Of a stretch of 64,000 bases of DNA, positions 1-64,000 are shown piece by piece. Within the stretch, counting starts at the first letter, position 1, and each line of letters starts with the position of its first letter. Made by a program: the position numbers and the translations under genes. The stretch is taken from positions 1,088,001 through 1,152,000 of the forward strand of contig OY969561.1 of NCBI GenBank assembly GCA_963701085.1, in the 5' to 3' direction. The notes under the pieces were generated by a model. It did not search any database and was not told the DNA's origin. It saw nothing but the letters and a program-made list of their open reading frames with translations. This DNA is from an uncultured bacterium (lineage in GTDB: Bacteria; Babelota; Babeliae; Babelales; Vermiphilaceae).

Positions 1-104
1 TTCGACAGGCTCACCACGAACGGGTTTTTAAGAATTCAATTTCCCGTTCGCACTGCCTGTCCTTCGTAGCTTTAGCGAAGTAGGGAGCTTGTCGAAGTGA
101 GCGA
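1..104. repeat. Family-A inverted pair (truncated at window edge) with a 30-nt family-B unit (56-85) nested in the right arm
   Basis: ttcgacaggctcaccacgaacggg (1-24) is an imperfect inverse of cccgttcgcactg|agcttgtcgaag once 56-85 is removed. Confidence 0.8.
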
Positions 105-128
105 ATGGGAATAAGAAGGGAAAATATA

Positions 129-1130
129 ATGAATAAAAATGGAATTATAAATAATTCAACGGTAGATCCAAATAAAATTTTGCCAATGAGATATCCATGG
201 GCGCGTCAGCATTATAAAGATGGCGTTGCAAATAATTGGACGCCAGAAGAAGTATCAATGCAGCATGATGTTGAGCAATGGAAATCATCTACGGTTTTAA
301 CACCATCAGAACGCCGCTTGATTTTATGGAATCTTGGTTTCTTTTCAACGGCTGAATCGTTGACAGCAAATAATTTGGTGTTGACCGTGTATAAACACGT
401 AACCAATCCAGAATGCCGTCAATATCTATTGCGTCAGGCGTATGAAGAAGCGGTTCATACTGATACATTTATTTATTGTTGTGATTCATTGGGGTTAGAT
501 CCAGATGAAATATACAAGATGTATGAAACGGTACCTTCTATTAAAGCAAAAGATGATTTTGTGGTTGGTTTAACAAAATCAATTTTTGATCCAAATTTTA
601 CCACTGATACCACGGCAAACATTCAACGTTTTTTGCATGATTTAATTGGTTTTTACGTGATCATGGAAGGTATTTTCTTTTATGCGGGATTTGCAATGAT
701 GCTTGCATTAAAACGTCAAAATAAAATGATTGGTGTTGGTGAGCAGTTTGAATATATTATGCGTGATGAAAGTCTTCATCTTGCATTTGGTTGTGATTTG
801 ATCAACGTGATAAAATCAGAAAACCCTGAAGTGTGGACAGAGTCATTCCAACAAGAAATTGTTGAGTTGATTAAACAAGCAGTTGTGTTGGAAAAGGTTT
901 ATGCGCATGATGCGTGCCCACAAGGAATGTTTGGTATTAATGCTGAGCAGTTTGCTGAATATGTTGAGCATATAACGGATCGTCGCTTAGAGCGGATTGA
1001 TTTGCCAAAAATATATGGCACTAAAAATCCATTCCCATGGATGTCTCAATCAACTGATTTGAGCAAAGAAAAGAACTTTTTTGAATCACGTGTTACGGAG
1101 TATCAGACAGCTGGTTCATTGGAGTGGTAA
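129..1130 (+). CDS. nrdB: Ribonucleotide reductase beta subunit, class Ic (Mn/Fe) type
   Basis: FFSTAESL, EEAVHTDTF, EGIFFY, RDESLH and NFFE..VTEY motifs; ATG 129 preceded by agaaggga. Confidence 0.95.
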   Translation: MNKNGIINNSTVDPNKILPMRYPWARQHYKDGVANNWTPEEVSMQHDVEQWKSSTVLTPSERRLILWNLGFFSTAESLTANNLVLTVYKHVTNPECRQYLLRQAYEEAVHTDTFIYCCDSLGLDPDEIYKMYETVPSIKAKDDFVVGLTKSIFDPNFTTDTTANIQRFLHDLIGFYVIMEGIFFYAGFAMMLALKRQNKMIGVGEQFEYIMRDESLHLAFGCDLINVIKSENPEVWTESFQQEIVELIKQAVVLEKVYAHDACPQGMFGINAEQFAEYVEHITDRRLERIDLPKIYGTKNPFPWMSQSTDLSKEKNFFESRVTEYQTAGSLEW

Positions 1131-1152
1131 AAGTAGCATAGCTATGAATGAA

Positions 1153-1203
1153 CCTGTCCTTCGTCCTTCGACAAGCTCAGGATGAGCGGAGAGCGAAGTA
1201 GGA
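1153..1203. repeat. Family-B hairpin with a family-A arm (1165-1190) nested in its loop
   Basis: cctgtccttcgt[ccttcgacaagctcaggatgagcgga]gagcgaagtagga. Confidence 0.8.
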
Positions 1204-1305
1204 TTAATGTAGGGAGAAGAATAAAAAAATTCTTCTCCTTTTTTTTGTCAAAATAGTTATGTATAGTGCTTGTGAGATTTGTTTTTTTACATAAAGGAGT
1301 TTGGC

Positions 1306-1557
1306 ATGGAAAAGAAAATAGTTGTTGTAGCATCTCTTTTGTTGTGTGTAGTCGCATTACAGGGTATGAATACTAGTAAAAAAGTTGTTATTAAGGATAG
1401 CAAAGATTTTGACAAAATTGTTCGTGCACGCGATATGTATAAAAAGAGTAATAATATTGGTATGAGTGATGTAACAAGAGGTAATAAAATTAATTGCGAT
1501 CCTATTCAATCTTCAGATACAAAGAAGCAAGACGCTACAAAAACAGAAGAAATATAA
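1306..1557 (+). CDS. Small secreted hypothetical protein
   Basis: aaggag RBS; signal peptide ending LQG|MN. Confidence 0.7.
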   Translation: MEKKIVVVASLLLCVVALQGMNTSKKVVIKDSKDFDKIVRARDMYKKSNNIGMSDVTRGNKINCDPIQSSDTKKQDATKTEEI

Positions 1558-1583
1558 AAATGTAATAAAGAGAGGAGTGAGTT

Positions 1584-2684
1584 ATGTTGAAAAAAATAAC
1601 GAACTGTTCATTACTGATATTATCATTCTTATTCATGGCGCATGGCATGAATCATGCCGCTCAATTTCTTAAATCACCTGAGGTTCAGGAGTTGGAAAAT
1701 GTTGTTGGTCAAGCTGTTAGTAATTCTGCAGTGCAGGATGAAGCGAAAAATATTTTTAATGAAATTACTCACAACACATCGAGTATATCAACGACTACTA
1801 CAACGACCACTAATTCAACTTTGCCTACAGTACCGAGTATATTAATTAATGGTCAAGAGGAGTCTAAAAAGAGTCCAGTACCTAATTTGGATTTAGGTTC
1901 CTTTTTGTCTCCCACGAGAGCTACGAGCACCTCAATACCAAAAACACCGATTCATAACGCTAGGCAACTATCACACAATGTTGCAAATGCAAAAAGAGCA
2001 CAAACAGAGCGTAGTGCACGGGCAAGTAGCAATGGAGGCTCTCAGGATGTTGTTATTAACATGGCCAATATGCCAAAAAGAAATATGTTATCTCAATCAT
2101 CACCTCCCATTCAAGATAATGCTTTAATAGATGATTTGGCAGCAATGGAGAAAAAATATTTACCTAACGAGGTATGGGGATTTGTAGCTAAAGCGAATCC
2201 TGTTCTTCACAAATTTGCACAAGATCATAATTTATCTTTGGATGATTTTTTGATGTTTGCTGATTTGAAAAATCAATTTGATGTTTCTCCGCAGGCTGTT
2301 GTTGATCAGATAAAAAATAAATTGCCTGATGATAAAAAAATAGCTGATTGGAAGCAACGTGAAAAGTATGAGAAGATAAAAAAAAATAATCCGGACAAAT
2401 ATGAAGAAATAATTTTGGAAATTTTTAAAGATGTTCTTGATCAACAAGATGGTCAAGGTAAGCCATCAGCGTTTGCTGATACGCATATTGATTTGTTAGA
2501 AGGGCAGGTTGCTGAAGATCAGAACACTAAGCGTAATTTATGGATAGCGGTGGCTGTTAAAGCAGTAATGCTTGTTGCGGGCCTTGCGGGAACTTTAGCC
2601 TGGGGTGCTTATGGTCAAGCGCATACACCGAGCACTGCACCGACTCATGCTCCAACTTTCGCTCCTACTTTTGCTCCAGTATAA
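1584..2684 (+). CDS. Secreted hypothetical protein with S/T-rich region, C-terminal TM helix and APT(H/F) repeats
   Basis: 366-aa ORF, gaggag RBS, signal peptide, hydrophobic C-terminal segment. Confidence 0.8.
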   Translation: MLKKITNCSLLILSFLFMAHGMNHAAQFLKSPEVQELENVVGQAVSNSAVQDEAKNIFNEITHNTSSISTTTTTTTNSTLPTVPSILINGQEESKKSPVPNLDLGSFLSPTRATSTSIPKTPIHNARQLSHNVANAKRAQTERSARASSNGGSQDVVINMANMPKRNMLSQSSPPIQDNALIDDLAAMEKKYLPNEVWGFVAKANPVLHKFAQDHNLSLDDFLMFADLKNQFDVSPQAVVDQIKNKLPDDKKIADWKQREKYEKIKKNNPDKYEEIILEIFKDVLDQQDGQGKPSAFADTHIDLLEGQVAEDQNTKRNLWIAVAVKAVMLVAGLAGTLAWGAYGQAHTPSTAPTHAPTFAPTFAPV

Positions 2685-3116
2685 TTATCTATATACTTTG
2701 TTGATCAATGTTGTGAGAGCTTTTTCCGTTAATGGGCCGCCATCATAGCGGCCTATTTCTTTGCCGTTGCGTAAAAATATGAGCGTTGGAATGCTGGTGA
2801 TTTTGAAATCAGCCGATAGATCTAAGAAAAAGTCGCGATTTATTTTAATGAACCTGATATTTGGCATTACTCCTGCAACGGTTTCAACGATTGGCGATAG
2901 CCGTCTGCATGGTCCACACCAATCAGCATAAAATTGGAGAATTACGTTGCCAGTGCTGCTGAATGATTTGAGATGTGTTTGTGAAGAACCGGCTGTTTTT
3001 TTCTGGTCATGTAAATAAAAGATGTTGGTTATGGGGTTGTTGTTATTGCAAAAGAGTAAACAGGTGAATATAGGTGCTAGTAAAAGCATGACTATGAGTA
3101 AGCGTTTGTTTTTCAT
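2685..3116 (-). CDS. Thioredoxin with N-terminal signal/anchor
   Basis: FYADWCGPC and SIPTLIF motifs. Confidence 0.9.
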   Translation of the reverse strand: MKNKRLLIVMLLLAPIFTCLLFCNNNNPITNIFYLHDQKKTAGSSQTHLKSFSSTGNVILQFYADWCGPCRRLSPIVETVAGVMPNIRFIKINRDFFLDLSADFKITSIPTLIFLRNGKEIGRYDGGPLTEKALTTLINKVYR

Positions 3117-3299
3117 AATATTCTCATTATTTAATGTATGTGTCCTTATTATTAGCGTATATTTATTTTCTATTTTCGCAAATGGGGTCTCAAAAAGCCT
3201 TGTTAATGCTGTTTTTATGGGAAAATGGCTGTATACTGAGGGTATATAGGGATTTTTGGGGGGTTAAAAAGTTCCATTTCTTGTTAAATGTTCTTTCCT

Positions 3300-3693
3300 C
3301 GCGCTCGTCCTGAGTTTGTCGAAGGATATCTTCGAGCGCAGTATTAAGAGTTAAATATGCAAAATTACTTTTATCTGTATATTTTAAAATGTGTTAATGG
3401 TGCCTATTATGTAGGGCATACAGATAATATTGAACAGCGTCTGTCAGAGCATCATTTGGGTGTAATTAGTAATTGTTATACAAAAAATAAAAGACCTTTA
3501 GAGCTTGTGTTCCTACAGGATTTTCCTACAAGGGATGCTGCATTTCATGCAGAGCGCCAAGTTAAAGGATGGTCTCGTAAGAAAAAAGAAGCATTGATGA
3601 GAAGCGATTGGGAAGAAATAAGACAATTAAATGTTTTACATAAGAAACAAAGATCGCTCGAGGATATCCTTCGACAAACTCAGGACGAGCGCG
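3300..3693 (+). mobile_element. GIY-YIG cassette 1 bounded by inverted family-A repeats
   Basis: 3300-3338 and 3655-3693 are inverted repeats matching at 38/39 nt. Confidence 0.8.
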
Positions 3694-3704
3694 GGGAAGA
3701 ATAG
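3357..3704 (+). CDS. Small GIY-YIG endonuclease (UPF0213-like), copy 1; C-terminus reads through the right repeat
   Basis: YLYILKC..GAYYVGHT..R..EH, YTK..RP and AERQVKGWSRKKKEAL motifs. Confidence 0.92.
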   Translation: MQNYFYLYILKCVNGAYYVGHTDNIEQRLSEHHLGVISNCYTKNKRPLELVFLQDFPTRDAAFHAERQVKGWSRKKKEALMRSDWEEIRQLNVLHKKQRSLEDILRQTQDERGEE

Positions 3705-3742
3705 GATTTGTTTGTTGAAGAATTAGAATAATATGGAAAAGT

Positions 3743-4405
3743 ATGAATAAGCATGATAAAGCGGCATTAATAGAGCAATTGCTCGCGTATGTGACGGATA
3801 ATAAGCGTGAAAAAATGCAGGCAGTGCTTGTAAACCGCACTCGTTATATTACCGTTATCTTGGAAGATCTCTTTCAGCCGCACAATGCGAGTGCTGCATT
3901 GCGTACCTGTGATATTTTTGGAGTTCAGGATGTTCATGTGGTGGAGGCAAAACATACTTTTAAAGCAATTCCAACCATTGCTATGGGATCATCAAAATGG
4001 GTTGATGTGTATTCTTATTCATTAATCACCGATTCAATTACTGAGCTGAAAAAGCAGGGGTATCGAATAGTTGCAACAACACCACATACTGATTGTTACG
4101 AGCTACCAAATTTGCCACTTGATCAAAAAACAGCACTTGTTTTTGGTAGTGAACAAACCGGGTTATCGGAGGCTGCTTTAGCCCAGGCTGATACGTTTGT
4201 TAAAATACCCATGTATGGCTTTGTGGAAAGTTTTAATGTATCTGTGAGCGTTGCTCTTTGTTTGTATGATGTTATTAATAGATTACATCGTTCATCATAT
4301 GTATGGCAGCTTTCTGAGGACGAAAAGCACGATATCATGCTTGCATGGATTCGTAGGATATCTCAAACGGCAGCATTGCTTGAAAAAGCAGAAAAATTGG
4401 ATTAA
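3743..4405 (+). CDS. trmH: SpoU-family tRNA G18 2'-O-methyltransferase
   Basis: PHNASAALRTCD, FGSEQTG and IPMYGFVESFNVSVS motifs. Confidence 0.9.
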   Translation: MNKHDKAALIEQLLAYVTDNKREKMQAVLVNRTRYITVILEDLFQPHNASAALRTCDIFGVQDVHVVEAKHTFKAIPTIAMGSSKWVDVYSYSLITDSITELKKQGYRIVATTPHTDCYELPNLPLDQKTALVFGSEQTGLSEAALAQADTFVKIPMYGFVESFNVSVSVALCLYDVINRLHRSSYVWQLSEDEKHDIMLAWIRRISQTAALLEKAEKLD

Positions 4406-4422
4406 AAAAATTGGATTAAAAA

Positions 4423-4450
4423 AAAAGAGGAGCTGAAATGCTCCTCTTTT
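4423..4450. terminator. Bidirectional intrinsic terminator
   Basis: aaaagaggagc-tgaaat-gctcctctttt between convergent genes. Confidence 0.8.
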
Positions 4451-4473
4451 AAATTCTTATAAATAACTAAAAT

Positions 4474-4872
4474 TTAGTTACTGTCTGTTGCATATTCGTC
4501 ATCGCCAAAGATATCTTCATCAGCGTTAACATCTTGCGCATTGTATGCTTGTTGTAATTGGTACGCTGCATATGCTGCTGCAACTAATACCATAGTGCGA
4601 CCAATGTAATTGTTGTTAACATATGCTTGAAAATTTCCACCTTGTAGGTAGCTAATTTTTGTAAGTTGATTTAAAAATAAAGGATTAACAGCCCAGTTAA
4701 CGATTAAGTCTGTTGCGTCAACAGTGTATTTTGCTGCGAAAGCAAAAGGAGCTTTTGCTAAGTTAATTACTTCCGAAAAAAAATTAGATTGAGTTGAAGT
4801 TGTGTTATCCATAGAAAACACAGAAGAAGCTGTAAATAAAACTGAGAGTAATGCAATACGTGATATGTTCAT
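4474..4872 (-). CDS. Secreted hypothetical protein with acidic tail
   Basis: Signal peptide VFS|MD; 132 aa. Confidence 0.75.
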   Translation of the reverse strand: MNISRIALLSVLFTASSVFSMDNTTSTQSNFFSEVINLAKAPFAFAAKYTVDATDLIVNWAVNPLFLNQLTKISYLQGGNFQAYVNNNYIGRTMVLVAAAYAAYQLQQAYNAQDVNADEDIFGDDEYATDSN

Positions 4873-5015
4873 AGAGAGTCCTTCAGTATAGAGATTATAA
4901 TTGATGACACTGTTTTATACTTCATTGTGAAGTATCTTGACCTAAATCGTATCCGGAAAACGGCTTTGTGTCAACGGGGGGTAAAAAGGGAAAGAGGGTA
5001 TGGCTATAACCTTGT

Positions 5016-5345
5016 TCATGCGCGCGCATAGATACATTTACCATAGTGCTTAATTGAATAACTAAGCGTAGATTGATCGTTTGAATAATCATCAAATTCT
5101 TCTTTGGTGTAAACCAAAATATTTTTGGCAATTTTAACACCAATAAGAGCTTTATGTCCTTCAGCCATAAGAGCATATCGCTGTTGAAGACCAGCCATAT
5201 CATCATTTACAATTACCAGGATACCAATATCAATAGTATCTTCTCGCTGCGGTTCTAATAAATAAATTTCACGAGGGTTATATGTTTTAACAAGTCGTTT
5301 TGTGATTTCTTCTATTGTTTTTTGATCTAGTTGTTGCGTTTCCAC
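5016..5345 (-). CDS. Minimal nucleotidyltransferase (MNT)-like protein with degenerate active site
   Basis: IEEITKRLVKTYNPREIYL...ILVIV...ILVYTKEEF...GKCIYA fold pattern; GTG start after gaggt. Confidence 0.7.
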   Translation of the reverse strand: METQQLDQKTIEEITKRLVKTYNPREIYLLEPQREDTIDIGILVIVNDDMAGLQQRYALMAEGHKALIGVKIAKNILVYTKEEFDDYSNDQSTLSYSIKHYGKCIYARA

Positions 5346-5436
5346 AATGATTACCTCAACATTAAATTGATCTGTATAATAAATATACTTTATCGTTAGT
5401 TTATAGGTTATACAAACTCTTATGGAGACATTCACA

Positions 5437-5550
5437 ATGAGCAGTAGATTTGCTAAGGATTTAAAGGCATCGCTTAAAGAAGCTATTGCCTATGAGAAAG
5501 CTGGCCTGCCAGCCGTAGCTTTACGCGAAATAAATAATTTTGATTTTTAG
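5437..5550 (+). pseudogene. Probable N-terminal remnant of an HTH antitoxin-like gene, ending in a family-B repeat
   Basis: ggag RBS; MSSRFAKDLKASLKEAIAYEK then repeat-derived codons and TAG. Confidence 0.5.
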
Positions 5551-5671
5551 TCTGCCCGCCGTCGCTAAAGCTATGGCGGACAGCTTTCGCCATTTATTGT
5601 AAGTATTTTTTTTGAATTTGTATCCAACCTTTAAAAAAGCTGGCTTGCCAGCCGTAGCTTTACGCGAAGGC

Positions 5672-5674
<3 letters not shown>
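5497..5674. repeat. Three family-B hairpins adjoining the tRNA-Arg 3' end
   Basis: 33-nt direct repeat 5497-5529 / 5636-5668 (1 mismatch); inverted copy at about 5553-5583. Confidence 0.8.
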
Positions 5675-5748
<74 letters not shown>

Positions 5749-5796
5749 ATCTCATGATTATTAATTATACCAACAAATTTCAAAAAATCATTAGAA

Positions 5797-7296
5797 TTAA
5801 TAGCTTATTGGGATAAATAATTTAATAAACTCAGCGGTAATAGTGTGTATCTGTTTTTGCAGTTCATCTGATATATCCTGTGTTTGGGCGATGGTAGTAT
5901 AAACATTGGGATAGACAGATTTGATATAACTTACGCATTGAAGTGCAAAAGGGTTGACTTGGTTGAGGGCGATGGAATCAAGAAAACCTTCTTTTAAGAA
6001 TAAGAGCATAAGCGCTTGATCAACAAATGAAAATGTTATGTATTGAGGTTGTTTGAGAAGCTCAATTGCACGTTTGCCGCGTTCAAGTTGCCGGTGTGAT
6101 ACTTCGTCCAGTTCAGCGCCAAATTGAGCAAATGCAAGTAGCTCTTGATATTGGGCAAGTTCTAGACGTAAAGCGCGGGTCATTTTTTTAACTGCTTTGG
6201 TTTGCGCAGCTCCACCAACACGAGAAACTGATAACTCAGCGTTTACTGCAGGGCGAATTCCCTGATTAAAGAGGTTGGTATCAAGAAAAATTTGGCCATC
6301 GGTGATAGAAATAAGGTTTGTTGGGATATATGCGGTAATATCATCACCTTGAATTTGTACAATAGGCAATGCCGTGATGGAACCACCTTTTGCTAATTTT
6401 CCTGCACGTTCAAGCAATCGGGAATGGAGATAAAAAACGTCTCCTGGGTAAGCTTCTCGGCCTGGTGATCGTCGCAGGAGGAGTGACATTTCACGAAATG
6501 CTATAGCATGATTGCTCAGATCATCATATACAATGAGCACATCTTTGCCTTGATCGCGGAAATATTCAGCAATAGTGCATCCAACATAAGGAGCAAGATA
6601 TTGACTCAAGACTGCATCGCCAGAATCAGCACTAATAATAACTGAATATTCAAGCGCACCATTTTTTTCTAATAATGAAACAAGTCGAGCTAAGTTTGCT
6701 TGGCGTTGTCCAATGGAGACATAGATACAAATGACGTTTTTGTCTTTTTGATGCAAAATTGTATCAATCACTATTGATGATTTACCCGTACTTCTGTTAC
6801 CGACAATCAGTTCTCGCTGTCCTTTTCCGATAGGAACTAAGACATCAATTGCCAGAATACCAGTTTCGAGGGATTCATTTACGGGAGATCGCTCCATAAT
6901 ACCAGGAATATCTGTTTCTATAGGACGAAATTCTGTTGTATTAAGATCGCCAGCACCATCGCATGGTAATCCTTCAGCGGTTATAACACGGCCAAGCAGC
7001 GATGAGCCAACAGGAGTTGTAAATACTGAATGAGATCTCTTTGCTGTTTCAAGTTCTGCAACCGGAATTGATCTATCAATTAAAAAAATAGCAGCTGAGT
7101 TTTCATTGAGCTGAAAAACAATACCGCTATTTCCGCCTTCAAAGGTGATCAGTTCACCAAGCATGGCATGTGATAAACCATATACCGTACAAATGTTATC
7201 GCCAACGCGAATAACGGTACCAATTTCTTGGAGTTGTTCTTCTGGTAAATCACGCAGTGATCGTTCAAAGAGTGATATGAGATCAGTGTTTTTCAT
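5797..7296 (-). CDS. atpA: F1 ATP synthase subunit alpha
   Basis: [41 protein letters not shown] motifs. Confidence 0.97.
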
Positions 7297-7309
7297 ATTT
7301 TTTTGCTTT

Positions 7310-7855
7310 CTATTTTTCTAACTTCTGCAAGGTTTGCAGATGCTTGCGTACTGAATATTCCCAGAGATAATCATCGCTTTGCAATCTGAGGCCTGCAATA
7401 AGTGATGGATCAAGGGAAGGTGTACCGGTAATGTTTTTATTAAGTAATTGCCCAAGGAATTTTTTAATTGATTCAATTTGTTTTTCATGAAGATTGTGAG
7501 CGCTTTTAAGAGAAAATTCAACGTTGTTAGTTTGGTTATTATAGAGCTTGATAATACAGAATAGTACATCAGGGATGTAAAAAGAGCGATCGTGTGTAAT
7601 AAGTAGCAACATAATTGCTGATAGCTGATGCGGTAAAGAGAAGTGTCCAATAAGGTCAGCAATCATTGATTTTTTTCTTTTTTGGTCAAACTGTGGTAAT
7701 TGCAAGAAAAGTAGCGTTTGCTTATGTTTTTGTAAAAATTTTTGCGCTATGAAGATTTTTCCTATATCAGCAAAAGAGCACGCTTTGGGGAAAACAGTCA
7801 TAAAAGCAGCAGCGTATTTTTTTGAAATATTTCTATCAATAGGTGTGTAATTCAC
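7310..7855 (-). CDS. atpH: ATP synthase subunit delta
   Basis: KKYAAAF and LDPSLIAGL motifs; position before atpA. Confidence 0.85.
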   Translation of the reverse strand: MNYTPIDRNISKKYAAAFMTVFPKACSFADIGKIFIAQKFLQKHKQTLLFLQLPQFDQKRKKSMIADLIGHFSLPHQLSAIMLLLITHDRSFYIPDVLFCIIKLYNNQTNNVEFSLKSAHNLHEKQIESIKKFLGQLLNKNITGTPSLDPSLIAGLRLQSDDYLWEYSVRKHLQTLQKLEK

Positions 7856-8349
7856 GATATTCTTTCATCCATAAAGTGAAGAATTGAATTAAGATACGCT
7901 GATCCCTGCTGTTGATCTTTAAATTGAGTAGAAAGAGATTTTTTTACATCAGCAACAACAGTTTGAGTGATAATATTTTTAACGCGGCTATGTTCACGTT
8001 GAATAGCATTATAAGCCATGCGCTTGTGTACGATTGCTACGGTGCTATTGTGTTCTTTTTCTTGATATTCCCGTTCAAGAGCAACTGCTTTTTTCCACTC
8101 ATCAATTTTTGATCTAAATTTTTCACATTGCAAGGCATCTGTTTTGAGAAGAATATCAAGATTTAATTGTTGTTTTTCAAGATGCGCTTGTTGTAAAAAG
8201 AGAGAATCTTGCATCTCCTTTTTTCGTGCTATGCTTAAAAAAAGGTCAGGCATAACATGTTTTTTAAAAAGAATAAAACCAACGCTGAGTAGAGCGGCAA
8301 AGTTGATGAGTCTAAACGCGATGGCAATAATGTCTTGATTAGTGAACAT
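7852..8349 (-). CDS. atpF: ATP synthase subunit b
   Basis: N-terminal TM (LINF) plus coiled coil; operon position. Confidence 0.75.
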   Translation of the reverse strand: MFTNQDIIAIAFRLINFAALLSVGFILFKKHVMPDLFLSIARKKEMQDSLFLQQAHLEKQQLNLDILLKTDALQCEKFRSKIDEWKKAVALEREYQEKEHNSTVAIVHKRMAYNAIQREHSRVKNIITQTVVADVKKSLSTQFKDQQQGSAYLNSILHFMDERIS

Positions 8350-8713
8350 GTTTTATTTTTTCCTCTATAATGCCGTGTACGTCAGCGATTATATGCGCTA
8401 TGTCTGTGGGTGATAATTCAGCAGGTGCGGCAATACTGTTTTCTGTATCGTCTACAAAGAACGGTATTTCTTTAGGAAGATGTGGTTGATGCGTGTTAAA
8501 GTATTCCTGACAAATGTGCCAGTGGCGTTGCCGTTCTTTTTCTTGAATTTCAAGGCTTTTTTTCTGTTGATCAATGATATCAATCATAGCATTTTCCTGG
8601 GCTTTTTCATGCTCAATAACGCTGACGACTGGTTTAAATAAAAAAAATCGCACCATCCAATAGACAATAAAAAAATTGAACGCTTGGACAAAAAGTGTTG
8701 CATTTATATTCAT
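8339..8713 (-). CDS. ATP synthase subunit b'
   Basis: MNINATLFVQAFNFFIVYW..FFLFKPV motif. Confidence 0.8.
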   Translation of the reverse strand: MNINATLFVQAFNFFIVYWMVRFFLFKPVVSVIEHEKAQENAMIDIIDQQKKSLEIQEKERQRHWHICQEYFNTHQPHLPKEIPFFVDDTENSIAAPAELSPTDIAHIIADVHGIIEEKIKHVH

Positions 8714-8718
8714 TGAGA

Positions 8719-8973
8719 TCACCCAATTTGAGAGCCAAAGAGTAGCAATGCGCCAGAAATTAAGAGGCAATAGATTGAAGACGATTCTACGATAATAAGT
8801 GCAAAAATCATTGTTGAACGAATTTTATTTGCGCTTTCTGGATACTTGCCAATATTTTCACATGCCTTCATGCCAATGATTCCTTGACCAAGAGCTGGAC
8901 CAAGACTTCCCACGCCCATCGTTATTGCGGCACCGAGAAAAGCAGCTGCTTTTGCATAAAAGATTCCATCCAT
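8719..8973 (-). CDS. atpE: ATP synthase subunit c with Na+-binding signature
   Basis: Gly-rich helix 1 GPALGQG; helix 2 IVESSSIY. Confidence 0.93.
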   Translation of the reverse strand: MDGIFYAKAAAFLGAAITMGVGSLGPALGQGIIGMKACENIGKYPESANKIRSTMIFALIIVESSSIYCLLISGALLLFGSQIG

Positions 8974-9238
8974 GGATGACCCCTTTATTTATAATTATTG
9001 TTGTTATTACCTTCTTTTCCTAGTGTAACGCCTTTTTTTATTTTTTCACAAGAATAATCTTGACAAAAGGCTTATTTTTGACAGAAATCGTTAAAGTTGC
9101 TCTTTGGTTGCAGTGAGGGTAGTATCATTTTTTCTAAAATTTTGTAATAATCATTACTATAACCATCGATATAATGGCATGATTTATCTGTTATTTTTAA
9201 AAAAAATCTGAAATTTAATCAAAGAAATATAAAAAATT

Positions 9239-10915
9239 ATGATGTTTTATCTATTAAATTTAATCTGTTCTGGCCTGTTGTTGTGCAGTACATATTCGCT
9301 ATTTTTACCACATCACATTCACGCAGTTGATAGTAAGCACCTGATAGAAACAAAAGATTTTGATTTTGATACCATTTACTTTGATGAGGATGATGATTAT
9401 CAATTTGAAGAATATCTTGATACTGCCGGTATGGACCATATCTCTCGTGCGATAGATCCTTCACAGGTTATGTCTATTCTTAACCTTCTTAAGGTACCCG
9501 CCATTTTAGAAGAGCCTATTTTCTTGCACACCAATATTCTTAATAAACGCAGTTTGCTTGATCAGCCAATTTTTGAGCCAGATAGAGCAGAATTTCCGGG
9601 CAGCTTGGTTGTTGGTGCCAGTGCATTTGTGCATAAAATAGATCGTTCCAATTTCACTAAACATAGCCTCAAGTTGAAGTCATATATCGCGCTCACTGAA
9701 GCATCATTGATTTCTAAGCTTGAAGATACGCTTACTATATTAGATAAGCTCGCGCCAGGTTCTCTTATTGACGTTGCTAAAATATTTTCTCTTTTTGAGA
9801 ACGTGAGCGTGGAAGAGCGGCAAGTTGGGTTTATGTTGCATTGTATGAAGAGCTGGCGTCATACGACTTTGTTTGTGATGATGCCCATTTATTATCTTGA
9901 AAGTAATTATTCTTTTACTCAAAAAGAGCGGGATGCGATAGCCGAAGAGTTGGGAGCTACAGATCCGGAAGAAGAATGGCGATTTGCACAAGCGCATATT
10001 ATTAGCGATAAAATAGGATTTGGTGATCTACGTATAGAGATTGATAATACTACGCTCAAGCGTCCATCTTATACATTGCGCTGTGGTGGTTTTGCAACCA
10101 TTCCAACAGCATGGATCTGGGGAGGAGGTTTTGTAGGTTCACGATTTGCCAAACCTTCAACATTACCAACTCTTGAATTAGATCCTTTTTTTGATGCACT
10201 CGAAAATCCTAGTTTAGGTAAGCAGGATATTAATAAAATTATAGCTGAGTTACTTTTTGATAGTTTGGACCGTGTTGATGCTGATCTTCTTGATGTCCCT
10301 CTTGGTAATAATAAACATCTTGGTATTGGTGGTTATGTACGGGGGAAGTTGCCCTTGCGGCATTATATGAGCACAACGTTTGCTGATAGGATGCACTTGG
10401 CGAGTCGTATATCCTTGGAGTTACAATTTCCTGCAACAGAAAAACGTTTTTATATTAACAAAATTAATGAAGCTGCTTTTGCTGATCGTAATTTTGAAGA
10501 TCTTGATCCTGATGTTGCTGCGGCAAATTTACAATTTCTTAAAGAGCAGGCTATTTCGCGGCTTTTCTTGCGTGCATTTGATACACGCATTATCCCGGGT
10601 GTTATTTTTCGTGCATCGGGAGGCCTGTATTATAAAGGACAAGCATGGGGCTTCAATTTAGGGCCAGATTTTTGGTTGCAGAATAAAGCTCACTTTTCAA
10701 CAATATACGCTCCCGCAAAAACAGTTCATATGCTCGATATTCCCAAAGCAAAGCAGTCTATTGCGTATCAGGCTAAAATTTATGGTGGCATTGTTTTTAA
10801 GCATAAAACAGAAAGAAGTACATGGATTTTTTCACTGAATGCGGATGCTTCACTCTTTGAGCGAGGACTTGGTCAGGATTATACGCTTTCCTTTAATTTT
10901 GAATCAAGCTTTTAA
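9239..10915 (+). CDS. Exported hypothetical protein, possible outer-membrane beta-barrel
   Basis: Signal peptide; alternating-hydrophobic C-terminal strand ending in F. Confidence 0.6.
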   Translation: MMFYLLNLICSGLLLCSTYSLFLPHHIHAVDSKHLIETKDFDFDTIYFDEDDDYQFEEYLDTAGMDHISRAIDPSQVMSILNLLKVPAILEEPIFLHTNILNKRSLLDQPIFEPDRAEFPGSLVVGASAFVHKIDRSNFTKHSLKLKSYIALTEASLISKLEDTLTILDKLAPGSLIDVAKIFSLFENVSVEERQVGFMLHCMKSWRHTTLFVMMPIYYLESNYSFTQKERDAIAEELGATDPEEEWRFAQAHIISDKIGFGDLRIEIDNTTLKRPSYTLRCGGFATIPTAWIWGGGFVGSRFAKPSTLPTLELDPFFDALENPSLGKQDINKIIAELLFDSLDRVDADLLDVPLGNNKHLGIGGYVRGKLPLRHYMSTTFADRMHLASRISLELQFPATEKRFYINKINEAAFADRNFEDLDPDVAAANLQFLKEQAISRLFLRAFDTRIIPGVIFRASGGLYYKGQAWGFNLGPDFWLQNKAHFSTIYAPAKTVHMLDIPKAKQSIAYQAKIYGGIVFKHKTERSTWIFSLNADASLFERGLGQDYTLSFNFESSF

Positions 10916-10920
10916 TCTAC

Positions 10921-11811
10921 ATGTGTAATATGGTAATAAAAAGAATAGAGATAAGAAGATTGGCATATTGTTTGAAAAAGGAGAGTCAATTGAAGAGAAT
11001 AATGTGTGTATTACCATTACTCGTTAGTGCGCTCATAATATATCCATCAGAAAAAAATATTATGCTTGAATCATCAGTAATAAAAGTAGCAGATGGCACG
11101 TTTCTTAATGCCGATAAAATAGAGTTTATTAGAAAATTTCGTCGAACATTACTTACGTTTATTTTTGGTGACCAGCTCTCTAATAATCAACGCAAGGGTA
11201 AGTACTTCTTTTGTGGTAAGTGGCATGGTGTAGAGTCTCTTGCCCGCATTGAGCAAGAATTGGCTACTTCAACACGCAAAGAAGATGTTGAAAAACGACT
11301 TGCAATTGAAGAATTGTTAACGCACGCTAAAGCGGATTTTATTGTCCAATCAAGTGAATTTATCGAAAGTGGACGTGGTGCAAAAAACATTATGGTTGTG
11401 CTTATTCAAGAAGATTGTCAAAAGCGTAATCGCCTGGATAGTTTGTTGTTAGATTGGGCTAAGACCAAAGAAGGGCAAGAATCAACAATGTTTGAACGTC
11501 AGATCACCAGTTTTGGTCATTATTATTATTTTTTGACTGATTTGGTGAATTTTTTATTGGATCTTGTCCATAGTTGTCCCAAAGCAGAAAAACAGTTTAA
11601 AGATCGTGTTGCAAAGTGGAGTGCTGTTAAAGCGATACTACCAACTGTGTTAAAAAAAGCGCATGTAAAAAATGAGTATGTTAATGAAATTGAATTTCTT
11701 AAATATCTTAAAGAGCGGTATCTTGATTCAATAATGCTGAATGAGATTACTCCTCAGGTTATTGTTCCTTTATTAACAGAATATATAAAACATACGAATG
11801 CACATGCCTGA
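10921..11811 (+). CDS. Hypothetical protein (start uncertain)
   Basis: 296-aa ORF overlapping the recD2 start. Confidence 0.7.
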   Translation: MCNMVIKRIEIRRLAYCLKKESQLKRIMCVLPLLVSALIIYPSEKNIMLESSVIKVADGTFLNADKIEFIRKFRRTLLTFIFGDQLSNNQRKGKYFFCGKWHGVESLARIEQELATSTRKEDVEKRLAIEELLTHAKADFIVQSSEFIESGRGAKNIMVVLIQEDCQKRNRLDSLLLDWAKTKEGQESTMFERQITSFGHYYYFLTDLVNFLLDLVHSCPKAEKQFKDRVAKWSAVKAILPTVLKKAHVKNEYVNEIEFLKYLKERYLDSIMLNEITPQVIVPLLTEYIKHTNAHA

Positions 11812-14092
11812 AATTGAATCCTTACAAGGAGTTGTTGATCGCGTTATTTATCAAAATCAAGAAAATGGCTTTGCTGTTTTTGTTATCCAACTGAACGCAA
11901 AAAATAGTGTTACTGTCAAAGGATGTGTGCCGACAATTACTGCTGGCGAACAGGTATTGGTGAGCGGCGTTTGGAATATGCATCAAAAATTTGGCAAACA
12001 GTTTGATGCGCAATCATGTGAAAAGCAGGCGCCGACTTCTATTCTTGGTCTTAAAAAATATTTGGGTTCGGGGCTTATCAAAGGTATTGGTCCGGTTTAT
12101 GGTGATAAGCTGGTAGCAGCTTTTGGTGAAAAAGTTCTTGAAGTTATTGATCAACATCCTGAGCGTCTTATGTCTGTTCCCGGTATTGGTGCTAAGCGTG
12201 TTGAAAAAATTGTCACTGCCTGGAAAGATCAAAAAGAGATTTCCAACATCATGGTTTTTTTGCAAAATAAAGGAATTTCTTCTACCTATGCAGTAAAAAT
12301 TTATAAGCAGTACAAAGAAAACGCTATTGCTATTATTGAGGAAAATCCATATCGCCTTGCACAAGATATGTGGGGTATTGGTTTTAAGACTGCTGATCAG
12401 ATAGCGCAAAAAAGTGGTATTGCTCCTGATTGTAAGCGACGCATTGTGGCAGCAATTTTACATGTTATTCAGACAACATCGAGTGATGGTAATTTGTATA
12501 TACAGCTCGAATTGCTTAAAAAAGAGATGGCAGAGTTGCTTGAGTTGGAACTTGAAGGCATTCAGCATACAACAAAATGTGCGCTGCATGATCTGTATAA
12601 TGCTGATAAAATAAAATTATTAACGCATAACGATATTCATTATATTACGTTGCCTTCATTTTATTTTTCTGAAAAAGGTATTGCGCATAAAATTGATAAA
12701 ATGGTCACATCGGCACCACATCATACATTTGATTTGGAGAAAATAAAAAAAAATTTATGGAATGATTCCTGTTTAAATCATTCTTCCCGCGCTCGTCCTG
12801 AACCTGTTGAAGGATGTCCCCGAGCGCTCGAAGAAACCCTTCAACAAGTTCAGGGCGAGCGCAAGGAGATGCATAACAATGGTATTGCCCTTAATGAACA
12901 GCAGCAGGAAGGTGTGCTCGCCTGTTTGCAGCACAAAGTTACTATTATTACTGGTGGCCCGGGAACGGGTAAAACAACACTTATTAAAAAATTATTAATG
13001 CTGCTTGATCTACAACGAGTTAAATATGCACTTGCAGCCCCAACAGGAAGAGCGGCAAAACGTATTACGGAAGGCACAGGAAGGCCCGCTTCTACTATTC
13101 ATCGGTTGCTTGATTTTGATGTAAGTACCATGTCTTTTAGATACAATGAATCCCATCCTCTTGCGGTTGATTATCTGATTGTTGATGAAGCATCGATGAT
13201 TGATGTGTTTCTTGCGAACGCATTGATTAAAGCATTGCCAGCATCGGCACATCTTGTGTTGATTGGTGATATTGATCAGTTGCCATCAGTTGGTGCGGGT
13301 AATTTTTTACATGATATGATTGCGAGTAAAAAAATTGCCACCATAAGTCTTAAGCATATATTTAGGCAAGCGCAAGATAGCCTTATTATTATTAATGCCC
13401 ATCGTATTAACAATGGAGAATTCCCAACGACGGAACATGAAAATTCGCGCAAAGATTTTATTTTTATTAAAGAAGATAATCCAGAAAATATACCAATGCA
13501 TTTGGAAGCTATTTATAGTAAAGCATTACGTCATTATGGCATCCACAAAGATGATACAATTGTACTCACACCGATGCATCGTGGCGTTGCAGGAACACAA
13601 AAATTAAATCATGATTTGCAACAGCTGTTGAATGGTAATAATGGTGGACCGGCTGTTGGGTATGCAGGAGCGCAGTTTCAGGTTGGTGATCGAGTGATGC
13701 AGCTGCGTAATAATTATGATAAAAATGTGTTTAATGGTGATATTGGGGTTATTGAAAGCATTAATGCAGAAGATAAAATAGTGCACGTACGTTTTTTTGA
13801 AAATATTGTTGATTATGAAACATCAGATCTTAATGAATTGGTGCATGCGTATGCAATTTCTATTCATAAAAGCCAAGGATCTGAATTTTCTGCCGTTATT
13901 ATTCCGGTTTTTATGCAGCATTTTATGATGCTGCAACGAAATTTACTGTATACCGCCGTTACGCGTGCAAAAAAATTATGTATAATCATAGGGCAATCGC
14001 GTGCTATTGCAATGGGAATAAAAAATAATAAAAGCAGCGAGCGTATTACGTTTTTACAACAATTTTTGACAACAGATTTAGCATGCCGATAA
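11804..14092 (+). CDS. recD2: RecD2-like ATP-dependent helicase with in-frame repeat insertion
   Basis: GIGP HhH, GGPGTGKT, APTGRAAKR, DEASM, HKSQGSEF motifs. Confidence 0.95.
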   Translation: MPEIESLQGVVDRVIYQNQENGFAVFVIQLNAKNSVTVKGCVPTITAGEQVLVSGVWNMHQKFGKQFDAQSCEKQAPTSILGLKKYLGSGLIKGIGPVYGDKLVAAFGEKVLEVIDQHPERLMSVPGIGAKRVEKIVTAWKDQKEISNIMVFLQNKGISSTYAVKIYKQYKENAIAIIEENPYRLAQDMWGIGFKTADQIAQKSGIAPDCKRRIVAAILHVIQTTSSDGNLYIQLELLKKEMAELLELELEGIQHTTKCALHDLYNADKIKLLTHNDIHYITLPSFYFSEKGIAHKIDKMVTSAPHHTFDLEKIKKNLWNDSCLNHSSRARPEPVEGCPRALEETLQQVQGERKEMHNNGIALNEQQQEGVLACLQHKVTIITGGPGTGKTTLIKKLLMLLDLQRVKYALAAPTGRAAKRITEGTGRPASTIHRLLDFDVSTMSFRYNESHPLAVDYLIVDEASMIDVFLANALIKALPASAHLVLIGDIDQLPSVGAGNFLHDMIASKKIATISLKHIFRQAQDSLIIINAHRINNGEFPTTEHENSRKDFIFIKEDNPENIPMHLEAIYSKALRHYGIHKDDTIVLTPMHRGVAGTQKLNHDLQQLLNGNNGGPAVGYAGAQFQVGDRVMQLRNNYDKNVFNGDIGVIESINAEDKIVHVRFFENIVDYETSDLNELVHAYAISIHKSQGSEFSAVIIPVFMQHFMMLQRNLLYTAVTRAKKLCIIIGQSRAIAMGIKNNKSSERITFLQQFLTTDLACR
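12788..12862. repeat. Empty family-A doublet read in-frame within recD2
   Basis: Two inverted arms fused at cgagcgctcg; encodes RARPEPVEGCPRALEETLQQVQGER. Confidence 0.9.
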
Positions 14093-14748
14093 AAAAAATA
14101 ATTTTTTGTTTATGCATCATGGGCATAACCTTGCCTATTATTGTACGGGAAAAACAACCACGTATTGTTGTTATTGATCCTGCTGGTGATGCTAAACGTA
14201 CTGGTAGACGCATTGGTGATAGTTTTGAGCGTGGTCTGACATTGCAGTGTGTTGAAAAAATAAAAGAGATCATTGGAGAACGTGCTCCGCATATTAAAGT
14301 TGTTCTGACGCGCATGCCGGGTGATAATGTGTATGACTTACAAAATGCATCTTTGTCTAATCGCATTCATGCAGATCTTTTTGTGAGTCTCAATTTTTAT
14401 CATACGCAAGAAACTAAGCCTACTCTGTATCTGTACCAATTTTCTTATGGCAATGATTTTGCATGTTGTCAGCAAGGTTTAACATTACAGAGCTATGACC
14501 AGGCATATAGAATTAATAAAGAGACAACTGATGCGATGTGTCAGTTGTTTCAAAAAGAGCTTTTGCAACAAAAATACCATTCGCTTTGTACAGTTGCAGG
14601 GCCTTATCATTTGCCGATAAAACCATTAATTGGTATTGTCGCACCAAGTATTGCGGTTGAAGTGGGATTAAAAGGTAAAGATTTGTGGCATTATTATAGT
14701 GAGCCGTTGGCAAATGCTATTATTACCATTGTTGATGAGTTGGAATAA
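14083..14748 (+). CDS. N-acetylmuramoyl-L-alanine amidase (Amidase_3)-like protein lacking Zn-ligand histidines
   Basis: VVIDP, VVLTR, ADLFVSL, PSIAVEVG motifs. Confidence 0.8.
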   Translation: MPIKKIIFCLCIMGITLPIIVREKQPRIVVIDPAGDAKRTGRRIGDSFERGLTLQCVEKIKEIIGERAPHIKVVLTRMPGDNVYDLQNASLSNRIHADLFVSLNFYHTQETKPTLYLYQFSYGNDFACCQQGLTLQSYDQAYRINKETTDAMCQLFQKELLQQKYHSLCTVAGPYHLPIKPLIGIVAPSIAVEVGLKGKDLWHYYSEPLANAIITIVDELE

Positions 14749-14814
14749 GCGATCAGATCTTTTTTGTAAAGAGTGAATATAATAATATGGTATCTATCAA
14801 AGTAGATTATGTCC

Positions 14815-15222
14815 TTCCCGCGCTCGTCCTGAACTTGTTGAAGGATGTCCTAGAGCGCTCTTAATAGAGATAATAAATATGCAAAATCATTTTTACATGT
14901 ACATTTTAAAATGCATAAATGGTGCATATTATGTTGGACATACAGATAATATTGATAAAAGAATGTCCGAACATAATTTAGGTTTAATTAGTGGTTGTTA
15001 TACTAAAAATAAATGGCCCCTAGAGCTTGTGTGTCTTGAAGTTTTTTCAACGAGAGATGATGCATTTCATGCGGAGAGACAAGTTAAAGGTTGGTCGCGC
15101 AAGAAAAAAGAAGCTTTTATACAAAATGATTGGGACAAAATTAAAAAACTTAATTTTTTACAAAAATAATGATGGGGAGCGCTCGAGGACATCCTTCAAC
15201 AAGTTCAGGACGAGCGCGGGAA
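14815..15222 (+). mobile_element. GIY-YIG cassette 2 bounded by inverted family-A repeats
   Basis: 14815-14860 and 15177-15222 are inverted repeats matching at 45/46 nt. Confidence 0.85.
14879..15169 (+). CDS. Small GIY-YIG endonuclease, copy 2
   Basis: About 74% identical to 3357-3704 over 96 aa (counted by eye). Confidence 0.92.
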   Translation: MQNHFYMYILKCINGAYYVGHTDNIDKRMSEHNLGLISGCYTKNKWPLELVCLEVFSTRDDAFHAERQVKGWSRKKKEAFIQNDWDKIKKLNFLQK

Positions 15223-15245
15223 AGCAAGAATAATTTGAGGTAACC

Positions 15246-15791
15246 ATGAATAATATCTCTCGTTCTCATATAATCATCGTCAGCACCTCTTTTATATCAG
15301 CACTCCTTTTTTTTGCCATATATAACCAATGGATATTATTCCGTGCACCTTGGAGCGCGAATTATGGTAGTGATAGTGCATCAGTTATACAAAAGAAACA
15401 GGTGACGCATTATTATTTTCATGGTGATAAGTGGAAAACAGAAAAGCAGGAATTGTTGTGGACAGAAAGTGTTGAGAAAAATATTTTTCAACTTATCAAT
15501 GCGTGGCTTACGCTTTTAGATGAAGAGCACATCACGGCAAAGAAAACAATGCTGCAGTCGGCATTGATCTCAACAGCCGGCTGTGTGTATCTCTCTTTTG
15601 ATCATAATATTTTGGGTAAAGAAGAGACGATTTTTAGAAAATGGATGCTTATTGAGGGATTACTTAAAACAATCATCTTACATGATATTCCCATTAAAAA
15701 CGTACAATTTCTTGTCCAACACCAGCCGCTCCACGATGCTCATCTTGATTTTTCTCTGCCATGGCCAATTCATGGATTTATAAAAAGCTAA
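15246..15791 (+). CDS. GerMN-like membrane-anchored protein
   Basis: N-terminal TM; VYLSFD, LLKTI, IKNVQFLV, HLDFS motifs; follows amidase. Confidence 0.65.
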   Translation: MNNISRSHIIIVSTSFISALLFFAIYNQWILFRAPWSANYGSDSASVIQKKQVTHYYFHGDKWKTEKQELLWTESVEKNIFQLINAWLTLLDEEHITAKKTMLQSALISTAGCVYLSFDHNILGKEETIFRKWMLIEGLLKTIILHDIPIKNVQFLVQHQPLHDAHLDFSLPWPIHGFIKS

Positions 15792-15883
15792 ATTAGGTGT
15801 TACTACAATATTCTTATTTTTTTAACTTTATTAATTATACTAACGTATGATTTTTTTGTTTTTTTACCTAGAAGGATAGGTTT

Positions 15884-16525
15884 ATGTATAAGAAGGTAAG
15901 TAGTGGTATTCTTGTTGTTGGTTTTTTTAGTTTATGTGGTGTTACTTTTGGAATGGAGCGGGAGCATGTTTTAATGCAGTTAATGCGGAAAGATATTATT
16001 CCTATTTTGTTGCTGAATGATTATATAATTAATGCTCCAACAGCATATCAGGCTTTGCTCAGAGAGGCATCCCTTGGACAAGATATAATGAAGCCCATGA
16101 TTAACAGTACAAATGAACAAATGAGACAATATTATGAAGAAAAGGGTGTGGTTCATCGAGTCCCTGATGCTAAAACGTGCAAAAGAGTGACAAGTTATTA
16201 TGTACAGAATCCTTGTTTTAGAAAGGCAGCAATTTTGTATCAGAATGAATTTGGATTAGATGCTGCCAATGATTCTAGCGCTTCTCTAAGAATACGTACG
16301 CTGAATTATCGTATTTCTCCCTCAAATTTTAAATCAGTTATGCATTGTGAATATCATCGTATTCTCGAAAATCTTGGTGTATCAATTAAAAAGGATCTTG
16401 TTTTTTGGTTGTCAGATAAATGGAAACCGGTTTTTATTGAGTTATATGCACCGGATGAGCCTTCTGATTGGATCAGAATTGAAAACTATTACGGATACAT
16501 TAATGATAATTGTTTCTGTTTTTGA
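15884..16525 (+). CDS. Secreted hypothetical protein
   Basis: Signal peptide TFG|ME. Confidence 0.75.
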   Translation: MYKKVSSGILVVGFFSLCGVTFGMEREHVLMQLMRKDIIPILLLNDYIINAPTAYQALLREASLGQDIMKPMINSTNEQMRQYYEEKGVVHRVPDAKTCKRVTSYYVQNPCFRKAAILYQNEFGLDAANDSSASLRIRTLNYRISPSNFKSVMHCEYHRILENLGVSIKKDLVFWLSDKWKPVFIELYAPDEPSDWIRIENYYGYINDNCFCF

Positions 16526-16540
16526 TGAGAATGATTTGCA

Positions 16541-18094
16541 TTATAATTCCAGTTTTTTTTGAGAATAGAGTGTATCAAAATGTTGATTTACTTTATTTTC
16601 ACTCTCATATTTCAATAATGCAGTACCCTCGAATAATTCTTTAAATTCTGCAAATGCATAACGATTTTCATCAAACAGAGAGTTGTTGCACAATGAATCA
16701 TGTACAGCAGCAATATCAAGTTCTTTTATTACCGTATAGGCTTGGTATTGTGTAGCTGTTGGGGTTGTTTTTGTAAGCCGTGCGTTGTTATATTTTTTTA
16801 CTAATGTGCAAAAAAGAGAAATATATTGTCTTATATTTTCAGGAGAGTGTTTTGAATCAAAAAACCTACAAAATAGCTCTTTAATTGATGGAAATGATTC
16901 AAATCCAATAATGTTAGCAGCAAGATCATCCTCATTAATTATATCTCGCGCGTTTTTTGCTTTATCAATCATTTGTATAAGATGGTAGAGATCATAGGTG
17001 GTGCCATTGTGGAGTAACAGATCATAAGCATGAGTGTAAAATTCATTTTTAAAATCTACGTAAGAACCTTGTGAATAATCCTGTAATAGTATGCCGTCAT
17101 TTTCATACAAATAAGTCGTGAAAATATTTACAGATCCAATATCAAGCTCTTGCATAGCATGCCGTAAAGCGCAGGTGAGTTGAAAAAAGGCTGGATATGT
17201 TAAGAAGTCATTATGTGTATGTGTTGTATTCGTAACAGTCTGTTCGTTTGTATCAGATGGTGCAGTGAGGATGTCTTTAAGGCGGGTTTTTTTTGCACCA
17301 AAGTGAAGAGGTGGTTGTTCACCTGTTTCACGTACCGTTAGGTTGTATTTTTTTAAAAGACTGAAAAAAAGAGGGTAGAATGGGGTCATATCAATATCAT
17401 TAATAGTCAAAATTCCTTTTTTATTATACGCAAACCGCCCCATACTATCTTCATGTATACCGCTATTTCTTGCCTCATTCATATGTTGGATTAAGCGAAC
17501 AAGTTTTTTATTTTGATATTTTTGCTCAAGTCGTTTTCCATATTCACCACAGACAATACGGCAAGATTCATTGTACAGTGATTGCATCATATTTTCATCA
17601 GGTCGTAAGGAGTTGGTGAGTAAAAGTGGCTTTTGCACGGATGTGCCCTTCGTAGCCTTGGCGAAGTAGGGTTCTTGCTCAGTAGATTTACTCTGTTTTT
17701 TGTAGACGGGGGTAAGAAGTTGAGCCTCATTAGTAGTTGCCACTGGTTGGTCACGTTTATAGGTCATATCCATGACTTTATTATATAGTGGCCAATTTGT
17801 ATTGACGATTTGATCATAGGTTTGTTGTTTATTTACGTCTGGCTGCACATTGGTATGTATGGGTTGGGAATAGGGGTTTGGGTCAAAAATAACCAAAGGA
17901 TGTCCTGTTGGGGTGATACAGGGCCAGTTGCGTTCATATGTCATATTTGTAAAACGTTCCCAACCAAGCTCATTTGCTTTGAACACAGGCACATTTTGTG
18001 GCGCAGGATGATGAATTTTGGGACGTTCTCGTTCCATGCATGAGGTGGTGAGAGTAGTGATGGTCAGAAATAAAGAGAGATATATTTTTTTCAT
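16541..18094 (-). CDS. Secreted orphan protein, paralogue 1 of 3; family-B unit in-frame at 17642-17671
   Basis: Shared motifs MTYKRDQ, EDSMG, KKYNN, DSLCNNSLF. Confidence 0.85.
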   Translation of the reverse strand: MKKIYLSLFLTITTLTTSCMERERPKIHHPAPQNVPVFKANELGWERFTNMTYERNWPCITPTGHPLVIFDPNPYSQPIHTNVQPDVNKQQTYDQIVNTNWPLYNKVMDMTYKRDQPVATTNEAQLLTPVYKKQSKSTEQEPYFAKATKGTSVQKPLLLTNSLRPDENMMQSLYNESCRIVCGEYGKRLEQKYQNKKLVRLIQHMNEARNSGIHEDSMGRFAYNKKGILTINDIDMTPFYPLFFSLLKKYNLTVRETGEQPPLHFGAKKTRLKDILTAPSDTNEQTVTNTTHTHNDFLTYPAFFQLTCALRHAMQELDIGSVNIFTTYLYENDGILLQDYSQGSYVDFKNEFYTHAYDLLLHNGTTYDLYHLIQMIDKAKNARDIINEDDLAANIIGFESFPSIKELFCRFFDSKHSPENIRQYISLFCTLVKKYNNARLTKTTPTATQYQAYTVIKELDIAAVHDSLCNNSLFDENRYAFAEFKELFEGTALLKYESENKVNQHFDTLYSQKKLEL

Positions 18095-18097
18095 AGG

Positions 18098-19639
18098 TTA
18101 TTTCCTTGGAGGATAAAATTGATCAATACATTCCTGTATATTTTCGTCAGAAGAGTTAGTTAATATTCTTATATTATCAATTAATTCTTTAAATTCATCA
18201 AATGCATATATTGTTTTGTTGAACAGCGTATTATCACATGAATCAGGTAAGGCAAAATCGGAGTTATAATAGCGGAATTCGTTATAAGCTTCGAATTGAT
18301 TATATGTTGGTGTTTTTTTATCTTTTCGTTGATTATTGTATTTTTTTATGAGAAGGCAAAGAATACCAATAAGTTTTTTTGTGTAAAATGTATTATGAAT
18401 TTTTCCTGCGACAGGGCTTAAGAATGTAAAAAGTTTTTCTGTTGCTGTTAGTTCTGATTCAATAATATCATAGCCAAAATCATATTCTTGTTTTTCAGGA
18501 ATTAATGTTGTTCCGGCTTCGATTATTTTTATTACATCATACAGGCGGCTATTTATTGACCCTTGAAATTCTTTTTCATATATGGTGAGCAAGACTATAG
18601 GGTATGTCAGTTTATAAAACTTATCTTTTAAATTAGCATATGATAATGGTAAGTAATCATTTTGTGGAATTTCTTTGTTTGAATAGACATAAAAAAGAAA
18701 ATTCTTCATCATGCCGTTTCTGTGTTGCTTACTTGCATACGATTCTAAATTATAAAATGCAGGATAGTTACGGCATACTGATACAGGGTCATATGCATAA
18801 TTGATTTTGTTTGTGTTGGCAGAAGATGGAAGGTCAAGAATTTTGGCAAGTCGGTTGTTAGTTGTTTGGGTTGATGATAACTCATTATTATTTGGAAGAG
18901 GTTCCTTTGTGTTGTTGACCGTCAGGTTATAGTGTTTTAAATAACCAAAAAAAAGCACCATTTTTTCTTCTAATCCTTCTTGGTTATCCAGCCATTTATC
19001 ATATGAATATTTTCCCATAACATCTTCGTCTATATTTTTATTCTTTGCAGTATTCATATCAGTAATCAAAGTTATAAGAGTTTTTGTAGAAGGGTTTTTA
19101 ATAATAGTGAATGCATTATCATATAATTGTTGCATATCAGTATTAGGTTGCACCTGAGGCTTTGTTAGCAACAAAGTCTTTTTTTCGCGCGTTCTTTTTG
19201 ACGTGTGCTTGTCCGCCGTAGTTTTACCGTGTCCTCCGATCTGTCCTCCGTAGCCTTCGGCGAAGGATGGAACGAAGGAGGATAAAGAAGTGTAGGTAGA
19301 GGTTGTGTTGTCTTCAGGTACTGTTTGTACGTAGACGGGAACAAGAAGATCATTTGCATTGGTAGATACCACCGGTTGGTCATGTTTATAGGTCATATCC
19401 ATGATTTCATTATATTTTTGCCAATTTGTATCGACGATTCGTTTATAGGTTTGTTGATTATTTACTATGTCTGGCTGCGTATTGGTATGTATGGGTTGGG
19501 GGAGGAATGGGGTTTGGCTAAAAATAGTTAAAGGGAATCCTGTTAGATTGGTGGTACAGGGCCAGTGGCGTTGTTGTTCCATGCATGAGGTGGTGAGAGT
19601 AGTGATGGTCAGAAATAAAGAGAGATACATTTTTTTCAT
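18098..19639 (-). CDS. Secreted orphan protein, paralogue 2 of 3; nested family-B composite in-frame at about 19208-19296
   Basis: Signal peptide nearly identical to paralogue 1; C-terminal half similar to paralogue 3. Confidence 0.85.
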   Translation of the reverse strand: MKKMYLSLFLTITTLTTSCMEQQRHWPCTTNLTGFPLTIFSQTPFLPQPIHTNTQPDIVNNQQTYKRIVDTNWQKYNEIMDMTYKHDQPVVSTNANDLLVPVYVQTVPEDNTTSTYTSLSSFVPSFAEGYGGQIGGHGKTTADKHTSKRTREKKTLLLTKPQVQPNTDMQQLYDNAFTIIKNPSTKTLITLITDMNTAKNKNIDEDVMGKYSYDKWLDNQEGLEEKMVLFFGYLKHYNLTVNNTKEPLPNNNELSSTQTTNNRLAKILDLPSSANTNKINYAYDPVSVCRNYPAFYNLESYASKQHRNGMMKNFLFYVYSNKEIPQNDYLPLSYANLKDKFYKLTYPIVLLTIYEKEFQGSINSRLYDVIKIIEAGTTLIPEKQEYDFGYDIIESELTATEKLFTFLSPVAGKIHNTFYTKKLIGILCLLIKKYNNQRKDKKTPTYNQFEAYNEFRYYNSDFALPDSCDNTLFNKTIYAFDEFKELIDNIRILTNSSDENIQECIDQFYPPRK

Positions 19640-19643
19640 AATG

Positions 19644-21008
19644 TTATTTCCTTGGAGGATAAAGGTGATCAATACATTCCTGTATATTTTCGTCAGAAGA
19701 CCGAGCTAATATTGTTATATGATTAACTAACTCTGTAAATTCATCAAGTGCATATATTTCTTTGTTGAACACCGTATTATCACATGAATCAGGTAAGGCA
19801 AAATTGGAGTTACAATAGCGGAATTCGTTATAAGCTTTGAATTGAGTATATGTTGGTGTTATTTTATCTTTTCGTTGATTATTGTATTTTTTTATGAGAT
19901 GGCAAAGAATACCAATACGTTTTTTTGCACGATGCGGATTATCGTCTAGTTTTATGATGCTTAACAATATAAAAAGTCCTTCTTCTGTTGTTAGCTCTGA
20001 TTCAATAATATCATAACCAAAATCATATTCTTGTTTTTTAGGAATTGATGTTATTCCGGCTTCGATTATTTTTATTAAATCATACAGGTAGATACCTACT
20101 GTTTCTTGATATTCTGCATATTTTGTGTAGCAGATCACACAAGATGCCAGCTCATAAAACTTATCTTTTAAATCAGCATATGATAATTGTGAGTAATTGT
20201 TTTGTGGGATTTCTTTGTTTGAATAGACATAAGAAATAAAAGTCTTCATTAAGCCGTTATAGGGCTTCATACTTGCATACGATTCTAAATTATAAAATGC
20301 ATGATAGTTATGGCATACTGATTCATGGTCGTATATATAATAGGTTTTGCTTGTGTTAGCAGAAGATGGAAGGTCAAGGATTTTGGCAAGTTGGTTGTTA
20401 GTTTTTGGTGTTAATTTTTTTTTGTATAACTCATTATTATTTGGAAGAAGTTCTTTTGTGTTGTTGACCGTCAGGTTATAGCGTTTTAAATAACCAAAAA
20501 AAAGCACCATTTTTTCTTCTGATGCCTCTTGTTTGTCCAGCCATTTATCATATGAATATTTCCCCATAACATCTTCATCTATATTTTTATTCTTTGCATC
20601 ATTCATATCAGTAATTAAAGTAATCAGAGTTTTTGTAGAAAGGTTTTTAATAACAGTGAATACATTATCATACAATTGTTGTATATCGGTATGAGGTTGC
20701 ACGGGAATAAGGGTGCGTAAAAATGGCTTTGTTTCTTCTTTTTCACATTGTTTTTTTGTTAGGGCCGTATTATTTGTATGCATTGGGCGGTAGATGGGTG
20801 TAAGTTCAATTTCATTGATAGCAATTGTTTGGTCGCGTTTATAGGTCATATTCATAATGTTATCTAGATATTTCTCGTTAGTATCATATGCCTCGCACAC
20901 AGGTATATTTTGTGGCACAGGATGATGAATCTTGGGGCGTTCTCGTTCCATGCATGAGGTTGATACAATATGGGTTGCGAGTAATAAAAAAGCAGATATT
21001 TTTTTCAT
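19644..21008 (-). CDS. Secreted orphan protein, paralogue 3 of 3 (no repeat insert)
   Basis: MERERPKIHHP shared with paralogue 1; C-terminal YPPRK shared with paralogue 2. Confidence 0.85.
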   Translation of the reverse strand: MKKISAFLLLATHIVSTSCMERERPKIHHPVPQNIPVCEAYDTNEKYLDNIMNMTYKRDQTIAINEIELTPIYRPMHTNNTALTKKQCEKEETKPFLRTLIPVQPHTDIQQLYDNVFTVIKNLSTKTLITLITDMNDAKNKNIDEDVMGKYSYDKWLDKQEASEEKMVLFFGYLKRYNLTVNNTKELLPNNNELYKKKLTPKTNNQLAKILDLPSSANTSKTYYIYDHESVCHNYHAFYNLESYASMKPYNGLMKTFISYVYSNKEIPQNNYSQLSYADLKDKFYELASCVICYTKYAEYQETVGIYLYDLIKIIEAGITSIPKKQEYDFGYDIIESELTTEEGLFILLSIIKLDDNPHRAKKRIGILCHLIKKYNNQRKDKITPTYTQFKAYNEFRYCNSNFALPDSCDNTVFNKEIYALDEFTELVNHITILARSSDENIQECIDHLYPPRK

Positions 21009-21167
21009 GCGATAATTCCTTGAAGGCATAATTAATGGTCATAGCATTGCATATTTTATAGCATGAATGAGTACGATCGTCCATGGGTGTTTTTTTGTGT
21101 ACTTGACTCTTATCATTATAAAAATATATGTTTGGGAATAGATGAATTTAAAAAAAAGGAAGAGATT

Positions 21168-21380
21168 ATGTTGAATGCATTTGAACAATTGCCGAATAAA
21201 TATCAAGGAATATTATATTTCGGAGCAGGATCGGTGATGCTTTTGTACGCTCTTGGTTTTATTGAAAAAGGTATCACGCTGATTATAGTTTTGTTTGCGC
21301 TTTATTTAATTGGTGTTGGTTGTGTAAAAAGTGGATTGTACCAAAAAATGATGGGTACAATAAAACAGGTAAAAAAATAA
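21168..21380 (+). CDS. Small two-TM membrane protein
   Basis: ATG after aaggaagag; two hydrophobic segments. Confidence 0.65.
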   Translation: MLNAFEQLPNKYQGILYFGAGSVMLLYALGFIEKGITLIIVLFALYLIGVGCVKSGLYQKMMGTIKQVKK

Positions 21381-21401
21381 AAGAAAAGGAATAGCCGATC
21401 G

Positions 21402-22295
21402 CTATTCCTTACCATATTTCTGAATTTTATAGGACATGGTTTTCCAGATAGCATCTTGCATATTCTTAGGGAATGTGGACCACATTGTTATTAATTCTTT
21501 ATAAGGGATAGTACATTTTAATGCTACATCCTTTATAAGATTTTCAGGTGTATCTATTTTCTTATTTGGTTTTTCAATAAGTAGCCATGTGAGCAGGGCT
21601 TTCTTGAGCAGCAGTTGCTCTAATGTATAATCAGCATAACGCGCAAATATACGTATTTTGTGATCATCTGAAGTTGTTGCAACGAGCTTTCCCTCGACGT
21701 CACAGCAGGCTGAACAAGGCGGGCTGCCAGGTGAAAAAGAATCAATTTTTTGATATGTTTGTCTATCAAAGATATGTACTTTGCCAAACAATGATACAGT
21801 TGCAATGAATCTTCCAGGTCGGCTAAAGTAGTCTAAATAATCCGAGTCATCAAGTTCATATGAAAGAACTCTTTGCTGTTTTTGTATATTAAATCTCTGC
21901 ACTTTGCCACTATGTGATGCTATTTCAAGGTATTCTTTAGAGGGATAAAAGCAAACTGAGGCAAATTTGTAGTTACCATAATTAAAAGAAGCAATTTCTT
22001 GATGTTTTTGTATATCAAATATACGTGCCTGGCCATTAATGAATGATGATGCTGTTGCAAGGAGGTTTCCAGAAGGGTCAAAGCAGATTGAAGTAATGTA
22101 GCTACTATGTTCAAATATTTTATCTAAATACCACCATTGTTTTAGGTTTACATGGTTAATGATTTCTTGTTTAACGTCATTGGAGATGGTATGTTGCAAC
22201 GGAATTAGGTTGCATAGTTGTTTACGTTGCAACTCCATGCCTGTTAAGGAAAAATATATAGTAGTTGTAAGAACATACGCATATATTGTGTTCAT
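21402..22295 (-). CDS. Secreted WD40-repeat protein
   Basis: ITSICFDPSGNLLATAS..ARIFD-type repeats; signal peptide LTG|ME. Confidence 0.85.
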   Translation of the reverse strand: MNTIYAYVLTTTIYFSLTGMELQRKQLCNLIPLQHTISNDVKQEIINHVNLKQWWYLDKIFEHSSYITSICFDPSGNLLATASSFINGQARIFDIQKHQEIASFNYGNYKFASVCFYPSKEYLEIASHSGKVQRFNIQKQQRVLSYELDDSDYLDYFSRPGRFIATVSLFGKVHIFDRQTYQKIDSFSPGSPPCSACCDVEGKLVATTSDDHKIRIFARYADYTLEQLLLKKALLTWLLIEKPNKKIDTPENLIKDVALKCTIPYKELITMWSTFPKNMQDAIWKTMSYKIQKYGKE

Positions 22296-22308
22296 GACGG
22301 ATTTGCTT

Positions 22309-25300
22309 TTATTCCTTTCTTATTTTTCCGTCATCAACTAAGCCATGTTTGGATGAATGAGTGTCAGCGGGTATTTTGGTTTCAAAGTACTGACCGAATT
22401 CATCAATTTTATACATAGGTATTGCAAAGTCAATGCCATTTTCTCTGAATGCTTTTGCAATGAGCAAACGGATATCACTGCCAAGATCCCACATTTCAAG
22501 CGTGTAGGCAGAGCTGACAAAGCAGCGTACCATAAATTCATACCCATATTCAGTAAAATTGCTTAAACGAATAATAGGACGTGGATTTTTGAGTACATTG
22601 GGGTGTTCTTCCGTTGCAGCAAGTAAGATAGATTTCACACGCTGAGCATCTTCCTTAAAATAGACATAGAGCGTGATATCATTAAGCGCGATAAAGTTGC
22701 GAACATAGTTCCAATTTTCAATTGATTTACTGACTATGAGTGTGTTTGGCACGATAATTGTTGTGCTATTTTTTCTGCGTAAAACAACCGCGCGTGGGGT
22801 AATTTTACGAACAACACCCATGGTTTCTTCATCAACTTTTATGTAATCACCAATTTTAATGGGGCGTTGGACTAAGATTACAAAATAAGAGATAAAGTCG
22901 CTAATAGGGTCTTTGAGATACAAACCAATACTCAGTGCTAACGCAATAAAGACGTTACCGATTAATGATCCAAGGCCAACGCTATTGAATGCAAAGAATA
23001 CCGCGATAATAATAACAATGTATTGAATAATGCTGTTAACGGTATGTTGTACCCCTGATTCAACTAATAACAGATCAAAGATGCGTGCAAGAACATACTG
23101 TTTTAATGAGTAGGCAATGGTAAGACCACCAATAAAGAATGCAATGATTTTTAATAAAGACATGATGGTAATGGGGTGCATGGTGTCTTCAAGAATGAGT
23201 GGTACTTTGAGCCATTGTCGTAAATCAGTGAATGTAACATCCCATCCCCATATTTTTGCCGCACCAATAAATCCGATAAATCCTAAGATAACAAATGATC
23301 CAATGATGACTAAGCCAAAATAGGTTTTTGCATATGAAAAGCGTTCGCGAACAATGGCGTCTTCTTGGGAGAAAAAGAGCATTGATGTACTCTTTTTTAC
23401 AAAATCATGAAGTAATGACAATAGTTTCATAAGTATTGCCATATAAATGGAGCCGGAAAGTAGGTAAAGGACCAGTCGGCCAAAACCAACATATGGGTTG
23501 CTCATGATAATAATGGCAACAACAAAGAACAGTATAAGATAATAATAGTGATCAACGTGAGCGTGCACCCATCGCCAAAAATCAGAATAATCAGGAATAA
23601 TTCCCATGATCTGTTCTTTGGTGATCAAAAAGATCAATGAAATTTGCAAAATAATAAAGTTTACGGCAAGGAGGATATTGGATAACTCTGATCGTAAGTA
23701 CACCGGTGAGAGCATAAAAGCTTGGCGGAAGAAGAATACGATGATCGTGAGATATACCAAGGTAGAAAAGACAAGCTCAAATCGACGTTGGAACTCTTCA
23801 GAAAGTAATACATGACTATATTCTTCATTCATGGACATCAACATTTTCATAAATCGTTGAGAGAGATACAAAAGATAGGGAATGGAAAAGAGGTAAAAGA
23901 GAATAAAGAGATAGTTATCAGGGATAACGCAGCAGAATAACCATATCATCATCCATGTAAAAATGCCGCGGCTGAATGTACAGGCAAATGTGATAAGTGT
24001 GCCAAGAATAAATCCTGCCATGCTTATTAAAGCACCATGATTGCCGCTGCGAATGAGTGTTAATGTGATGAGCGCCGATTGATGTTTTTTTATGAACAAG
24101 AGTGAGAATATGAGTGTAAGGAGGGTAAAGAATAAAAAGAGGACATTAAGTCGGGCGAGAAAATCCGTCATAAAGATGAGTAAGAAGCACTTTGCTATTG
24201 AATTTGGCCATATAGATACGAATATCATTAAAGAAGCTTTTCGCATCGGAAAGGATATTTTTTACCCCCTCAAGCGTAATTGCATAGGCTGGGCGATACC
24301 ATATGGTGCTGGTTTGCAGTTCAGTGCTAATAAAATCAATTAATCGTACCGTGCTATTGATTTCAGCGATTATTCCTGAATAGATCCCTGTTAATTTGCC
24401 CAAGATATCAATTTGTTTTTTGAGTGCTCTATCAGCGCGTGTTACATAGGCAAGGAATTGGTTATGTTCTTTAATTTTATTTTTAAAAATAAGATCATTT
24501 TGTTTTTCAGTGTCTTCACGGAATGCATTGACTCTATCAAGAATTTTTTTGATTTGATTAAGAGAGTTGGCTACAGCATTTATTTTAGTTTGATAAAGCT
24601 TGCTGTTTTCTTCAGCAATTTTCTTTTTTGTTTCGTAATCAGTGCGTTCTTTGGTGATCTCTTCTTCAGTGAGAAAACCTCGTGTAGAAATTTTATGATA
24701 GGTTATTTTTGCTTCAGTTTTTATTTTTTTATAGTTAAATTTCTCTTCTTCAAGTGCTAAATGTGCATCCAGTAAATCTTTTTCCTTGGTATAGAGAATA
24801 ACTTCTGCATTTAATGCGCCAATCTGTACAAGGCCTACATAGGAGTCTGATGTTTGTTTTGGTTTTTTACTCCATTCATCAACTTCGCTGCCGAGAGGAA
24901 TTGAAAGTTGCTTACTCAATTCGTTGAGCTCTTTTTCTTTATTTTTTTGGAGAGTTACTAATTTTTTCACGATCATGCCGTAGTGAATCTTTGTGAGAAA
25001 AATAGGTTTTTTGTTCCCTTGCTAACTCTTCTTCAGCGAGCGCTAGGTCTGCTTCACTGACGTGAATTGCTGATTTGACGATGCGGAGTTGTTTTTTGAA
25101 AAGATCAAGATAAGATTTTGCTAAAAAGAGCTGTAGTTCAAGTGATTTTATACGATAATTGATTTCTTTAAATCGTATATCGGCAAGCTGCTTTTTATAT
25201 TTATAGAGATGATCTTCGAGTTTAATAATTTCTTTTTCATGCTCAGTATCTCCACTAAGCATGCTGTTTGCAGCAATAGCTTCAGTATAGGCCTTGATAT

Positions 25301-25929
25301 CTTGTTGACGTCTGTCATATTCTTCTTGGAGGGTTGTTATAATTCTTTTTCTGCTTTCTTTTTCTACACGCATGCTTTTTTCTTGTTCCGCCAATTGTGT
25401 TACTCGTTGTTCATAATCAAGAATATGATCATGTAATGATTGAAGATCATCAAAAGAGTAGTAGAGACGTTCGTTGTAGTTTGTTCTTTTTCTTGAATGA
25501 TTTCAAAATAAGGGTCTTCAAGAAAGGATCGTAATTGTGTAATAATTTCGGTAACGAGTGAGATATAGTCATCATAAATACGTTGCATATCTTTGAGTGT
25601 TTGTTCTGATTCATTAAGTATTGATTGTTGTTTTAAGGAGAAAATCATCTTCAGAATTTTTTTGTAACCCGCTTTCTACATTGGCTAAGTAATGTTTTAA
25701 CTTCATCTAATTTGTCGTAAAATTTTTTCCGTAAAAGATTTATTCGAACTCATTAGTTCGGATTGTTCTTTTTCAAGCTCATCTAATAGTTTTTGTTTTT
25801 CCTCAATAACGCCAACAAAAAATTTTTGACTGGTGATCAGTTTTTACAAATTGTTTGAAAAAATCTCCGCCATGGCAGATGATGTTAAGAGAGAAGGAGT
25901 ATAAGAGATGCTTTTTTTATTATTTTCAT
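22309..25929 (-). CDS. Large MscS-family mechanosensitive channel (MscK-like) split by several frameshifts
   Basis: C-terminal RPIKIGDYI and IVPN...ENW motifs; upstream coiled-coil fragments 24146-24976, 24939-25394, 25400-25648; probable ATG overlapping the recO stop. Confidence 0.8.
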
Positions 25930-26531
25930 AATGCCCTATTTTCTGCTAAAAAATGAACTGTCTTAAATTCATTAACATATGGATGTTGCCAAATGCAACA
26001 CCATAACCATCTATCCAATTCTTTTTCATACACTGTATCAATTGTTATTTCATTGAGTTTTTCAATATTAATAGTGTTTAGGTGGGTAATAAGTTCTGTG
26101 CGTGCTTCATTTAGTTCCGGTATACTACCCATACTTGTGAGCAATTTTAATAAAAAAAACTTTTTAAATTGCGTTGTCATGAGTGCATGCTCAGTTATAT
26201 ATAAAAAGGCAAGAAGATCAAATACCTCTTTTGAGCAACTGCCTACATTGGTGAAATAATAAATGAGTTCAAGTACATGATGGAAAAAAAGCATATCAGC
26301 TTGTGCTAAAGAAAGAGGAATGTATAAAAGAGTGCTATCGCTTATAAAATGTATTGCCTGTTGTTGTTTGATGTTATAGGTGATAAGTGCACCAGTGGAC
26401 AGGGAAGGTGTTGTGGTAACACATTCAATTTTTCCCTGAACTTTATCCAAAACTATCACTTTATATGGTGATGAGCTATTTTTTCTTAAAATAATACCCA
26501 CAGAACCCAAAAACACTATCTCGCTCCTCAT
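25926..26531 (-). CDS. recO: Probable DNA repair protein RecO
   Basis: GIILRK N-terminal OB pattern; FDLL and FLLKLL.SMG.IPEL motifs. Confidence 0.7.
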   Translation of the reverse strand: MRSEIVFLGSVGIILRKNSSSPYKVIVLDKVQGKIECVTTTPSLSTGALITYNIKQQQAIHFISDSTLLYIPLSLAQADMLFFHHVLELIYYFTNVGSCSKEVFDLLAFLYITEHALMTTQFKKFFLLKLLTSMGSIPELNEARTELITHLNTINIEKLNEITIDTVYEKELDRWLWCCIWQHPYVNEFKTVHFLAENRAL

Positions 26532-26685
26532 GTATATATATTAATCCTAACGCACAAGAAATAATCTCGCTAGTATTACGTTAAAAAATATAAATATCTT
26601 TTTTTATTAGCAAATAATGTGCTAAGTTAAATTTATGGAAAAAAAGAATCATAGTTTTTTCTTATTAGAATATTAGGGGGTTAGT

Positions 26686-28360
26686 ATGAAGAAATGTACG
26701 ATGTCCATGGTCTTTACTTTATTTGTATATATTATTTTTTTTATTCCCATATCCGTTTTAGGGTATAATGCTCGGCCGCCGCGCTTGACGGTGGTGTTAG
26801 TTGTTGATCAGTTTGCGCATCATTATATTAATAAGTTGTATCCTCATTTAAAGCATGGGTTAAGGTATTTGTTGGATAATGGTGTTGTGTATACCAATGC
26901 ACATATGCCGCATGGTCAACCAAGTACTGCAACTGGTCATGCAGGTCTTAATACAGGAACATGTGCAAAAGACCATGGTTTTATTGCTAATGCATGGTAT
27001 GAGAATGGTAAGAAAGTTGCCTGTGATGATGATGCATCAGGCAATGCTCTTGTTTTTTCGCCTGATGGAATGCATGATTATGGCAAATCGGCACAAAGAT
27101 TAATGGCTGATGGTTTATCTGATCAATGTGTATTGCAGTCAAAACCAAACAGTAATTTTGCTGTATATAGTATTTCTGGAAAAAGTCGTTCAGCAATTGC
27201 AACAGCGAGCAAGCTTGGAAAAGCATTGTGGTTTGATCATCAAACAGGGATTTTTACTTCGAGTAAAGCATATTTTGATAGTTTACCTGAGTGGATACAG
27301 GAATTTAACAGCACTCATGATCTGAGTAAAAAGAGTCCAATAACATGGAAACCTATGTATCCAGAAAGCCCGTATGCGTATAATTTTTTTAATATTAATA
27401 ATTATGATTATACCCATGAAAAACCGATGATTAATAGGGCGCTGCCGGTGTGTGATGAAGCGCATCCTCACCATAAATATCATTGGTTTGAAAAAACGCC
27501 TCAGGCTAATCAATATATTTTAGATTGCGCCCAAACATGTATTAAAACACACGTGAGCAGAAAACACAGGGATCGTTTGCTGTTATGGGTATGCCTCAGT
27601 CCTCTTGATAAAATTGGACATAAATATGGTCCGAGTAGTATGGAAGCAATTGATATGATTTATCATCTTGATAAACAGATACGTCGTTTTATTCGTCAAA
27701 CGCTCAGGGTGATTGGCAAGCATGAAGTGGTATTTGCTCTTACTGCTGATCATGGCGTGATGCCAATTCCTCAGCTCCTTGCGCAACAAGGATTAACACA
27801 AGCTCGTAGGCTTGATCGTGTTGAATTGATCAATAATATTAATAAAAAAGTTAAAGAAAAGTATGATCTTGAACAGATAGTTACTGGGTTTAAGTGTCAA
27901 GAATTGTTGGTTAATGAGCCTGCTTTACAGCAATTGGATTCCACAAAACATGCAGAAGTTATGAGGGATATAAAGTTTTATGCATCGCAAGAACCGGGGA
28001 TTCTGAATGTATGGTTGTATGATGATTTTATACATCTTCCTACTCAGCCCAATACCATAGAAGAAAATATTAAAAATCAGTTGTTTAAAGGACGTAGCGG
28101 TTCAGTGATCATTAAAACAGAACCGTATGTTGTGGTAACCCATTGGAAAGAGGGAACTGAGCATAAGACACCGTATGATTATGATACGCATGTGCCATTG
28201 ATAATTTTCCATCCGGGTAAGTTTGAACGCAGAATATGTGCGCAAACGTGTTGCTGCGTTGCAATTGGCCAATACACTTGCTGAACTGTTGAATGTTCCT
28301 AAACCATCTGCATCAACATATGAGATATTGCCTGACTTGTTCGATCCTGAATATAAATAA
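26686..28360 (+). CDS. Alkaline phosphatase family (PafA-like) protein, frameshift near 28233
   Basis: VVDQ, TATGHA, DKIGHKYGP, TADHG, YDTHVPLI motifs; alternate frame continues ANTLAELLNVPKPSAS to stop at 28360. Confidence 0.9.
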
Positions 28361-28364
28361 GCGT

Positions 28365-28415
28365 AAAAAAAAAGAAGGTCCTGGTGCATAGTGCATGCAG
28401 GACCTTCTTTTTTTT
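28365..28415. terminator. Bidirectional intrinsic terminator
   Basis: A-tract-gaaggtcctg...caggaccttc-T-tract between convergent genes. Confidence 0.85.
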
Positions 28416-28593
28416 AATTCATTGGTGGGCGTTTGCCACGAAGAAAGTTCATTATAACTGATAAGGCAAGCAATATAATGAAAATAAAGAAAAGCATTCT
28501 TGCTATCTCAACAGATACTATTTCCACTCCGGTGAAACCTAATAATCCGGCAACAATTGCAAGAACTAAAAAGGTTATAATCATATTTAACAT
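28414..28593 (-). CDS. DUF1328/UPF0391 small membrane protein
   Basis: FLVLAIVAGLLGFTG..IARMLFFIF pattern; aggag RBS. Confidence 0.85.
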   Translation of the reverse strand: MLNMIITFLVLAIVAGLLGFTGVEIVSVEIARMLFFIFIILLALSVIMNFLRGKRPPMN

Positions 28594-28682
28594 AAACAGA
28601 CTCCTTTGAATAAACATTTTTCCTATATTATGAACATAGTTGTTTATACGATAGGATGACTGCCATGCAAAAAGCTACAAAA

Positions 28683-30854
28683 TTATGAGTTTAATCCCAT
28701 TTCTTGTAAGAACGCCTGTGCATTAGGTTCTCTACCCAAAAAATTATACAGTAATTCGTTCGGATCTTGTGCGCCACCTTTGCCAAGCACTTCTTTAATA
28801 TATTTTTGACCAATTTCAGGGTTGAGTAAACCATATTGTTTGATGGTTGCAAACAGATCAAGTGCAAATACTTTAGACCACAGGTAGCCATAATATTTTG
28901 CACTATAGCCGGTTAAGTGGCCAAATGAGGTGTAAAAGTGATTGTCTTCACAATATGCCATGTATGGCAACATTGTTGTGTACAATTGTTTCATAATTGC
29001 ATGAGGGTTTTTACCGTGCCCTCCGACCTGTCCTCCGGAGCCTTGGCGAAGGGGGAAGCTTTCAGCGAAGGATGGGTTTTCCCCATTTCCAAAATATGAT
29101 AGTGCAATGGAAGAAAGATATGTTTGGCGGGTGACAAAATAACCGGTTGTTAAGTTTTTGAGTTGAATTATTGTATCAATTATATCATCAGGCAACGGTT
29201 GCCCGGTGATATAATGTTTGCTTACTTTTTTTAAGATATCCTTATCATGCAACCATTCTTCCAGCATTTGTGAGGGTAGTTCTACAAAATCAGTTTTTGT
29301 ATGTGTTCCTGATAATGATGCGATTGAAGTAGCTCCTAAAACCGCATGAAGTGCATGGCCAAATTCGTGGAAAAATGTTTGAACTTCAGCGCGTTTGAGC
29401 AGTGAAGGCTTACCATCAGTTGCCTTGGAGAAATTAGCAATGACAATTGATACATCAGGAATGCGGGTGCCATCAGCTTTGTATGTTGACGGAATAATAG
29501 TGGTATGTGCCGCATGGCTGTATTTATTGGGGCGAGGATAAAGATCAAGTAAGAGTGTGCCGAGTAATACGTTACCTGCTTTATCAAGTACGCGTACAGC
29601 GGTTACCTCTTTGTGCCACAATCCGCTTACCGGAACTTCCTGAAATTCAATACTGAAAAATTGACGGTAAACATCAAGTAATTCATTAATGGTGTTTTGC
29701 ATAGGGAAGTACTCAGCTATTTTTTGTTCATCAAGATTGAAGTTATTTTTTTTATAACTGTTTTCAAGATATGCAAAATCCCATGGTTGAATTTTACCGT
29801 TCTGCGTTAACTCAACTGATGGAGGTAATGTTTGAGTAAGCGTTGCCATTTCCGCTTGAACTTTTGCCAATGATTTTTGTGCTAAATCAGCAATAAAAGC
29901 GTGTGCTTTCTGCGGCGTATGAGCCATTTGATCATCAATATCACAATGAGCAAAATCACTGTATCCAAGGAGTTGTGCAAGTTCATCACGCTTGGTGATA
30001 ATTGTTGTGAGTAACGCATCGTTGACAGGATATGCACGATTGTTAAATGCAATGTATAGTTTTTTACGTGTTTGCGGAACTGAGCAATTTTCCATAACTC
30101 TAAAGTATGTTGGGTAATCTACGCCAAGAGTATAGAACCCATCAGGTGTGGGCGTGAGTGTGTTTACAAAATCATTGTCTAAACCAGCAAGATCTTCACG
30201 TGTTACGGTAATTGAGCTATTATCTTGCGCTATATTGCGATCAAAATTTGCGCAGAGACTAGCTAATTCTTTGCGGAGTGCATTCACGAATGCTAATGTT
30301 TCATCAGGAAGTGATAAGCCTTCGCGTTTAAATGAGTTAATCGTATCGTTTACAAAATAACGTTGTTGTTTGGAAAGATTTTCATTTTCTATTGTTTGTG
30401 ATTCATATGCCATAAATGCATGATAAAGAGCTTTATTGCTTGTCACATTATCAACCCAAAAAGCTTGGATTCTTATAGAGGCATCATGCGCTGCATTGCG
30501 AATATTGGTATCTGGGCTCAGGAGCTCCAGTGCTTCATAGACCCGTTGTGCAATAGCAAGGTTAGATAATGAACACACTTCATCCAGTGGTCGTGCGGTA
30601 TTTGCATAAGTACGCTGATCATCAGGAACGGCAATAATAGCGGCAATAATGTTTTTTGCTTCATCAATATAGAGGGGTGTTTTTACCGCAATATCATCTG
30701 TGGTCAACGCGAAAAGAGAGATAATATCGGATGTATGGAATGCTTTGGTAATCATCTTTTTGTCCAATTCATTTGTTTTTGAGCAATAACTTAAGGTGGC
30801 TAAGAAAATAATCATTATGCCAAAAAAAAGTAAGCTCAACGAGTTTTGCTTCAT
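28683..30854 (-). CDS. M3 family oligopeptidase with in-frame nested family-B insert (29014-29076)
   Basis: FHEFGHALH, DFVELPSQMLE, YYGYLWS motifs. Confidence 0.95.
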   Translation of the reverse strand: MKQNSLSLLFFGIMIIFLATLSYCSKTNELDKKMITKAFHTSDIISLFALTTDDIAVKTPLYIDEAKNIIAAIIAVPDDQRTYANTARPLDEVCSLSNLAIAQRVYEALELLSPDTNIRNAAHDASIRIQAFWVDNVTSNKALYHAFMAYESQTIENENLSKQQRYFVNDTINSFKREGLSLPDETLAFVNALRKELASLCANFDRNIAQDNSSITVTREDLAGLDNDFVNTLTPTPDGFYTLGVDYPTYFRVMENCSVPQTRKKLYIAFNNRAYPVNDALLTTIITKRDELAQLLGYSDFAHCDIDDQMAHTPQKAHAFIADLAQKSLAKVQAEMATLTQTLPPSVELTQNGKIQPWDFAYLENSYKKNNFNLDEQKIAEYFPMQNTINELLDVYRQFFSIEFQEVPVSGLWHKEVTAVRVLDKAGNVLLGTLLLDLYPRPNKYSHAAHTTIIPSTYKADGTRIPDVSIVIANFSKATDGKPSLLKRAEVQTFFHEFGHALHAVLGATSIASLSGTHTKTDFVELPSQMLEEWLHDKDILKKVSKHYITGQPLPDDIIDTIIQLKNLTTGYFVTRQTYLSSIALSYFGNGENPSFAESFPLRQGSGGQVGGHGKNPHAIMKQLYTTMLPYMAYCEDNHFYTSFGHLTGYSAKYYGYLWSKVFALDLFATIKQYGLLNPEIGQKYIKEVLGKGGAQDPNELLYNFLGREPNAQAFLQEMGLNS

Positions 30855-30895
30855 TTTTTCTACTCTCCTTTAATTTTTTCCGATGTAGCAGTTAC

Positions 30896-31186
30896 TTATA
30901 ATTTTGCAGGTTGTTGCTTAAAATTTATAGGTTGTTGCTTAAAATCAGGATTGACGACGAAAAGTGTTTGATCTGTGTTGATAATAAATTTATTATCAAC
31001 TATACGAAAACCAGAGTTTTTATTGATAGTATCTAATGTATTTATATTATCAACTGTGTTATCAACGCAATCGTTTCGTAGAGAGGTAAGTGTTTTTTGT
31101 AATATTTTTGTATCTTTTTTTGTATGTTCCATTGTCCATATGTTGCTGCATAAGCTTAATGCAGTGATAATGATATATTTTTTCAT
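30896..31186 (-). CDS. Small secreted hypothetical protein
   Basis: Signal peptide IWT|ME; FKQQP duplicated at the C-terminus. Confidence 0.65.
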   Translation of the reverse strand: MKKYIIITALSLCSNIWTMEHTKKDTKILQKTLTSLRNDCVDNTVDNINTLDTINKNSGFRIVDNKFIINTDQTLFVVNPDFKQQPINFKQQPAKL

Positions 31187-31251
31187 ACGGCGTCCATTTT
31201 AGAAAATAGTGAGATAATTGACTAATATTATTTATGATATACAAATATGCT

Positions 31252-64000: not shown

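Follow-up and report, generated by a model that had tools for sequence, protein, structure and literature searches.

Closest described systems

REP/BIME sequences, or REPINs, with their RAYT (HUH Y1) transposases are dispersed short intergenic hairpins, often arranged in inverted doublets that spread as units. RAYT genes are flanked by their own repeats, and within one genome different paralogs go with different repeat variants. GIY-YIG homing endonucleases are another known kind.

The pairing of a mini GIY-YIG nuclease with a hairpin is in itself already published for Ssn (Chenal et al., 2025, Nat Commun, PMC11893778), the only relevant match in searches of the literature on GIY-YIG nucleases with hairpin or inverted repeats. 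According to the article text, Ssn nucleases are single-domain GIY-YIG enzymes of ~94 aa, which bind the hairpin repeat NTS (generalised as the SRM) as ssDNA only and cut it a few nt upstream (PMC11893778). The same text reports the SRM motif on both sides of 42% of Ssn homologues, and the role given for Ssn in N. meningitidis is the restriction of transforming ssDNA at NTS repeats. Its authors see NTS-ssnA-NTS as resembling both an insertion sequence and REP/transposase pairs, and expect co-evolving hairpin-nuclease pairs. The criteria for Ssn are a BLASTP match to N. meningitidis SsnA with E < 1e-10 and 75% cover, and cd10448 (GIY-YIG_unchar_3) as the top CDD match (PMC11893778). The article text makes no mention of UPF0213, cd10456 or COG2827, and in the parts of the literature examined no hairpin association of UPF0213 proteins is on record.

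The cassettes described here are a real, Ssn-like and probably mobile system, apparently of a second protein/hairpin class. They share with Ssn, as described in the article text, a single-domain GIY-YIG protein of ~95 aa, a gene between inverted hairpins and a hairpin that is dispersed genome-wide and brackets other genes too; the genome under study carries 136 arms and 38 doublets, and inverted arms stand at 4/4 cassettes. Upstream of the gene the hairpin reads in sense on the coding strand, and its downstream counterpart lies on the opposite strand, as was also seen at the NTS-flanked locus L162. Two features of the hairpin, its tandem G.A core and its second, outer stem, are absent from the NTS of the article text. 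REP/RAYT systems resemble the cassettes in their dispersed hairpins, in inverted doublets that behave as units, in the repeats around the gene of the acting protein and in the pairing of different paralogs with different repeat variants within one genome. However, the protein here is a hydrolytic GIY-YIG nuclease and not an HUH tyrosine transposase, so no covalent strand-transfer chemistry is expected. Insertion sequences and MITEs are similar in having terminal inverted repeats around one gene and many short gene-less derivatives, in being polymorphic as insertions among related genomes and in homology that breaks off at the repeats, but here no known transposase family and no target-site duplication were recognised and each end is a structured hairpin.

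Two GIY-YIG cassettes in the window

The window, i.e., the whole stretch of 64,000 nucleotides that was analysed, is part of a single-contig genome of 1.2 Mb with 37% G+C. It contains two cassettes of ~410 nt, A (3293-3700) and B (14812-15225), in each of which a short GIY-YIG ORF is enclosed by inverted arms. The left end of cassette A (3293..3339, plus strand) consists of a pyrimidine leader at 3293-3300 and a hairpin arm at 3301-3339, which reads GCGCTC-GTCC-TGAG[TTTGT]CGAA-GGAT...GAGCGC. The putative nuclease gene follows at 3357..3704 on the plus strand and encodes 115 aa; its usual stop is lost, and the last ~19 residues are encoded by the right arm. The right end (3654..3700, minus strand) is inverted with respect to the left one, with the arm at 3654-3692 and the leader at 3693-3700. 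The arm core TGAGTTTGTCGAAGGATATC is found exactly at 3311-3330 (plus strand) and 3663-3682 (minus strand), where shuffled sequences give a chance expectation of 0.01.

Cassette B starts with a leader and an arm at 14812..14858 (plus strand), which reads GCGCTC-GTCC-TGAA[CTTGT]TGAA-GGAT...GAGCGC, followed by a gene for a protein of 96 aa at 14879..15169 (plus strand) and by the right arm with its leader at 15179..15225 (minus strand), which differs from the left arm at 0/32 nt. Its core TGAACTTGTTGAAGGATGTC is exact at 14830-14849 (plus strand) and 15188-15207 (minus strand), again with a chance expectation of 0.01 from shuffles. In addition, GAGCGCTC is present at both inner junctions of cassette B.

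A preliminary description of this DNA had called the cassette at 3300-3704 the second one, but these coordinates carry the arms that its own text assigns to the first. Its comparison of the two was confirmed: the arm 20-mers of A and B show four differences, with each variant shared by the two arms of its cassette, and the proteins are ~74% identical with mostly conservative changes (71/96 identities, 87/96 positives).

The window also holds four gene-less tail-to-tail doublets. The one at 12789..12862 combines the unlike arm types GTCC..GGATGTC and GCCC..GGGTTTC, a second lies at 50987..51061, and the doublet at 52641..52714 is of a recurrent mixed type with a GCCC/GAACTTGTTG arm and a GTCC/GAGCCTGTCG arm. 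In the last one, at 63693..63766, the right-arm stem is GGTC..GACT, which is compensated inside the arm and unmatched to the left arm. Most empty doublets had been thought to carry arms of the second cassette type; this holds for the loop, since GAAC(T/C)TGTTG of the 14.8-kb cassette occurs in 7/8 arms and the GAGCCTGTCG loop in 1/8, but not for the tails, which vary. Two solo arms of the same hairpin family were found on the minus strand, at 1158..1189 (ATCC-TGAG[CTTGT]CGAA-GGAC) and at 56824..56855, the latter with an ATTC..GAAT stem variant.

In the whole genome 38 doublets are oriented tail-to-tail and 1 head-to-head, and mixed-type doublets recur as whole units in 5, 4, 4 and 3 copies. 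The solo arms show no leading/lagging strand bias when replichores are assigned by GC skew (34:26); a mechanism acting on ssDNA at the replication fork might have predicted such a bias.

The encoded GIY-YIG proteins

By tblastn and Pfam search four close paralogs were found in the genome: A and B at genome positions 1091357 and 1102879, both inside the window, C at 231646 and D at 339431 on the minus strand. Inverted arms bracket all of them (4/4). The same genome encodes a fifth small GIY-YIG protein of another type and one long GIY-YIG-containing ORF.

The proteins of A and B match the Pfam family GIY-YIG (PF01541) with 64.2 and 66.9 bits, respectively, against a cut-off of 22.6. This is their one Pfam domain (residues 5-77), and with 96-115 aa the proteins lie within the Ssn-type size range of ~90-150 aa. 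GIY-YIG was the only Pfam family above its cut-off, so that neither an HUH Y1 nor another transposase domain was detected, and in NCBIfam no family exceeded its cut-off. The closest solved structures belong to UPF0213, namely 1zg2 (BH0048, E 1.5e-13) and 1ywl (EF2693, E 3.9e-11), with ~80 aligned residues. The sequence matches in Pfam and the PDB settle the fold of the paralogs.

Residues Y8, Y18, R28 and E66 are invariant across the four paralogs. We take these to be the catalytic Tyr of GIY, the Tyr of YIG, the catalytic Arg and the metal-binding Glu. The text of the Ssn study describes mutation of Y6, Y17 and E64 in the Neisseria enzyme (PMC11893778). As a proxy for Ssn we used P0085, the product of the NTS-flanked gene at L162 in a Gammaproteobacteria MAG, which was obtained from an NTS pattern scan. 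The small GIY-YIG genes of N. lactamica and N. mucosa (L158, L160) were considered as Ssn reference and rejected, as they are not NTS-flanked and are UPF0213-like. The two tyrosines are spaced by 10 in paralogs A-D and by 11 in the Ssn-type P0085. No defence-system model of PADLOC matched the paralogs or P0085.

Between the copies dN/dS, a calculation suggested in the preliminary description, is 0.10-0.13 at a dS of about 1.3, which shows purifying selection on old paralogs.

With a family profile, homologues were found in 111/261 genomes of the phylum at E <= 1e-10, often in 2-5 copies each, and in about 79/261 the best E value is about 1e-20 or better. This corresponds to about 30% of the sampled phylum genomes, and the hairpin framework is conserved across phyla.

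Each arm forms its own hairpin

A degenerate 16-nt core retrieved 160 arm-like sites in the genome, of which 136 with an upstream GCTC, GTTC or GCTT were kept; the 24 sites dropped are mostly a second hairpin class and a few chance matches. In these 136 arms the five proposed pairs are formed in 677/680 cases, compared to 35-78% when the partner is slid by 1-2 places. At the three varying pairs the types are TA 85/CG 48, CG 125/TA 8/AT 2/GC 1 and AT 103/GC 32, whereas the tandem G.A/A.G in the stem is invariant (136/136 arms). The arms share ancestry, so these pair changes are not independent events; the pattern is clear nonetheless. Folded singly as DNA, an arm forms the outer stem GCGCTC/GAGCGC and the inner stem. 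Upstream of the hairpin there is a T/C-rich leader of ~8 nt, which spans positions -18 to -10 and beyond which the composition is that of the background. Each arm is therefore its own hairpin, and pairing within the arm, which the preliminary description had missed, is the strongest constraint.

The same was observed in the phylum, where 33 cassettes (A, B and D together with 30 retrieved loci) were compared with a strict arm finder. Their common framework is a 4-nt stem, xGAr, a loop, yGAz and the complementary 4-nt stem; the loop is a pentaloop in some arms and a long variable hairpin in others. This framework flanks 23 cassettes on both sides and 8 on a single side and is missing from 2, counts for which the finder overlooks arms with a single stem mismatch that are seen in local alignments, e.g., at L015, L022 and L026. 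Within the 23 two-armed cassettes the arm cores are identical in 12, 1-2 nt apart in 4 and clearly different in 7. The two arms of L025 differ by a compensatory stem swap, with GTGG..CCAT on the left and GTCC..GGAT on the right, and those of L014, L021, L023 and L027 have inner hairpins that are unrelated to each other, though both are self-complementary. Since arms that differ still pair with themselves, within-arm pairing is the conserved constraint, and likeness of the two arms is frequent but optional.

These cases also bear on the idea that the left arm pairs with the right one in a transcript or in ssDNA, giving one long stem around the gene for processing or translational control. Inverted cassette arms are complementary in one strand by construction, and in the energy model a single long hairpin is indeed the best fold of doublets (-27 and -32 kcal/mol, z -7 and -9.5). 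Against this, the differing arms of L025, L014, L021, L023 and L027 keep the pairing within the arm and lose that between arms, the window doublet at 63693 has TCC..GGA opposite GTC..GAC, and the left-right likeness of empty doublets is at chance level (5.47 versus 5.58, see below). Moreover, Rfam returned no family at the arms, its sole match in the window being a tRNA at 5675-5748. We consider pairing across the gene very improbable.

Left and right arms are alike within cassettes

Arm distances were counted over 32 nt, and all 9180 pairs of the 136 arms served as background, with a mean of 6.4 differences and 7.0% of pairs within 1. In comparison, the left and right arms differ by 1 nt in cassette A and by 0 in B and C, and the long-loop arms of cassette D are 1 nt apart. 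None of the 134 other arms comes within 1 of either A arm, and the loop GAGTTTGTCG is confined to the two A arms (2/160 arm-like sites). Thus, in 4/4 cassettes the arms are far more alike than random genomic copies are, the opposite of what had been named as the observation that would contradict within-cassette matching. As the paralogs are old (dS about 1.3), arm identity is not simply due to recent copying of whole cassettes.

In the 38 gene-less tail-to-tail doublets the mean left-right distance is 5.47, versus 5.58 for random pairs of the same arms. Only 2/38 are within 1, and the other 36/38 have unlike arms, so that most gene-less doublets cannot have arisen by simple internal deletion from the present cassettes. 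One empty doublet, at genome positions 981967-982022, has two arms that are exactly of B type over 32 nt.

Convergent arm pairs spaced by 300-5000 nt are within 1 mismatch in 5/10 cases, compared to 1/31 for the other orientations. Two of the five matched convergent pairs enclose ordinary genes, namely an L21-like gene with a gene for a 613-aa protein, and a gene for a 367-aa protein. Matching is therefore not tied to the nuclease alone. The proposal that the arms are homogenised within a cassette, or co-evolve with their own nuclease, holds in so far as the arms match in 4/4 cassettes of this genome; yet such matching is not universal, and it is also found around non-nuclease genes. The likeness of the arms may result from a shared specificity requirement together with copying between spaced inverted arms. 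Such copying fits better than co-evolution with the nuclease only, because of the contrast with the doublets and the matched arms around other genes.

The congruence of nuclease and arm trees, which had been suggested as a check, was examined with short-loop and long-loop labels on 30 tips (3 were dropped; the labels of L020 and L036 are doubtful finder matches). The tree requires 6 changes of loop class compared to 9.65 after shuffling, and 1% of 5000 shuffles do as well. Arm class thus tracks the nuclease no more than loosely.

Cassettes are insertions

In 8/8 congeners that have both flanks, the two neighbouring genes enclose no cassette A (6 sites were read), and in 7 of the 8 the gap is 354-476 nt shorter. 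At this site G252 carries an unrelated element of ~0.9 kb. Cassette B is absent in 9/9 congeners (5 sites were read). Some congeners have other hairpin pairs at the spots of A or B, but no hairpin element was found between the flanking genes at site B in G257, G253 and G255 or at site A in G254 and G249.

Cassette C has relatives in two congeners, with 82-85% identity that is confined to about 1440-1841 of the locus, i.e., to leader-arm-gene-arm-leader; sites and flanks are unrelated. One of these relatives has GGATCAA in both arms, compared to GGATTAA in C. Homology thus stops at the outer arm edges, and together with the absence of the cassettes at the same congener sites this agrees with the earlier suggestion that the arms are functional ends of a unit. 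On the evidence of these genome comparisons, the cassettes are insertions that have moved as units. A target-site duplication was not recognised at the edges of A or B, where the empty sites are too diverged for alignment base by base. Contigs X1-X4 contained short exact pieces across the junctions of cassette A and no joined or excised form, which is uninformative on mobility; among public runs no RNA data set turned up, and the DNA runs carry at most 0.32 of the sampled words.

An insertion could also have come about in the manner of homing, where the ORF alone invades a resident doublet, cuts its centre and is copied in by repair, so that the arms would be co-converted halves of the target. 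A cassette does read as a doublet with about 320 nt inserted centrally, GAGCGCTC stands at both inner junctions of B, and the empty doublet at 981967-982022 has two exact B-type arms. However, the congener sites listed above often have no doublet, so that arms and gene probably arrived together, with an earlier doublet stage still conceivable. The homology between related cassettes takes in the whole arms and the leader, and doublets mostly have unlike arms (36/38) where cassettes have like ones. The protein itself has no DNA-binding domain beyond the catalytic one, ending about 20 residues after it, and reaches 16.5 bits against TIGR01453, the NCBIfam group I intron endonuclease family, with a cut-off of 56.05. 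Homing into doublets is accordingly judged improbable, though less so than the pairing of arms across the gene.

A different explanation is a domesticated host system as proposed for Neisseria SsnA. Hairpins would mark loci at which the nuclease trims ssDNA, for example to limit recombination or incoming DNA, and nothing would be mobile today; the arms around the gene would be local members of the repeat, possibly autoregulatory. The published role of Ssn in N. meningitidis, restriction of transforming ssDNA at NTS as stated in the article text (PMC11893778), fits this, as do the ordinary genes bracketed by arms here, the purifying selection on the nuclease genes and the homologues kept in about 79/261 genomes of the phylum. 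It fits poorly with A and B being lineage-specific insertions, with the nearest relatives of C at unrelated sites where homology ends at the arms, and with mixed-type doublets that recur as whole units; four diverged paralogs in a 1.2-Mb genome are also hard to explain by a single host function. We regard domestication without present mobility as unlikely, albeit the best of the other explanations. Domestication and mobility are not mutually exclusive.

A probable second protein and hairpin class beside Ssn

The published SRM motif has 0 matches in the 1.2-Mb genome (0-2 in simulated genomes), 0/30 in the related phylum loci and 1/27 in Pseudomonadota loci of the same protein family, whereas in the positive control it matched 120/120 NTS loci and was present on either side of the gene for P0085.

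At the protein level, the window-type nuclease shares 31% identity over 83 aa with P0085 (pairwise E 2e-9, 27-30 bits); in a proteome search this similarity to the SsnA proxy would not reach 1e-10. In contrast, it is 51% identical (E 3e-33) to the protein of L157, which comes from the same MAG as L162 and is flanked by hairpins of the tandem-G.A framework. Both families thus occur together in one genome, where each is accompanied by a hairpin of its own. Among the match rows listed (61 and 22 ORF rows) the scores are bimodal without intermediates: members of the tandem-G.A family reach at least 81.7 bits with their own profile and at most 41 with P0085, and Ssn-type ORFs reach at least 120 bits with P0085 and at most 44 with the tandem-G.A family profile.

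UPF0213 proteins are equally small and likewise single-domain GIY-YIG proteins, and the solved members are nearer to the window-type protein (E 1.5e-13) than to P0085 (E 0.007). Differences are that no NTS match occurs around the UPF0213-like gene of N. lactamica (locus L158) and that UPF0213-like ORFs reach only 28-42 bits with the tandem-G.A family profile.

Among 401 sampled Pseudomonadota the tandem-G.A family was found in 21 genomes (E <= 1e-20) and the Ssn type in 92 (E <= 1e-15), a tally that takes in G647, a genome flagged as unpublished on which nothing else here depends. Among the match rows listed, the two types are located at different places. The Pseudomonadota loci of the tandem-G.A family have the same hairpin framework on both sides in 7/27 and on one side in 10/27 cases, compared to 0/27 and 3/27, respectively, in control stretches. 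Taking all 57 loci of this family, the G.A hairpin is on both sides of 28 and on at least one side of 45, with counts of 0 and 0 for the SRM. For the 20 Ssn-type loci the relation is reversed: the G.A hairpin flanks 0 on both sides and 1 on at least one side, the SRM 4 and 11, respectively. Protein and hairpin are therefore paired reciprocally, as two families with two hairpin classes across two phyla.

By its profile scores against P0085 and by its hairpin class the family appears distinct from Ssn, while the supplementary lists of the Ssn article might include it. The published motif misses this variant, and the homology criteria, as given in the article text, would probably do so too.

Proposed mechanism

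With a probability of roughly 60%, we consider a cassette to be a small selfish or semi-domesticated unit, in which the gene of a ~96-aa nuclease lies between inverted copies of the hairpin that the nuclease recognises. The three other explanations discussed above fit less well than such a mobile unit, or only in part. By analogy with Ssn, the nuclease would bind the hairpin while the DNA is single-stranded. This hairpin consists of the outer stem GCGCTC/GAGCGC, an inner stem of 3-4 pairs, a T-A pair, the invariant tandem G.A/A.G and an R-Y pair, topped by a pentaloop or by a long variable hairpin. Both the Ssn precedent and the tail-to-tail geometry suggest that the nuclease would nick the pyrimidine-rich leader that lies immediately 5' of the hairpin. 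With the hairpins tail to tail, both putative nick sites would come to lie at the outer edges, so that arm-gene-arm or arm-arm would be the unit that is excised or copied. A hydrolytic GIY-YIG nuclease alone cannot rejoin DNA, and movement would therefore need host functions.

Gene-less doublets and solo arms would be relatives that lack autonomy, spread as units and presumably rely on functions supplied in trans. Within a cassette, the left and right arms may stay alike as both must fit the same nuclease, and spaced inverted arms may in addition be repeatedly copied from each other, which would be concerted evolution. The adjacent arms of doublets would not be copied in this way, and there may be selection against a perfect long palindrome.

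More tentatively, and with the odds somewhat against it, the cassettes might represent an undescribed class of autonomous mobile elements, ancient and widespread, whose sole gene would be a 96-aa GIY-YIG ssDNA nuclease of a non-Ssn clade, with tandem-G.A hairpins as ends and REPIN-like doublets as passengers.

Significance

There is demand for site-specific ssDNA nucleases as tools, and a family with a different logic of recognition would add to the choice. If the cassettes indeed are a new element class, their enzymes would also complement the programmable ssDNA cutters with another, orthogonal set. With a second clade of the protein, whose hairpin differs in structure and is missed by the motif in the published article text, the phenomenon would be broader than reported there. 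For the movement of arm-gene-arm as a unit, which the text of the Ssn paper raised only as a hypothesis (PMC11893778), the cassettes provide direct comparative evidence. Finally, four diverged nuclease/hairpin pairs in one genome of 1.2 Mb are a natural experiment for specificity and co-evolution.

Reading frame of the cassette nuclease and further hairpin repeats

In gene A, the GIY-YIG gene of cassette A, the stop codon that terminates its paralog gene B is lost (window 3645-3704), and the frame runs on through the right arm, which adds about 19 residues. Open frames exceeding the domain length were found in many homologues of related genomes as well.

Besides the main family of arms, the GA-hairpin, a second hairpin repeat class (..GTTTACTmCTGAGCyTGyCGAAG..TCAGGryGAGCGC) is spread genome-wide, for example at genome positions 210521, 461285, 865620 and 1156141. 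It frequently adjoins main-family arms, and in two related cassettes (L011 and L031) composite ends including this class are present on both sides. Further hairpin repeats of related families lie at window 1-110 and 1142-1200. Short GC-rich palindromes (..CTGCCCGCCGTCGCTAAAGCTATGGCGGACAG.. and ..GGCTTGCCAGCCGTAGCTTTACGCGAAGGCTGG.., window 5500-5660) adjoin the tRNA at 5675-5748.

A fifth small GIY-YIG ORF of about 79 aa (locus L005, genome 843882-844097, minus strand, outside the window) is of a different subtype and scores 21.5 bits against the profile of the cassette nuclease family. It is flanked on each side by another hairpin repeat, GTCCTyC..AGCTTTAGCGAAGGA.., whose two copies are in the same orientation and not inverted. 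Two tRNA-like stretches are located immediately upstream of this ORF.

Matched arms around ordinary genes and occupation of the cassette A site

Ordinary genes are also bracketed by matched tail-to-tail arms at two loci outside the window. At L186 (genome 1154801-1156104) the arms are identical to each other, are of a type unique to this locus within the genome, and enclose a 367-aa protein with a hydrophobic stretch at the N-terminus and a HEMTH motif, for which no Pfam match was obtained. At L185 (genome 305915-308698) the pair encloses an L21-like gene and a 613-aa ORF.

For the NTS, the Neisseria hairpin repeat of the Ssn nuclease system, a pattern scan detected the exact 28-nt consensus in contigs labelled from many phyla (at least 120 stretches, loci L037-L156); labels among the matches listed include Dehalococcoidia, Planctomycetes, Nitrospirae, Gemmatimonadetes and Verrucomicrobia.

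At the site matching window ~3250-3740, where cassette A sits here, the congener G252 carries an unrelated insert of about 0.9 kb (L175), bounded by terminal inverted repeats of about 60 nt (..GATTAATGCCCAATA..), and two other congeners, G253 and G251, carry different hairpin pairs. The G252 insert together with the differing hairpin pairs indicates that this intergenic spot has been colonised repeatedly.

What the first reader, a model, noticed from the sequence alone, without database searches (positions are those of the whole stretch)
12788..12862. Repeats translated in-frame within conserved proteins: RecD2 insert just before the helicase core
Seen: an A doublet adds RARPEPVEGCPRALEETLQQVQGER shortly before LNEQQ and the Walker A motif. 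In-frame inserts occur in 8 genes in the window (recD2, two orphan paralogues, M3 peptidase, an ankyrin leader, ddl twice, priA, gspK-like), using different reading frames. Established: Rickettsia palindromic elements behave analogously. Inference: an active source of new peptide loops in this lineage.
Basis: partly seen in the sequence, partly recalled or inferred. Interest (0 to 1): 0.72.

Follow-up and report, generated by a model that had tools for sequence, protein, structure and literature searches.

The report
Nuclease-linked hairpin repeat translated inside RecD2
A small palindromic "selfish" DNA repeat, the gene-less form of an element that elsewhere in the genome carries a tiny DNA-cutting enzyme gene, has landed in frame in a floppy linker of the RecD2 helicase and of several other conserved proteins of this amoeba-symbiont-type bacterium; this kind of tolerated junk-in-a-gene is already known from Rickettsia and other bacteria.

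Summary
Window 12788-12862 encodes RARPEPVEGCPRALEETLQQVQGER inside a full-length recD2, 9 residues before the helicase core. It is the core of an 84-nt palindrome: two inverted 46-nt hairpin units sharing a central GAGCGCTC. The genome (1.2 Mb, 37% GC) holds 69 such units and 38 doublets.

All 19 aligned relatives lack it, including 10 of the same genus; G000 has 102-105 nt extra. AlphaFold2 puts residues 324-362 in a low-confidence interdomain linker.

The doublet is therefore the gene-less form of a hairpin-nuclease-hairpin cassette. That architecture was described for Ssn nucleases and their motifs (Chenal 2025). In-frame dimers of CGTC-tagged palindromes in replication and repair genes were described by Di Nocera 2013.

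Of the 8 genes listed, 6 inserts are confirmed by orthologues and 1 is probable. The ankyrin one is doubtful, and one of the two ddl copies breaks the frame. Genome-wide, 74 of 239 elements lie in ORFs.

Verdict: real, and a new lineage and motif variant of a known phenomenon. Mobilisation by the nuclease is inferred, and expression is untested.

The parts
11798..14092 (+). recD2 (764 aa), the host gene; full length and open
   Evidence: ORF. Pfam RecD2 domains. Found in 41 of 41 genomes searched (G000 + 40 relatives), 80-88% identity within the genus. The helicase core aligns to D. radiodurans RecD2 (3e1s) from residue 365.
12784..12867 (.). A-family doublet: left 46-nt unit 12784-12829 and inverted right unit 12822-12867, sharing the central GAGCGCTC. 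The reported peptide is 12788-12862.
   Evidence: (I17, I9). Both hairpin cores are intact.
12766..12870 (+). Approximate full inserted segment (102-105 nt, 34-35 codons). The exact ends are not resolved. The left flank resembles the left flank of the GIY-YIG cassette at 3278.
   Evidence: 306 nt against 201-204 nt between conserved anchors in 10 same-genus genomes. D13 family alignment. Residues 324-362 have pLDDT below 50.
14806..15231 (+). Full cassette: left A unit 14806-14860, GIY-YIG gene 14879-15169 (96 aa), right inverted A unit 15177-15231
   Evidence: I4: 55-nt arms, 91% complementary, 316 nt apart. Pfam PF01541, E = 2e-18. Local alignment of the two flanks matches 45 of 46 positions.
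3295..3704 (+). Second cassette: A-variant unit 3295-3339, GIY-YIG ORF 3357-3704, inverted unit 3655-3698 (the ORF runs into the right unit)
   Evidence: I15: 44-nt arms, 95%. Pfam PF01541, E = 1.3e-17..
29013..29075 (-). C-family hairpin insert in the M3 peptidase (21 extra residues)
   Evidence: Absent from G006, G007 and G010. Pfam Peptidase_M3. AAAACCC lies on both sides and is single in the empty site of G007.
54709..54756 (-). B-family unit in priA (16 extra residues)
   Evidence: Absent from G006 and G007. Pfam PriA domains. (I21).
54625..54663 (-). C-family hairpin in priA (about 13 extra residues)
   Evidence: (D14).
49761..49881 (-). B-family doublet in the second Ddl module, between the N and C domains
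   Evidence: Absent from G006. G007 carries a different, A-type insert at the same site. Pfam.
50987..51061 (-). A doublet in the first Ddl module. The reading frame changes at its upstream edge, giving ORFs 50984-51610 and 49305-50804.
   Evidence: G007 has an in-frame A-type insert at this site and G006 has none.
17645..17671 (-). C-family hairpin in orphan paralogue 1 (about 11 extra residues)
   Evidence: Compared only with G007 paralogues, so the orthology is loose.
19210..19254 (-). C-type hairpins in orphan paralogue 2 (about 17 extra residues)
   Evidence: with the same caveat on orthology.
63686..63865 (+). A doublet plus C-type hairpins in the N-terminal tail of the gspK-like ORF 63657-(64904). 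Probably translated.
   Evidence: G006 lacks about 47 residues here. The ORF start overlaps the stop of the upstream gene.
42356..42477 (-). Composite element (an A unit with C hairpins in its loop) in the putative leader of an ankyrin ORF. Probably upstream of the true start.

Best explanation
**What it is.** The stretch is a copy of a palindromic doublet of a hairpin repeat (family A). Each 46-nt unit carries a 7-bp hairpin, TCCTGAA/TTGAAGGA, with two central G.A mismatches and a 5-nt loop. The hairpin is preceded by a CGTC tag and enclosed by GCGCTCG/CGAGCGC. Two inverted units share a central GAGCGCTC.

**Relation to the nuclease.** The same two units, each with its own GAGCGCTC, flank 96-aa single-domain GIY-YIG nuclease genes. 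The doublet is therefore the gene-less form of a hairpin-nuclease-hairpin cassette, the architecture published as NTS-ssnA-NTS.

**What happened in recD2.** About 102 nt of this element entered recD2 after this species split from the same-genus genomes that were sampled. The insert sits in the linker between the N-terminal module and helicase domain 1A. Its length is a multiple of three and it is read in one of the element's two stop-free frames. RecD2 therefore gains about 34 residues that are predicted to be disordered, and it stays intact.

**Why such copies are seen.** Selection acts as a filter. Insertions are strongly under-represented in coding DNA, and only in-frame, stop-free copies in permissive loops persist.

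**Shown:** the repeat identity; the insertion relative to orthologues; the flanking of the nuclease genes; hairpin covariation; the disordered-linker prediction; and the genome-wide census.

**Inferred:** that the GIY-YIG protein is an Ssn-type single-strand nuclease recognising this hairpin; that it drives or once drove the spread; and that the insert is translated and neutral.
For: **Repeat identity and non-chance.**

**Insertion.** It is absent from 19 of 19 aligned relatives. G000 has 102-105 nt extra against 10 same-genus genomes. In all 40 relatives recD2 matches in two pieces around residues 320-360, with open frames of 724-738 aa where the gene is whole. The exception is G037 (778 aa), whose extra residues lie at other sites.

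**Junctions.** Both are covered by metagenome contigs.

**Nuclease link.**
- 4 of the 5 small GIY-YIG genes in G000 are flanked by inverted units: 3 by A units and 1 by B units.
- Cassettes with A units around a homologous gene also occur in a TM6 MAG (L098) and at G003:C57, G004:C69 and G019 (coordinates).
- Among 40 relatives, 11 of the 17 with the A hairpin have a homologue of the nuclease, against 6 of the 23 without it.
- 9 of the 10 genomes with at least 18 hairpins have the nuclease.
- Same-genus G001 has neither. Kin are not independent, so these counts are descriptive.

**Hairpin under constraint.** The three highest mutual-information column pairs are collinear stem pairs with two-sided changes:
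- 13-31: T-A 48, C-G 19.
- 19-25: A-T 54, G-C 15.
- 14-30: C-G 66, T-A 3.

**Frames.** Two of the three frames are open in most doublets (56 of 72 and 59 of 76). The third is closed in 78 of 80.

**Linker.** Residues 324-362 have pLDDT below 50 (10-residue blocks 45, 28, 32, 29) between well-predicted flanks. The helicase core starts at residue 365.

**Selection filter.** 74 of 239 elements lie inside ORFs, although ORFs cover 87% of the genome.

**No alternative transposase.** No RAYT-type Y1 transposase was found in the genome.

**Published precedent.** The NTS-ssnA-NTS architecture and the single-strand cleavage next to the hairpin come from PMC11893778 (sections 7, 8, 10 and 12 read).
Against: - The paper's own degenerate SRM search motif finds 0 sites in this genome, so the hairpin is not a canonical SRM.
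- The CGTC tag is CGCC in 19 of 69 units, and its T is part of the stem.
- Membership of the nuclease in the Ssn clade (cd10448) could not be tested. The closest solved structures are UPF0213 proteins (1zg2, 1ywl), and NCBIfam gives no family above its cut-off.
- 6 of the 17 relatives with the hairpin showed no homologue with this query, including G005 with 36 hairpins.
- No target-site duplication or exact ends could be defined for the recD2 copy.
- No strand-transfer activity is known for GIY-YIG enzymes, so how copies are pasted is unexplained.
- Translation of the insert is not shown.
Confidence: 0.8

Rival explanations
1. The relation runs the other way. The hairpin doublets are the primary repeat, spread by host recombination or replication slippage or by an enzyme that is no longer present. 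The GIY-YIG gene is a homing-type passenger that inserts at the central GAGCGCTC of a doublet. On this view the recD2 copy was never derived from a gene-carrying cassette.
For: - In the two window cassettes with GAGCGCTC-type centres, GAGCGCTC or a variant of it stands on both sides of the gene. This is what duplication of the doublet centre on insertion would give.
- Doublets (38) far outnumber cassettes (4).
- 6 of the 17 relatives with hairpins show no nuclease homologue.
- The identical 25-nt hairpin core occurs in a Dehalococcoidia MAG whose two GIY-YIG homologues are not flanked by the A hairpin; one is flanked by a different hairpin.
Against: - The same picture arises if an 8-bp microhomology deletion removes the gene.
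- Ssn-type nucleases cut single-stranded DNA next to the hairpin and do not cut double-stranded DNA (PMC11893778, section 8). That does not fit classical homing.
- The B family has its own cassette with B units, which suggests that nuclease and hairpin co-evolve.
Confidence: 0.2
2. The insert has been co-opted. Either the extra loop alters RecD2 (partner binding or regulation), or the very stable hairpin in the recD2 DNA or mRNA acts in cis. It could be a nuclease site limiting recombination or replacement of the gene, as NTS does in Neisseria, or an RNA structure tuning translation.
For: - As RNA the 84 nt fold at -50.1 kcal/mol.
- The core positions of in-ORF units are as well kept as those of intergenic units: 0.11 against 0.19 mismatches per unit, for 9 and 47 units.
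- Host genes with internal copies include many single-strand DNA-handling proteins: RecD2, PriA, UvrD, DprA, DnaX, MutL and FtsK. Di Nocera 2013 made the same remark for REPs (passages).
- The same ddl loops are occupied in two species.
Against: - The insert is absent from all sampled relatives, so RecD2 works without it.
- It is predicted to be disordered.
- Unrelated proteins carry the same peptides in different frames, which argues against a peptide function.
- Conservation of the units may simply reflect youth, and the detection threshold biases that comparison.
- Enrichment in repair genes was not tested against a proper denominator or against gene length.
Confidence: 0.1
3. The insert is not an insertion at all. 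It is either an ancestral RecD2 segment lost in the relatives or an assembly artefact at a repeat.
For: - The assembly contains several split genes (ftsK, iPGM, ddl, mutL), so it is not error-free.
- Short-read contigs break at the repeat.
Against: - The segment is a member of a 38-copy palindromic family.
- It is lacking in 19 of 19 aligned relatives spanning the genus, family and order.
- Contigs from two runs bridge each junction at 99-100% identity.
- The frame is kept.
Confidence: 0.02

Closest known systems
Ssn-related motifs (SRM, including the Neisseria NTS/dRS3) with SsnA GIY-YIG single-strand nucleases (Chenal et al., Nat Commun 2025, PMC11893778; abstract and sections 6, 7, 8, 10, 12, 17 read)
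   Same: - A small (94-96 aa) single-domain GIY-YIG gene flanked on both sides by inverted, hairpin-forming repeats of 20-50 nt.
- The same hairpin is dispersed in tens to hundreds of copies.
- The hairpin carries a 5' CGTC-type tag that gives it an orientation.
- The system is enriched in symbionts.
- The authors themselves note the likeness to insertion sequences.
   Different: - The published degenerate SRM motif finds 0 sites here, and the stem and loop sequences are unrelated to NTS.
- The T of the tag is base-paired and covaries.
- 31% of elements lie in ORFs, against 2% of NTS in N. meningitidis (section 12 of the paper).
- Doublets with a shared centre dominate.
- Membership of the nuclease in cd10448 and its single-strand activity are untested.
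CGTC-tagged REPs and their intragenic dimers (Di Nocera, De Gregorio and Rocco, BMC Genomics 2013, PMC3733652; abstract and search passages read)
   Same: - Short stem-loops tagged by CGTC, mostly as close inverted dimers.
- Intragenic copies are mostly dimers encoding 20-30 residues.
- Many hosts are replication and repair genes, with recBCD and UvrD named.
- N-terminal cases are often not truly coding.
   Different: - That survey did not link CGTC REPs to a GIY-YIG gene (0 occurrences of the term).
- It did not cover this phylum.
- The family sequence here was not compared with theirs, because their supplementary tables were not opened.
Rickettsia palindromic elements (RPE; Ogata et al. 2000, recalled, and cited as refs 13-14 in PMC3733652)
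   Same: Palindromic repeats inserted in frame in conserved genes of an obligate intracellular bacterium with a small genome. They are tolerated as surface loops.
   Different: - Different lineage (relatives here are titled Dependentiae/TM6/Babeliales) and a different sequence family.
- Here the link to a nuclease-bearing cassette is visible in the same window.
- No sequence comparison with RPEs was made.
REPIN/RAYT systems and MITEs
   Same: Palindromic doublets are far more numerous than the gene-bearing copy, which is flanked by the same units. They are non-coding and dispersed.
   Different: - No Y1 (RAYT) transposase is found in the genome.
- The associated gene is a GIY-YIG nuclease, which is not known to transpose.
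- No clear target duplication was found; there is one possible 7-bp case.

Membership tests
SRM / NTS-Ssn system (Chenal 2025) | The repeat matches the published degenerate SRM search sequence | tested here: not met
   A regex of the paper's motif on both strands of the 1.2-Mb genome gave 0 hits. Ten first-order Markov simulations gave 0-3 hits.
SRM / NTS-Ssn system (Chenal 2025) | Hairpin-forming inverted repeats flank a small single-domain GIY-YIG gene on both sides | tested here: met
   4 of the 5 small GIY-YIG genes in G000. Two lie in the window. The same holds in L098, G003, G004 and G019.
SRM / NTS-Ssn system (Chenal 2025) | The nuclease belongs to the cd10448 clade, or is a homologue of N. 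meningitidis SsnA at E < 1e-10 | not testable with these tools
   No CDD library and no SsnA sequence were on hand. Pfam gives GIY-YIG only. NCBIfam gives nothing above its cut-off. The nearest solved structures are UPF0213 proteins, E = 1.5e-13.
SRM / NTS-Ssn system (Chenal 2025) | Site-specific cleavage of single-stranded DNA next to the hairpin, with no cleavage of duplex DNA or RNA | not testable with these tools
   This needs a biochemical assay.
CGTC-tagged REP (Di Nocera 2013) | A short stem-loop tagged at one end by CGTC, with units mostly in close inverted pairs | tested here: met
   CGTC stands at unit positions 11-14 in the consensus, and the T is kept in 49 of 69 units. There are 38 doublets. 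The stem is supported by 3 covarying pairs.
CGTC-tagged REP (Di Nocera 2013) | Intragenic dimers that encode 20-30 residues, often in replication and repair genes | tested here: met
   The recD2 doublet core encodes 25-28 residues. Hosts include RecD2, PriA, UvrD, DprA, DnaX, MutL and FtsK. Enrichment was not tested statistically.
Rickettsia palindromic elements | Sequence membership in an RPE family | not tested
   No RPE sequence was used. Only the behaviour (in-frame palindromic inserts) is shared.
MITE | Terminal inverted repeats, a target-site duplication, and a related autonomous element that encodes a transposase | tested here: inconclusive
   The palindromic ends extend to TTCC..GGAA. 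One possible 7-bp duplication was seen at the M3 peptidase site, and none could be resolved at recD2. The related element encodes a nuclease, not a known transposase.
REPIN/RAYT | A Y1 HUH transposase (RAYT) flanked by the repeat | tested here: not met
   PF01797 gave 0 matches in G000 (92.6% complete), while the control rang in 6 of 14 named genomes.

The most novel reading that the evidence does not exclude
The hairpins inside genes may not be mere passengers. This nuclease-hairpin system may preferentially persist, and repeatedly re-land, in the linkers of proteins that handle single-stranded DNA: RecD2, PriA, UvrD, DprA, DnaX, MutL and FtsK. The same loop of Ddl is occupied by different hairpin families in two species. 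On this reading the DNA hairpins act in cis as nuclease sites that control recombination, repair or replacement of exactly those genes. The loops would then serve as reusable landing pads that make these proteins unusually evolvable.
Probability: 0.08. Interest if true: 0.7.

Novelty: new member of a known kind. Interest (0 to 1): 0.4.

Why it matters
The finding adds a further phylum-level lineage to the bacteria whose conserved proteins are decorated by palindromic repeats. The relatives are titled Dependentiae/TM6, which are intracellular symbionts with genomes of about 1 Mb.

Within a single 64-kb window the gene-less doublet, the nuclease-bearing cassette and the in-gene copies lie side by side. 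This supports the idea that Ssn-like GIY-YIG nucleases and their hairpins behave as a mobile system.

The hairpin is missed by the published SRM search motif. Surveys based on that motif therefore under-count such systems.

For annotation, such inserts explain extra low-confidence loops, inflated N-termini and some split genes in these genomes.

Tried and rejected
- **Rfam.** At gathering thresholds only a tRNA was found in the window, so the repeat is not a curated RNA family.
- **First literature search.** The generic terms returned only organelle papers.
- **Expression.** No RNA holder was listed for the recD2 stretch, so expression could not be examined.
- **Empty-site alleles.** In the four DNA runs laid, no joint skipping the insert was seen. 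These are contigs with patchy cover, so this says nothing about the absence of empty-site alleles.
- **Repeat census.** The first k-mer census without a GC filter was swamped by AT-rich words and was discarded. The GC-filtered census was used instead.
- **Gene calls.** They are my own longest-ORF heuristic, not a gene finder.
- **Target duplications.** None could be defined for recD2 or priA, because the flanks are too diverged.
- **Dehalococcoidia MAG.** I tried to tie the A hairpin to canonical NTS-type hairpins through a Dehalococcoidia MAG that holds both. Of its two GIY-YIG homologues, one is flanked by yet another hairpin type and the other by none that I searched for, so nothing was learned about A.
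- **Earlier scan findings.** By place and by sequence nothing was found. By words, 8 analogous reports were listed, from other genomes.
- **Rejected readings.** Intein, intron and programmed recoding were rejected, because the ORF is simply open and the insert is a dispersed repeat.
Full report
**Observation**

The ORF 11798..14092 (+, 764 aa) is a complete RecD2 helicase. Pfam finds OB_YrrC, HHH_5, HHH_RecD2, AAA_19/AAA_30, SH3_13 and UvrD_C_2. Codons 331-355 (window 12788-12862) read RARPEPVEGCPRALEETLQQVQGER. LNEQQ follows at residues 365-369 and the Walker A motif at 386-393.

The DNA is the core of an 84-nt palindrome (12784-12867). It is made of two 46-nt units in inverted orientation that share a central GAGCGCTC (I17 and I9). 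A 25-nt core of the unit occurs 11 times in the window at up to 3 mismatches, against none in 100 dinucleotide shuffles. The genome is one contig of 1,198,634 bp at 37% GC. It holds 69 units at up to 10 substitutions and 38 doublets. As single-stranded DNA the 84 nt fold at -28.3 kcal/mol (z = -6.5), and as RNA at -50.1 kcal/mol.

**It is an insertion**

recD2 was found in all 41 genomes searched: G000 plus 40 relatives, of which 10 are same genus, 14 same family and 16 same order. In every relative the match breaks into two pieces around query residues 320-360. The whole open frames measure 724-738 aa against 764 aa in G000.

In an alignment of G000 with 19 of these relatives, a run of 34 residues is present in G000 alone. 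These were the 19 for which loci were returned, and they include all 10 same-genus genomes. G037, with a longer frame of 778 aa, has its extra residues at three other places.

At the DNA level the interval between two conserved anchors is 306 nt in G000 and 201-204 nt in the 10 same-genus genomes. That is 102-105 nt extra, a multiple of three within alignment error. This is about 18 nt more than the 84-nt core. The left flank resembles the left flank of the GIY-YIG cassette at 3278 (D13). The exact ends and any target duplication could not be resolved.

Contigs from public metagenome runs bridge the left junction (12649-12799, 0 differences, X5) and the right junction (12834-13200, 2 differences, X1). 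No contig skipped the insert. One of these runs may be the source sample.

**Where it sits in the protein**

I ran AlphaFold2 on the 20-sequence alignment (mean pLDDT 73, pTM 0.44). It gives residues 324-362 pLDDT below 50, with 10-residue blocks of 45, 28, 32 and 29. On either side are a helix at 313-325 and the first helix of the helicase core at 367-378, where the blocks are 71-92. The alignment to D. radiodurans RecD2 (3e1s) starts at residue 365. The insert therefore lies in the interdomain linker just before domain 1A.

**What the repeat is**

The same units flank two small GIY-YIG genes in the window:
- 14879-15169 (96 aa, PF01541, E = 2e-18), between units 14806-14860 and 15177-15231.
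- 3357-3704, between units 3295-3339 and 3655-3698.

Both pairs of arms lie 316 nt apart (I4 and I15).

Genome-wide there are five small GIY-YIG genes, plus one match in a 348-aa frame. Four of the five are flanked by inverted units. Three have A units and one has units of a second family (B), which shares the outer CGCTCGCCCTGAG...CGAAGGG ends but has a longer inner hairpin. The fifth lies between hairpins of a third family (C) in direct orientation.

The doublet is thus the gene-less form of a hairpin-nuclease-hairpin cassette. In the cassettes each unit keeps its own GAGCGCTC. This fits either deletion of the gene between 8-bp repeats or insertion of the gene at the centre of a doublet. I cannot tell which.

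Families A, B and C interconnect through composite elements, such as an A unit with C hairpins in its loop at 56666-56848 and 42356-42477.

**The hairpin is under constraint**

Among the 69 units, the three column pairs with the highest mutual information are collinear stem pairs with two-sided changes:
- 13-31: T-A 48, C-G 19, other 2.
- 19-25: A-T 54, G-C 15.
- 14-30: C-G 66, T-A 3.

They define a 7-bp stem with two central G.A mismatches and a 5-nt loop. All four combinations of the two main pairs occur, so this is not just two subfamilies.

The identical 25-nt core occurs in MAGs titled TM6, Dependentiae or Babeliales. It also occurs at 3 loci of a Dehalococcoidia MAG (61-64% GC) and 1 locus of a Gracilibacteria MAG.

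**Association with the nuclease across relatives**

With one mismatch allowed, the hairpin core was found in 17 of 40 relatives. Within the genus the counts run from 0 to 119 per genome, and G000 has 119. A homologue of the window's nuclease (E <= 1e-8) was found in 17 of 40 relatives.

| | Nuclease homologue found | Not found |
|---|---|---|
| Hairpin found (17) | 11 | 6 |
| Hairpin not found (23) | 6 | 17 |

Of the 10 relatives with 18 or more hairpins, 9 have the gene; G005 is the exception. Same-genus G001 has neither. Several of these genomes are incomplete, and kin are not independent, so this is description and not a test.

Cassettes with the hairpin on both sides of the gene are visible at G003:C57, G004:C69 and G019 (coordinates) and in L098. 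No RAYT-type transposase is present in G000.

**The other in-gene copies**

I fetched the syntenic regions of three complete or near-complete same-genus genomes, G006, G007 and G010. Gene order is conserved, and I aligned the host ORFs.

Confirmed extra in-frame segments that are absent from the relatives:
- M3 peptidase: 21 residues, absent from all three.
- priA: two inserts of 16 and about 13 residues, absent from G006 and G007.
- Second Ddl module: a B doublet, absent from G006.
- The two orphan paralogues: about 11 and 17 residues. These were compared only with G007 paralogues.

Probable: the gspK-like N-terminal tail, where G006 lacks about 47 residues and the start overlaps the upstream stop.

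Doubtful: the ankyrin 'leader'. In both, the relatives appear to start downstream, so the repeat is probably in the 5' region.

In the relatives ddl is a fused ddl-ddl gene, with open frames of 736 and 826 aa. G007 carries an A-type insert at the very site in the second module where G000 has a B doublet. G007 also carries an in-frame A-type insert in the first module, at the site where G000 has its A doublet. In G000 the frame changes at the upstream edge of that doublet, so the gene is split into two ORFs. The assembly also has split ftsK and iPGM genes away from repeats, and an in-frame stop in the mutL linker 8 codons after a B doublet. I therefore cannot say whether these breaks are real.

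**Census**

I used a GC-filtered k-mer census and single-linkage clustering. The hairpin superfamily comprises 239 elements totalling 13.9 kb.

| Location | Elements |
|---|---|
| Intergenic | 149 |
| At ORF edges | 16 |
| Inside ORFs | 74 |

Of the 74 inside ORFs, 47 lie more than 40 residues from the N-terminus and more than 20 from the C-terminus. ORFs cover 87% of the genome by my longest-ORF heuristic, so coding DNA is strongly avoided yet not free of copies.

Of the three frames of an A doublet, two are open in most copies (56 of 72 and 59 of 76) and the third is closed in 78 of 80. The five internal A doublets all use the RPE(L/P)VEG frame. The gspK-like and ddl-1 copies use the other open frame.

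Pfam on the host ORFs (35 from outside or reaching past the window, 8 in the window) names the following hosts: PBP transpeptidase, CysRS, UvrD, two Mur ligases, M17 peptidase, FtsK, DprA, DnaX, TilS, MutL, iPGM, TruB, a PfkB kinase and NamZ, besides RecD2, PriA, Ddl and the M3 peptidase. Sixteen of the 35 have no family. Seven hosts handle DNA. This echoes Di Nocera 2013 but was not tested against gene length or category size.

**Comparison with what is known**

Chenal et al. 2025 (PMC11893778; abstract and sections 6-8, 10, 12 and 17 read) report the following:
- 94-aa single-domain GIY-YIG proteins (SsnA, cd10448) cut single-stranded DNA next to hairpin repeats (NTS/SRM).
- 42% of homologues are flanked by these repeats on both sides.
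- The NTS-ssnA-NTS architecture looks like an insertion sequence.
- Only 2% of NTS lie in genes in N. meningitidis.

Their degenerate SRM motif finds no site here. I could not test cd10448 membership; the nearest solved structures are UPF0213 proteins.

Di Nocera et al. 2013 (PMC3733652; abstract and passages) described CGTC-tagged REPs, mostly inverted dimers. They also described intragenic dimers encoding 20-30 residues, many of them in replication and repair genes, and equated some Rickettsia RPEs with them.

The behaviour and the architecture seen here are therefore already in print. What is new is the lineage, the hairpin variant, the covariation evidence and the recurrent use of the same protein loops.

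Three searches found no paper describing this in the phylum: 'Dependentiae' with 'GIY-YIG' (4 papers, 3 listed, none about this judging by title and abstract start), with 'palindromic elements' (0 papers), and with 'palindromic', 'repeat' and 'in-frame'. Subscription journals and supplements were not covered.

Eight earlier reports of this scan describe the same phenomenon in other genomes, mostly of the candidate phyla radiation. They led me to the Ssn paper, whose claims I then read and tested here.

**Verdict**

It is best explained as the tolerated in-frame insertion of a gene-less doublet of a GIY-YIG-associated hairpin repeat into a disordered linker of RecD2. It is a new member of a known kind. 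Mobilisation by the nuclease, translation of the insert and any function remain inferred.

Noticed in passing
window 49305-51610 (-): In relatives, ddl is a fused two-module ddl-ddl gene with open frames of 736 aa (G006) and 826 aa (G007). In G000 it is split into two ORFs at the upstream edge of an A doublet. G007 has in-frame repeat inserts at both sites where G000 has them, but of different types.
   Followed up: partly
G000:C1:836000-837889 (outside the window): mutL ends at an in-frame stop 8 codons after a B-type doublet in its linker. The C-terminal domain continues in the same frame as a separate ORF.
   Followed up: partly
G000:C1:498300-499716 and 914262-915995 (outside the window): ftsK and the cofactor-independent phosphoglycerate mutase gene are each split into two ORFs away from any repeat. 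The single-contig assembly may carry frameshift errors, or these may be pseudogenes.
   Followed up: no
window 52382-53012: A 630-nt nested palindrome lies between an upstream gene and priA. Its outer arms are 52382-52434 and 52960-53012, its inner arms 52448-52502 and 52893-52947, and an A doublet sits at its centre. The inner arms recur as another inverted pair about 500 nt apart at G000 1163950/1164457.
   Followed up: partly
window 29013-29075 (-): The C-type insert in the M3 peptidase is bounded by AAAACCC on both sides, whereas the empty site of G007 has it once. This may be a 7-bp target duplication.
   Followed up: partly
window 56666-56848 and 42356-42477: Composite elements in which C-type hairpins sit inside the loop of an A unit. 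This suggests that hairpins insert into other hairpins.
   Followed up: no
L048, L067, L108 (Dehalococcoidia MAG) and L042 (Gracilibacteria MAG): The identical 25-nt A hairpin core occurs in unrelated phyla. In L048 it lies beside hairpins very like the Neisseria NTS, and one GIY-YIG gene of that genome (L159) is flanked by a third hairpin type.
   Followed up: partly
window 16541-21029 (-), 41302-43826 (-), 44015-49087 (+): Tandem paralogue arrays: three orphan genes of about 460-520 aa, two ankyrin-repeat genes, and a pair of long (859 and 830 aa) paralogous genes, not annotated here, at about 50% identity.
   Followed up: no
G000:C1:843882-844097 (outside the window): A fifth small GIY-YIG gene of a different subtype (84-aa open frame) lies next to a tRNA-like sequence. 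It is flanked by C-type hairpins in direct, not inverted, orientation.
   Followed up: no

Follow-up and report, generated by a model that had tools for sequence, protein, structure and literature searches.

Small UPF0213-like GIY-YIG nuclease genes bracketed by inverted hairpin repeats: a probable counterpart of the Ssn nuclease-hairpin pairs

Nuclease cassettes and gene-less hairpins in the window

The 64-kb window (i.e., the whole stretch of DNA that was analysed) harbors two cassettes, in each of which a short gene encoding a GIY-YIG nuclease is enclosed by two inverted copies of a hairpin repeat; the same hairpin is also found without the gene at other positions (Table 1). In cassette 1, the two arms are identical at 45/46 positions and reach 55 nt at 91% when they are extended by a repeat search. 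Folded as single-stranded DNA, each arm forms a hairpin (-7.0 kcal/mol, z -1.9, for the left one and -9.3 kcal/mol, z -3.4, for the right one). A 32-nt arm pattern, allowing up to three mismatches, has six matches in the window, with none expected and as many in 0/100 shuffles. The encoded protein matches the Pfam GIY-YIG family (PF01541, E 2e-18, residues 5-77), and the Pfam scan disclosed no second family above the cut-off. Thus, the 96-aa GIY-YIG gene between inverted hairpin arms, as described by an earlier note on this DNA, is confirmed.

Of the 497 nt between its two neighboring same-strand genes, cassette 1 takes up 408, a situation compatible with insertion into an operon. These neighbors had been called amidase-like and GerMN-like, respectively; the former label holds, the upstream gene coding for an Amidase_3 protein (E 1.4e-7), whereas the latter is weak, the match of the downstream gene to Pfam Germane (E 0.1, 13.7 bits) being below the cut-off of 23. 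A scan for promoters and terminators in and beside the cassette gave nothing above shuffles.

Table 1. Nuclease genes and hairpin repeats of the 64-kb window (bits from the covariance model).
Feature	Position	Strand	Remarks
Single hairpin	1155-1191	-	intergenic; consensus core TGAGCTTGTCGAA; 39.9 bits
Left arm, cassette 2	3295-3338	+	hairpin 3299-3335; core variant TGAGTTTGTCGAA; 37.1 bits
GIY-YIG nuclease gene, copy 2	3357-3704	+	115 aa; GIY-YIG match E 1.3e-17
Right arm, cassette 2	3655-3698	-	hairpin 3658-3694; 38.4 bits
Gene-less doublet	12787-12864		two head-to-head hairpins, common central GAGCGCTC; -28.3 kcal/mol, z -6.5
Left arm, cassette 1	14815-14860	+	hairpin 14818-14854; core variant TGAACTTGTTGAA; 31.4 bits, E 5.9e-7
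GIY-YIG nuclease gene, copy 1	14879-15169	+	96 aa, single domain
Right arm, cassette 1	15177-15222	-	hairpin 15183-15219; 36.8 bits
Gene-less doublet	50985-51063		at 3' end of truncated ddl-like ORF
Gene-less doublet	52639-52716		intergenic; two different stems, GCCC/GGGT and GTCC/GGAT
Single degenerate hairpin	56821-56857	-	intergenic; 28.7 bits
Gene-less doublet	63691-63768		intergenic; one hairpin with compensated stem GGTC/GACT

The second cassette of the same layout, which the earlier note had also pointed out, has arms of 44 nt that are 95% identical, and the spacing between the arms is 316 nt in both cassettes; the ORF of copy 2 extends into its own right arm. The two proteins share 74% identity (71/96 residues) and are sisters in the protein tree. 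Their dN/dS ratio is 0.10, i.e., the nuclease gene is under purifying selection, and dS is 1.35; the two copies are thus old paralogues, and there is no sign of recent movement.

A covariance model of the hairpin detected 14 strong copies in the window (E 1e-9 to 3.9e-6), namely the four cassette arms, eight hairpins in four abutting doublets, and two singles, so that the recurrence of the arms without the gene, already noticed before, is borne out. The first doublet of Table 1 lies in frame within the ORF of a RecD2 helicase (11798-14092), as a 34-residue insert that is missing from 11/11 aligned homologues. Cassette 1 has the central GAGCGCTC of the doublets on either side, cassette 2 has it in part, and 8/10 solo hairpins of the window share the core variant, a rare one, of cassette 1. 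At six element ends in the window no target-site duplication is evident; the inverted repeat runs a few bases further into a pyrimidine-rich flank. The search of the window and of four further loci against Rfam retrieved no family at the gathering score, the other matches being at chance level (E up to 5).

Anatomy of the hairpin and its association with the gene

Three elements make up the hairpin: a 5' tag, which is conserved, a short stem of 3-4 bp, the pairs of which covary, and a 13-nt core, TGAGCYTGTCGAA, that hardly varies. In the window, a paired G4A/C10T change of the core suggests that the latter may form a stack of T-A, tandem G-A, and G-C. In 231 distinct copies, for the selection of which only the core sequence was used, the three pairs adjoining the core are paired in 90-91% of the copies, with several pair types per position. 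The covariation score (148 of the 231 copies) is 0.427 vs. 0.201 in shuffles, 0/500 of which score as high, and it does not exceed 0.187 in controls in which the 3' partner was slid by 1-3 columns. Of the two sides, only the 5' one (CCGTTCG; tag CCGYTCG) is conserved; hence, the hairpin has an orientation, as has NTS, the repeat of the Ssn nucleases considered below. The fourth stem pair is most often G-T (66/231), A-C accounting for 25/231. A 41-nt hairpin query had no match in E. coli genomes, a search of limited sensitivity for so short a query, and neither the core DNA motif nor its short peptide translations were found in the literature.

In order to assess the association between hairpin and gene, the flanks of 83 homologues were analysed; these are the matches listed, sharing 44-58% identity and belonging to more than 10 phyla, and relatives at 65-97% exist outside this sample. 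A hairpin in the right orientation within 150 nt is present on both sides of the gene in 43/83 of the matches listed, on one side in 24 and on neither in 16, while mock positions 4 kb away have it on both sides in 0/139 cases and on one side in 4/139. At least one side is therefore occupied in 67/83 of the matches listed, which agrees with the expectation of the earlier note that homologues should carry flanking repeats. A stricter definition of the hairpin gave 38, 21, and 24 loci, respectively, among the same 83; at least two of the homologues devoid of a flanking hairpin sit at contig ends. The inverted-repeat score of the flanks is above every one of about 40 same-locus mock pairs in 61/83 of the matches listed, and it is 20 or more in 41/83 of them vs. 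2/2,950 mock pairs. In 28/31 loci, the solo copies are closer to the flanking copies of their own locus than foreign solo copies are. Doublets also occur outside the window (loci L002, L036, L079, L048, L028, and L039), and in other phyla (e.g., in loci L071, L075, and L081) the gene is located between separate doublets and not inside one.

In Acidovorax, Flavobacterium, Sphingobium/Sphingomonas, Uliginosibacterium, and two Burkholderiales, congeners share the gene order around the cassette locus. With such synteny between species in several genera, the gene resembles a host gene passed on vertically, and a resident gene of the host is suggested rather than an element that is actively mobile. 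Synteny had been named in the earlier note as a finding that would speak against its parallel with REP/RAYT loci. It is known that in these loci a single enzyme gene lies between inverted hairpin repeats, the enzyme being an HUH tyrosine transposase, and that the RAYT gene, as a rule, is passed on vertically and keeps its synteny in relatives. Synteny was indeed observed, but it does not refute the parallel because RAYTs behave likewise. A repeat-flanked RAYT, listed in the same note among the refuting findings, was also searched for, and neither a Y1_Tnp domain nor any other transposase/RAYT was detected in the 56 window ORFs scanned.

As regards the genomic context, a similar cassette is located between rnc and era in S. 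paeninsulae. A SpoU-type RNA methyltransferase was considered as a general partner and rejected, being encoded downstream in 5/83 of the matches listed, four of which represent one syntenic group. No plasmid or phage carrier of the cassette was found; the search returned 18 plasmid and 12 phage records, all below 60% identity.

Placement of the protein and alternative explanations

The residues Y8, Y18, G20, R28, and E66, and with them the catalytic Tyr, Tyr, Arg, and Glu, are invariant in an alignment of 50 sequences. A PDB profile search matched the UPF0213 proteins 1zg2 (5.5e-21) and 1ywl (9.1e-18), and the copy 1 protein shares 43% identity with B. subtilis YazA (6e-21), in agreement with the UPF0213-like nature previously assigned to it. 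The group has been treated as vertically inherited repair-type proteins in a survey of GIY-YIG enzymes, the available part of which does not mention repeats for it (Dunin-Horkawicz et al. 2006, PMC1564403). A search for literature on COG2827, UPF0213, and YhbQ gave nothing relevant. Firmicute UPF0213 genes are arranged in the order trmNF-yazA(-rsmI) in 4/5 of the loci examined, and 5/5 are devoid of either repeat class; hence, the association with hairpins is not a property of all close relatives.

The Ssn enzymes are single-domain GIY-YIG nucleases flanked by the hairpin repeats NTS/SRM, and they cleave single-stranded DNA beside the hairpin, acting neither on double-stranded DNA nor on RNA nor on the reverse strand (Chenal et al. 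2025, Nat Commun, PMC11893778; here and below, as far as the available parts of this paper and its supplements go). Their authors likened the layout to IS elements and REP/RAYT, found repeats on both sides of 42% of homologues with their search pattern, expected many enzyme-repeat pairs, and left open the role of Ssn outside Neisseria (PMC11893778). Follow-ups to this paper were not found in the literature, nor was any other report linking GIY-YIG proteins with REP, REPIN, or MITE. The repeat-gene-repeat layout and the comparison with IS/RAYT are, therefore, not new in kind. The core motif of the window hairpin is absent from the text of the paper and from ten of its supplements; its PDF supplements may show further variants.

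The two groups of loci do not share their repeats. The published SRM search pattern was found within 300 nt of 0/83 genes (the matches listed) and on both sides of 4/8 Ssn-type loci; positive controls gave four matches in Azospirillum, where the Ssn-type cassette lies between sufB and sufC, eight in N. gonorrhoeae, and one per side in Aeromonas and Sphingobium. Across the 83 listed loci there are 14 SRM matches in 1.42 Mb vs. 11 in shuffles, and there is none in the window. In other words, the Ssn-type loci have SRM and never the window-type core, and the window-type loci have that core and never SRM. As for the proteins, a phylogenetic tree separated eight Ssn-type sequences, including the N. 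gonorrhoeae SsnA orthologue, from 85 window-type ones with 99% support. It replaced a first tree in which the placement of the Azospirillum protein was unreliable because its branch was 3.3 long. The window-type clade scores a median of 59 bits with Firmicute UPF0213 and of 43 bits (33% identity) with the Ssn type. The N. gonorrhoeae SsnA orthologue, used as a stand-in for cd10448, gives 37.7 bits and 30% identity with both window proteins, and 29-59 bits (median 42) with the 83 matches listed.

On the whole, these data make it probable that the window cassettes represent an Ssn-type nuclease-hairpin pair whose enzyme belongs to another, UPF0213-like branch of the small GIY-YIG nucleases and whose hairpin differs as well. 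It is rather unlikely, though worth considering, that they belong to an ordinary member of the Ssn family (cd10448) whose repeat has drifted beyond the SRM pattern, no separate branch existing at all. Such a membership would account for the same size, single domain, and layout, and for the 37% identity (7e-17) to the SRM-flanked Azospirillum protein, and it would agree with the many enzyme-repeat pairs expected (PMC11893778). Moreover, in the Supplementary Data 4 table, 8/9 species with a window-type gene score positive for both an SsnA homologue and a strict cd10448 protein, seven of these eight being without SRM enrichment. Taking these positives as proof of cd10448 membership was dropped, given the 29-59 bits of the N. 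gonorrhoeae stand-in; its scores are, by estimate, mostly too weak for the E<1e-10 threshold of Chenal et al. in a search of genome size, so the eight positive species may reflect other paralogues. Against the membership stand these same low scores, the split of all 85 window-type proteins from the Ssn type, and the closer affinity of the former to YazA, B. subtilis being scored as not strict cd10448 in the table of Chenal et al.; furthermore, Thalassolituus pacificus, whose gene (L014) is of the window type, fails both the tblastn and the strict cd10448 tests of those authors.

The remaining alternatives concern mobility and RNA. An autonomous, still moving IS-like transposon, with the GIY-YIG protein as transposase, the arms as terminal inverted repeats, and the doublets as MITEs, would explain the geometry of the arms, the doublet as a cassette minus its 316-nt interior, the two cassettes at unrelated loci, the insertions into operons and into a coding region, and the solo copies with the core variant of cassette 1. 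It is, however, improbable in view of the anciently diverged sister copies, the syntenic loci, the missing direct duplications at the six element ends, the cassette being without its own promoter-like site above chance, and the clustering of phylum labels on the protein tree (16 changes vs. 35 in shuffles); moreover, GIY-YIG enzymes hydrolyse DNA and are not known to possess a strand-transfer chemistry by which strands could be joined. A homing-type parasite, whose nuclease would cut empty doublets so that repair copies the gene into their centre, the repeats spreading otherwise, is suggested by the exact location of each window gene at the centre of a would-be doublet, by the distribution of the central sequence in the two cassettes, and by the existence of GIY-YIG homing endonucleases (PMC1564403, available part). 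This scenario appears very improbable: the gene occupies only 2/6 doublet-type sites of the window, both genes are old paralogues, in other phyla the gene lies between separate doublets, as in the examples given above, the protein has no extra DNA-binding domain, and the NCBIfam model of group I intron endonucleases (TIGR01453) matches it at E 0.0066 and 16.5 bits vs. a cut-off of 56. Finally, the hairpins might be RNA-level signals (terminators, stabilisers, or attenuators) lying near an unrelated housekeeping nuclease by chance. Their mostly intergenic position, the excess of G-T over A-C at the fourth pair, favoring one strand (RNA or single-stranded DNA), and the roles of this kind ascribed to REPs in the part of the literature available would fit, but the flanking copies are on opposite strands, so that only one could act in mRNA; the hairpin has no T-run and no Rfam family, the RecD2 doublet is translated, the both-sided association is specific to the gene, and Ssn enzymes do not bind RNA (PMC11893778), all of which render a chance neighborhood hardly credible.

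Proposed function, significance, and comparison with known systems

If the preferred reading, i.e., a UPF0213-like counterpart of the Ssn pairs, is correct, a single-domain nuclease of about 96 aa, bracketed by two inverted copies of its cognate hairpin, would bind this hairpin when replication, repair, or DNA uptake, for instance, renders the DNA single-stranded, and might read one strand only and cut close to the 5' tag. This activity is carried over by analogy from the Ssn family, with which the window-type clade shares no more than about 33% identity (median 43 bits). The dispersed doublets would be gene-less relatives of the cassette, like REPINs beside a RAYT; over long times, cassette and doublets have been inserted at new sites, as exemplified by the operon gap, the helicase coding region, and the paralogous cassettes at two unrelated loci. 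The gene itself is mostly inherited vertically and kept by purifying selection. By the same analogy with Ssn, the nuclease might also help to spread or police the repeats. The earlier note had gone further, proposing that the nuclease may nick or cleave the hairpins and thereby drive their spread; the link between enzyme and hairpin is backed by bench work on the related Ssn proteins (PMC11893778, available part), whereas the driving of repeat spread is unsupported both here and there.

A bolder version, in which a second pan-bacterial nuclease-hairpin (TGAG...TCGAA) partnership, separate from the cd10448 Ssn, has a hydrolytic nuclease copying doublets around genomes, must be considered doubtful. 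Were it true, it would constitute a genuine REPIN/RAYT analogue on a different catalytic fold, whose repeats can land in frame inside essential genes such as that of RecD2, and it would explain why one repeat family has been conserved in groups ranging from Babeliales to Sphingomonas, Flavobacterium, and Dehalococcoidia. What the preferred reading would add to the 2025 paper is that a UPF0213-like branch, so far an uncharacterised repair-type protein, has its own cognate hairpin, with a 13-nt core almost invariant over more than 10 phyla. In that case, the association of small GIY-YIG nucleases with hairpins may be older and may extend further than cd10448, and a second, very different recognition element might become available for site-specific ssDNA nucleases, which have been proposed as tools by Chenal et al. 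(PMC11893778, available part). Annotators could also recognise a common repeat behind spurious or extended ORFs, as in RecD2 with its in-frame insert and in copy 2 with its read-through tail, and the two divergent cassettes of one small genome, each with its own core variant, offer a natural test of enzyme-hairpin co-evolution.

Concerning the known systems, the parallel with REP/RAYT drawn by the earlier note is sustained by an enzyme gene bracketed by inverted hairpins and by gene-less REPIN-like doublets in intergenic DNA; by analogy only, it extends to the repeats occurring as inverted doublets around the gene and to a locus syntenic among congeners. The systems differ in that the flanked enzyme is here a hydrolytic GIY-YIG nuclease and not an HUH tyrosine transposase, and in that the hairpin has a large conserved core, whereas REP has a long stem with a short loop. 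Homing endonucleases of the I-TevI type share the GIY-YIG catalytic domain and a gene embedded in the likely target sequence; unlike them, the window protein is devoid of a DNA-binding extension, and its gene is not part of an intron or intein. The UPF0213/bacterial Slx1-like proteins are the closest sequence relatives and have the same minimal domain without an accessory one; however, the nuclease genes of the window and most of their homologues are enclosed by hairpins and occur in varied contexts, instead of lying in the housekeeping trmNF-yazA-rsmI arrangement.

Short palindromes, mostly arranged as head-to-head dimers, have also been described as CGTC-tagged REPs and Rickettsia palindromic elements, and no dedicated transposase was found for them, according to the available part of the source (Di Nocera et al. 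2013, PMC3733652). With stems of 8-9 bp, loops of 4-5 nt, and the CGTC tag, they differ from the window hairpin, and they are, as far as that source and the Ssn paper are available, the class later tied to Ssn. The likeness to Ssn itself (PMC11893778, available part) involves a single-domain GIY-YIG protein of about 94-97 aa, inverted hairpin repeats on both sides of the gene that are also dispersed genome-wide, often as doublets, and a conserved 5' part that sets the orientation of the repeat. The differences, as judged from sequence comparison, are that the window-type loci do not fit SRM and that their proteins fall outside the Ssn-type cluster and nearer to UPF0213/YazA: NTS/SRM carries the tag CGTC and has a loop of 3-5 nt on a stem of about 8 bp, whereas the window-type hairpin combines a CCGYTCG tag and a covarying stem of 3-4 bp with a conserved core of 13 nt.

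Cassettes and Gene-Less Hairpins in the Window

Cassette 1 (408 nt, 14815–15222) begins with a 46-nt left arm and an 18-nt spacer, followed by the copy 1 ORF and a second 46-nt arm on the right. Reverse-complemented, the right arm agrees with the left one at 45/46 positions, each arm (computed as single-stranded DNA) folds into a hairpin, and the 32-nt arm pattern occurs six times in the window with no more than three mismatches, none being expected by chance. The domain of the encoded protein matches Pfam PF01541 (GIY-YIG) with E 2e-18 over residues 5–77. What the earlier note had observed, i.e., a GIY-YIG gene embedded in inverted hairpin arms, together with a second cassette and gene-less copies of the repeat, is real.

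The proteins encoded by copies 1 and 2 are 74% identical and their genes 78% identical at the DNA level, with a dS of 1.35 and a dN/dS of 0.10, indicating that they are old paralogues, both under purifying selection. They are mutually nearest in the protein tree (100% support), so that the entire cassette must have been duplicated to a second locus within the window lineage. An alignment of 50 relatives shows no variation at the catalytic Tyr, Tyr, Arg, and Glu positions. The window also harbors two adjoining genes for LigD domains, a primase-polymerase (E 8e-92) and a 3'-phosphoesterase (E 2e-46), components of a bacterial end-joining pathway for DNA repair that could bear on the mending of nuclease-made breaks. 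WD40, ankyrin-repeat, and Fic-domain proteins, common among bacteria living inside eukaryotic cells, are encoded as well, in agreement with the Babeliales-like source to which the RecD2 homologues point (see below).

A covariance model of the hairpin retrieved 14 strong copies in the 64 kb, four of them being cassette arms; the gene-less copies are arranged as doublets or single hairpins (see the table). In the doublets, two head-to-head hairpins have a common self-complementary centre, GAGCGCTC, and the cassette layout is that of a doublet with a gene at its centre. The rare core variant of cassette 1, TGAACNTGTTGAA, is present in 8/10 solo hairpins of the window, where no solo copy of the cassette 2 variant was found. 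One doublet touches the first of two tandem D-Ala-D-Ala ligase (Ddl) genes (49308–51610, minus strand), which is apparently broken there. Four weak matches to the model, two of which have the core GGAGCTTG(T/C)CGAAG and lack the usual 5' tag, may be degraded remnants of the hairpin or belong to a second repeat related to it.

Coordinates of the cassettes, hairpins, and neighbouring genes (L handles denote loci with homologous GIY-YIG genes)
Feature	Sequence	Position	Remarks
Copy 1 ORF	Window	14879–15169	96 aa; single GIY-YIG domain
Cassette 2	Window	3295–3698	Plan as in cassette 1; inter-arm distance 316 nt in both
Copy 2 ORF	Window	3357–3704	Runs on into the right arm of cassette 2
Hairpin doublets, gene-less	Window	12787–12864; 50985–51063; 52639–52716; 63691–63768	Covariance model
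Single hairpins, gene-less	Window	1155–1191; 56821–56857	Covariance model
Weak model matches	Window	72–108 (+); 1–13 (−); 38170–38207 (+); 56672–56708 (−)	E 0.011–0.33
Ddl ORF	Window	50987–51610	N-domain only; stop at outer edge of doublet 50985–51063
Ddl ORF	Window	49308–50804	Starts with final C-domain part (profile positions 85–204 of 204), then complete second Ddl
LigD-domain genes	Window	38368–39938 (−)	
WD40, ankyrin-repeat, Fic-domain genes	Window	21405–22295, 41305–43826, 56953–57660	
SpoU/TrmH-type gene	Window	3743–4405	Directly downstream of cassette 2
SpoU/TrmH-type gene	L082	3312–4043	
Nested hairpins	L006	10272–10308	
Nested hairpins	L029	10278–10314	
Nested hairpins	L013	15722–15758	
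Nested hairpins	L021	9936–9987	
Nested hairpins	L067	9933–9978	
Nested hairpins	L061	9913–9957	
Tandem core duplications	L008	9935–9960; 10368–10393	
Tandem core duplications	L014	5340–5365; 8069–8094; 8468–8493	
Tandem core duplications	L032	10618–10643	
Tandem core duplications	L040	705–730; 5617–5642	
Tandem core duplications	L048	1000–1059	
Methylobacterium gene	L084	1501–1764	
Methylobacterium gene	L086	1501–1765	In-frame stop
Sphingomonas liriopis gene	L054	5914–6295	Same clade as window genes
Planktothrix agardhii plasmid gene	L094	598–882	Ssn-type

Hairpins Flanking the Homologous Genes

One genome scan yielded at least 80 homologous loci, with 44–58% identity and sources in Pseudomonadota, Chloroflexota, Bacteroidota, Nitrospirota, Babeliales, and others among the matches listed; adding an extra copy in L033 and both window genes to these 80 loci brings the total to the 83 genes analysed. 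The inverted-repeat score of the flanks exceeded every one of about 40 same-locus mock pairs in 61/83 genes, and reached at least 20 in 41/83 genes versus 2/2,950 mock pairs. The flanking repeats have in common a 5' tag CCGTTCG (CGCGCTCG in Babeliales), a 3–4-bp stem, and the core TGAGCYTGTCGAA. Under a strict definition of this hairpin, in the expected orientation, it is present on both sides of 38 genes, on one side of 21, and on neither side of 24; when longer core inserts are allowed, the counts become 43, 24, and 16, versus 0/139 (both sides) and 4/139 (one side) for mock positions 4 kb away. At least two of the genes counted without hairpin lie at contig ends. Flanking repeats, whose presence at homologues the earlier note had left to be checked, are thus found at most of them. 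In 28/31 loci, solo copies are closer to the gene-flanking copies of their own locus than foreign solo copies are. At two Methylobacterium loci, the repeats retain TGAG...TCGAA with a core insert of 20–24 nt; those of L084 are reversed with respect to the usual orientation (minus upstream, plus downstream).

The structure was analysed on 231 distinct copies, picked by the core alone. The three stem pairs beside the core are paired in 90–91% of the copies, with several pair types per position, and the covariation score (pair counting, 148 of the 231 copies) is 0.427 versus 0.201 for shuffled data, none of 500 shuffles being as high; sliding the 3' partner by 1–3 columns gave 0.187 at most. The core is conserved at 93% or more at 12/13 positions. 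Its positions 1/13 are T-A, 2/12 G-A, 3/11 A-G, and 4/10 G-C, the last being A-T in nine copies of the window lineage, and the mixed state is never present. This pattern suggests that the "loop" might be a continued helix with tandem G-A pairs and a five-base closing loop. In several loci, a complete small hairpin is nested mid-core in another one, between TGAG and TCGAA, suggesting that the core centre either serves as a site of insertion or can accommodate a lengthened distal stem. At 10 places in five loci, a 14–16-nt unit of the hairpin core, GAGCTTGTCGAAGG, occurs in two to four tandem copies, which could result from slippage or be a repair footprint.

Inheritance and Insertion

Flanking genes are common to congeners in Acidovorax, Flavobacterium, Sphingobium/Sphingomonas, Uliginosibacterium, and two Burkholderiales, and phylum labels are clustered on the protein tree (16 changes versus 35 when shuffled), indicating that the gene is inherited mostly vertically. 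A SpoU/TrmH-type RNA methyltransferase gene follows the GIY-YIG gene in 5/83 cases, four of them being one syntenic group; it lies about 80–125 nt downstream in the sphingomonad loci L006, L013, L021, and L067. Firmicute yazA is likewise placed between two RNA methyltransferase genes, and a bacterial Slx1-like GIY-YIG domain fused to a TrmH orthologue was reported by Dunin-Horkawicz et al. 2006 (PMC1564403).

Signs of insertion are nonetheless seen: cassette 1 takes up 408 of the 497 nt between two same-strand genes, and related ones occur in Azospirillum, where sufB and sufC are the neighbours, and, as a copy with an in-frame stop, between rnc and era in Sphingomonas paeninsulae. The clearest evidence for insertion of the repeat at a new site comes from the doublet at 12787–12864, which lies in frame within a RecD2-type helicase gene. 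The resulting 34-residue insert is missing in 11/11 aligned homologues (selected from 120 listed, with source names Babeliales or Dependentiae), and the window protein has 764 aa versus 723–746 aa for the full-length relatives listed. The source names hint at the type of organism from which the window derives.

Comparison with Ssn and UPF0213

In the Ssn family (CDD cd10448), as defined by Chenal et al. 2025 (PMC11893778), the protein has a single GIY-YIG domain and about 94 aa, and its gene lies between hairpin repeats termed NTS (SRM in the general case). According to that paper, the SRM pattern places a repeat near 71% of the Ssn homologues, on both sides in 42%; four purified enzymes cleaved single-stranded DNA beside their own hairpin, leaving double-stranded DNA, RNA, and the reverse strand uncut, and in N. 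meningitidis the system makes NTS-flanked DNA less efficient in transformation. Di Nocera et al. 2013 (PMC3733652) had already catalogued the CGTC-tagged repeats that were subsequently connected with Ssn; they reported finding no transposase for this class, some of whose copies lie within genes for replication and repair.

The earlier note had interpreted the cassettes as a REP/RAYT-like mobile system with a UPF0213-like nuclease in the role of the transposase. This interpretation is partly supported: it is right in kind, but for a related family it has already been published, since Chenal et al. describe the repeat-gene-repeat structure and liken NTS-ssnA-NTS to an insertion sequence and to RAYT/REP (PMC11893778). 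That paper was the only one found to tie GIY-YIG to REP-like repeats; the nuclease-hairpin kind itself has been known since 2025, and this enzyme branch and hairpin class appear undescribed in the literature searched. The best-supported account, which we regard as probable, is that the cassettes represent a sister nuclease-hairpin pair working like Ssn: the small nuclease would recognise its own hairpin in single-stranded DNA and cut near the conserved 5' tag, and the cassette and the gene-less doublets would have spread slowly through insertion. It is rather doubtful that the nuclease is the engine of this spread; it may copy the repeats, police them, or rely on them to mark DNA that is incoming or being replicated.

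The putative sister pair appears distinct from Ssn in both of its components. The published SRM pattern has no match within 300 nt of any of the 83 genes, nor in the window, and its total over the loci is 14 versus a shuffled level of 11; among the positive controls, the surroundings of the Azospirillum gene gave four matches and those of the N. gonorrhoeae gene eight, while loci from Aeromonas and Sphingobium had one match per side each. Conversely, the TGAGC...GTCGAA core is found in 0/8 Ssn-type loci, whose proteins make up one side of a branch supported at 99%. The Ssn-type gene of a Planktothrix agardhii plasmid lies in a defence-gene neighbourhood, with an MmeI-type restriction-modification gene on one side, drmA (encoding the DISARM helicase) on the other, and no SRM match nearby.

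The genome table of Chenal et al. (PMC11893778) is ambiguous in this respect. Of nine species in which our clade is represented, eight have positive scores for SsnA and strict cd10448, in most cases with no SRM enrichment; the positive scores may stem from other paralogues. Thalassolituus pacificus, a carrier of our clade, fails the tblastn and strict cd10448 tests. For Sphingomonas liriopis the same table lists 577 SRM repeats (15 times the shuffled level) together with an SsnA homologue of more than 60% identity. Its genome also contains a member of our clade between hairpins of the TGAG...TCGAA class, and the two nuclease-hairpin pairs appear to coexist there.

The window protein shares 43% identity with YazA, 37% with its Azospirillum counterpart, and 30% (37.7 bits) with the SsnA orthologue of N. 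gonorrhoeae. Our group scores a median of 43 bits and 33% identity against the Ssn type and of 59 bits and 39% against Firmicute UPF0213, the latter two scoring 29 bits and 29% against each other. Of five Firmicute UPF0213 genes examined, four adjoin trmNF, three in a full trmNF-yazA-rsmI operon, and none has either repeat class.

Follow-up and report, generated by a model that had tools for sequence, protein, structure and literature searches.

A GIY-YIG nuclease gene between CGYTC-tagged hairpin repeats: a candidate mobile family parallel to Ssn/NTS and separate from it

Single-domain GIY-YIG proteins of the cd10448 type have been described as nucleases whose cuts in single-stranded DNA (ssDNA) fall a few bases upstream of a tagged hairpin (Chenal et al. 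2025, PMC11893778). The same paper notes the NTS-ssnA-NTS layout, draws the parallel with REP/RAYT loci as a hypothesis, presents the mobilisation of SsnA also as a hypothesis, and reports that transformation of Neisseria is reduced by SsnA; its text and searched supplements contain neither of the terms UPF0213 and cd10456. In addition, several CGTC-tagged REP families have been reported without a dedicated transposase, according to the parts consulted of Di Nocera et al. (2013, PMC3733652). A literature search, with subscription journals and preprint supplements outside its scope, returned no description of the nuclease clade treated here (class A) or of its repeat beyond these two papers. 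The original prediction for the present locus was that a nuclease takes the enzyme's place in a REP/RAYT-like arrangement. The parallel in layout holds, but the concept was not new, since the layout and the REP/RAYT comparison are already in print in the consulted text of Chenal et al. (2025, PMC11893778).

The locus lies in a window of 64,000 nt (the whole stretch of DNA analysed) from a genome of 1.2 Mb in one contig, 92.6% complete by markers, of an uncultured bacterium of the Vermiphilaceae. As predicted, the gene of a 96-aa single-domain class A nuclease (14879..15169, + strand) stands within 46-nt inverted repeats. PF01541 (E 2e-18) is the only Pfam domain of the protein; residues Y8, Y18, G20, R28, H32 and E66 are intact, with Y8, Y18 and E66 invariant in an alignment of 34 class A proteins, and the structural model has a pLDDT of 89. 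The left arm (14815..14860, + strand) consists of a tag (14820-14825), a stem (14826-14833 paired with 14839-14846) that contains tandem G-A mismatches and closes a 5-nt loop, and a self-complementary octamer (14853-14860). The right arm (15177..15222, - strand) is inverted, with its tag outward, and is identical to the left one at 45 of 46 positions. Both had been read as hairpins closed by cgctc and gagcg; they are indeed hairpins, but the conserved stem is the inner one, the outer cgctc/gagcg pairing being a feature of this subtype. The flanking genes, both on the + strand, agree with their first description: upstream, a host amidase-like gene (14083..14748; Amidase_3, E 1.4e-7) that abuts the next gene in most relatives, and downstream a host GerMN-like gene (15246..15791), an assignment that is only a lead: its 181-aa product had no match in a Pfam search, and Germane PF10646 comes from the named Atlas clusters nearest to it (score 0.91). 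The best explanation for this arrangement is an autonomous unit of roughly 400 bp made of arm, nuclease gene and inverted arm. No Rfam family fell over the arms in a scan of window positions 1-20000, and a promoter and terminator scan found nothing above chance; ViennaRNA misses the inner G-A stem, with z-scores of only -1.8 for the left arm and -3.0 for the right. Among the matches listed for sequencing runs there was no RNA run and the best run shared 0.25 of words, while the contigs from 4 of 16 runs were short and of low depth, their joints at the arms being explained by other repeat copies.

A second cassette of the same layout, also anticipated, has a left arm with its own loop variant (3295..3338, + strand), a right arm 95% complementary to it (3655..3698, - strand) and the gene of a 115-aa class A protein (3357..3704, + strand), whose frame reads through the right arm and whose product is 74% identical to the 96-aa nuclease. 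This gene is inserted with a conserved TATACT hexamer on one side and the start of spoU on the other. Of the six GIY-YIG matches found in the source genome, four are close paralogues (class A), one is a short protein outside that class and one belongs to a long frame. Each of the four class A genes stands between inverted arms with outward tags, 389-434 nt apart, a bracket shared by only 5 of 959 other ORFs of at least 120 aa. The paralogues have 77-78% nucleotide identity, with dS ~1.3 and dN/dS of 0.10-0.13; these coding-sequence comparisons show the class A gene to be evolving under purifying selection. Since no recent identical paralogues exist, movement would be slow, or the copies would have arrived separately.

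Many arms without a gene had likewise been foreseen. Of the 14-mer core of the arm there are 18 copies in the window, where shuffles average 0.04, and 200 in the genome, against 2 for the reversed-pattern control; counted with one mismatch plus the 3' half, the genome holds 225 arms at 143 loci, 26 of the arms being inside ORFs, and the pairs within 200 nt comprise 50 with tags outward and 26 with tags inward. The conserved unit is a CGYTC tag followed by an inner stem, RYSS-T-GA-R / Y-GA-A-SSRY, which contains two adjacent G-A mismatches and is capped by a 5-nt loop or a longer inner stem-loop. In 62 distinct short arms beside class A genes, gathered without any pairing constraint and uncorrected for relatedness, Watson-Crick pairing holds for three pairs of the stem in 53, 54 and 55 cases, whereas the shuffle means are 26, 28 and 32 and none of 5000 shuffles reaches the observed values. 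In 135 arms of the source genome the loop is closed by an A-T pair 99 times and by a G-C pair 36 times. Tandem G-A pairs of the sheared type are stable in DNA in a YGAR context, and they would form on one strand only. Single arms of the source genome have no bias of orientation with respect to transcription (21 versus 24) or to replication (29 of 62, leading/lagging). As to the outer boundary, there is no sharp end: left-right identity stays elevated for about 7 nt beyond the tag, and in 4 of 79 cases (L031, L011, L034, L114) the inverted identity reaches 37-99 nt past it. The extended identity of L034 is unique AT-rich DNA, which suggests arm-to-arm copying.

The commonest gene-less form, of 73-74 nt, consists of two arms overlapped at the shared self-complementary octamer that ends each cassette arm, and these dimers are best explained as the non-autonomous form of the cassette. 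Gene-less dimers with outward tags lie in the window at 12789..12862 (in frame inside recD2), 50987..51061, 52641..52714 and 63693..63768. The third of these is enclosed, within 52382-53012, by nested inverted repeats of two other families (I7 and I14). In about 80 arms of the genome a variable inner stem-loop replaces the 5-nt loop, as at window positions 38172-38302 and 49789-49855; these long-form arms are often closed by loops of the C-GNA-G or G-CTTG-C type, and they bracket the fourth class A paralogue (C1:339.1-339.5 kb).

The REP and REPIN families offer a parallel to this repeat. REP/REPIN-RAYT systems share with it tagged hairpins, inverted dimers abundantly dispersed in the chromosome without the gene, an enzyme gene placed inside its cognate repeats, a chromosomal habit and the lack of target duplication. 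However, the RAYT enzyme is an HUH Y1 tyrosine transposase (PF01797), whereas a hydrolytic GIY-YIG protein (PF01541) occupies its place here, the tag is CGYTC and not GTAG, and Y1_Tnp has no match in the source genome. As described in the consulted parts of Di Nocera et al. (2013, PMC3733652), the CGTC REPs have a 5' tag (CGTC, TGTC or CCTC), an 8-9-bp stem, a 4-5-nt loop, head-to-head dimers and intragenic copies; stem and loop fit the present repeat, and CGYTC is one base off. In two basal class A loci (L048, L117) the same stem follows a GTC-type tag. By these descriptions the CGYTC repeat may be a relative of the CGTC REPs of that paper, or even identical with one of CGTC-1 to -4.

A wider search started from the 34-protein class A alignment and took the best 80 of at least 577 confirmed loci in GTDB genomes, from 11 phyla by title; 73 remained after two duplicates and five loci cut by contig ends were dropped. 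Among these 73 of the best 80, a bracket with outward tags was found at 47 and an arm on some side at 71, the full bracket being absent from 26, while none of 262 control positions shifted by 0.9-1.4 kb was bracketed. Within the order, 32 of 47 class A loci are bracketed, a set that drops four cut rows and includes the four copies of the source genome and some fragments, as against 0 of 48 shifted controls. Ssn-type genes (0 of 11) and class C genes (0 of 11) do not have this bracket. Fully bracketed loci come from at least 8 phyla; they include loci of Chloroflexota, Pseudomonadota, Babeliales, Campylobacterota, Myxococcota, Thermodesulfobacteriota, Gemmatimonadota and Nitrospirota. Within a cassette the two arms are more like each other (median likeness 0.86) than like other arms (0.54), the own arm being best or tied in 49 of 81 cases, and arm distance rises weakly with protein distance (Mantel r 0.33 and 0.23, a correlation confounded by ancestry).

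Repeat number follows the gene as well. In 61 genomes of the order the median count is 51.5 in the 28 with a class A gene and 1 in the 33 without, a correlation favoured by a motif defined from arms beside class A genes and drawn from related genomes that are not independent. Fourteen of the 16 genomes with at least 50 repeats have a class A gene; the exceptions are 10 of the 33 genomes without a detected gene, which hold 13-63 repeats, and 8 of the 28 with one, which hold fewer than 10. On the other hand, Y1_Tnp, present in 18 of the 61 genomes, hardly separates them (13.5 repeats with, 7 without), and none of 10 Y1_Tnp loci examined is bracketed by the arms. Four transposase families (Y1_Tnp, IS110, rve and DDE_Tnp_1) have no match in the 92.6% complete source genome. 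Homologues proved to be mostly flanked and repeat number to track the gene, both as the original prediction would have it, and no RAYT/IS200-type TnpA among the loci examined turned out to own the same repeats. At the level of sequence, these comparisons show the class A gene and the CGYTC-tagged tandem-G-A hairpin to behave as a cognate pair across phyla.

With regard to its protein relatives, class A comes closest to UPF0213 (YhbQ, BH0048, EF2693) and Slx1. The nearest solved structures, by sequence and by fold, are UPF0213 proteins (BH0048, 1zg2; EF2693, 1ywl), followed by Slx1, and profile comparison with them gives E 6e-23, versus 1e-8 for the Ssn-type profile. Two trees were built from 70 and 76 proteins over 94 columns, with no mixture model, with a long-branch warning and with SsnA itself not included. 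In both, 20 Ssn-type proteins, assigned by their NTS/SRM flanks (e.g. L206, L207), form one side (99/97 and 99/98) with no class A row among them, while three canonical UPF0213 proteins join class A (99/91) on a long, unstable branch. A rooting with UvrC as outgroup was discarded, because it put the root within class A and at the end of a branch of very great length. The nearest structures and the side taken in the tree agree with the UPF0213-like identity first proposed for the nuclease. However, flanking arms are lacking at E. coli yhbQ and at two further canonical UPF0213 genes, and class A has motifs of its own (GHTD and W-S/T/N-R-x-K-K).

The comparison with Ssn, as far as the consulted text of the Ssn paper describes that system, yields both likenesses and differences. 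Alike are a single-domain GIY-YIG protein of about 95 aa, a repeat-gene-inverted repeat order with tags outward, a 5' tag followed by a stem of about 8 bp and a short loop, many gene-less copies, and the catalytic residues, Y6, Y17 and E64 of SsnA aligning to Y8, Y18 and E66 through the Ssn-type profile. Unlike Ssn, class A is a separate branch with the CGYTC tag and tandem G-A mismatches instead of SRM/NTS, has several copies per genome at shifting sites, and forms N-terminal fusions to host genes. Neither SRM nor NTS (at up to 3 mismatches) has any match in the source genome; SRM brackets none of 120 class A loci and occurs on any side of only 1 of 73 in the broad set and 0 of 47 in the order, whereas it was found upstream of 5 of 10 broad Ssn-type genes taken as a positive control. 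As judged from alignments and flanks, class A is outside the Ssn-type clade and on the UPF0213 side, and the SRM pattern failed for it. By all comparative tests, the nuclease would nevertheless work like an Ssn enzyme without being a member of that family.

The orthologous sites in relatives provide the evidence for movement. The GerMN-like gene was found in 56 genomes, and its junction with the amidase-like gene was examined in 29 relatives: the two genes abut in 20, are separated by a 42-nt spacer in one and by gene-less repeat pairs in 4, and the rest have an Ssn-type cassette (1), other inserts (2) or no amidase nearby (1), so that the empty junctions looked for do exist and none of the 29 contains a class A gene. 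Neither does the thioredoxin-spoU junction of the second cassette in any of 9 same-genus relatives. Both loci are therefore derived, not syntenic and ancestral. The Ssn-type cassette at the amidase-GerMN junction (L170/L054, G021:C12) has its own inverted repeat. None of 16 same-genus cassettes lies at one of the four class A sites of the source genome, and 12 of them map on both sides to that genome, at 10 distinct sites. The recD2 dimer is an insertion of 34-35 codons, absent from all 7 same-genus orthologues aligned (8 regions fetched). The loop of DprA has independent in-frame insertions in four genomes (loci L274, L275, L277): G003 and G007 have one arm each there, the source genome a dimer (C1:535385-535455) and G004 a palindromic repeat of another kind.

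In other phyla, 23 of the best 80 of at least 577 loci are N-terminal fusions in which a linker derived from the repeat connects the nuclease with one of four unrelated host genes, 10 of them checked by Pfam and the rest by eye (including L077, L086, L107, L110, L121, L129, L131 and L147); the partners are a SpoU/TrmJ-type methylase (17), a TadA-like deaminase (3), MeaB (2) and alanine racemase (1). Seventeen loci of Sphingomonadales share one fusion site, which implies a long vertical residence there. No excess of direct repeats indicative of target-site duplication was found around 50 dimers or the 4 cassettes; this lack, together with the old paralogues and the absence of recent identical copies, separates the family from classical IS elements and MITEs. 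Taken as comparisons of genomes, these sites show that cassettes and gene-less copies have come to occupy new positions within the genus.

By analogy with SsnA, the class A enzyme probably cuts its own hairpin in ssDNA, strand-specifically and a few bases 5' of the tag. It would bind the hairpin whenever one strand becomes single-stranded, as in replication, repair or incoming DNA, and the G-A mismatches would make the fold strand-specific. With tags pointing outward, a cassette or dimer would be cut at both of its outer ends, the two cuts lying on opposite strands. To our knowledge, a hydrolytic GIY-YIG enzyme forms no covalent intermediate and cannot perform the covalent strand transfer of the RAYT type. 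Because of this, copying and joining would need the host: repair or recombination would join the piece or copy it elsewhere, leaving insertions with variable flanks and no target duplication. That hairpin cutting drives the spread of the repeats through host repair is a view towards which we lean only slightly. With somewhat more assurance, the class A unit can be regarded as a mobile nuclease-hairpin family that is parallel to Ssn/NTS but separate from it.

Among other readings, the one that survives best, though unlikely, is that of a domesticated host factor, which would cut the hairpin to trim incoming or recombining ssDNA while host processes spread the repeats and selection keeps them. 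The SsnA precedent in Neisseria would fit such a role, as would the presence of ComEC and a DprA-family gene in the source genome, the purifying selection on old paralogues, and a chromosomal habit (class A relatives in 3 of 72,556 plasmid records and no confirmed one in viral contigs). However, a mobile unit accounts better than a housekeeping gene for the patchy presence of the gene (28 of 61 genomes), for its 1-5 copies at sites that differ between close relatives and for its independent insertions at gene starts. In any case, a domesticated role and a mobile element are not mutually exclusive.

Still less probable is a form of homing, in which the gene parasitises the repeat: its enzyme would cut a gene-less dimer, arm-templated repair would place a copy of the gene at the centre of that dimer, and the repeats would spread by other means. 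A cassette does look like a dimer opened at its central palindromic octamer, junctions are reused by unrelated elements, and the source genome has a gene-less pair at 4 of the 10 sites where relatives carry a cassette, the background being about 127 non-genic repeat loci in 958 gaps. But no repeat is detected at the other 6, subtype or orientation often differs at shared sites, and no other mobiliser tracks the repeats. The last reading, that the repeats are RNA-level terminators or stabilisers, or are moved by RAYT/IS200 enzymes, around an ordinary repair gene bracketed by chance, is very improbable and already largely refuted by the sequence comparisons, since its slight support (27 of 143 repeat loci between convergent genes versus 147 of 958 gaps, and the Y1_Tnp of some relatives) has to stand against the bracketing of 4 of 4 genes versus 5 of 959 ORFs and of 47 of 73 loci versus 0 of 262 controls, the lack of strand bias to mRNA, the unbracketed Y1_Tnp loci and the armless yhbQ and canonical UPF0213 genes.

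Regarded as a mobile nuclease-hairpin family, class A carries the nuclease-hairpin principle past Ssn: it adds a second branch of proteins and a second family of repeats, with bracketed loci in at least 8 phyla. The empty orthologous sites, the in-frame insertions and the fusions to four host genes add comparative evidence for the movement of such cassettes and of the copies without the gene, a movement that the consulted text of the Ssn paper (PMC11893778) only hypothesised. The broadest claim, a cross-phylum class of mobile elements whose only enzyme is a single-domain hydrolytic GIY-YIG protein reading a tagged tandem-G-A ssDNA hairpin, and which would mobilise its own gene and hundreds of REPIN-like copies via host repair, is put forward tentatively and with a shade more doubt than belief. 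If it is true, class A and Ssn together would supply the dedicated enzyme so far missing from the non-GTAG REP families, each nuclease branch being paired with a tag of its own, and would open a second source of programmable ssDNA cutters. What spreads transposase-less REP-like repeats becomes directly testable with a 96-aa protein and an oligonucleotide of 30-50 nt, and ssDNA nucleases of new specificity may result.

The source genome also holds a small GIY-YIG gene of a third class (class C, about 80 aa; C1:843843-844097, - strand), which is without a simple inverted bracket and adjoins an apparent tRNA gene and another family of palindromic repeats (D12/D14). Elsewhere in the window, positions 16541-21026, 41277-43523 and 44788-48478 contain tandem paralogous genes of unknown function with stretches that are 64-91% identical.

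Follow-up and report, generated by a model that had tools for sequence, protein, structure and literature searches.

Among the described repeats and enzymes that come closest to the element analysed here, the Rickettsia palindromic elements (RPE) measure about 100-150 bp and form lineage-restricted families. Single-strand transposons of the IS200/IS605 type move by peel-and-paste, have hairpin ends and leave no target duplication. GIY-YIG nucleases are hydrolytic and form no covalent intermediate.

REP sequences are grouped into superfamilies tagged GTAG or CGTC, which go with RAYT transposases (PMC3733652, PMC3116915 and PMC2817692, in the accessible parts of their text). The available text on the Ssn nucleases (GIY-YIG clade cd10448; Chenal et al. 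2025, Nat Commun; PMC11893778) describes enzymes that bind SRM/NTS hairpins solely as single-stranded DNA and cut beside them, on one strand. The Ssn genes adjoin their repeats, with repeats on both sides in 42% of the genes, and 2% of the NTS copies lie in genes. The same text holds a proposal for Neisseria, where NTS would be hairpin marks for the single-strand nuclease SsnA, and its authors themselves remark the likeness to REP/RAYT. In the literature from 2023 onward on mobile GIY-YIG/hairpin systems the Ssn paper alone was relevant. The core string of the repeat family described below, sought in the literature in either orientation, gave one unrelated primer match and did not occur in the text-form supplements of PMC11893778; nothing relevant was found in the literature on palindromic repeats in Dependentiae.

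The repeat, family B, was studied in the window, i.e. the whole 64-kb stretch of DNA analysed, in the complete 1.2 Mb contig of the genome under study (G000) and in its relatives G006, G007, G008, G012 and G014. We favor the view, at a probability of roughly 60%, that B belongs to the REP/SRM kind of repeats as a miniature, non-autonomous hairpin element and has as its partner a small single-domain GIY-YIG nuclease, termed class 2 below. That B is a mobile repeat spreading by insertion we consider very probable. The six units that a sequence-only reading of the window had proposed (56-85, 17642-17671, 29027-29056, 54631-54660, 56755-56784 and 59914-59943) were all confirmed, the proposed consensus fits them, and a weight-matrix scan of the window recovers each one. 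The core GAAGCCTTGGCGAAG with up to two mismatches occurs 60 times in the 1.2 Mb of G000 and not once in a Markov shuffle; the weight matrix yields 87-95 matches in G000 vs none in the shuffle. In the window the scan also picked up the units at 5555-5584 (-) and 42415-42444 (+) described below, a weak match at 49854-49883 (+) and an overlap match at 56773-56802, which is the 3' half of a host unit. Because Rfam at the gathering threshold reports only tRNA in the whole window, B is not a described RNA family.

The unit at 29027-29056 (+), CCTGTCCTCCGGAGCCTTGGCGAAGGGGGA, scored 44.3 with the weight matrix and forms six of six stem pairs. It is nested at CCGA^AGC of an outer B-like unit of 33 nt, whose 5' part ACCGTGCCCTCCGA occupies 29013-29026 (+) and whose 3' part AGCTTTCAGCGAAGGATGG occupies 29057-29075 (+). 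Together they make a 63-nt in-frame insert of 21 codons (33 + 30 nt, 29013-29075) in a Peptidase_M3 gene of 723 aa at 28683-30854 (-) (PF01432, E 1.3e-114). The insert adds the 21 residues PSFAESFPLRQGSGGQVGGHG between ...GNGEN and KNPH... and is missing from 11 of 11 orthologues in relatives, where the empty site reads GGGGAAAAC joined to AAAAAYCC. The 63-nt span had been placed at 29014-29076; the span is real, and the orthologues place it best one base to the left. For population polymorphism, the sequencing runs identified contain at most 0.18 of the sampled words; the contigs obtained from four of them are short and of low depth, and none spans 29013-29075. Several contigs of other organisms match the unit alone, with loose ends at 29022-29027 and 29056-29061.

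Nesting was also seen at 56755-56784 (+), where the unit sits at CCGA^AGC of another B-family unit with host parts at 56743-56754 and 56785-56802; removal of 30 nt restores this host, which is present uninterrupted six times in the genome as an exact 30-mer. The unit at 56-85 (+), upstream of a ribonucleotide reductase small-chain gene, is nested at CTG^AGC of a family-A-type palindrome. The earlier claim that taking out the nested unit restores the host hairpin was correct at all three junctions for which it was made (29026, 56754 and 55). A further unit, 59914-59943 (+), is nested in a hairpin loop at CGA^AGT; this host hairpin, CCCCGATTGAAGCGA / AGTGAAAATTGGGG (59899-59913 and 59944-59957), has many uninterrupted paralogues and two further filled copies. 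Single-stranded loops of other hairpins are a frequent target of B, with entry at CGA^AG or CTG^AG.

The remaining units of the window lie in reading frames or next to a tRNA gene. The one at 17642-17671 (+) is within the ORF 16541-18094 (-) with the antisense reading PYFAKATKGTS, and that at 54631-54660 (+) is within the PriA helicase gene (53017-55077, -) with the antisense reading SYYAKASKDRQ; the PriA linker that holds it is 11-13 residues shorter in G007 and G006. A B-family unit of the CCTG(G/C)CCTCCGAAGCCTCGGCGAAGGACGG subfamily at 42415-42444 (+) is part of a larger repeat inside the ORF 41302-42618 (-). Finally, a B-type hairpin at 5555-5584 (-), about 90 nt downstream of tRNA-Arg(TCT), is preceded by a GCGAAAG leader which elsewhere precedes class-2 GIY-YIG genes; no GIY-YIG gene follows it here.

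In G000 and in at least 123 copies from many phyla the sequence information of B is bounded by unit positions 1 and 30. The 3' edge is sharp in G000. The 5' edge is blurred there because the units nest, and it is sharp in the 123 copies listed from other phyla. For an excision test the unit was removed, the 10 + 10 flanking bases were joined and the resulting 20-mer was sought elsewhere with a k-mer index, allowing one mismatch. With 30 nt excised, 12 of the 60 copies of G000 and 6 of the 54 of G007 gave a 20-mer that exists elsewhere; with 29, 31 or 33 nt excised, 0-2 copies did. Moving both edges 1-2 nt to the left fitted equally well. Information content and excision test together uphold the length of 30 nt genome-wide. 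As to the idea that the unit measures exactly 30 nt, this is the norm, but some inserts in genes have 33 nt (G007:898777 and the outer unit of 29013-29075). The assumption of insertion without duplication likewise needed a qualification: there is no fixed target duplication, but identity of 1-2 nt at the junction is enriched. In 73 of 126 copies the unit ends on the same base as the one that precedes it, where shuffled flanks average 47 and reach 61 at most; a 2-nt identity is present in 26 of 126. Both counts exceed all of 500 shuffles. B therefore has precise ends without target duplication as the IS200/IS605 elements do, here with an enriched 1-2 nt junction identity. The combination of terminal inverted repeats and a fixed duplication that marks a MITE, a cut-down DDE transposon, was not found, and the 5' tail of B (positions 1-4) lacks an inverted counterpart on the 3' side.

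Insertions in genes were surveyed at the protein level with 66 in-ORF copies against two genomes, i.e. 132 comparisons, which gave 90 spanning alignments and 47 that passed the flank filter. Among these 47 the net length difference was 10 aa 12 times, 11 aa 8 times, 9 aa 4 times, 8 aa 5 times and 20-21 aa 5 times. At the nucleotide level 7 of the 90 pairs passed strict filters; the gap was exactly 30 nt in four, representing three separate events, and 33 nt in one. One orthologous site carries no unit in G006, one in G000 (89741) and two nested units in G007 (1352450/1352468), where the second interrupts the first at CGA^AGC. Presence and absence at orthologous sites in three genomes bears out the insertion of a small unit with precise ends. 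B thus enters DNA as a discrete piece of 30 nt, sometimes 33 nt, without a fixed target duplication. It also lands in unique coding sequence and is read through as about 10 extra residues.

Might such insertions come about with no dedicated enzyme, by replication slippage or template switching at stalled forks between hairpin loops that share 1-3 nt of microhomology? The enriched junction identity would fit, many targets are loops of related hairpins, and hydrolytic GIY-YIG chemistry offers no joining step. However, identical, exact 30-nt boundaries are kept across phyla, some insertions in unique coding sequence occurred without microhomology (the M3 peptidase site and G007:898777), and B is strongly tied in position to one gene family (see below). 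We regard this explanation as quite unlikely.

The persistence of B in genes had been ascribed to its length of 10 codons, and 49 of 126 copies (39%) do lie within conserved ORFs; the remaining 77 of 126 are not in an ORF conserved in other genomes. B can sit inside genes because it is 30 nt long with all six reading frames open. The in-gene copies use all six frames, and 29 of the 49 share one, which reads (S/P)xFAKASxD(R/K).

The unit starts with an unpaired 5' tail, C(C/G/T)TG, at positions 1-4. Positions 5-10 pair with 25-30 in a stem of variable sequence with compensating changes on both sides, and positions 11-24 form a conserved 14-nt loop, GAAGCCTTGGCGAA. In this register 81% of the cells are paired, compared with 64% (maximum 69%) for shuffled partners and 38-53% for shifted registers. 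Pair 5/30 is C-G in 42 units and T-A in 42, pair 8/27 is T-A in 48 and G-C in 32, and pair 9/26 is C-G in 36 and A-T in 30. As free DNA the B hairpins are weak, with -0.9 to -5.8 kcal/mol and z-scores of -2.1 to +1.1 vs shuffles; DNA folds of seven stretches were no better than shuffles with the sole exception of 59914-59943 (z -2.1). Since thermodynamic support is absent, the structural claim rests on covariation instead, and we conclude that the B stem is selected as a structure. The same stem types recur in different genomes, and they do not clearly follow the one copy that G000 has linked to the gene. Compared with the orientation towards the lagging-strand template that IS200/IS605-type transposition would leave, the bias of B between replication strands, with an origin guessed from GC skew, was weak (33:27 in G000, 35:19 in G007 and 10:2 in G006).

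The predominance of one frame could suggest that B is not mobile at all and is a selected SFAKAS-like peptide motif or a local duplication. This is contradicted by the covariation of the stem at the nucleotide level, by the use of all six frames and by the copies outside conserved ORFs, some of which are in non-coding hairpin loops; moreover, nested units differ from their hosts in sequence. We give this possibility next to no weight.

The B hairpin is not special to G000; it is also present in many phyla and in viral contigs. Within the genus the core was found in 10 of 11 genomes with 0 to 61 copies per genome, and the reversed control gave 0-1 matches. A scan of reference contigs yielded at least 122 loci with at least 123 copies in genomes titled as many phyla, and the titles among the matches listed include Acidobacteriota, Verrucomicrobia, Patescibacteria, Bacteroidetes, Planctomycetes, Bradyrhizobium, Babeliaceae and others. 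At least five of the six stem pairs form in 113 of the 123 listed copies, positions 5-9 being outside the search pattern. Of the viral contigs, 30 hold 31 B units, every one with at least five of six pairs.

No cognate enzyme of B had been seen in the window, and there is none. The sole class-2 GIY-YIG gene of G000 is located outside the window at G000:C1:843858-844097 (-), with a B-type hairpin 20-75 nt upstream in the orientation of the gene. A look for genes flanked by inverted B units, which the sequence-only reading had recommended, failed, for the class-2 gene has the hairpin upstream only and in its own orientation. Of 34 class-2 genes, 21 have B-type arms in the 130 nt before them and 20 have the leader motif GCGAAG upstream; the corresponding counts for 3749 control ORF starts are 17 and 6. 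At metagenome class-2 loci 43 of 72 carry the arms on the upstream side, compared with 1 of 68 on the downstream side; the core with up to three mismatches is found in 25 of 72, for the most part between -23 and -67 relative to the start codon. A core directly precedes a class-2 homologue that is 51-54% identical in each of three distant genomes. Flanking direct repeats at 88 class-2 loci were no longer than in the control, except at locus L346, where the hairpin is repeated on both sides of the gene. With the hairpin on one side and direct repeats at control level the class-2 gene is unlike an insertion sequence with two ends.

Among 30 relatives, 14 have hairpin and gene, 9 neither, 2 the gene alone and 5 B alone, a table that overstates the association because the genomes are kin. 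In G008, 17 B cores occur without any class-2 match; the class-2 gene is present without a B core in G012 and in G014, the latter a genome just 52% complete. The class-2 protein (P0002) retains the residues Y5, Y17, G19, R27, H31, N32 and E63, which are invariant in the family alignment, and its best solved relatives are the SLX1 structure-specific nucleases (E 2.6e-6). Pfam assigns both P0002 and the Ssn-like class-1 protein of G000 (P0003) to PF01541; no NCBIfam model names the class-2 protein. The two proteins are 29% identical. P0003 is 43% identical to a Bradyrhizobium GIY-YIG protein flanked by NTS-like repeats; BLASTP of P0002 against this NTS-flanked protein, the one comparator used, gave no alignment. 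Taken together the data indicate that the class-2 GIY-YIG protein is probably the cognate binding and cutting partner of B. The hairpin upstream of the class-2 gene could also be merely an operator or transcript element of that gene.

Peel-and-paste by an HUH enzyme was the mechanism that the sequence-only reading had brought to mind, and B might accordingly be a classical REP/REPIN moved by an HUH tyrosine transposase of the RAYT or IS200/IS605 type. Precise ends, the lack of a fixed duplication, a hairpin with a conserved 5' tail and insertion into single-stranded loops would all be in line with this, and the tendency of the left flank to end like the unit resembles paired cleavage sites. 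Yet a profile search for Y1_Tnp (PF01797) in the complete G000 contig gave no match despite 60-95 B copies, while 6 of 14 control genomes were positive in the same search; G000 thus lacks an HUH peel-and-paste enzyme. In addition, B does not carry the GTAG/GTGG head that the accessible text of PMC3733652 gives for RAYT-linked REPs. We consider this origin highly improbable.

The mechanism of B would have to differ, as a hydrolytic GIY-YIG enzyme without a covalent intermediate cannot simply take over peel-and-paste chemistry. By analogy with Ssn, the class-2 enzyme would recognise the folded B hairpin on single-stranded DNA and cut at the hairpin edges. After the cut, host functions or template switching may join the copies into single-stranded sites that are exposed. 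This transposition chemistry is our inference, and whether the class-2 enzyme actually drives the spread of B is rather doubtful, if conceivable. More tentatively still, the B hairpin and the class-2 gene may be a pan-bacterial single-strand DNA transposon with a hydrolytic GIY-YIG "transposase" and a 30-nt passenger. The copy linked to the gene would home to sites immediately downstream of tRNA genes, and solo hairpins would spread into loops and genes, partly carried between phyla by phages. To our knowledge a passenger of 30 nt is smaller than any described mobile DNA.

Alternatively, B units could be marks useful to the host, by which a single-strand nuclease restricts or steers incoming or replicating single-stranded DNA, and their number would reflect selection more than selfish spread. 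Ssn/NTS is a precedent in the available text of PMC11893778, the loop is conserved across phyla, and the gene-linked hairpin is fixed in position and orientation. On the other hand, 39% of the copies are in conserved genes at sites that differ between species, copy numbers range from 0 to 61 within one genus, and the units nest in each other. Because of the variable sites in genes, the copy-number range and the nesting, insertion filtered by tolerance fits better than functional placement. A host signal is therefore unlikely as the main explanation, although it and the mobile repeat can both be partly true.

Should the pairing of B with the class-2 protein be real, small GIY-YIG nucleases with a hairpin of their own would comprise a second clade, and the range of site-specific cutters of single-stranded DNA that began with the Ssn work would widen. 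The exact empty and filled sites would then be the clearest natural evidence so far of hairpins moving as discrete pieces and not merely being conserved signals. A 30-nt element is tolerated in frame in essential genes (M3 peptidase, PriA) of a reduced genome, which bears on how repeat load persists in small genomes. B units matter for annotation because they create spurious peptides and length differences between orthologues. With its conserved loop and freely covarying stem, B offers a clean test case for the reading of a DNA hairpin by a protein of about 80 residues.

Of the systems named at the outset, RPE share with B the in-frame palindromic insert in protein genes of a small-genome, intracellular-type bacterium, read as an extra peptide. 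They are about 100-150 bp long and lineage-restricted, whereas B has 30 nt and occurs across phyla; this is a likeness of behaviour, not membership, with size and sequence unrelated. With IS200/IS605 elements B has in common hairpin ends, no target duplication and insertion beside a short sequence in single-stranded DNA. However, B is one hairpin in place of two different ends, G000 has no Y1 transposase, and the target choice of B is loose (CGA^AG, CTG^AG and also unrelated sites).

REP/REPIN, as far as the available text of PMC3733652 describes them, resemble B as imperfect palindromes of 20-40 nt with a short conserved tag at one end, and in high copy number, nesting in palindromes and occasional in-frame insertion in genes. 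They differ in the tag, which is C(C/G/T)TG in B and GTAG or CGTC in REPs (the RAYT-linked head being GTAG/GTGG), and in arrangement, as B is mostly single or unit-within-unit and REPINs are inverted pairs; an HUH Y1 gene flanked by repeats, as for RAYT, was not seen in G000.

Judged from the accessible text on Ssn (PMC11893778), the SRM hairpins differ from B in several respects. The stem of B measures 6 bp and its conserved loop 14 nt, against a long stem and a loop of 4-5 nt in SRM/NTS; the B hairpin is on the upstream side only, whereas Ssn repeats flank both sides of 42% of the genes; and 39% of B copies are in genes vs 2% of NTS. The SRM search motif HGTCWYN(0-2)YYVSBRH... fails, by eye, at its first block (TGTCCT/TGCCC vs HGTCWY), where B has C at the W position. 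Yet both systems combine a single-domain GIY-YIG protein of about 80-95 aa with an oriented hairpin repeat of 20-50 nt, have a hairpin next to the gene, on the upstream side in class 2, and tens to hundreds of scattered copies, and share a distribution across phyla with enrichment in symbionts. Ssn/SRM is the closest known system, and B is a variant of that kind.

The window covers bases 1088001-1152000 of a single contig of 1,198,634 bp with 37% G+C; it has a high coding density on both strands and one tRNA gene. We compared it with 30 relatives of 0.8-1.7 Mb. The M3 peptidase of the window was 63-78% identical to its counterparts in ten genomes of the same genus, and 30-54% to the homologous proteins in the other relatives. 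It shared 43% identity with the protein from a genome titled 'Candidatus Babeliaceae bacterium', which suggests that the organism may be a member of the same order (Dependentiae). Adjacent paralogous ORFs at window 16541-21029, 41302-43826 and 44015-49087, with 70-91% identity over hundreds of bases, mark tandem gene duplications. Between window 16000 and 60000 the plus-strand GC skew was positive throughout, and the ORFs lay mostly on the minus strand. Because the two coexist, GC skew may be a poor indicator of the replication origin in this genome.

The six family B units which the sequence-only reading had listed in the window were placed correctly, and its consensus fits all of them. Allowing at most two mismatches, the 15-nt core GAAGCCTTGGCGAAG had 60 matches in the whole genome (G000; 41 plus, 19 minus strand) and none in a Markov shuffle. 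Two of these, G000:82735 and G000:934633, look like chance matches and five are second halves of nested pairs (G000: 284765, 606077, 659944, 915318 and 1144773). A weight matrix derived from 106 distinct B units detected 87-95 sites in G000 vs none in the shuffled genome. It added window 5555-5584 on the minus strand, 42415-42444 on the plus strand and a weak site at 49854-49883, also on the plus strand.

The minus-strand ORF 28683-30854 encodes the Peptidase_M3 protein, which carries 21 extra residues compared to 11 of 11 orthologues. The empty site on the coding strand reads GGGGAAAAC^AAAAAYCC. The insert comprises 63 nt without repetition of the flank. The sequence-only reading gave its span as 29014-29076; its best placement against the orthologues is 29013-29075, one base to the left, with one orthologue permitting either. 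Within the insert, the 30-nt unit 29027-29056 interrupts a 33-nt B-like unit at CCGA^AGC, and the two together make up its full length.

Further insertion events were sought by comparing G000 with two complete relatives, G006 and G007, each copy located in an ORF of 180 aa or more being checked against the other two genomes. This gave 132 comparisons, 90 with a spanning alignment, and a filter on flank identity kept 47. These 47 had net length differences of 10 aa in twelve, 11 aa in eight, 9 aa in four, 8 aa in five, 20-21 aa in five and 7, 12, 13 and 17 aa in one each. The difference was negative in five, where the other genome is longer, and zero in four which stem from only two copies, the chance match G000:82735 and G007:369893, a site whose length does not differ between the three genomes. 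Strict criteria at the nucleotide level were passed by 7 of the 90 pairs, with a gap of exactly 30 nt in four (three events) and of 33 nt in one. Gaps of 36 and 18 nt, one pair each, were read as alignment artefacts due to an A-run and a truncated nested pair, respectively. The clearest junction, G000:91113 compared to G006, reads ...AAAAATAGG^30 nt^TGAAGG..., where flank and unit end share only GG. Furthermore, the three genomes differ at an orthologous site within a ~1140-aa protein: G006 lacks the unit there, G000 has a single copy and G007 a nested pair, whose second unit entered the first at CGA^AGC. The reading of B as a mobile unit of ten codons is supported.

The length of the unit was also assayed independently of coding constraint by cutting out n nt, joining 10 + 10 flanking bases and seeking the resulting 20-mer elsewhere in the genome with at most one mismatch. 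Excision of exactly 30 nt was successful in G000 for 12/60 copies and in G007 for 6/54, while 29, 31 or 33 nt yielded just 0-2 copies. Sliding both edges to the left by 1 or 2 nt was equally good (12/60 and 10/60); sliding them to the right was poorer (5 and 2). In G000 the information content falls to zero directly past position 30 and fades across a few bases at the 5' edge, because many copies occupy the same larger repeats. Both edges were sharp in the 123 cross-phylum copies among the matches listed (see below), the information rising from 0.11 bits at position 0 to 0.42 at position 1 and dropping from 0.62 at position 30 to 0.08 at position 31.

As free DNA the B fold is weak, so the evidence for the structure is covariation. 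In the stem register 5-10 x 25-30, 81% of cells were paired compared to 64% with shuffled partners (maximum 69%) and 38-53% in shifted registers; three pairs showed abundant two-sided changes. The loop (positions 11-24) and G4 are near-invariant. By eye, the CG(A/T)AG boxes at positions 12 and 23 seem to covary like with like (CGAAG...CGAAG or CGTAG...CGTAG), not as a base pair.

Nested copies were found at CGA^AG(C/T), CTG^A(G/A)C or, in one subfamily, CTTG^GCGA, and all these target sites are loops of other hairpins. Among the cross-phylum matches listed, 10 of 123 copies sit at CGA^AG(C/G), several of them inside NTS-like hairpins of the form CGTCATT(CCCGCGA^...^AGGCGGG)AATCC. For insertions in unique coding sequence no common target was found. 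In 73 of 126 copies the unit is preceded by the same base with which it ends, where 500 shuffles of the flanks gave 47 on average and 61 at most; identity over two bases was seen in 26 of 126 (15 on average, 25 at most), with a like trend in the cross-phylum and viral sets. Position 30 is part of the element because it pairs with position 5. We therefore attribute the junction identity to targets whose ends tend to resemble that of the unit, and not to duplication.

The genome also contains a distinct hairpin family, GGGGACCCCGATTGGAACGAAGTGGAAATTGGGG, with many copies that usually adjoin the arms of the long family-A palindromes (e.g. G000:C1 308622, 670506, 781448, 865508; window 59899-59957); three of its copies hold a B unit in the loop. 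A B-family unit is also a fixed part of a larger composite repeat, ...AG(C/G)AGTAAACACCCGCCTGGCCTCCGAAGCCTCGGCGAAGGACGGCTTGAAGG..., at window 42400-42450 and 56700-56810 and at G000:C1 150851, 461299, 627292, 729510, 781518 and 1057929.

ORFs conserved in another genome contained 49 of the 126 copies, one of the 49 being a chance match. Each of the six frames of the unit is open and in use; 39 in-gene copies are antisense to the gene and 29 share a single frame reading (S/P)xFAKASxD(R/K). We interpret this frame skew as a filter for tolerated peptides, and an orientation preference may also play a part.

The B core was present in 19 of the 30 relatives, with 0-61 counts per genome within the genus vs 0-1 for the reversed control. 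A cross-phylum scan of one genome per species, using a 20-nt pattern with positions 5-9 free, yielded at least 122 loci in genomes whose titles name many phyla. Despite the five free positions, 113 of 123 copies among the matches listed had at least five of six stem pairs. Viral contigs contributed 31 B units in 30 contigs (L394-L423), all well paired; phages may serve as carriers of the unit between hosts. The left flank of the viral units ends with GGG in 8 of 31 and the right flank begins with TCA in 8 of 31.

The HUH mechanism that had been considered for the insertion is not supported, since a Y1 HUH transposase is absent from the whole genome. There were six GIY-YIG matches in G000. Four are small genes, here called class 1, within long family-A palindromes; two of them, of about 96 aa, lie in the window at 3278-3706 and 14797-15231, each inside a palindrome GCGCTCGTCCTGA(A/G)(C/T)TTGT(T/C)GAAGGAT...ATCCTTC(A/G)ACAA...CAGGACGAGCGC. 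Class 1 is Ssn-like because one of its proteins shares 43% identity with a GIY-YIG protein of Bradyrhizobium located among NTS-like repeats, and class 1 and its palindrome look like an Ssn/SRM-type pair. The fifth small gene (class 2; G000:C1:843858-844097, minus strand) encodes P0002 of 80 aa, which is 29% identical to class 1 and did not align with the Bradyrhizobium protein; among solved structures its best relative is SLX1.

In the relatives a GCGAAG leader with a B-type hairpin, in some with nested units, stands before nearly all class-2 homologues. Counting fixed motifs, the leader occurred at 20 of 34 class-2 loci vs 6 of 3749 control ORF starts from three genomes, and B arms at 21 of 34 vs 17 of 3749. 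Of 72 metagenome class-2 loci with enough upstream sequence 43 had the arms and 25 the B core; downstream arms occurred in just 1 of 68. Three of 123 cross-phylum cores among the matches listed were directly followed by a class-2 N-terminus, confirmed as homologues with 51-54% identity. Among the 30 relatives 14 have B and the class-2 gene, nine neither, two the gene alone and five, including G008 with 17 cores, B alone. The class-2 GIY-YIG nuclease encoded outside the window is the leading candidate for a partner of B.

Of 60 metagenome loci (L314-L373), 30 have a same-strand tRNA gene that precedes the class-2 gene by about 100-250 nt, with diverse anticodons (Ala, Glu, Val, Asp, Tyr, Leu, Ser, Met, Gln, Pro, Thr, Lys); none of the 60 had one on the opposite strand or downstream. 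A putative tRNA-Glu, read by eye, lies upstream of the class-2 gene at G000:C1 ~844200. On the minus strand of window 5493-5748 the order is tRNA-Arg(TCT), a hairpin and a GCGAAAG leader with the B-type hairpin 5555-5584, after which a GIY-YIG gene is absent. This segment, about 107 nt long, is bracketed by two ~32-nt copies of TTCGCGTAAAGCTACGGCTGGCA(A/G)GCCAGCTTT; it could be the relic of a lost class-2 module.

The B core string was absent from the text-form supplements of PMC11893778 and from all relevant articles in the literature set searched. Ssn proteins, small GIY-YIG proteins of cd10448, have been shown to bind oriented hairpin repeats (NTS/SRM) only as ssDNA and to cut adjacent to them; the repeats flank Ssn genes, an arrangement which the authors liken to REP/RAYT (Chenal et al. 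2025, PMC11893778). REPs are divided into the GTAG and CGTC superfamilies, some are intragenic, and CGTC REPs are reported without transposase (Di Nocera et al. 2013, PMC3733652). B works similarly to Ssn/SRM and REP elements. Yet its tag and hairpin architecture differ, it adjoins a different protein clade on one side of the gene, and its in-gene share is high.
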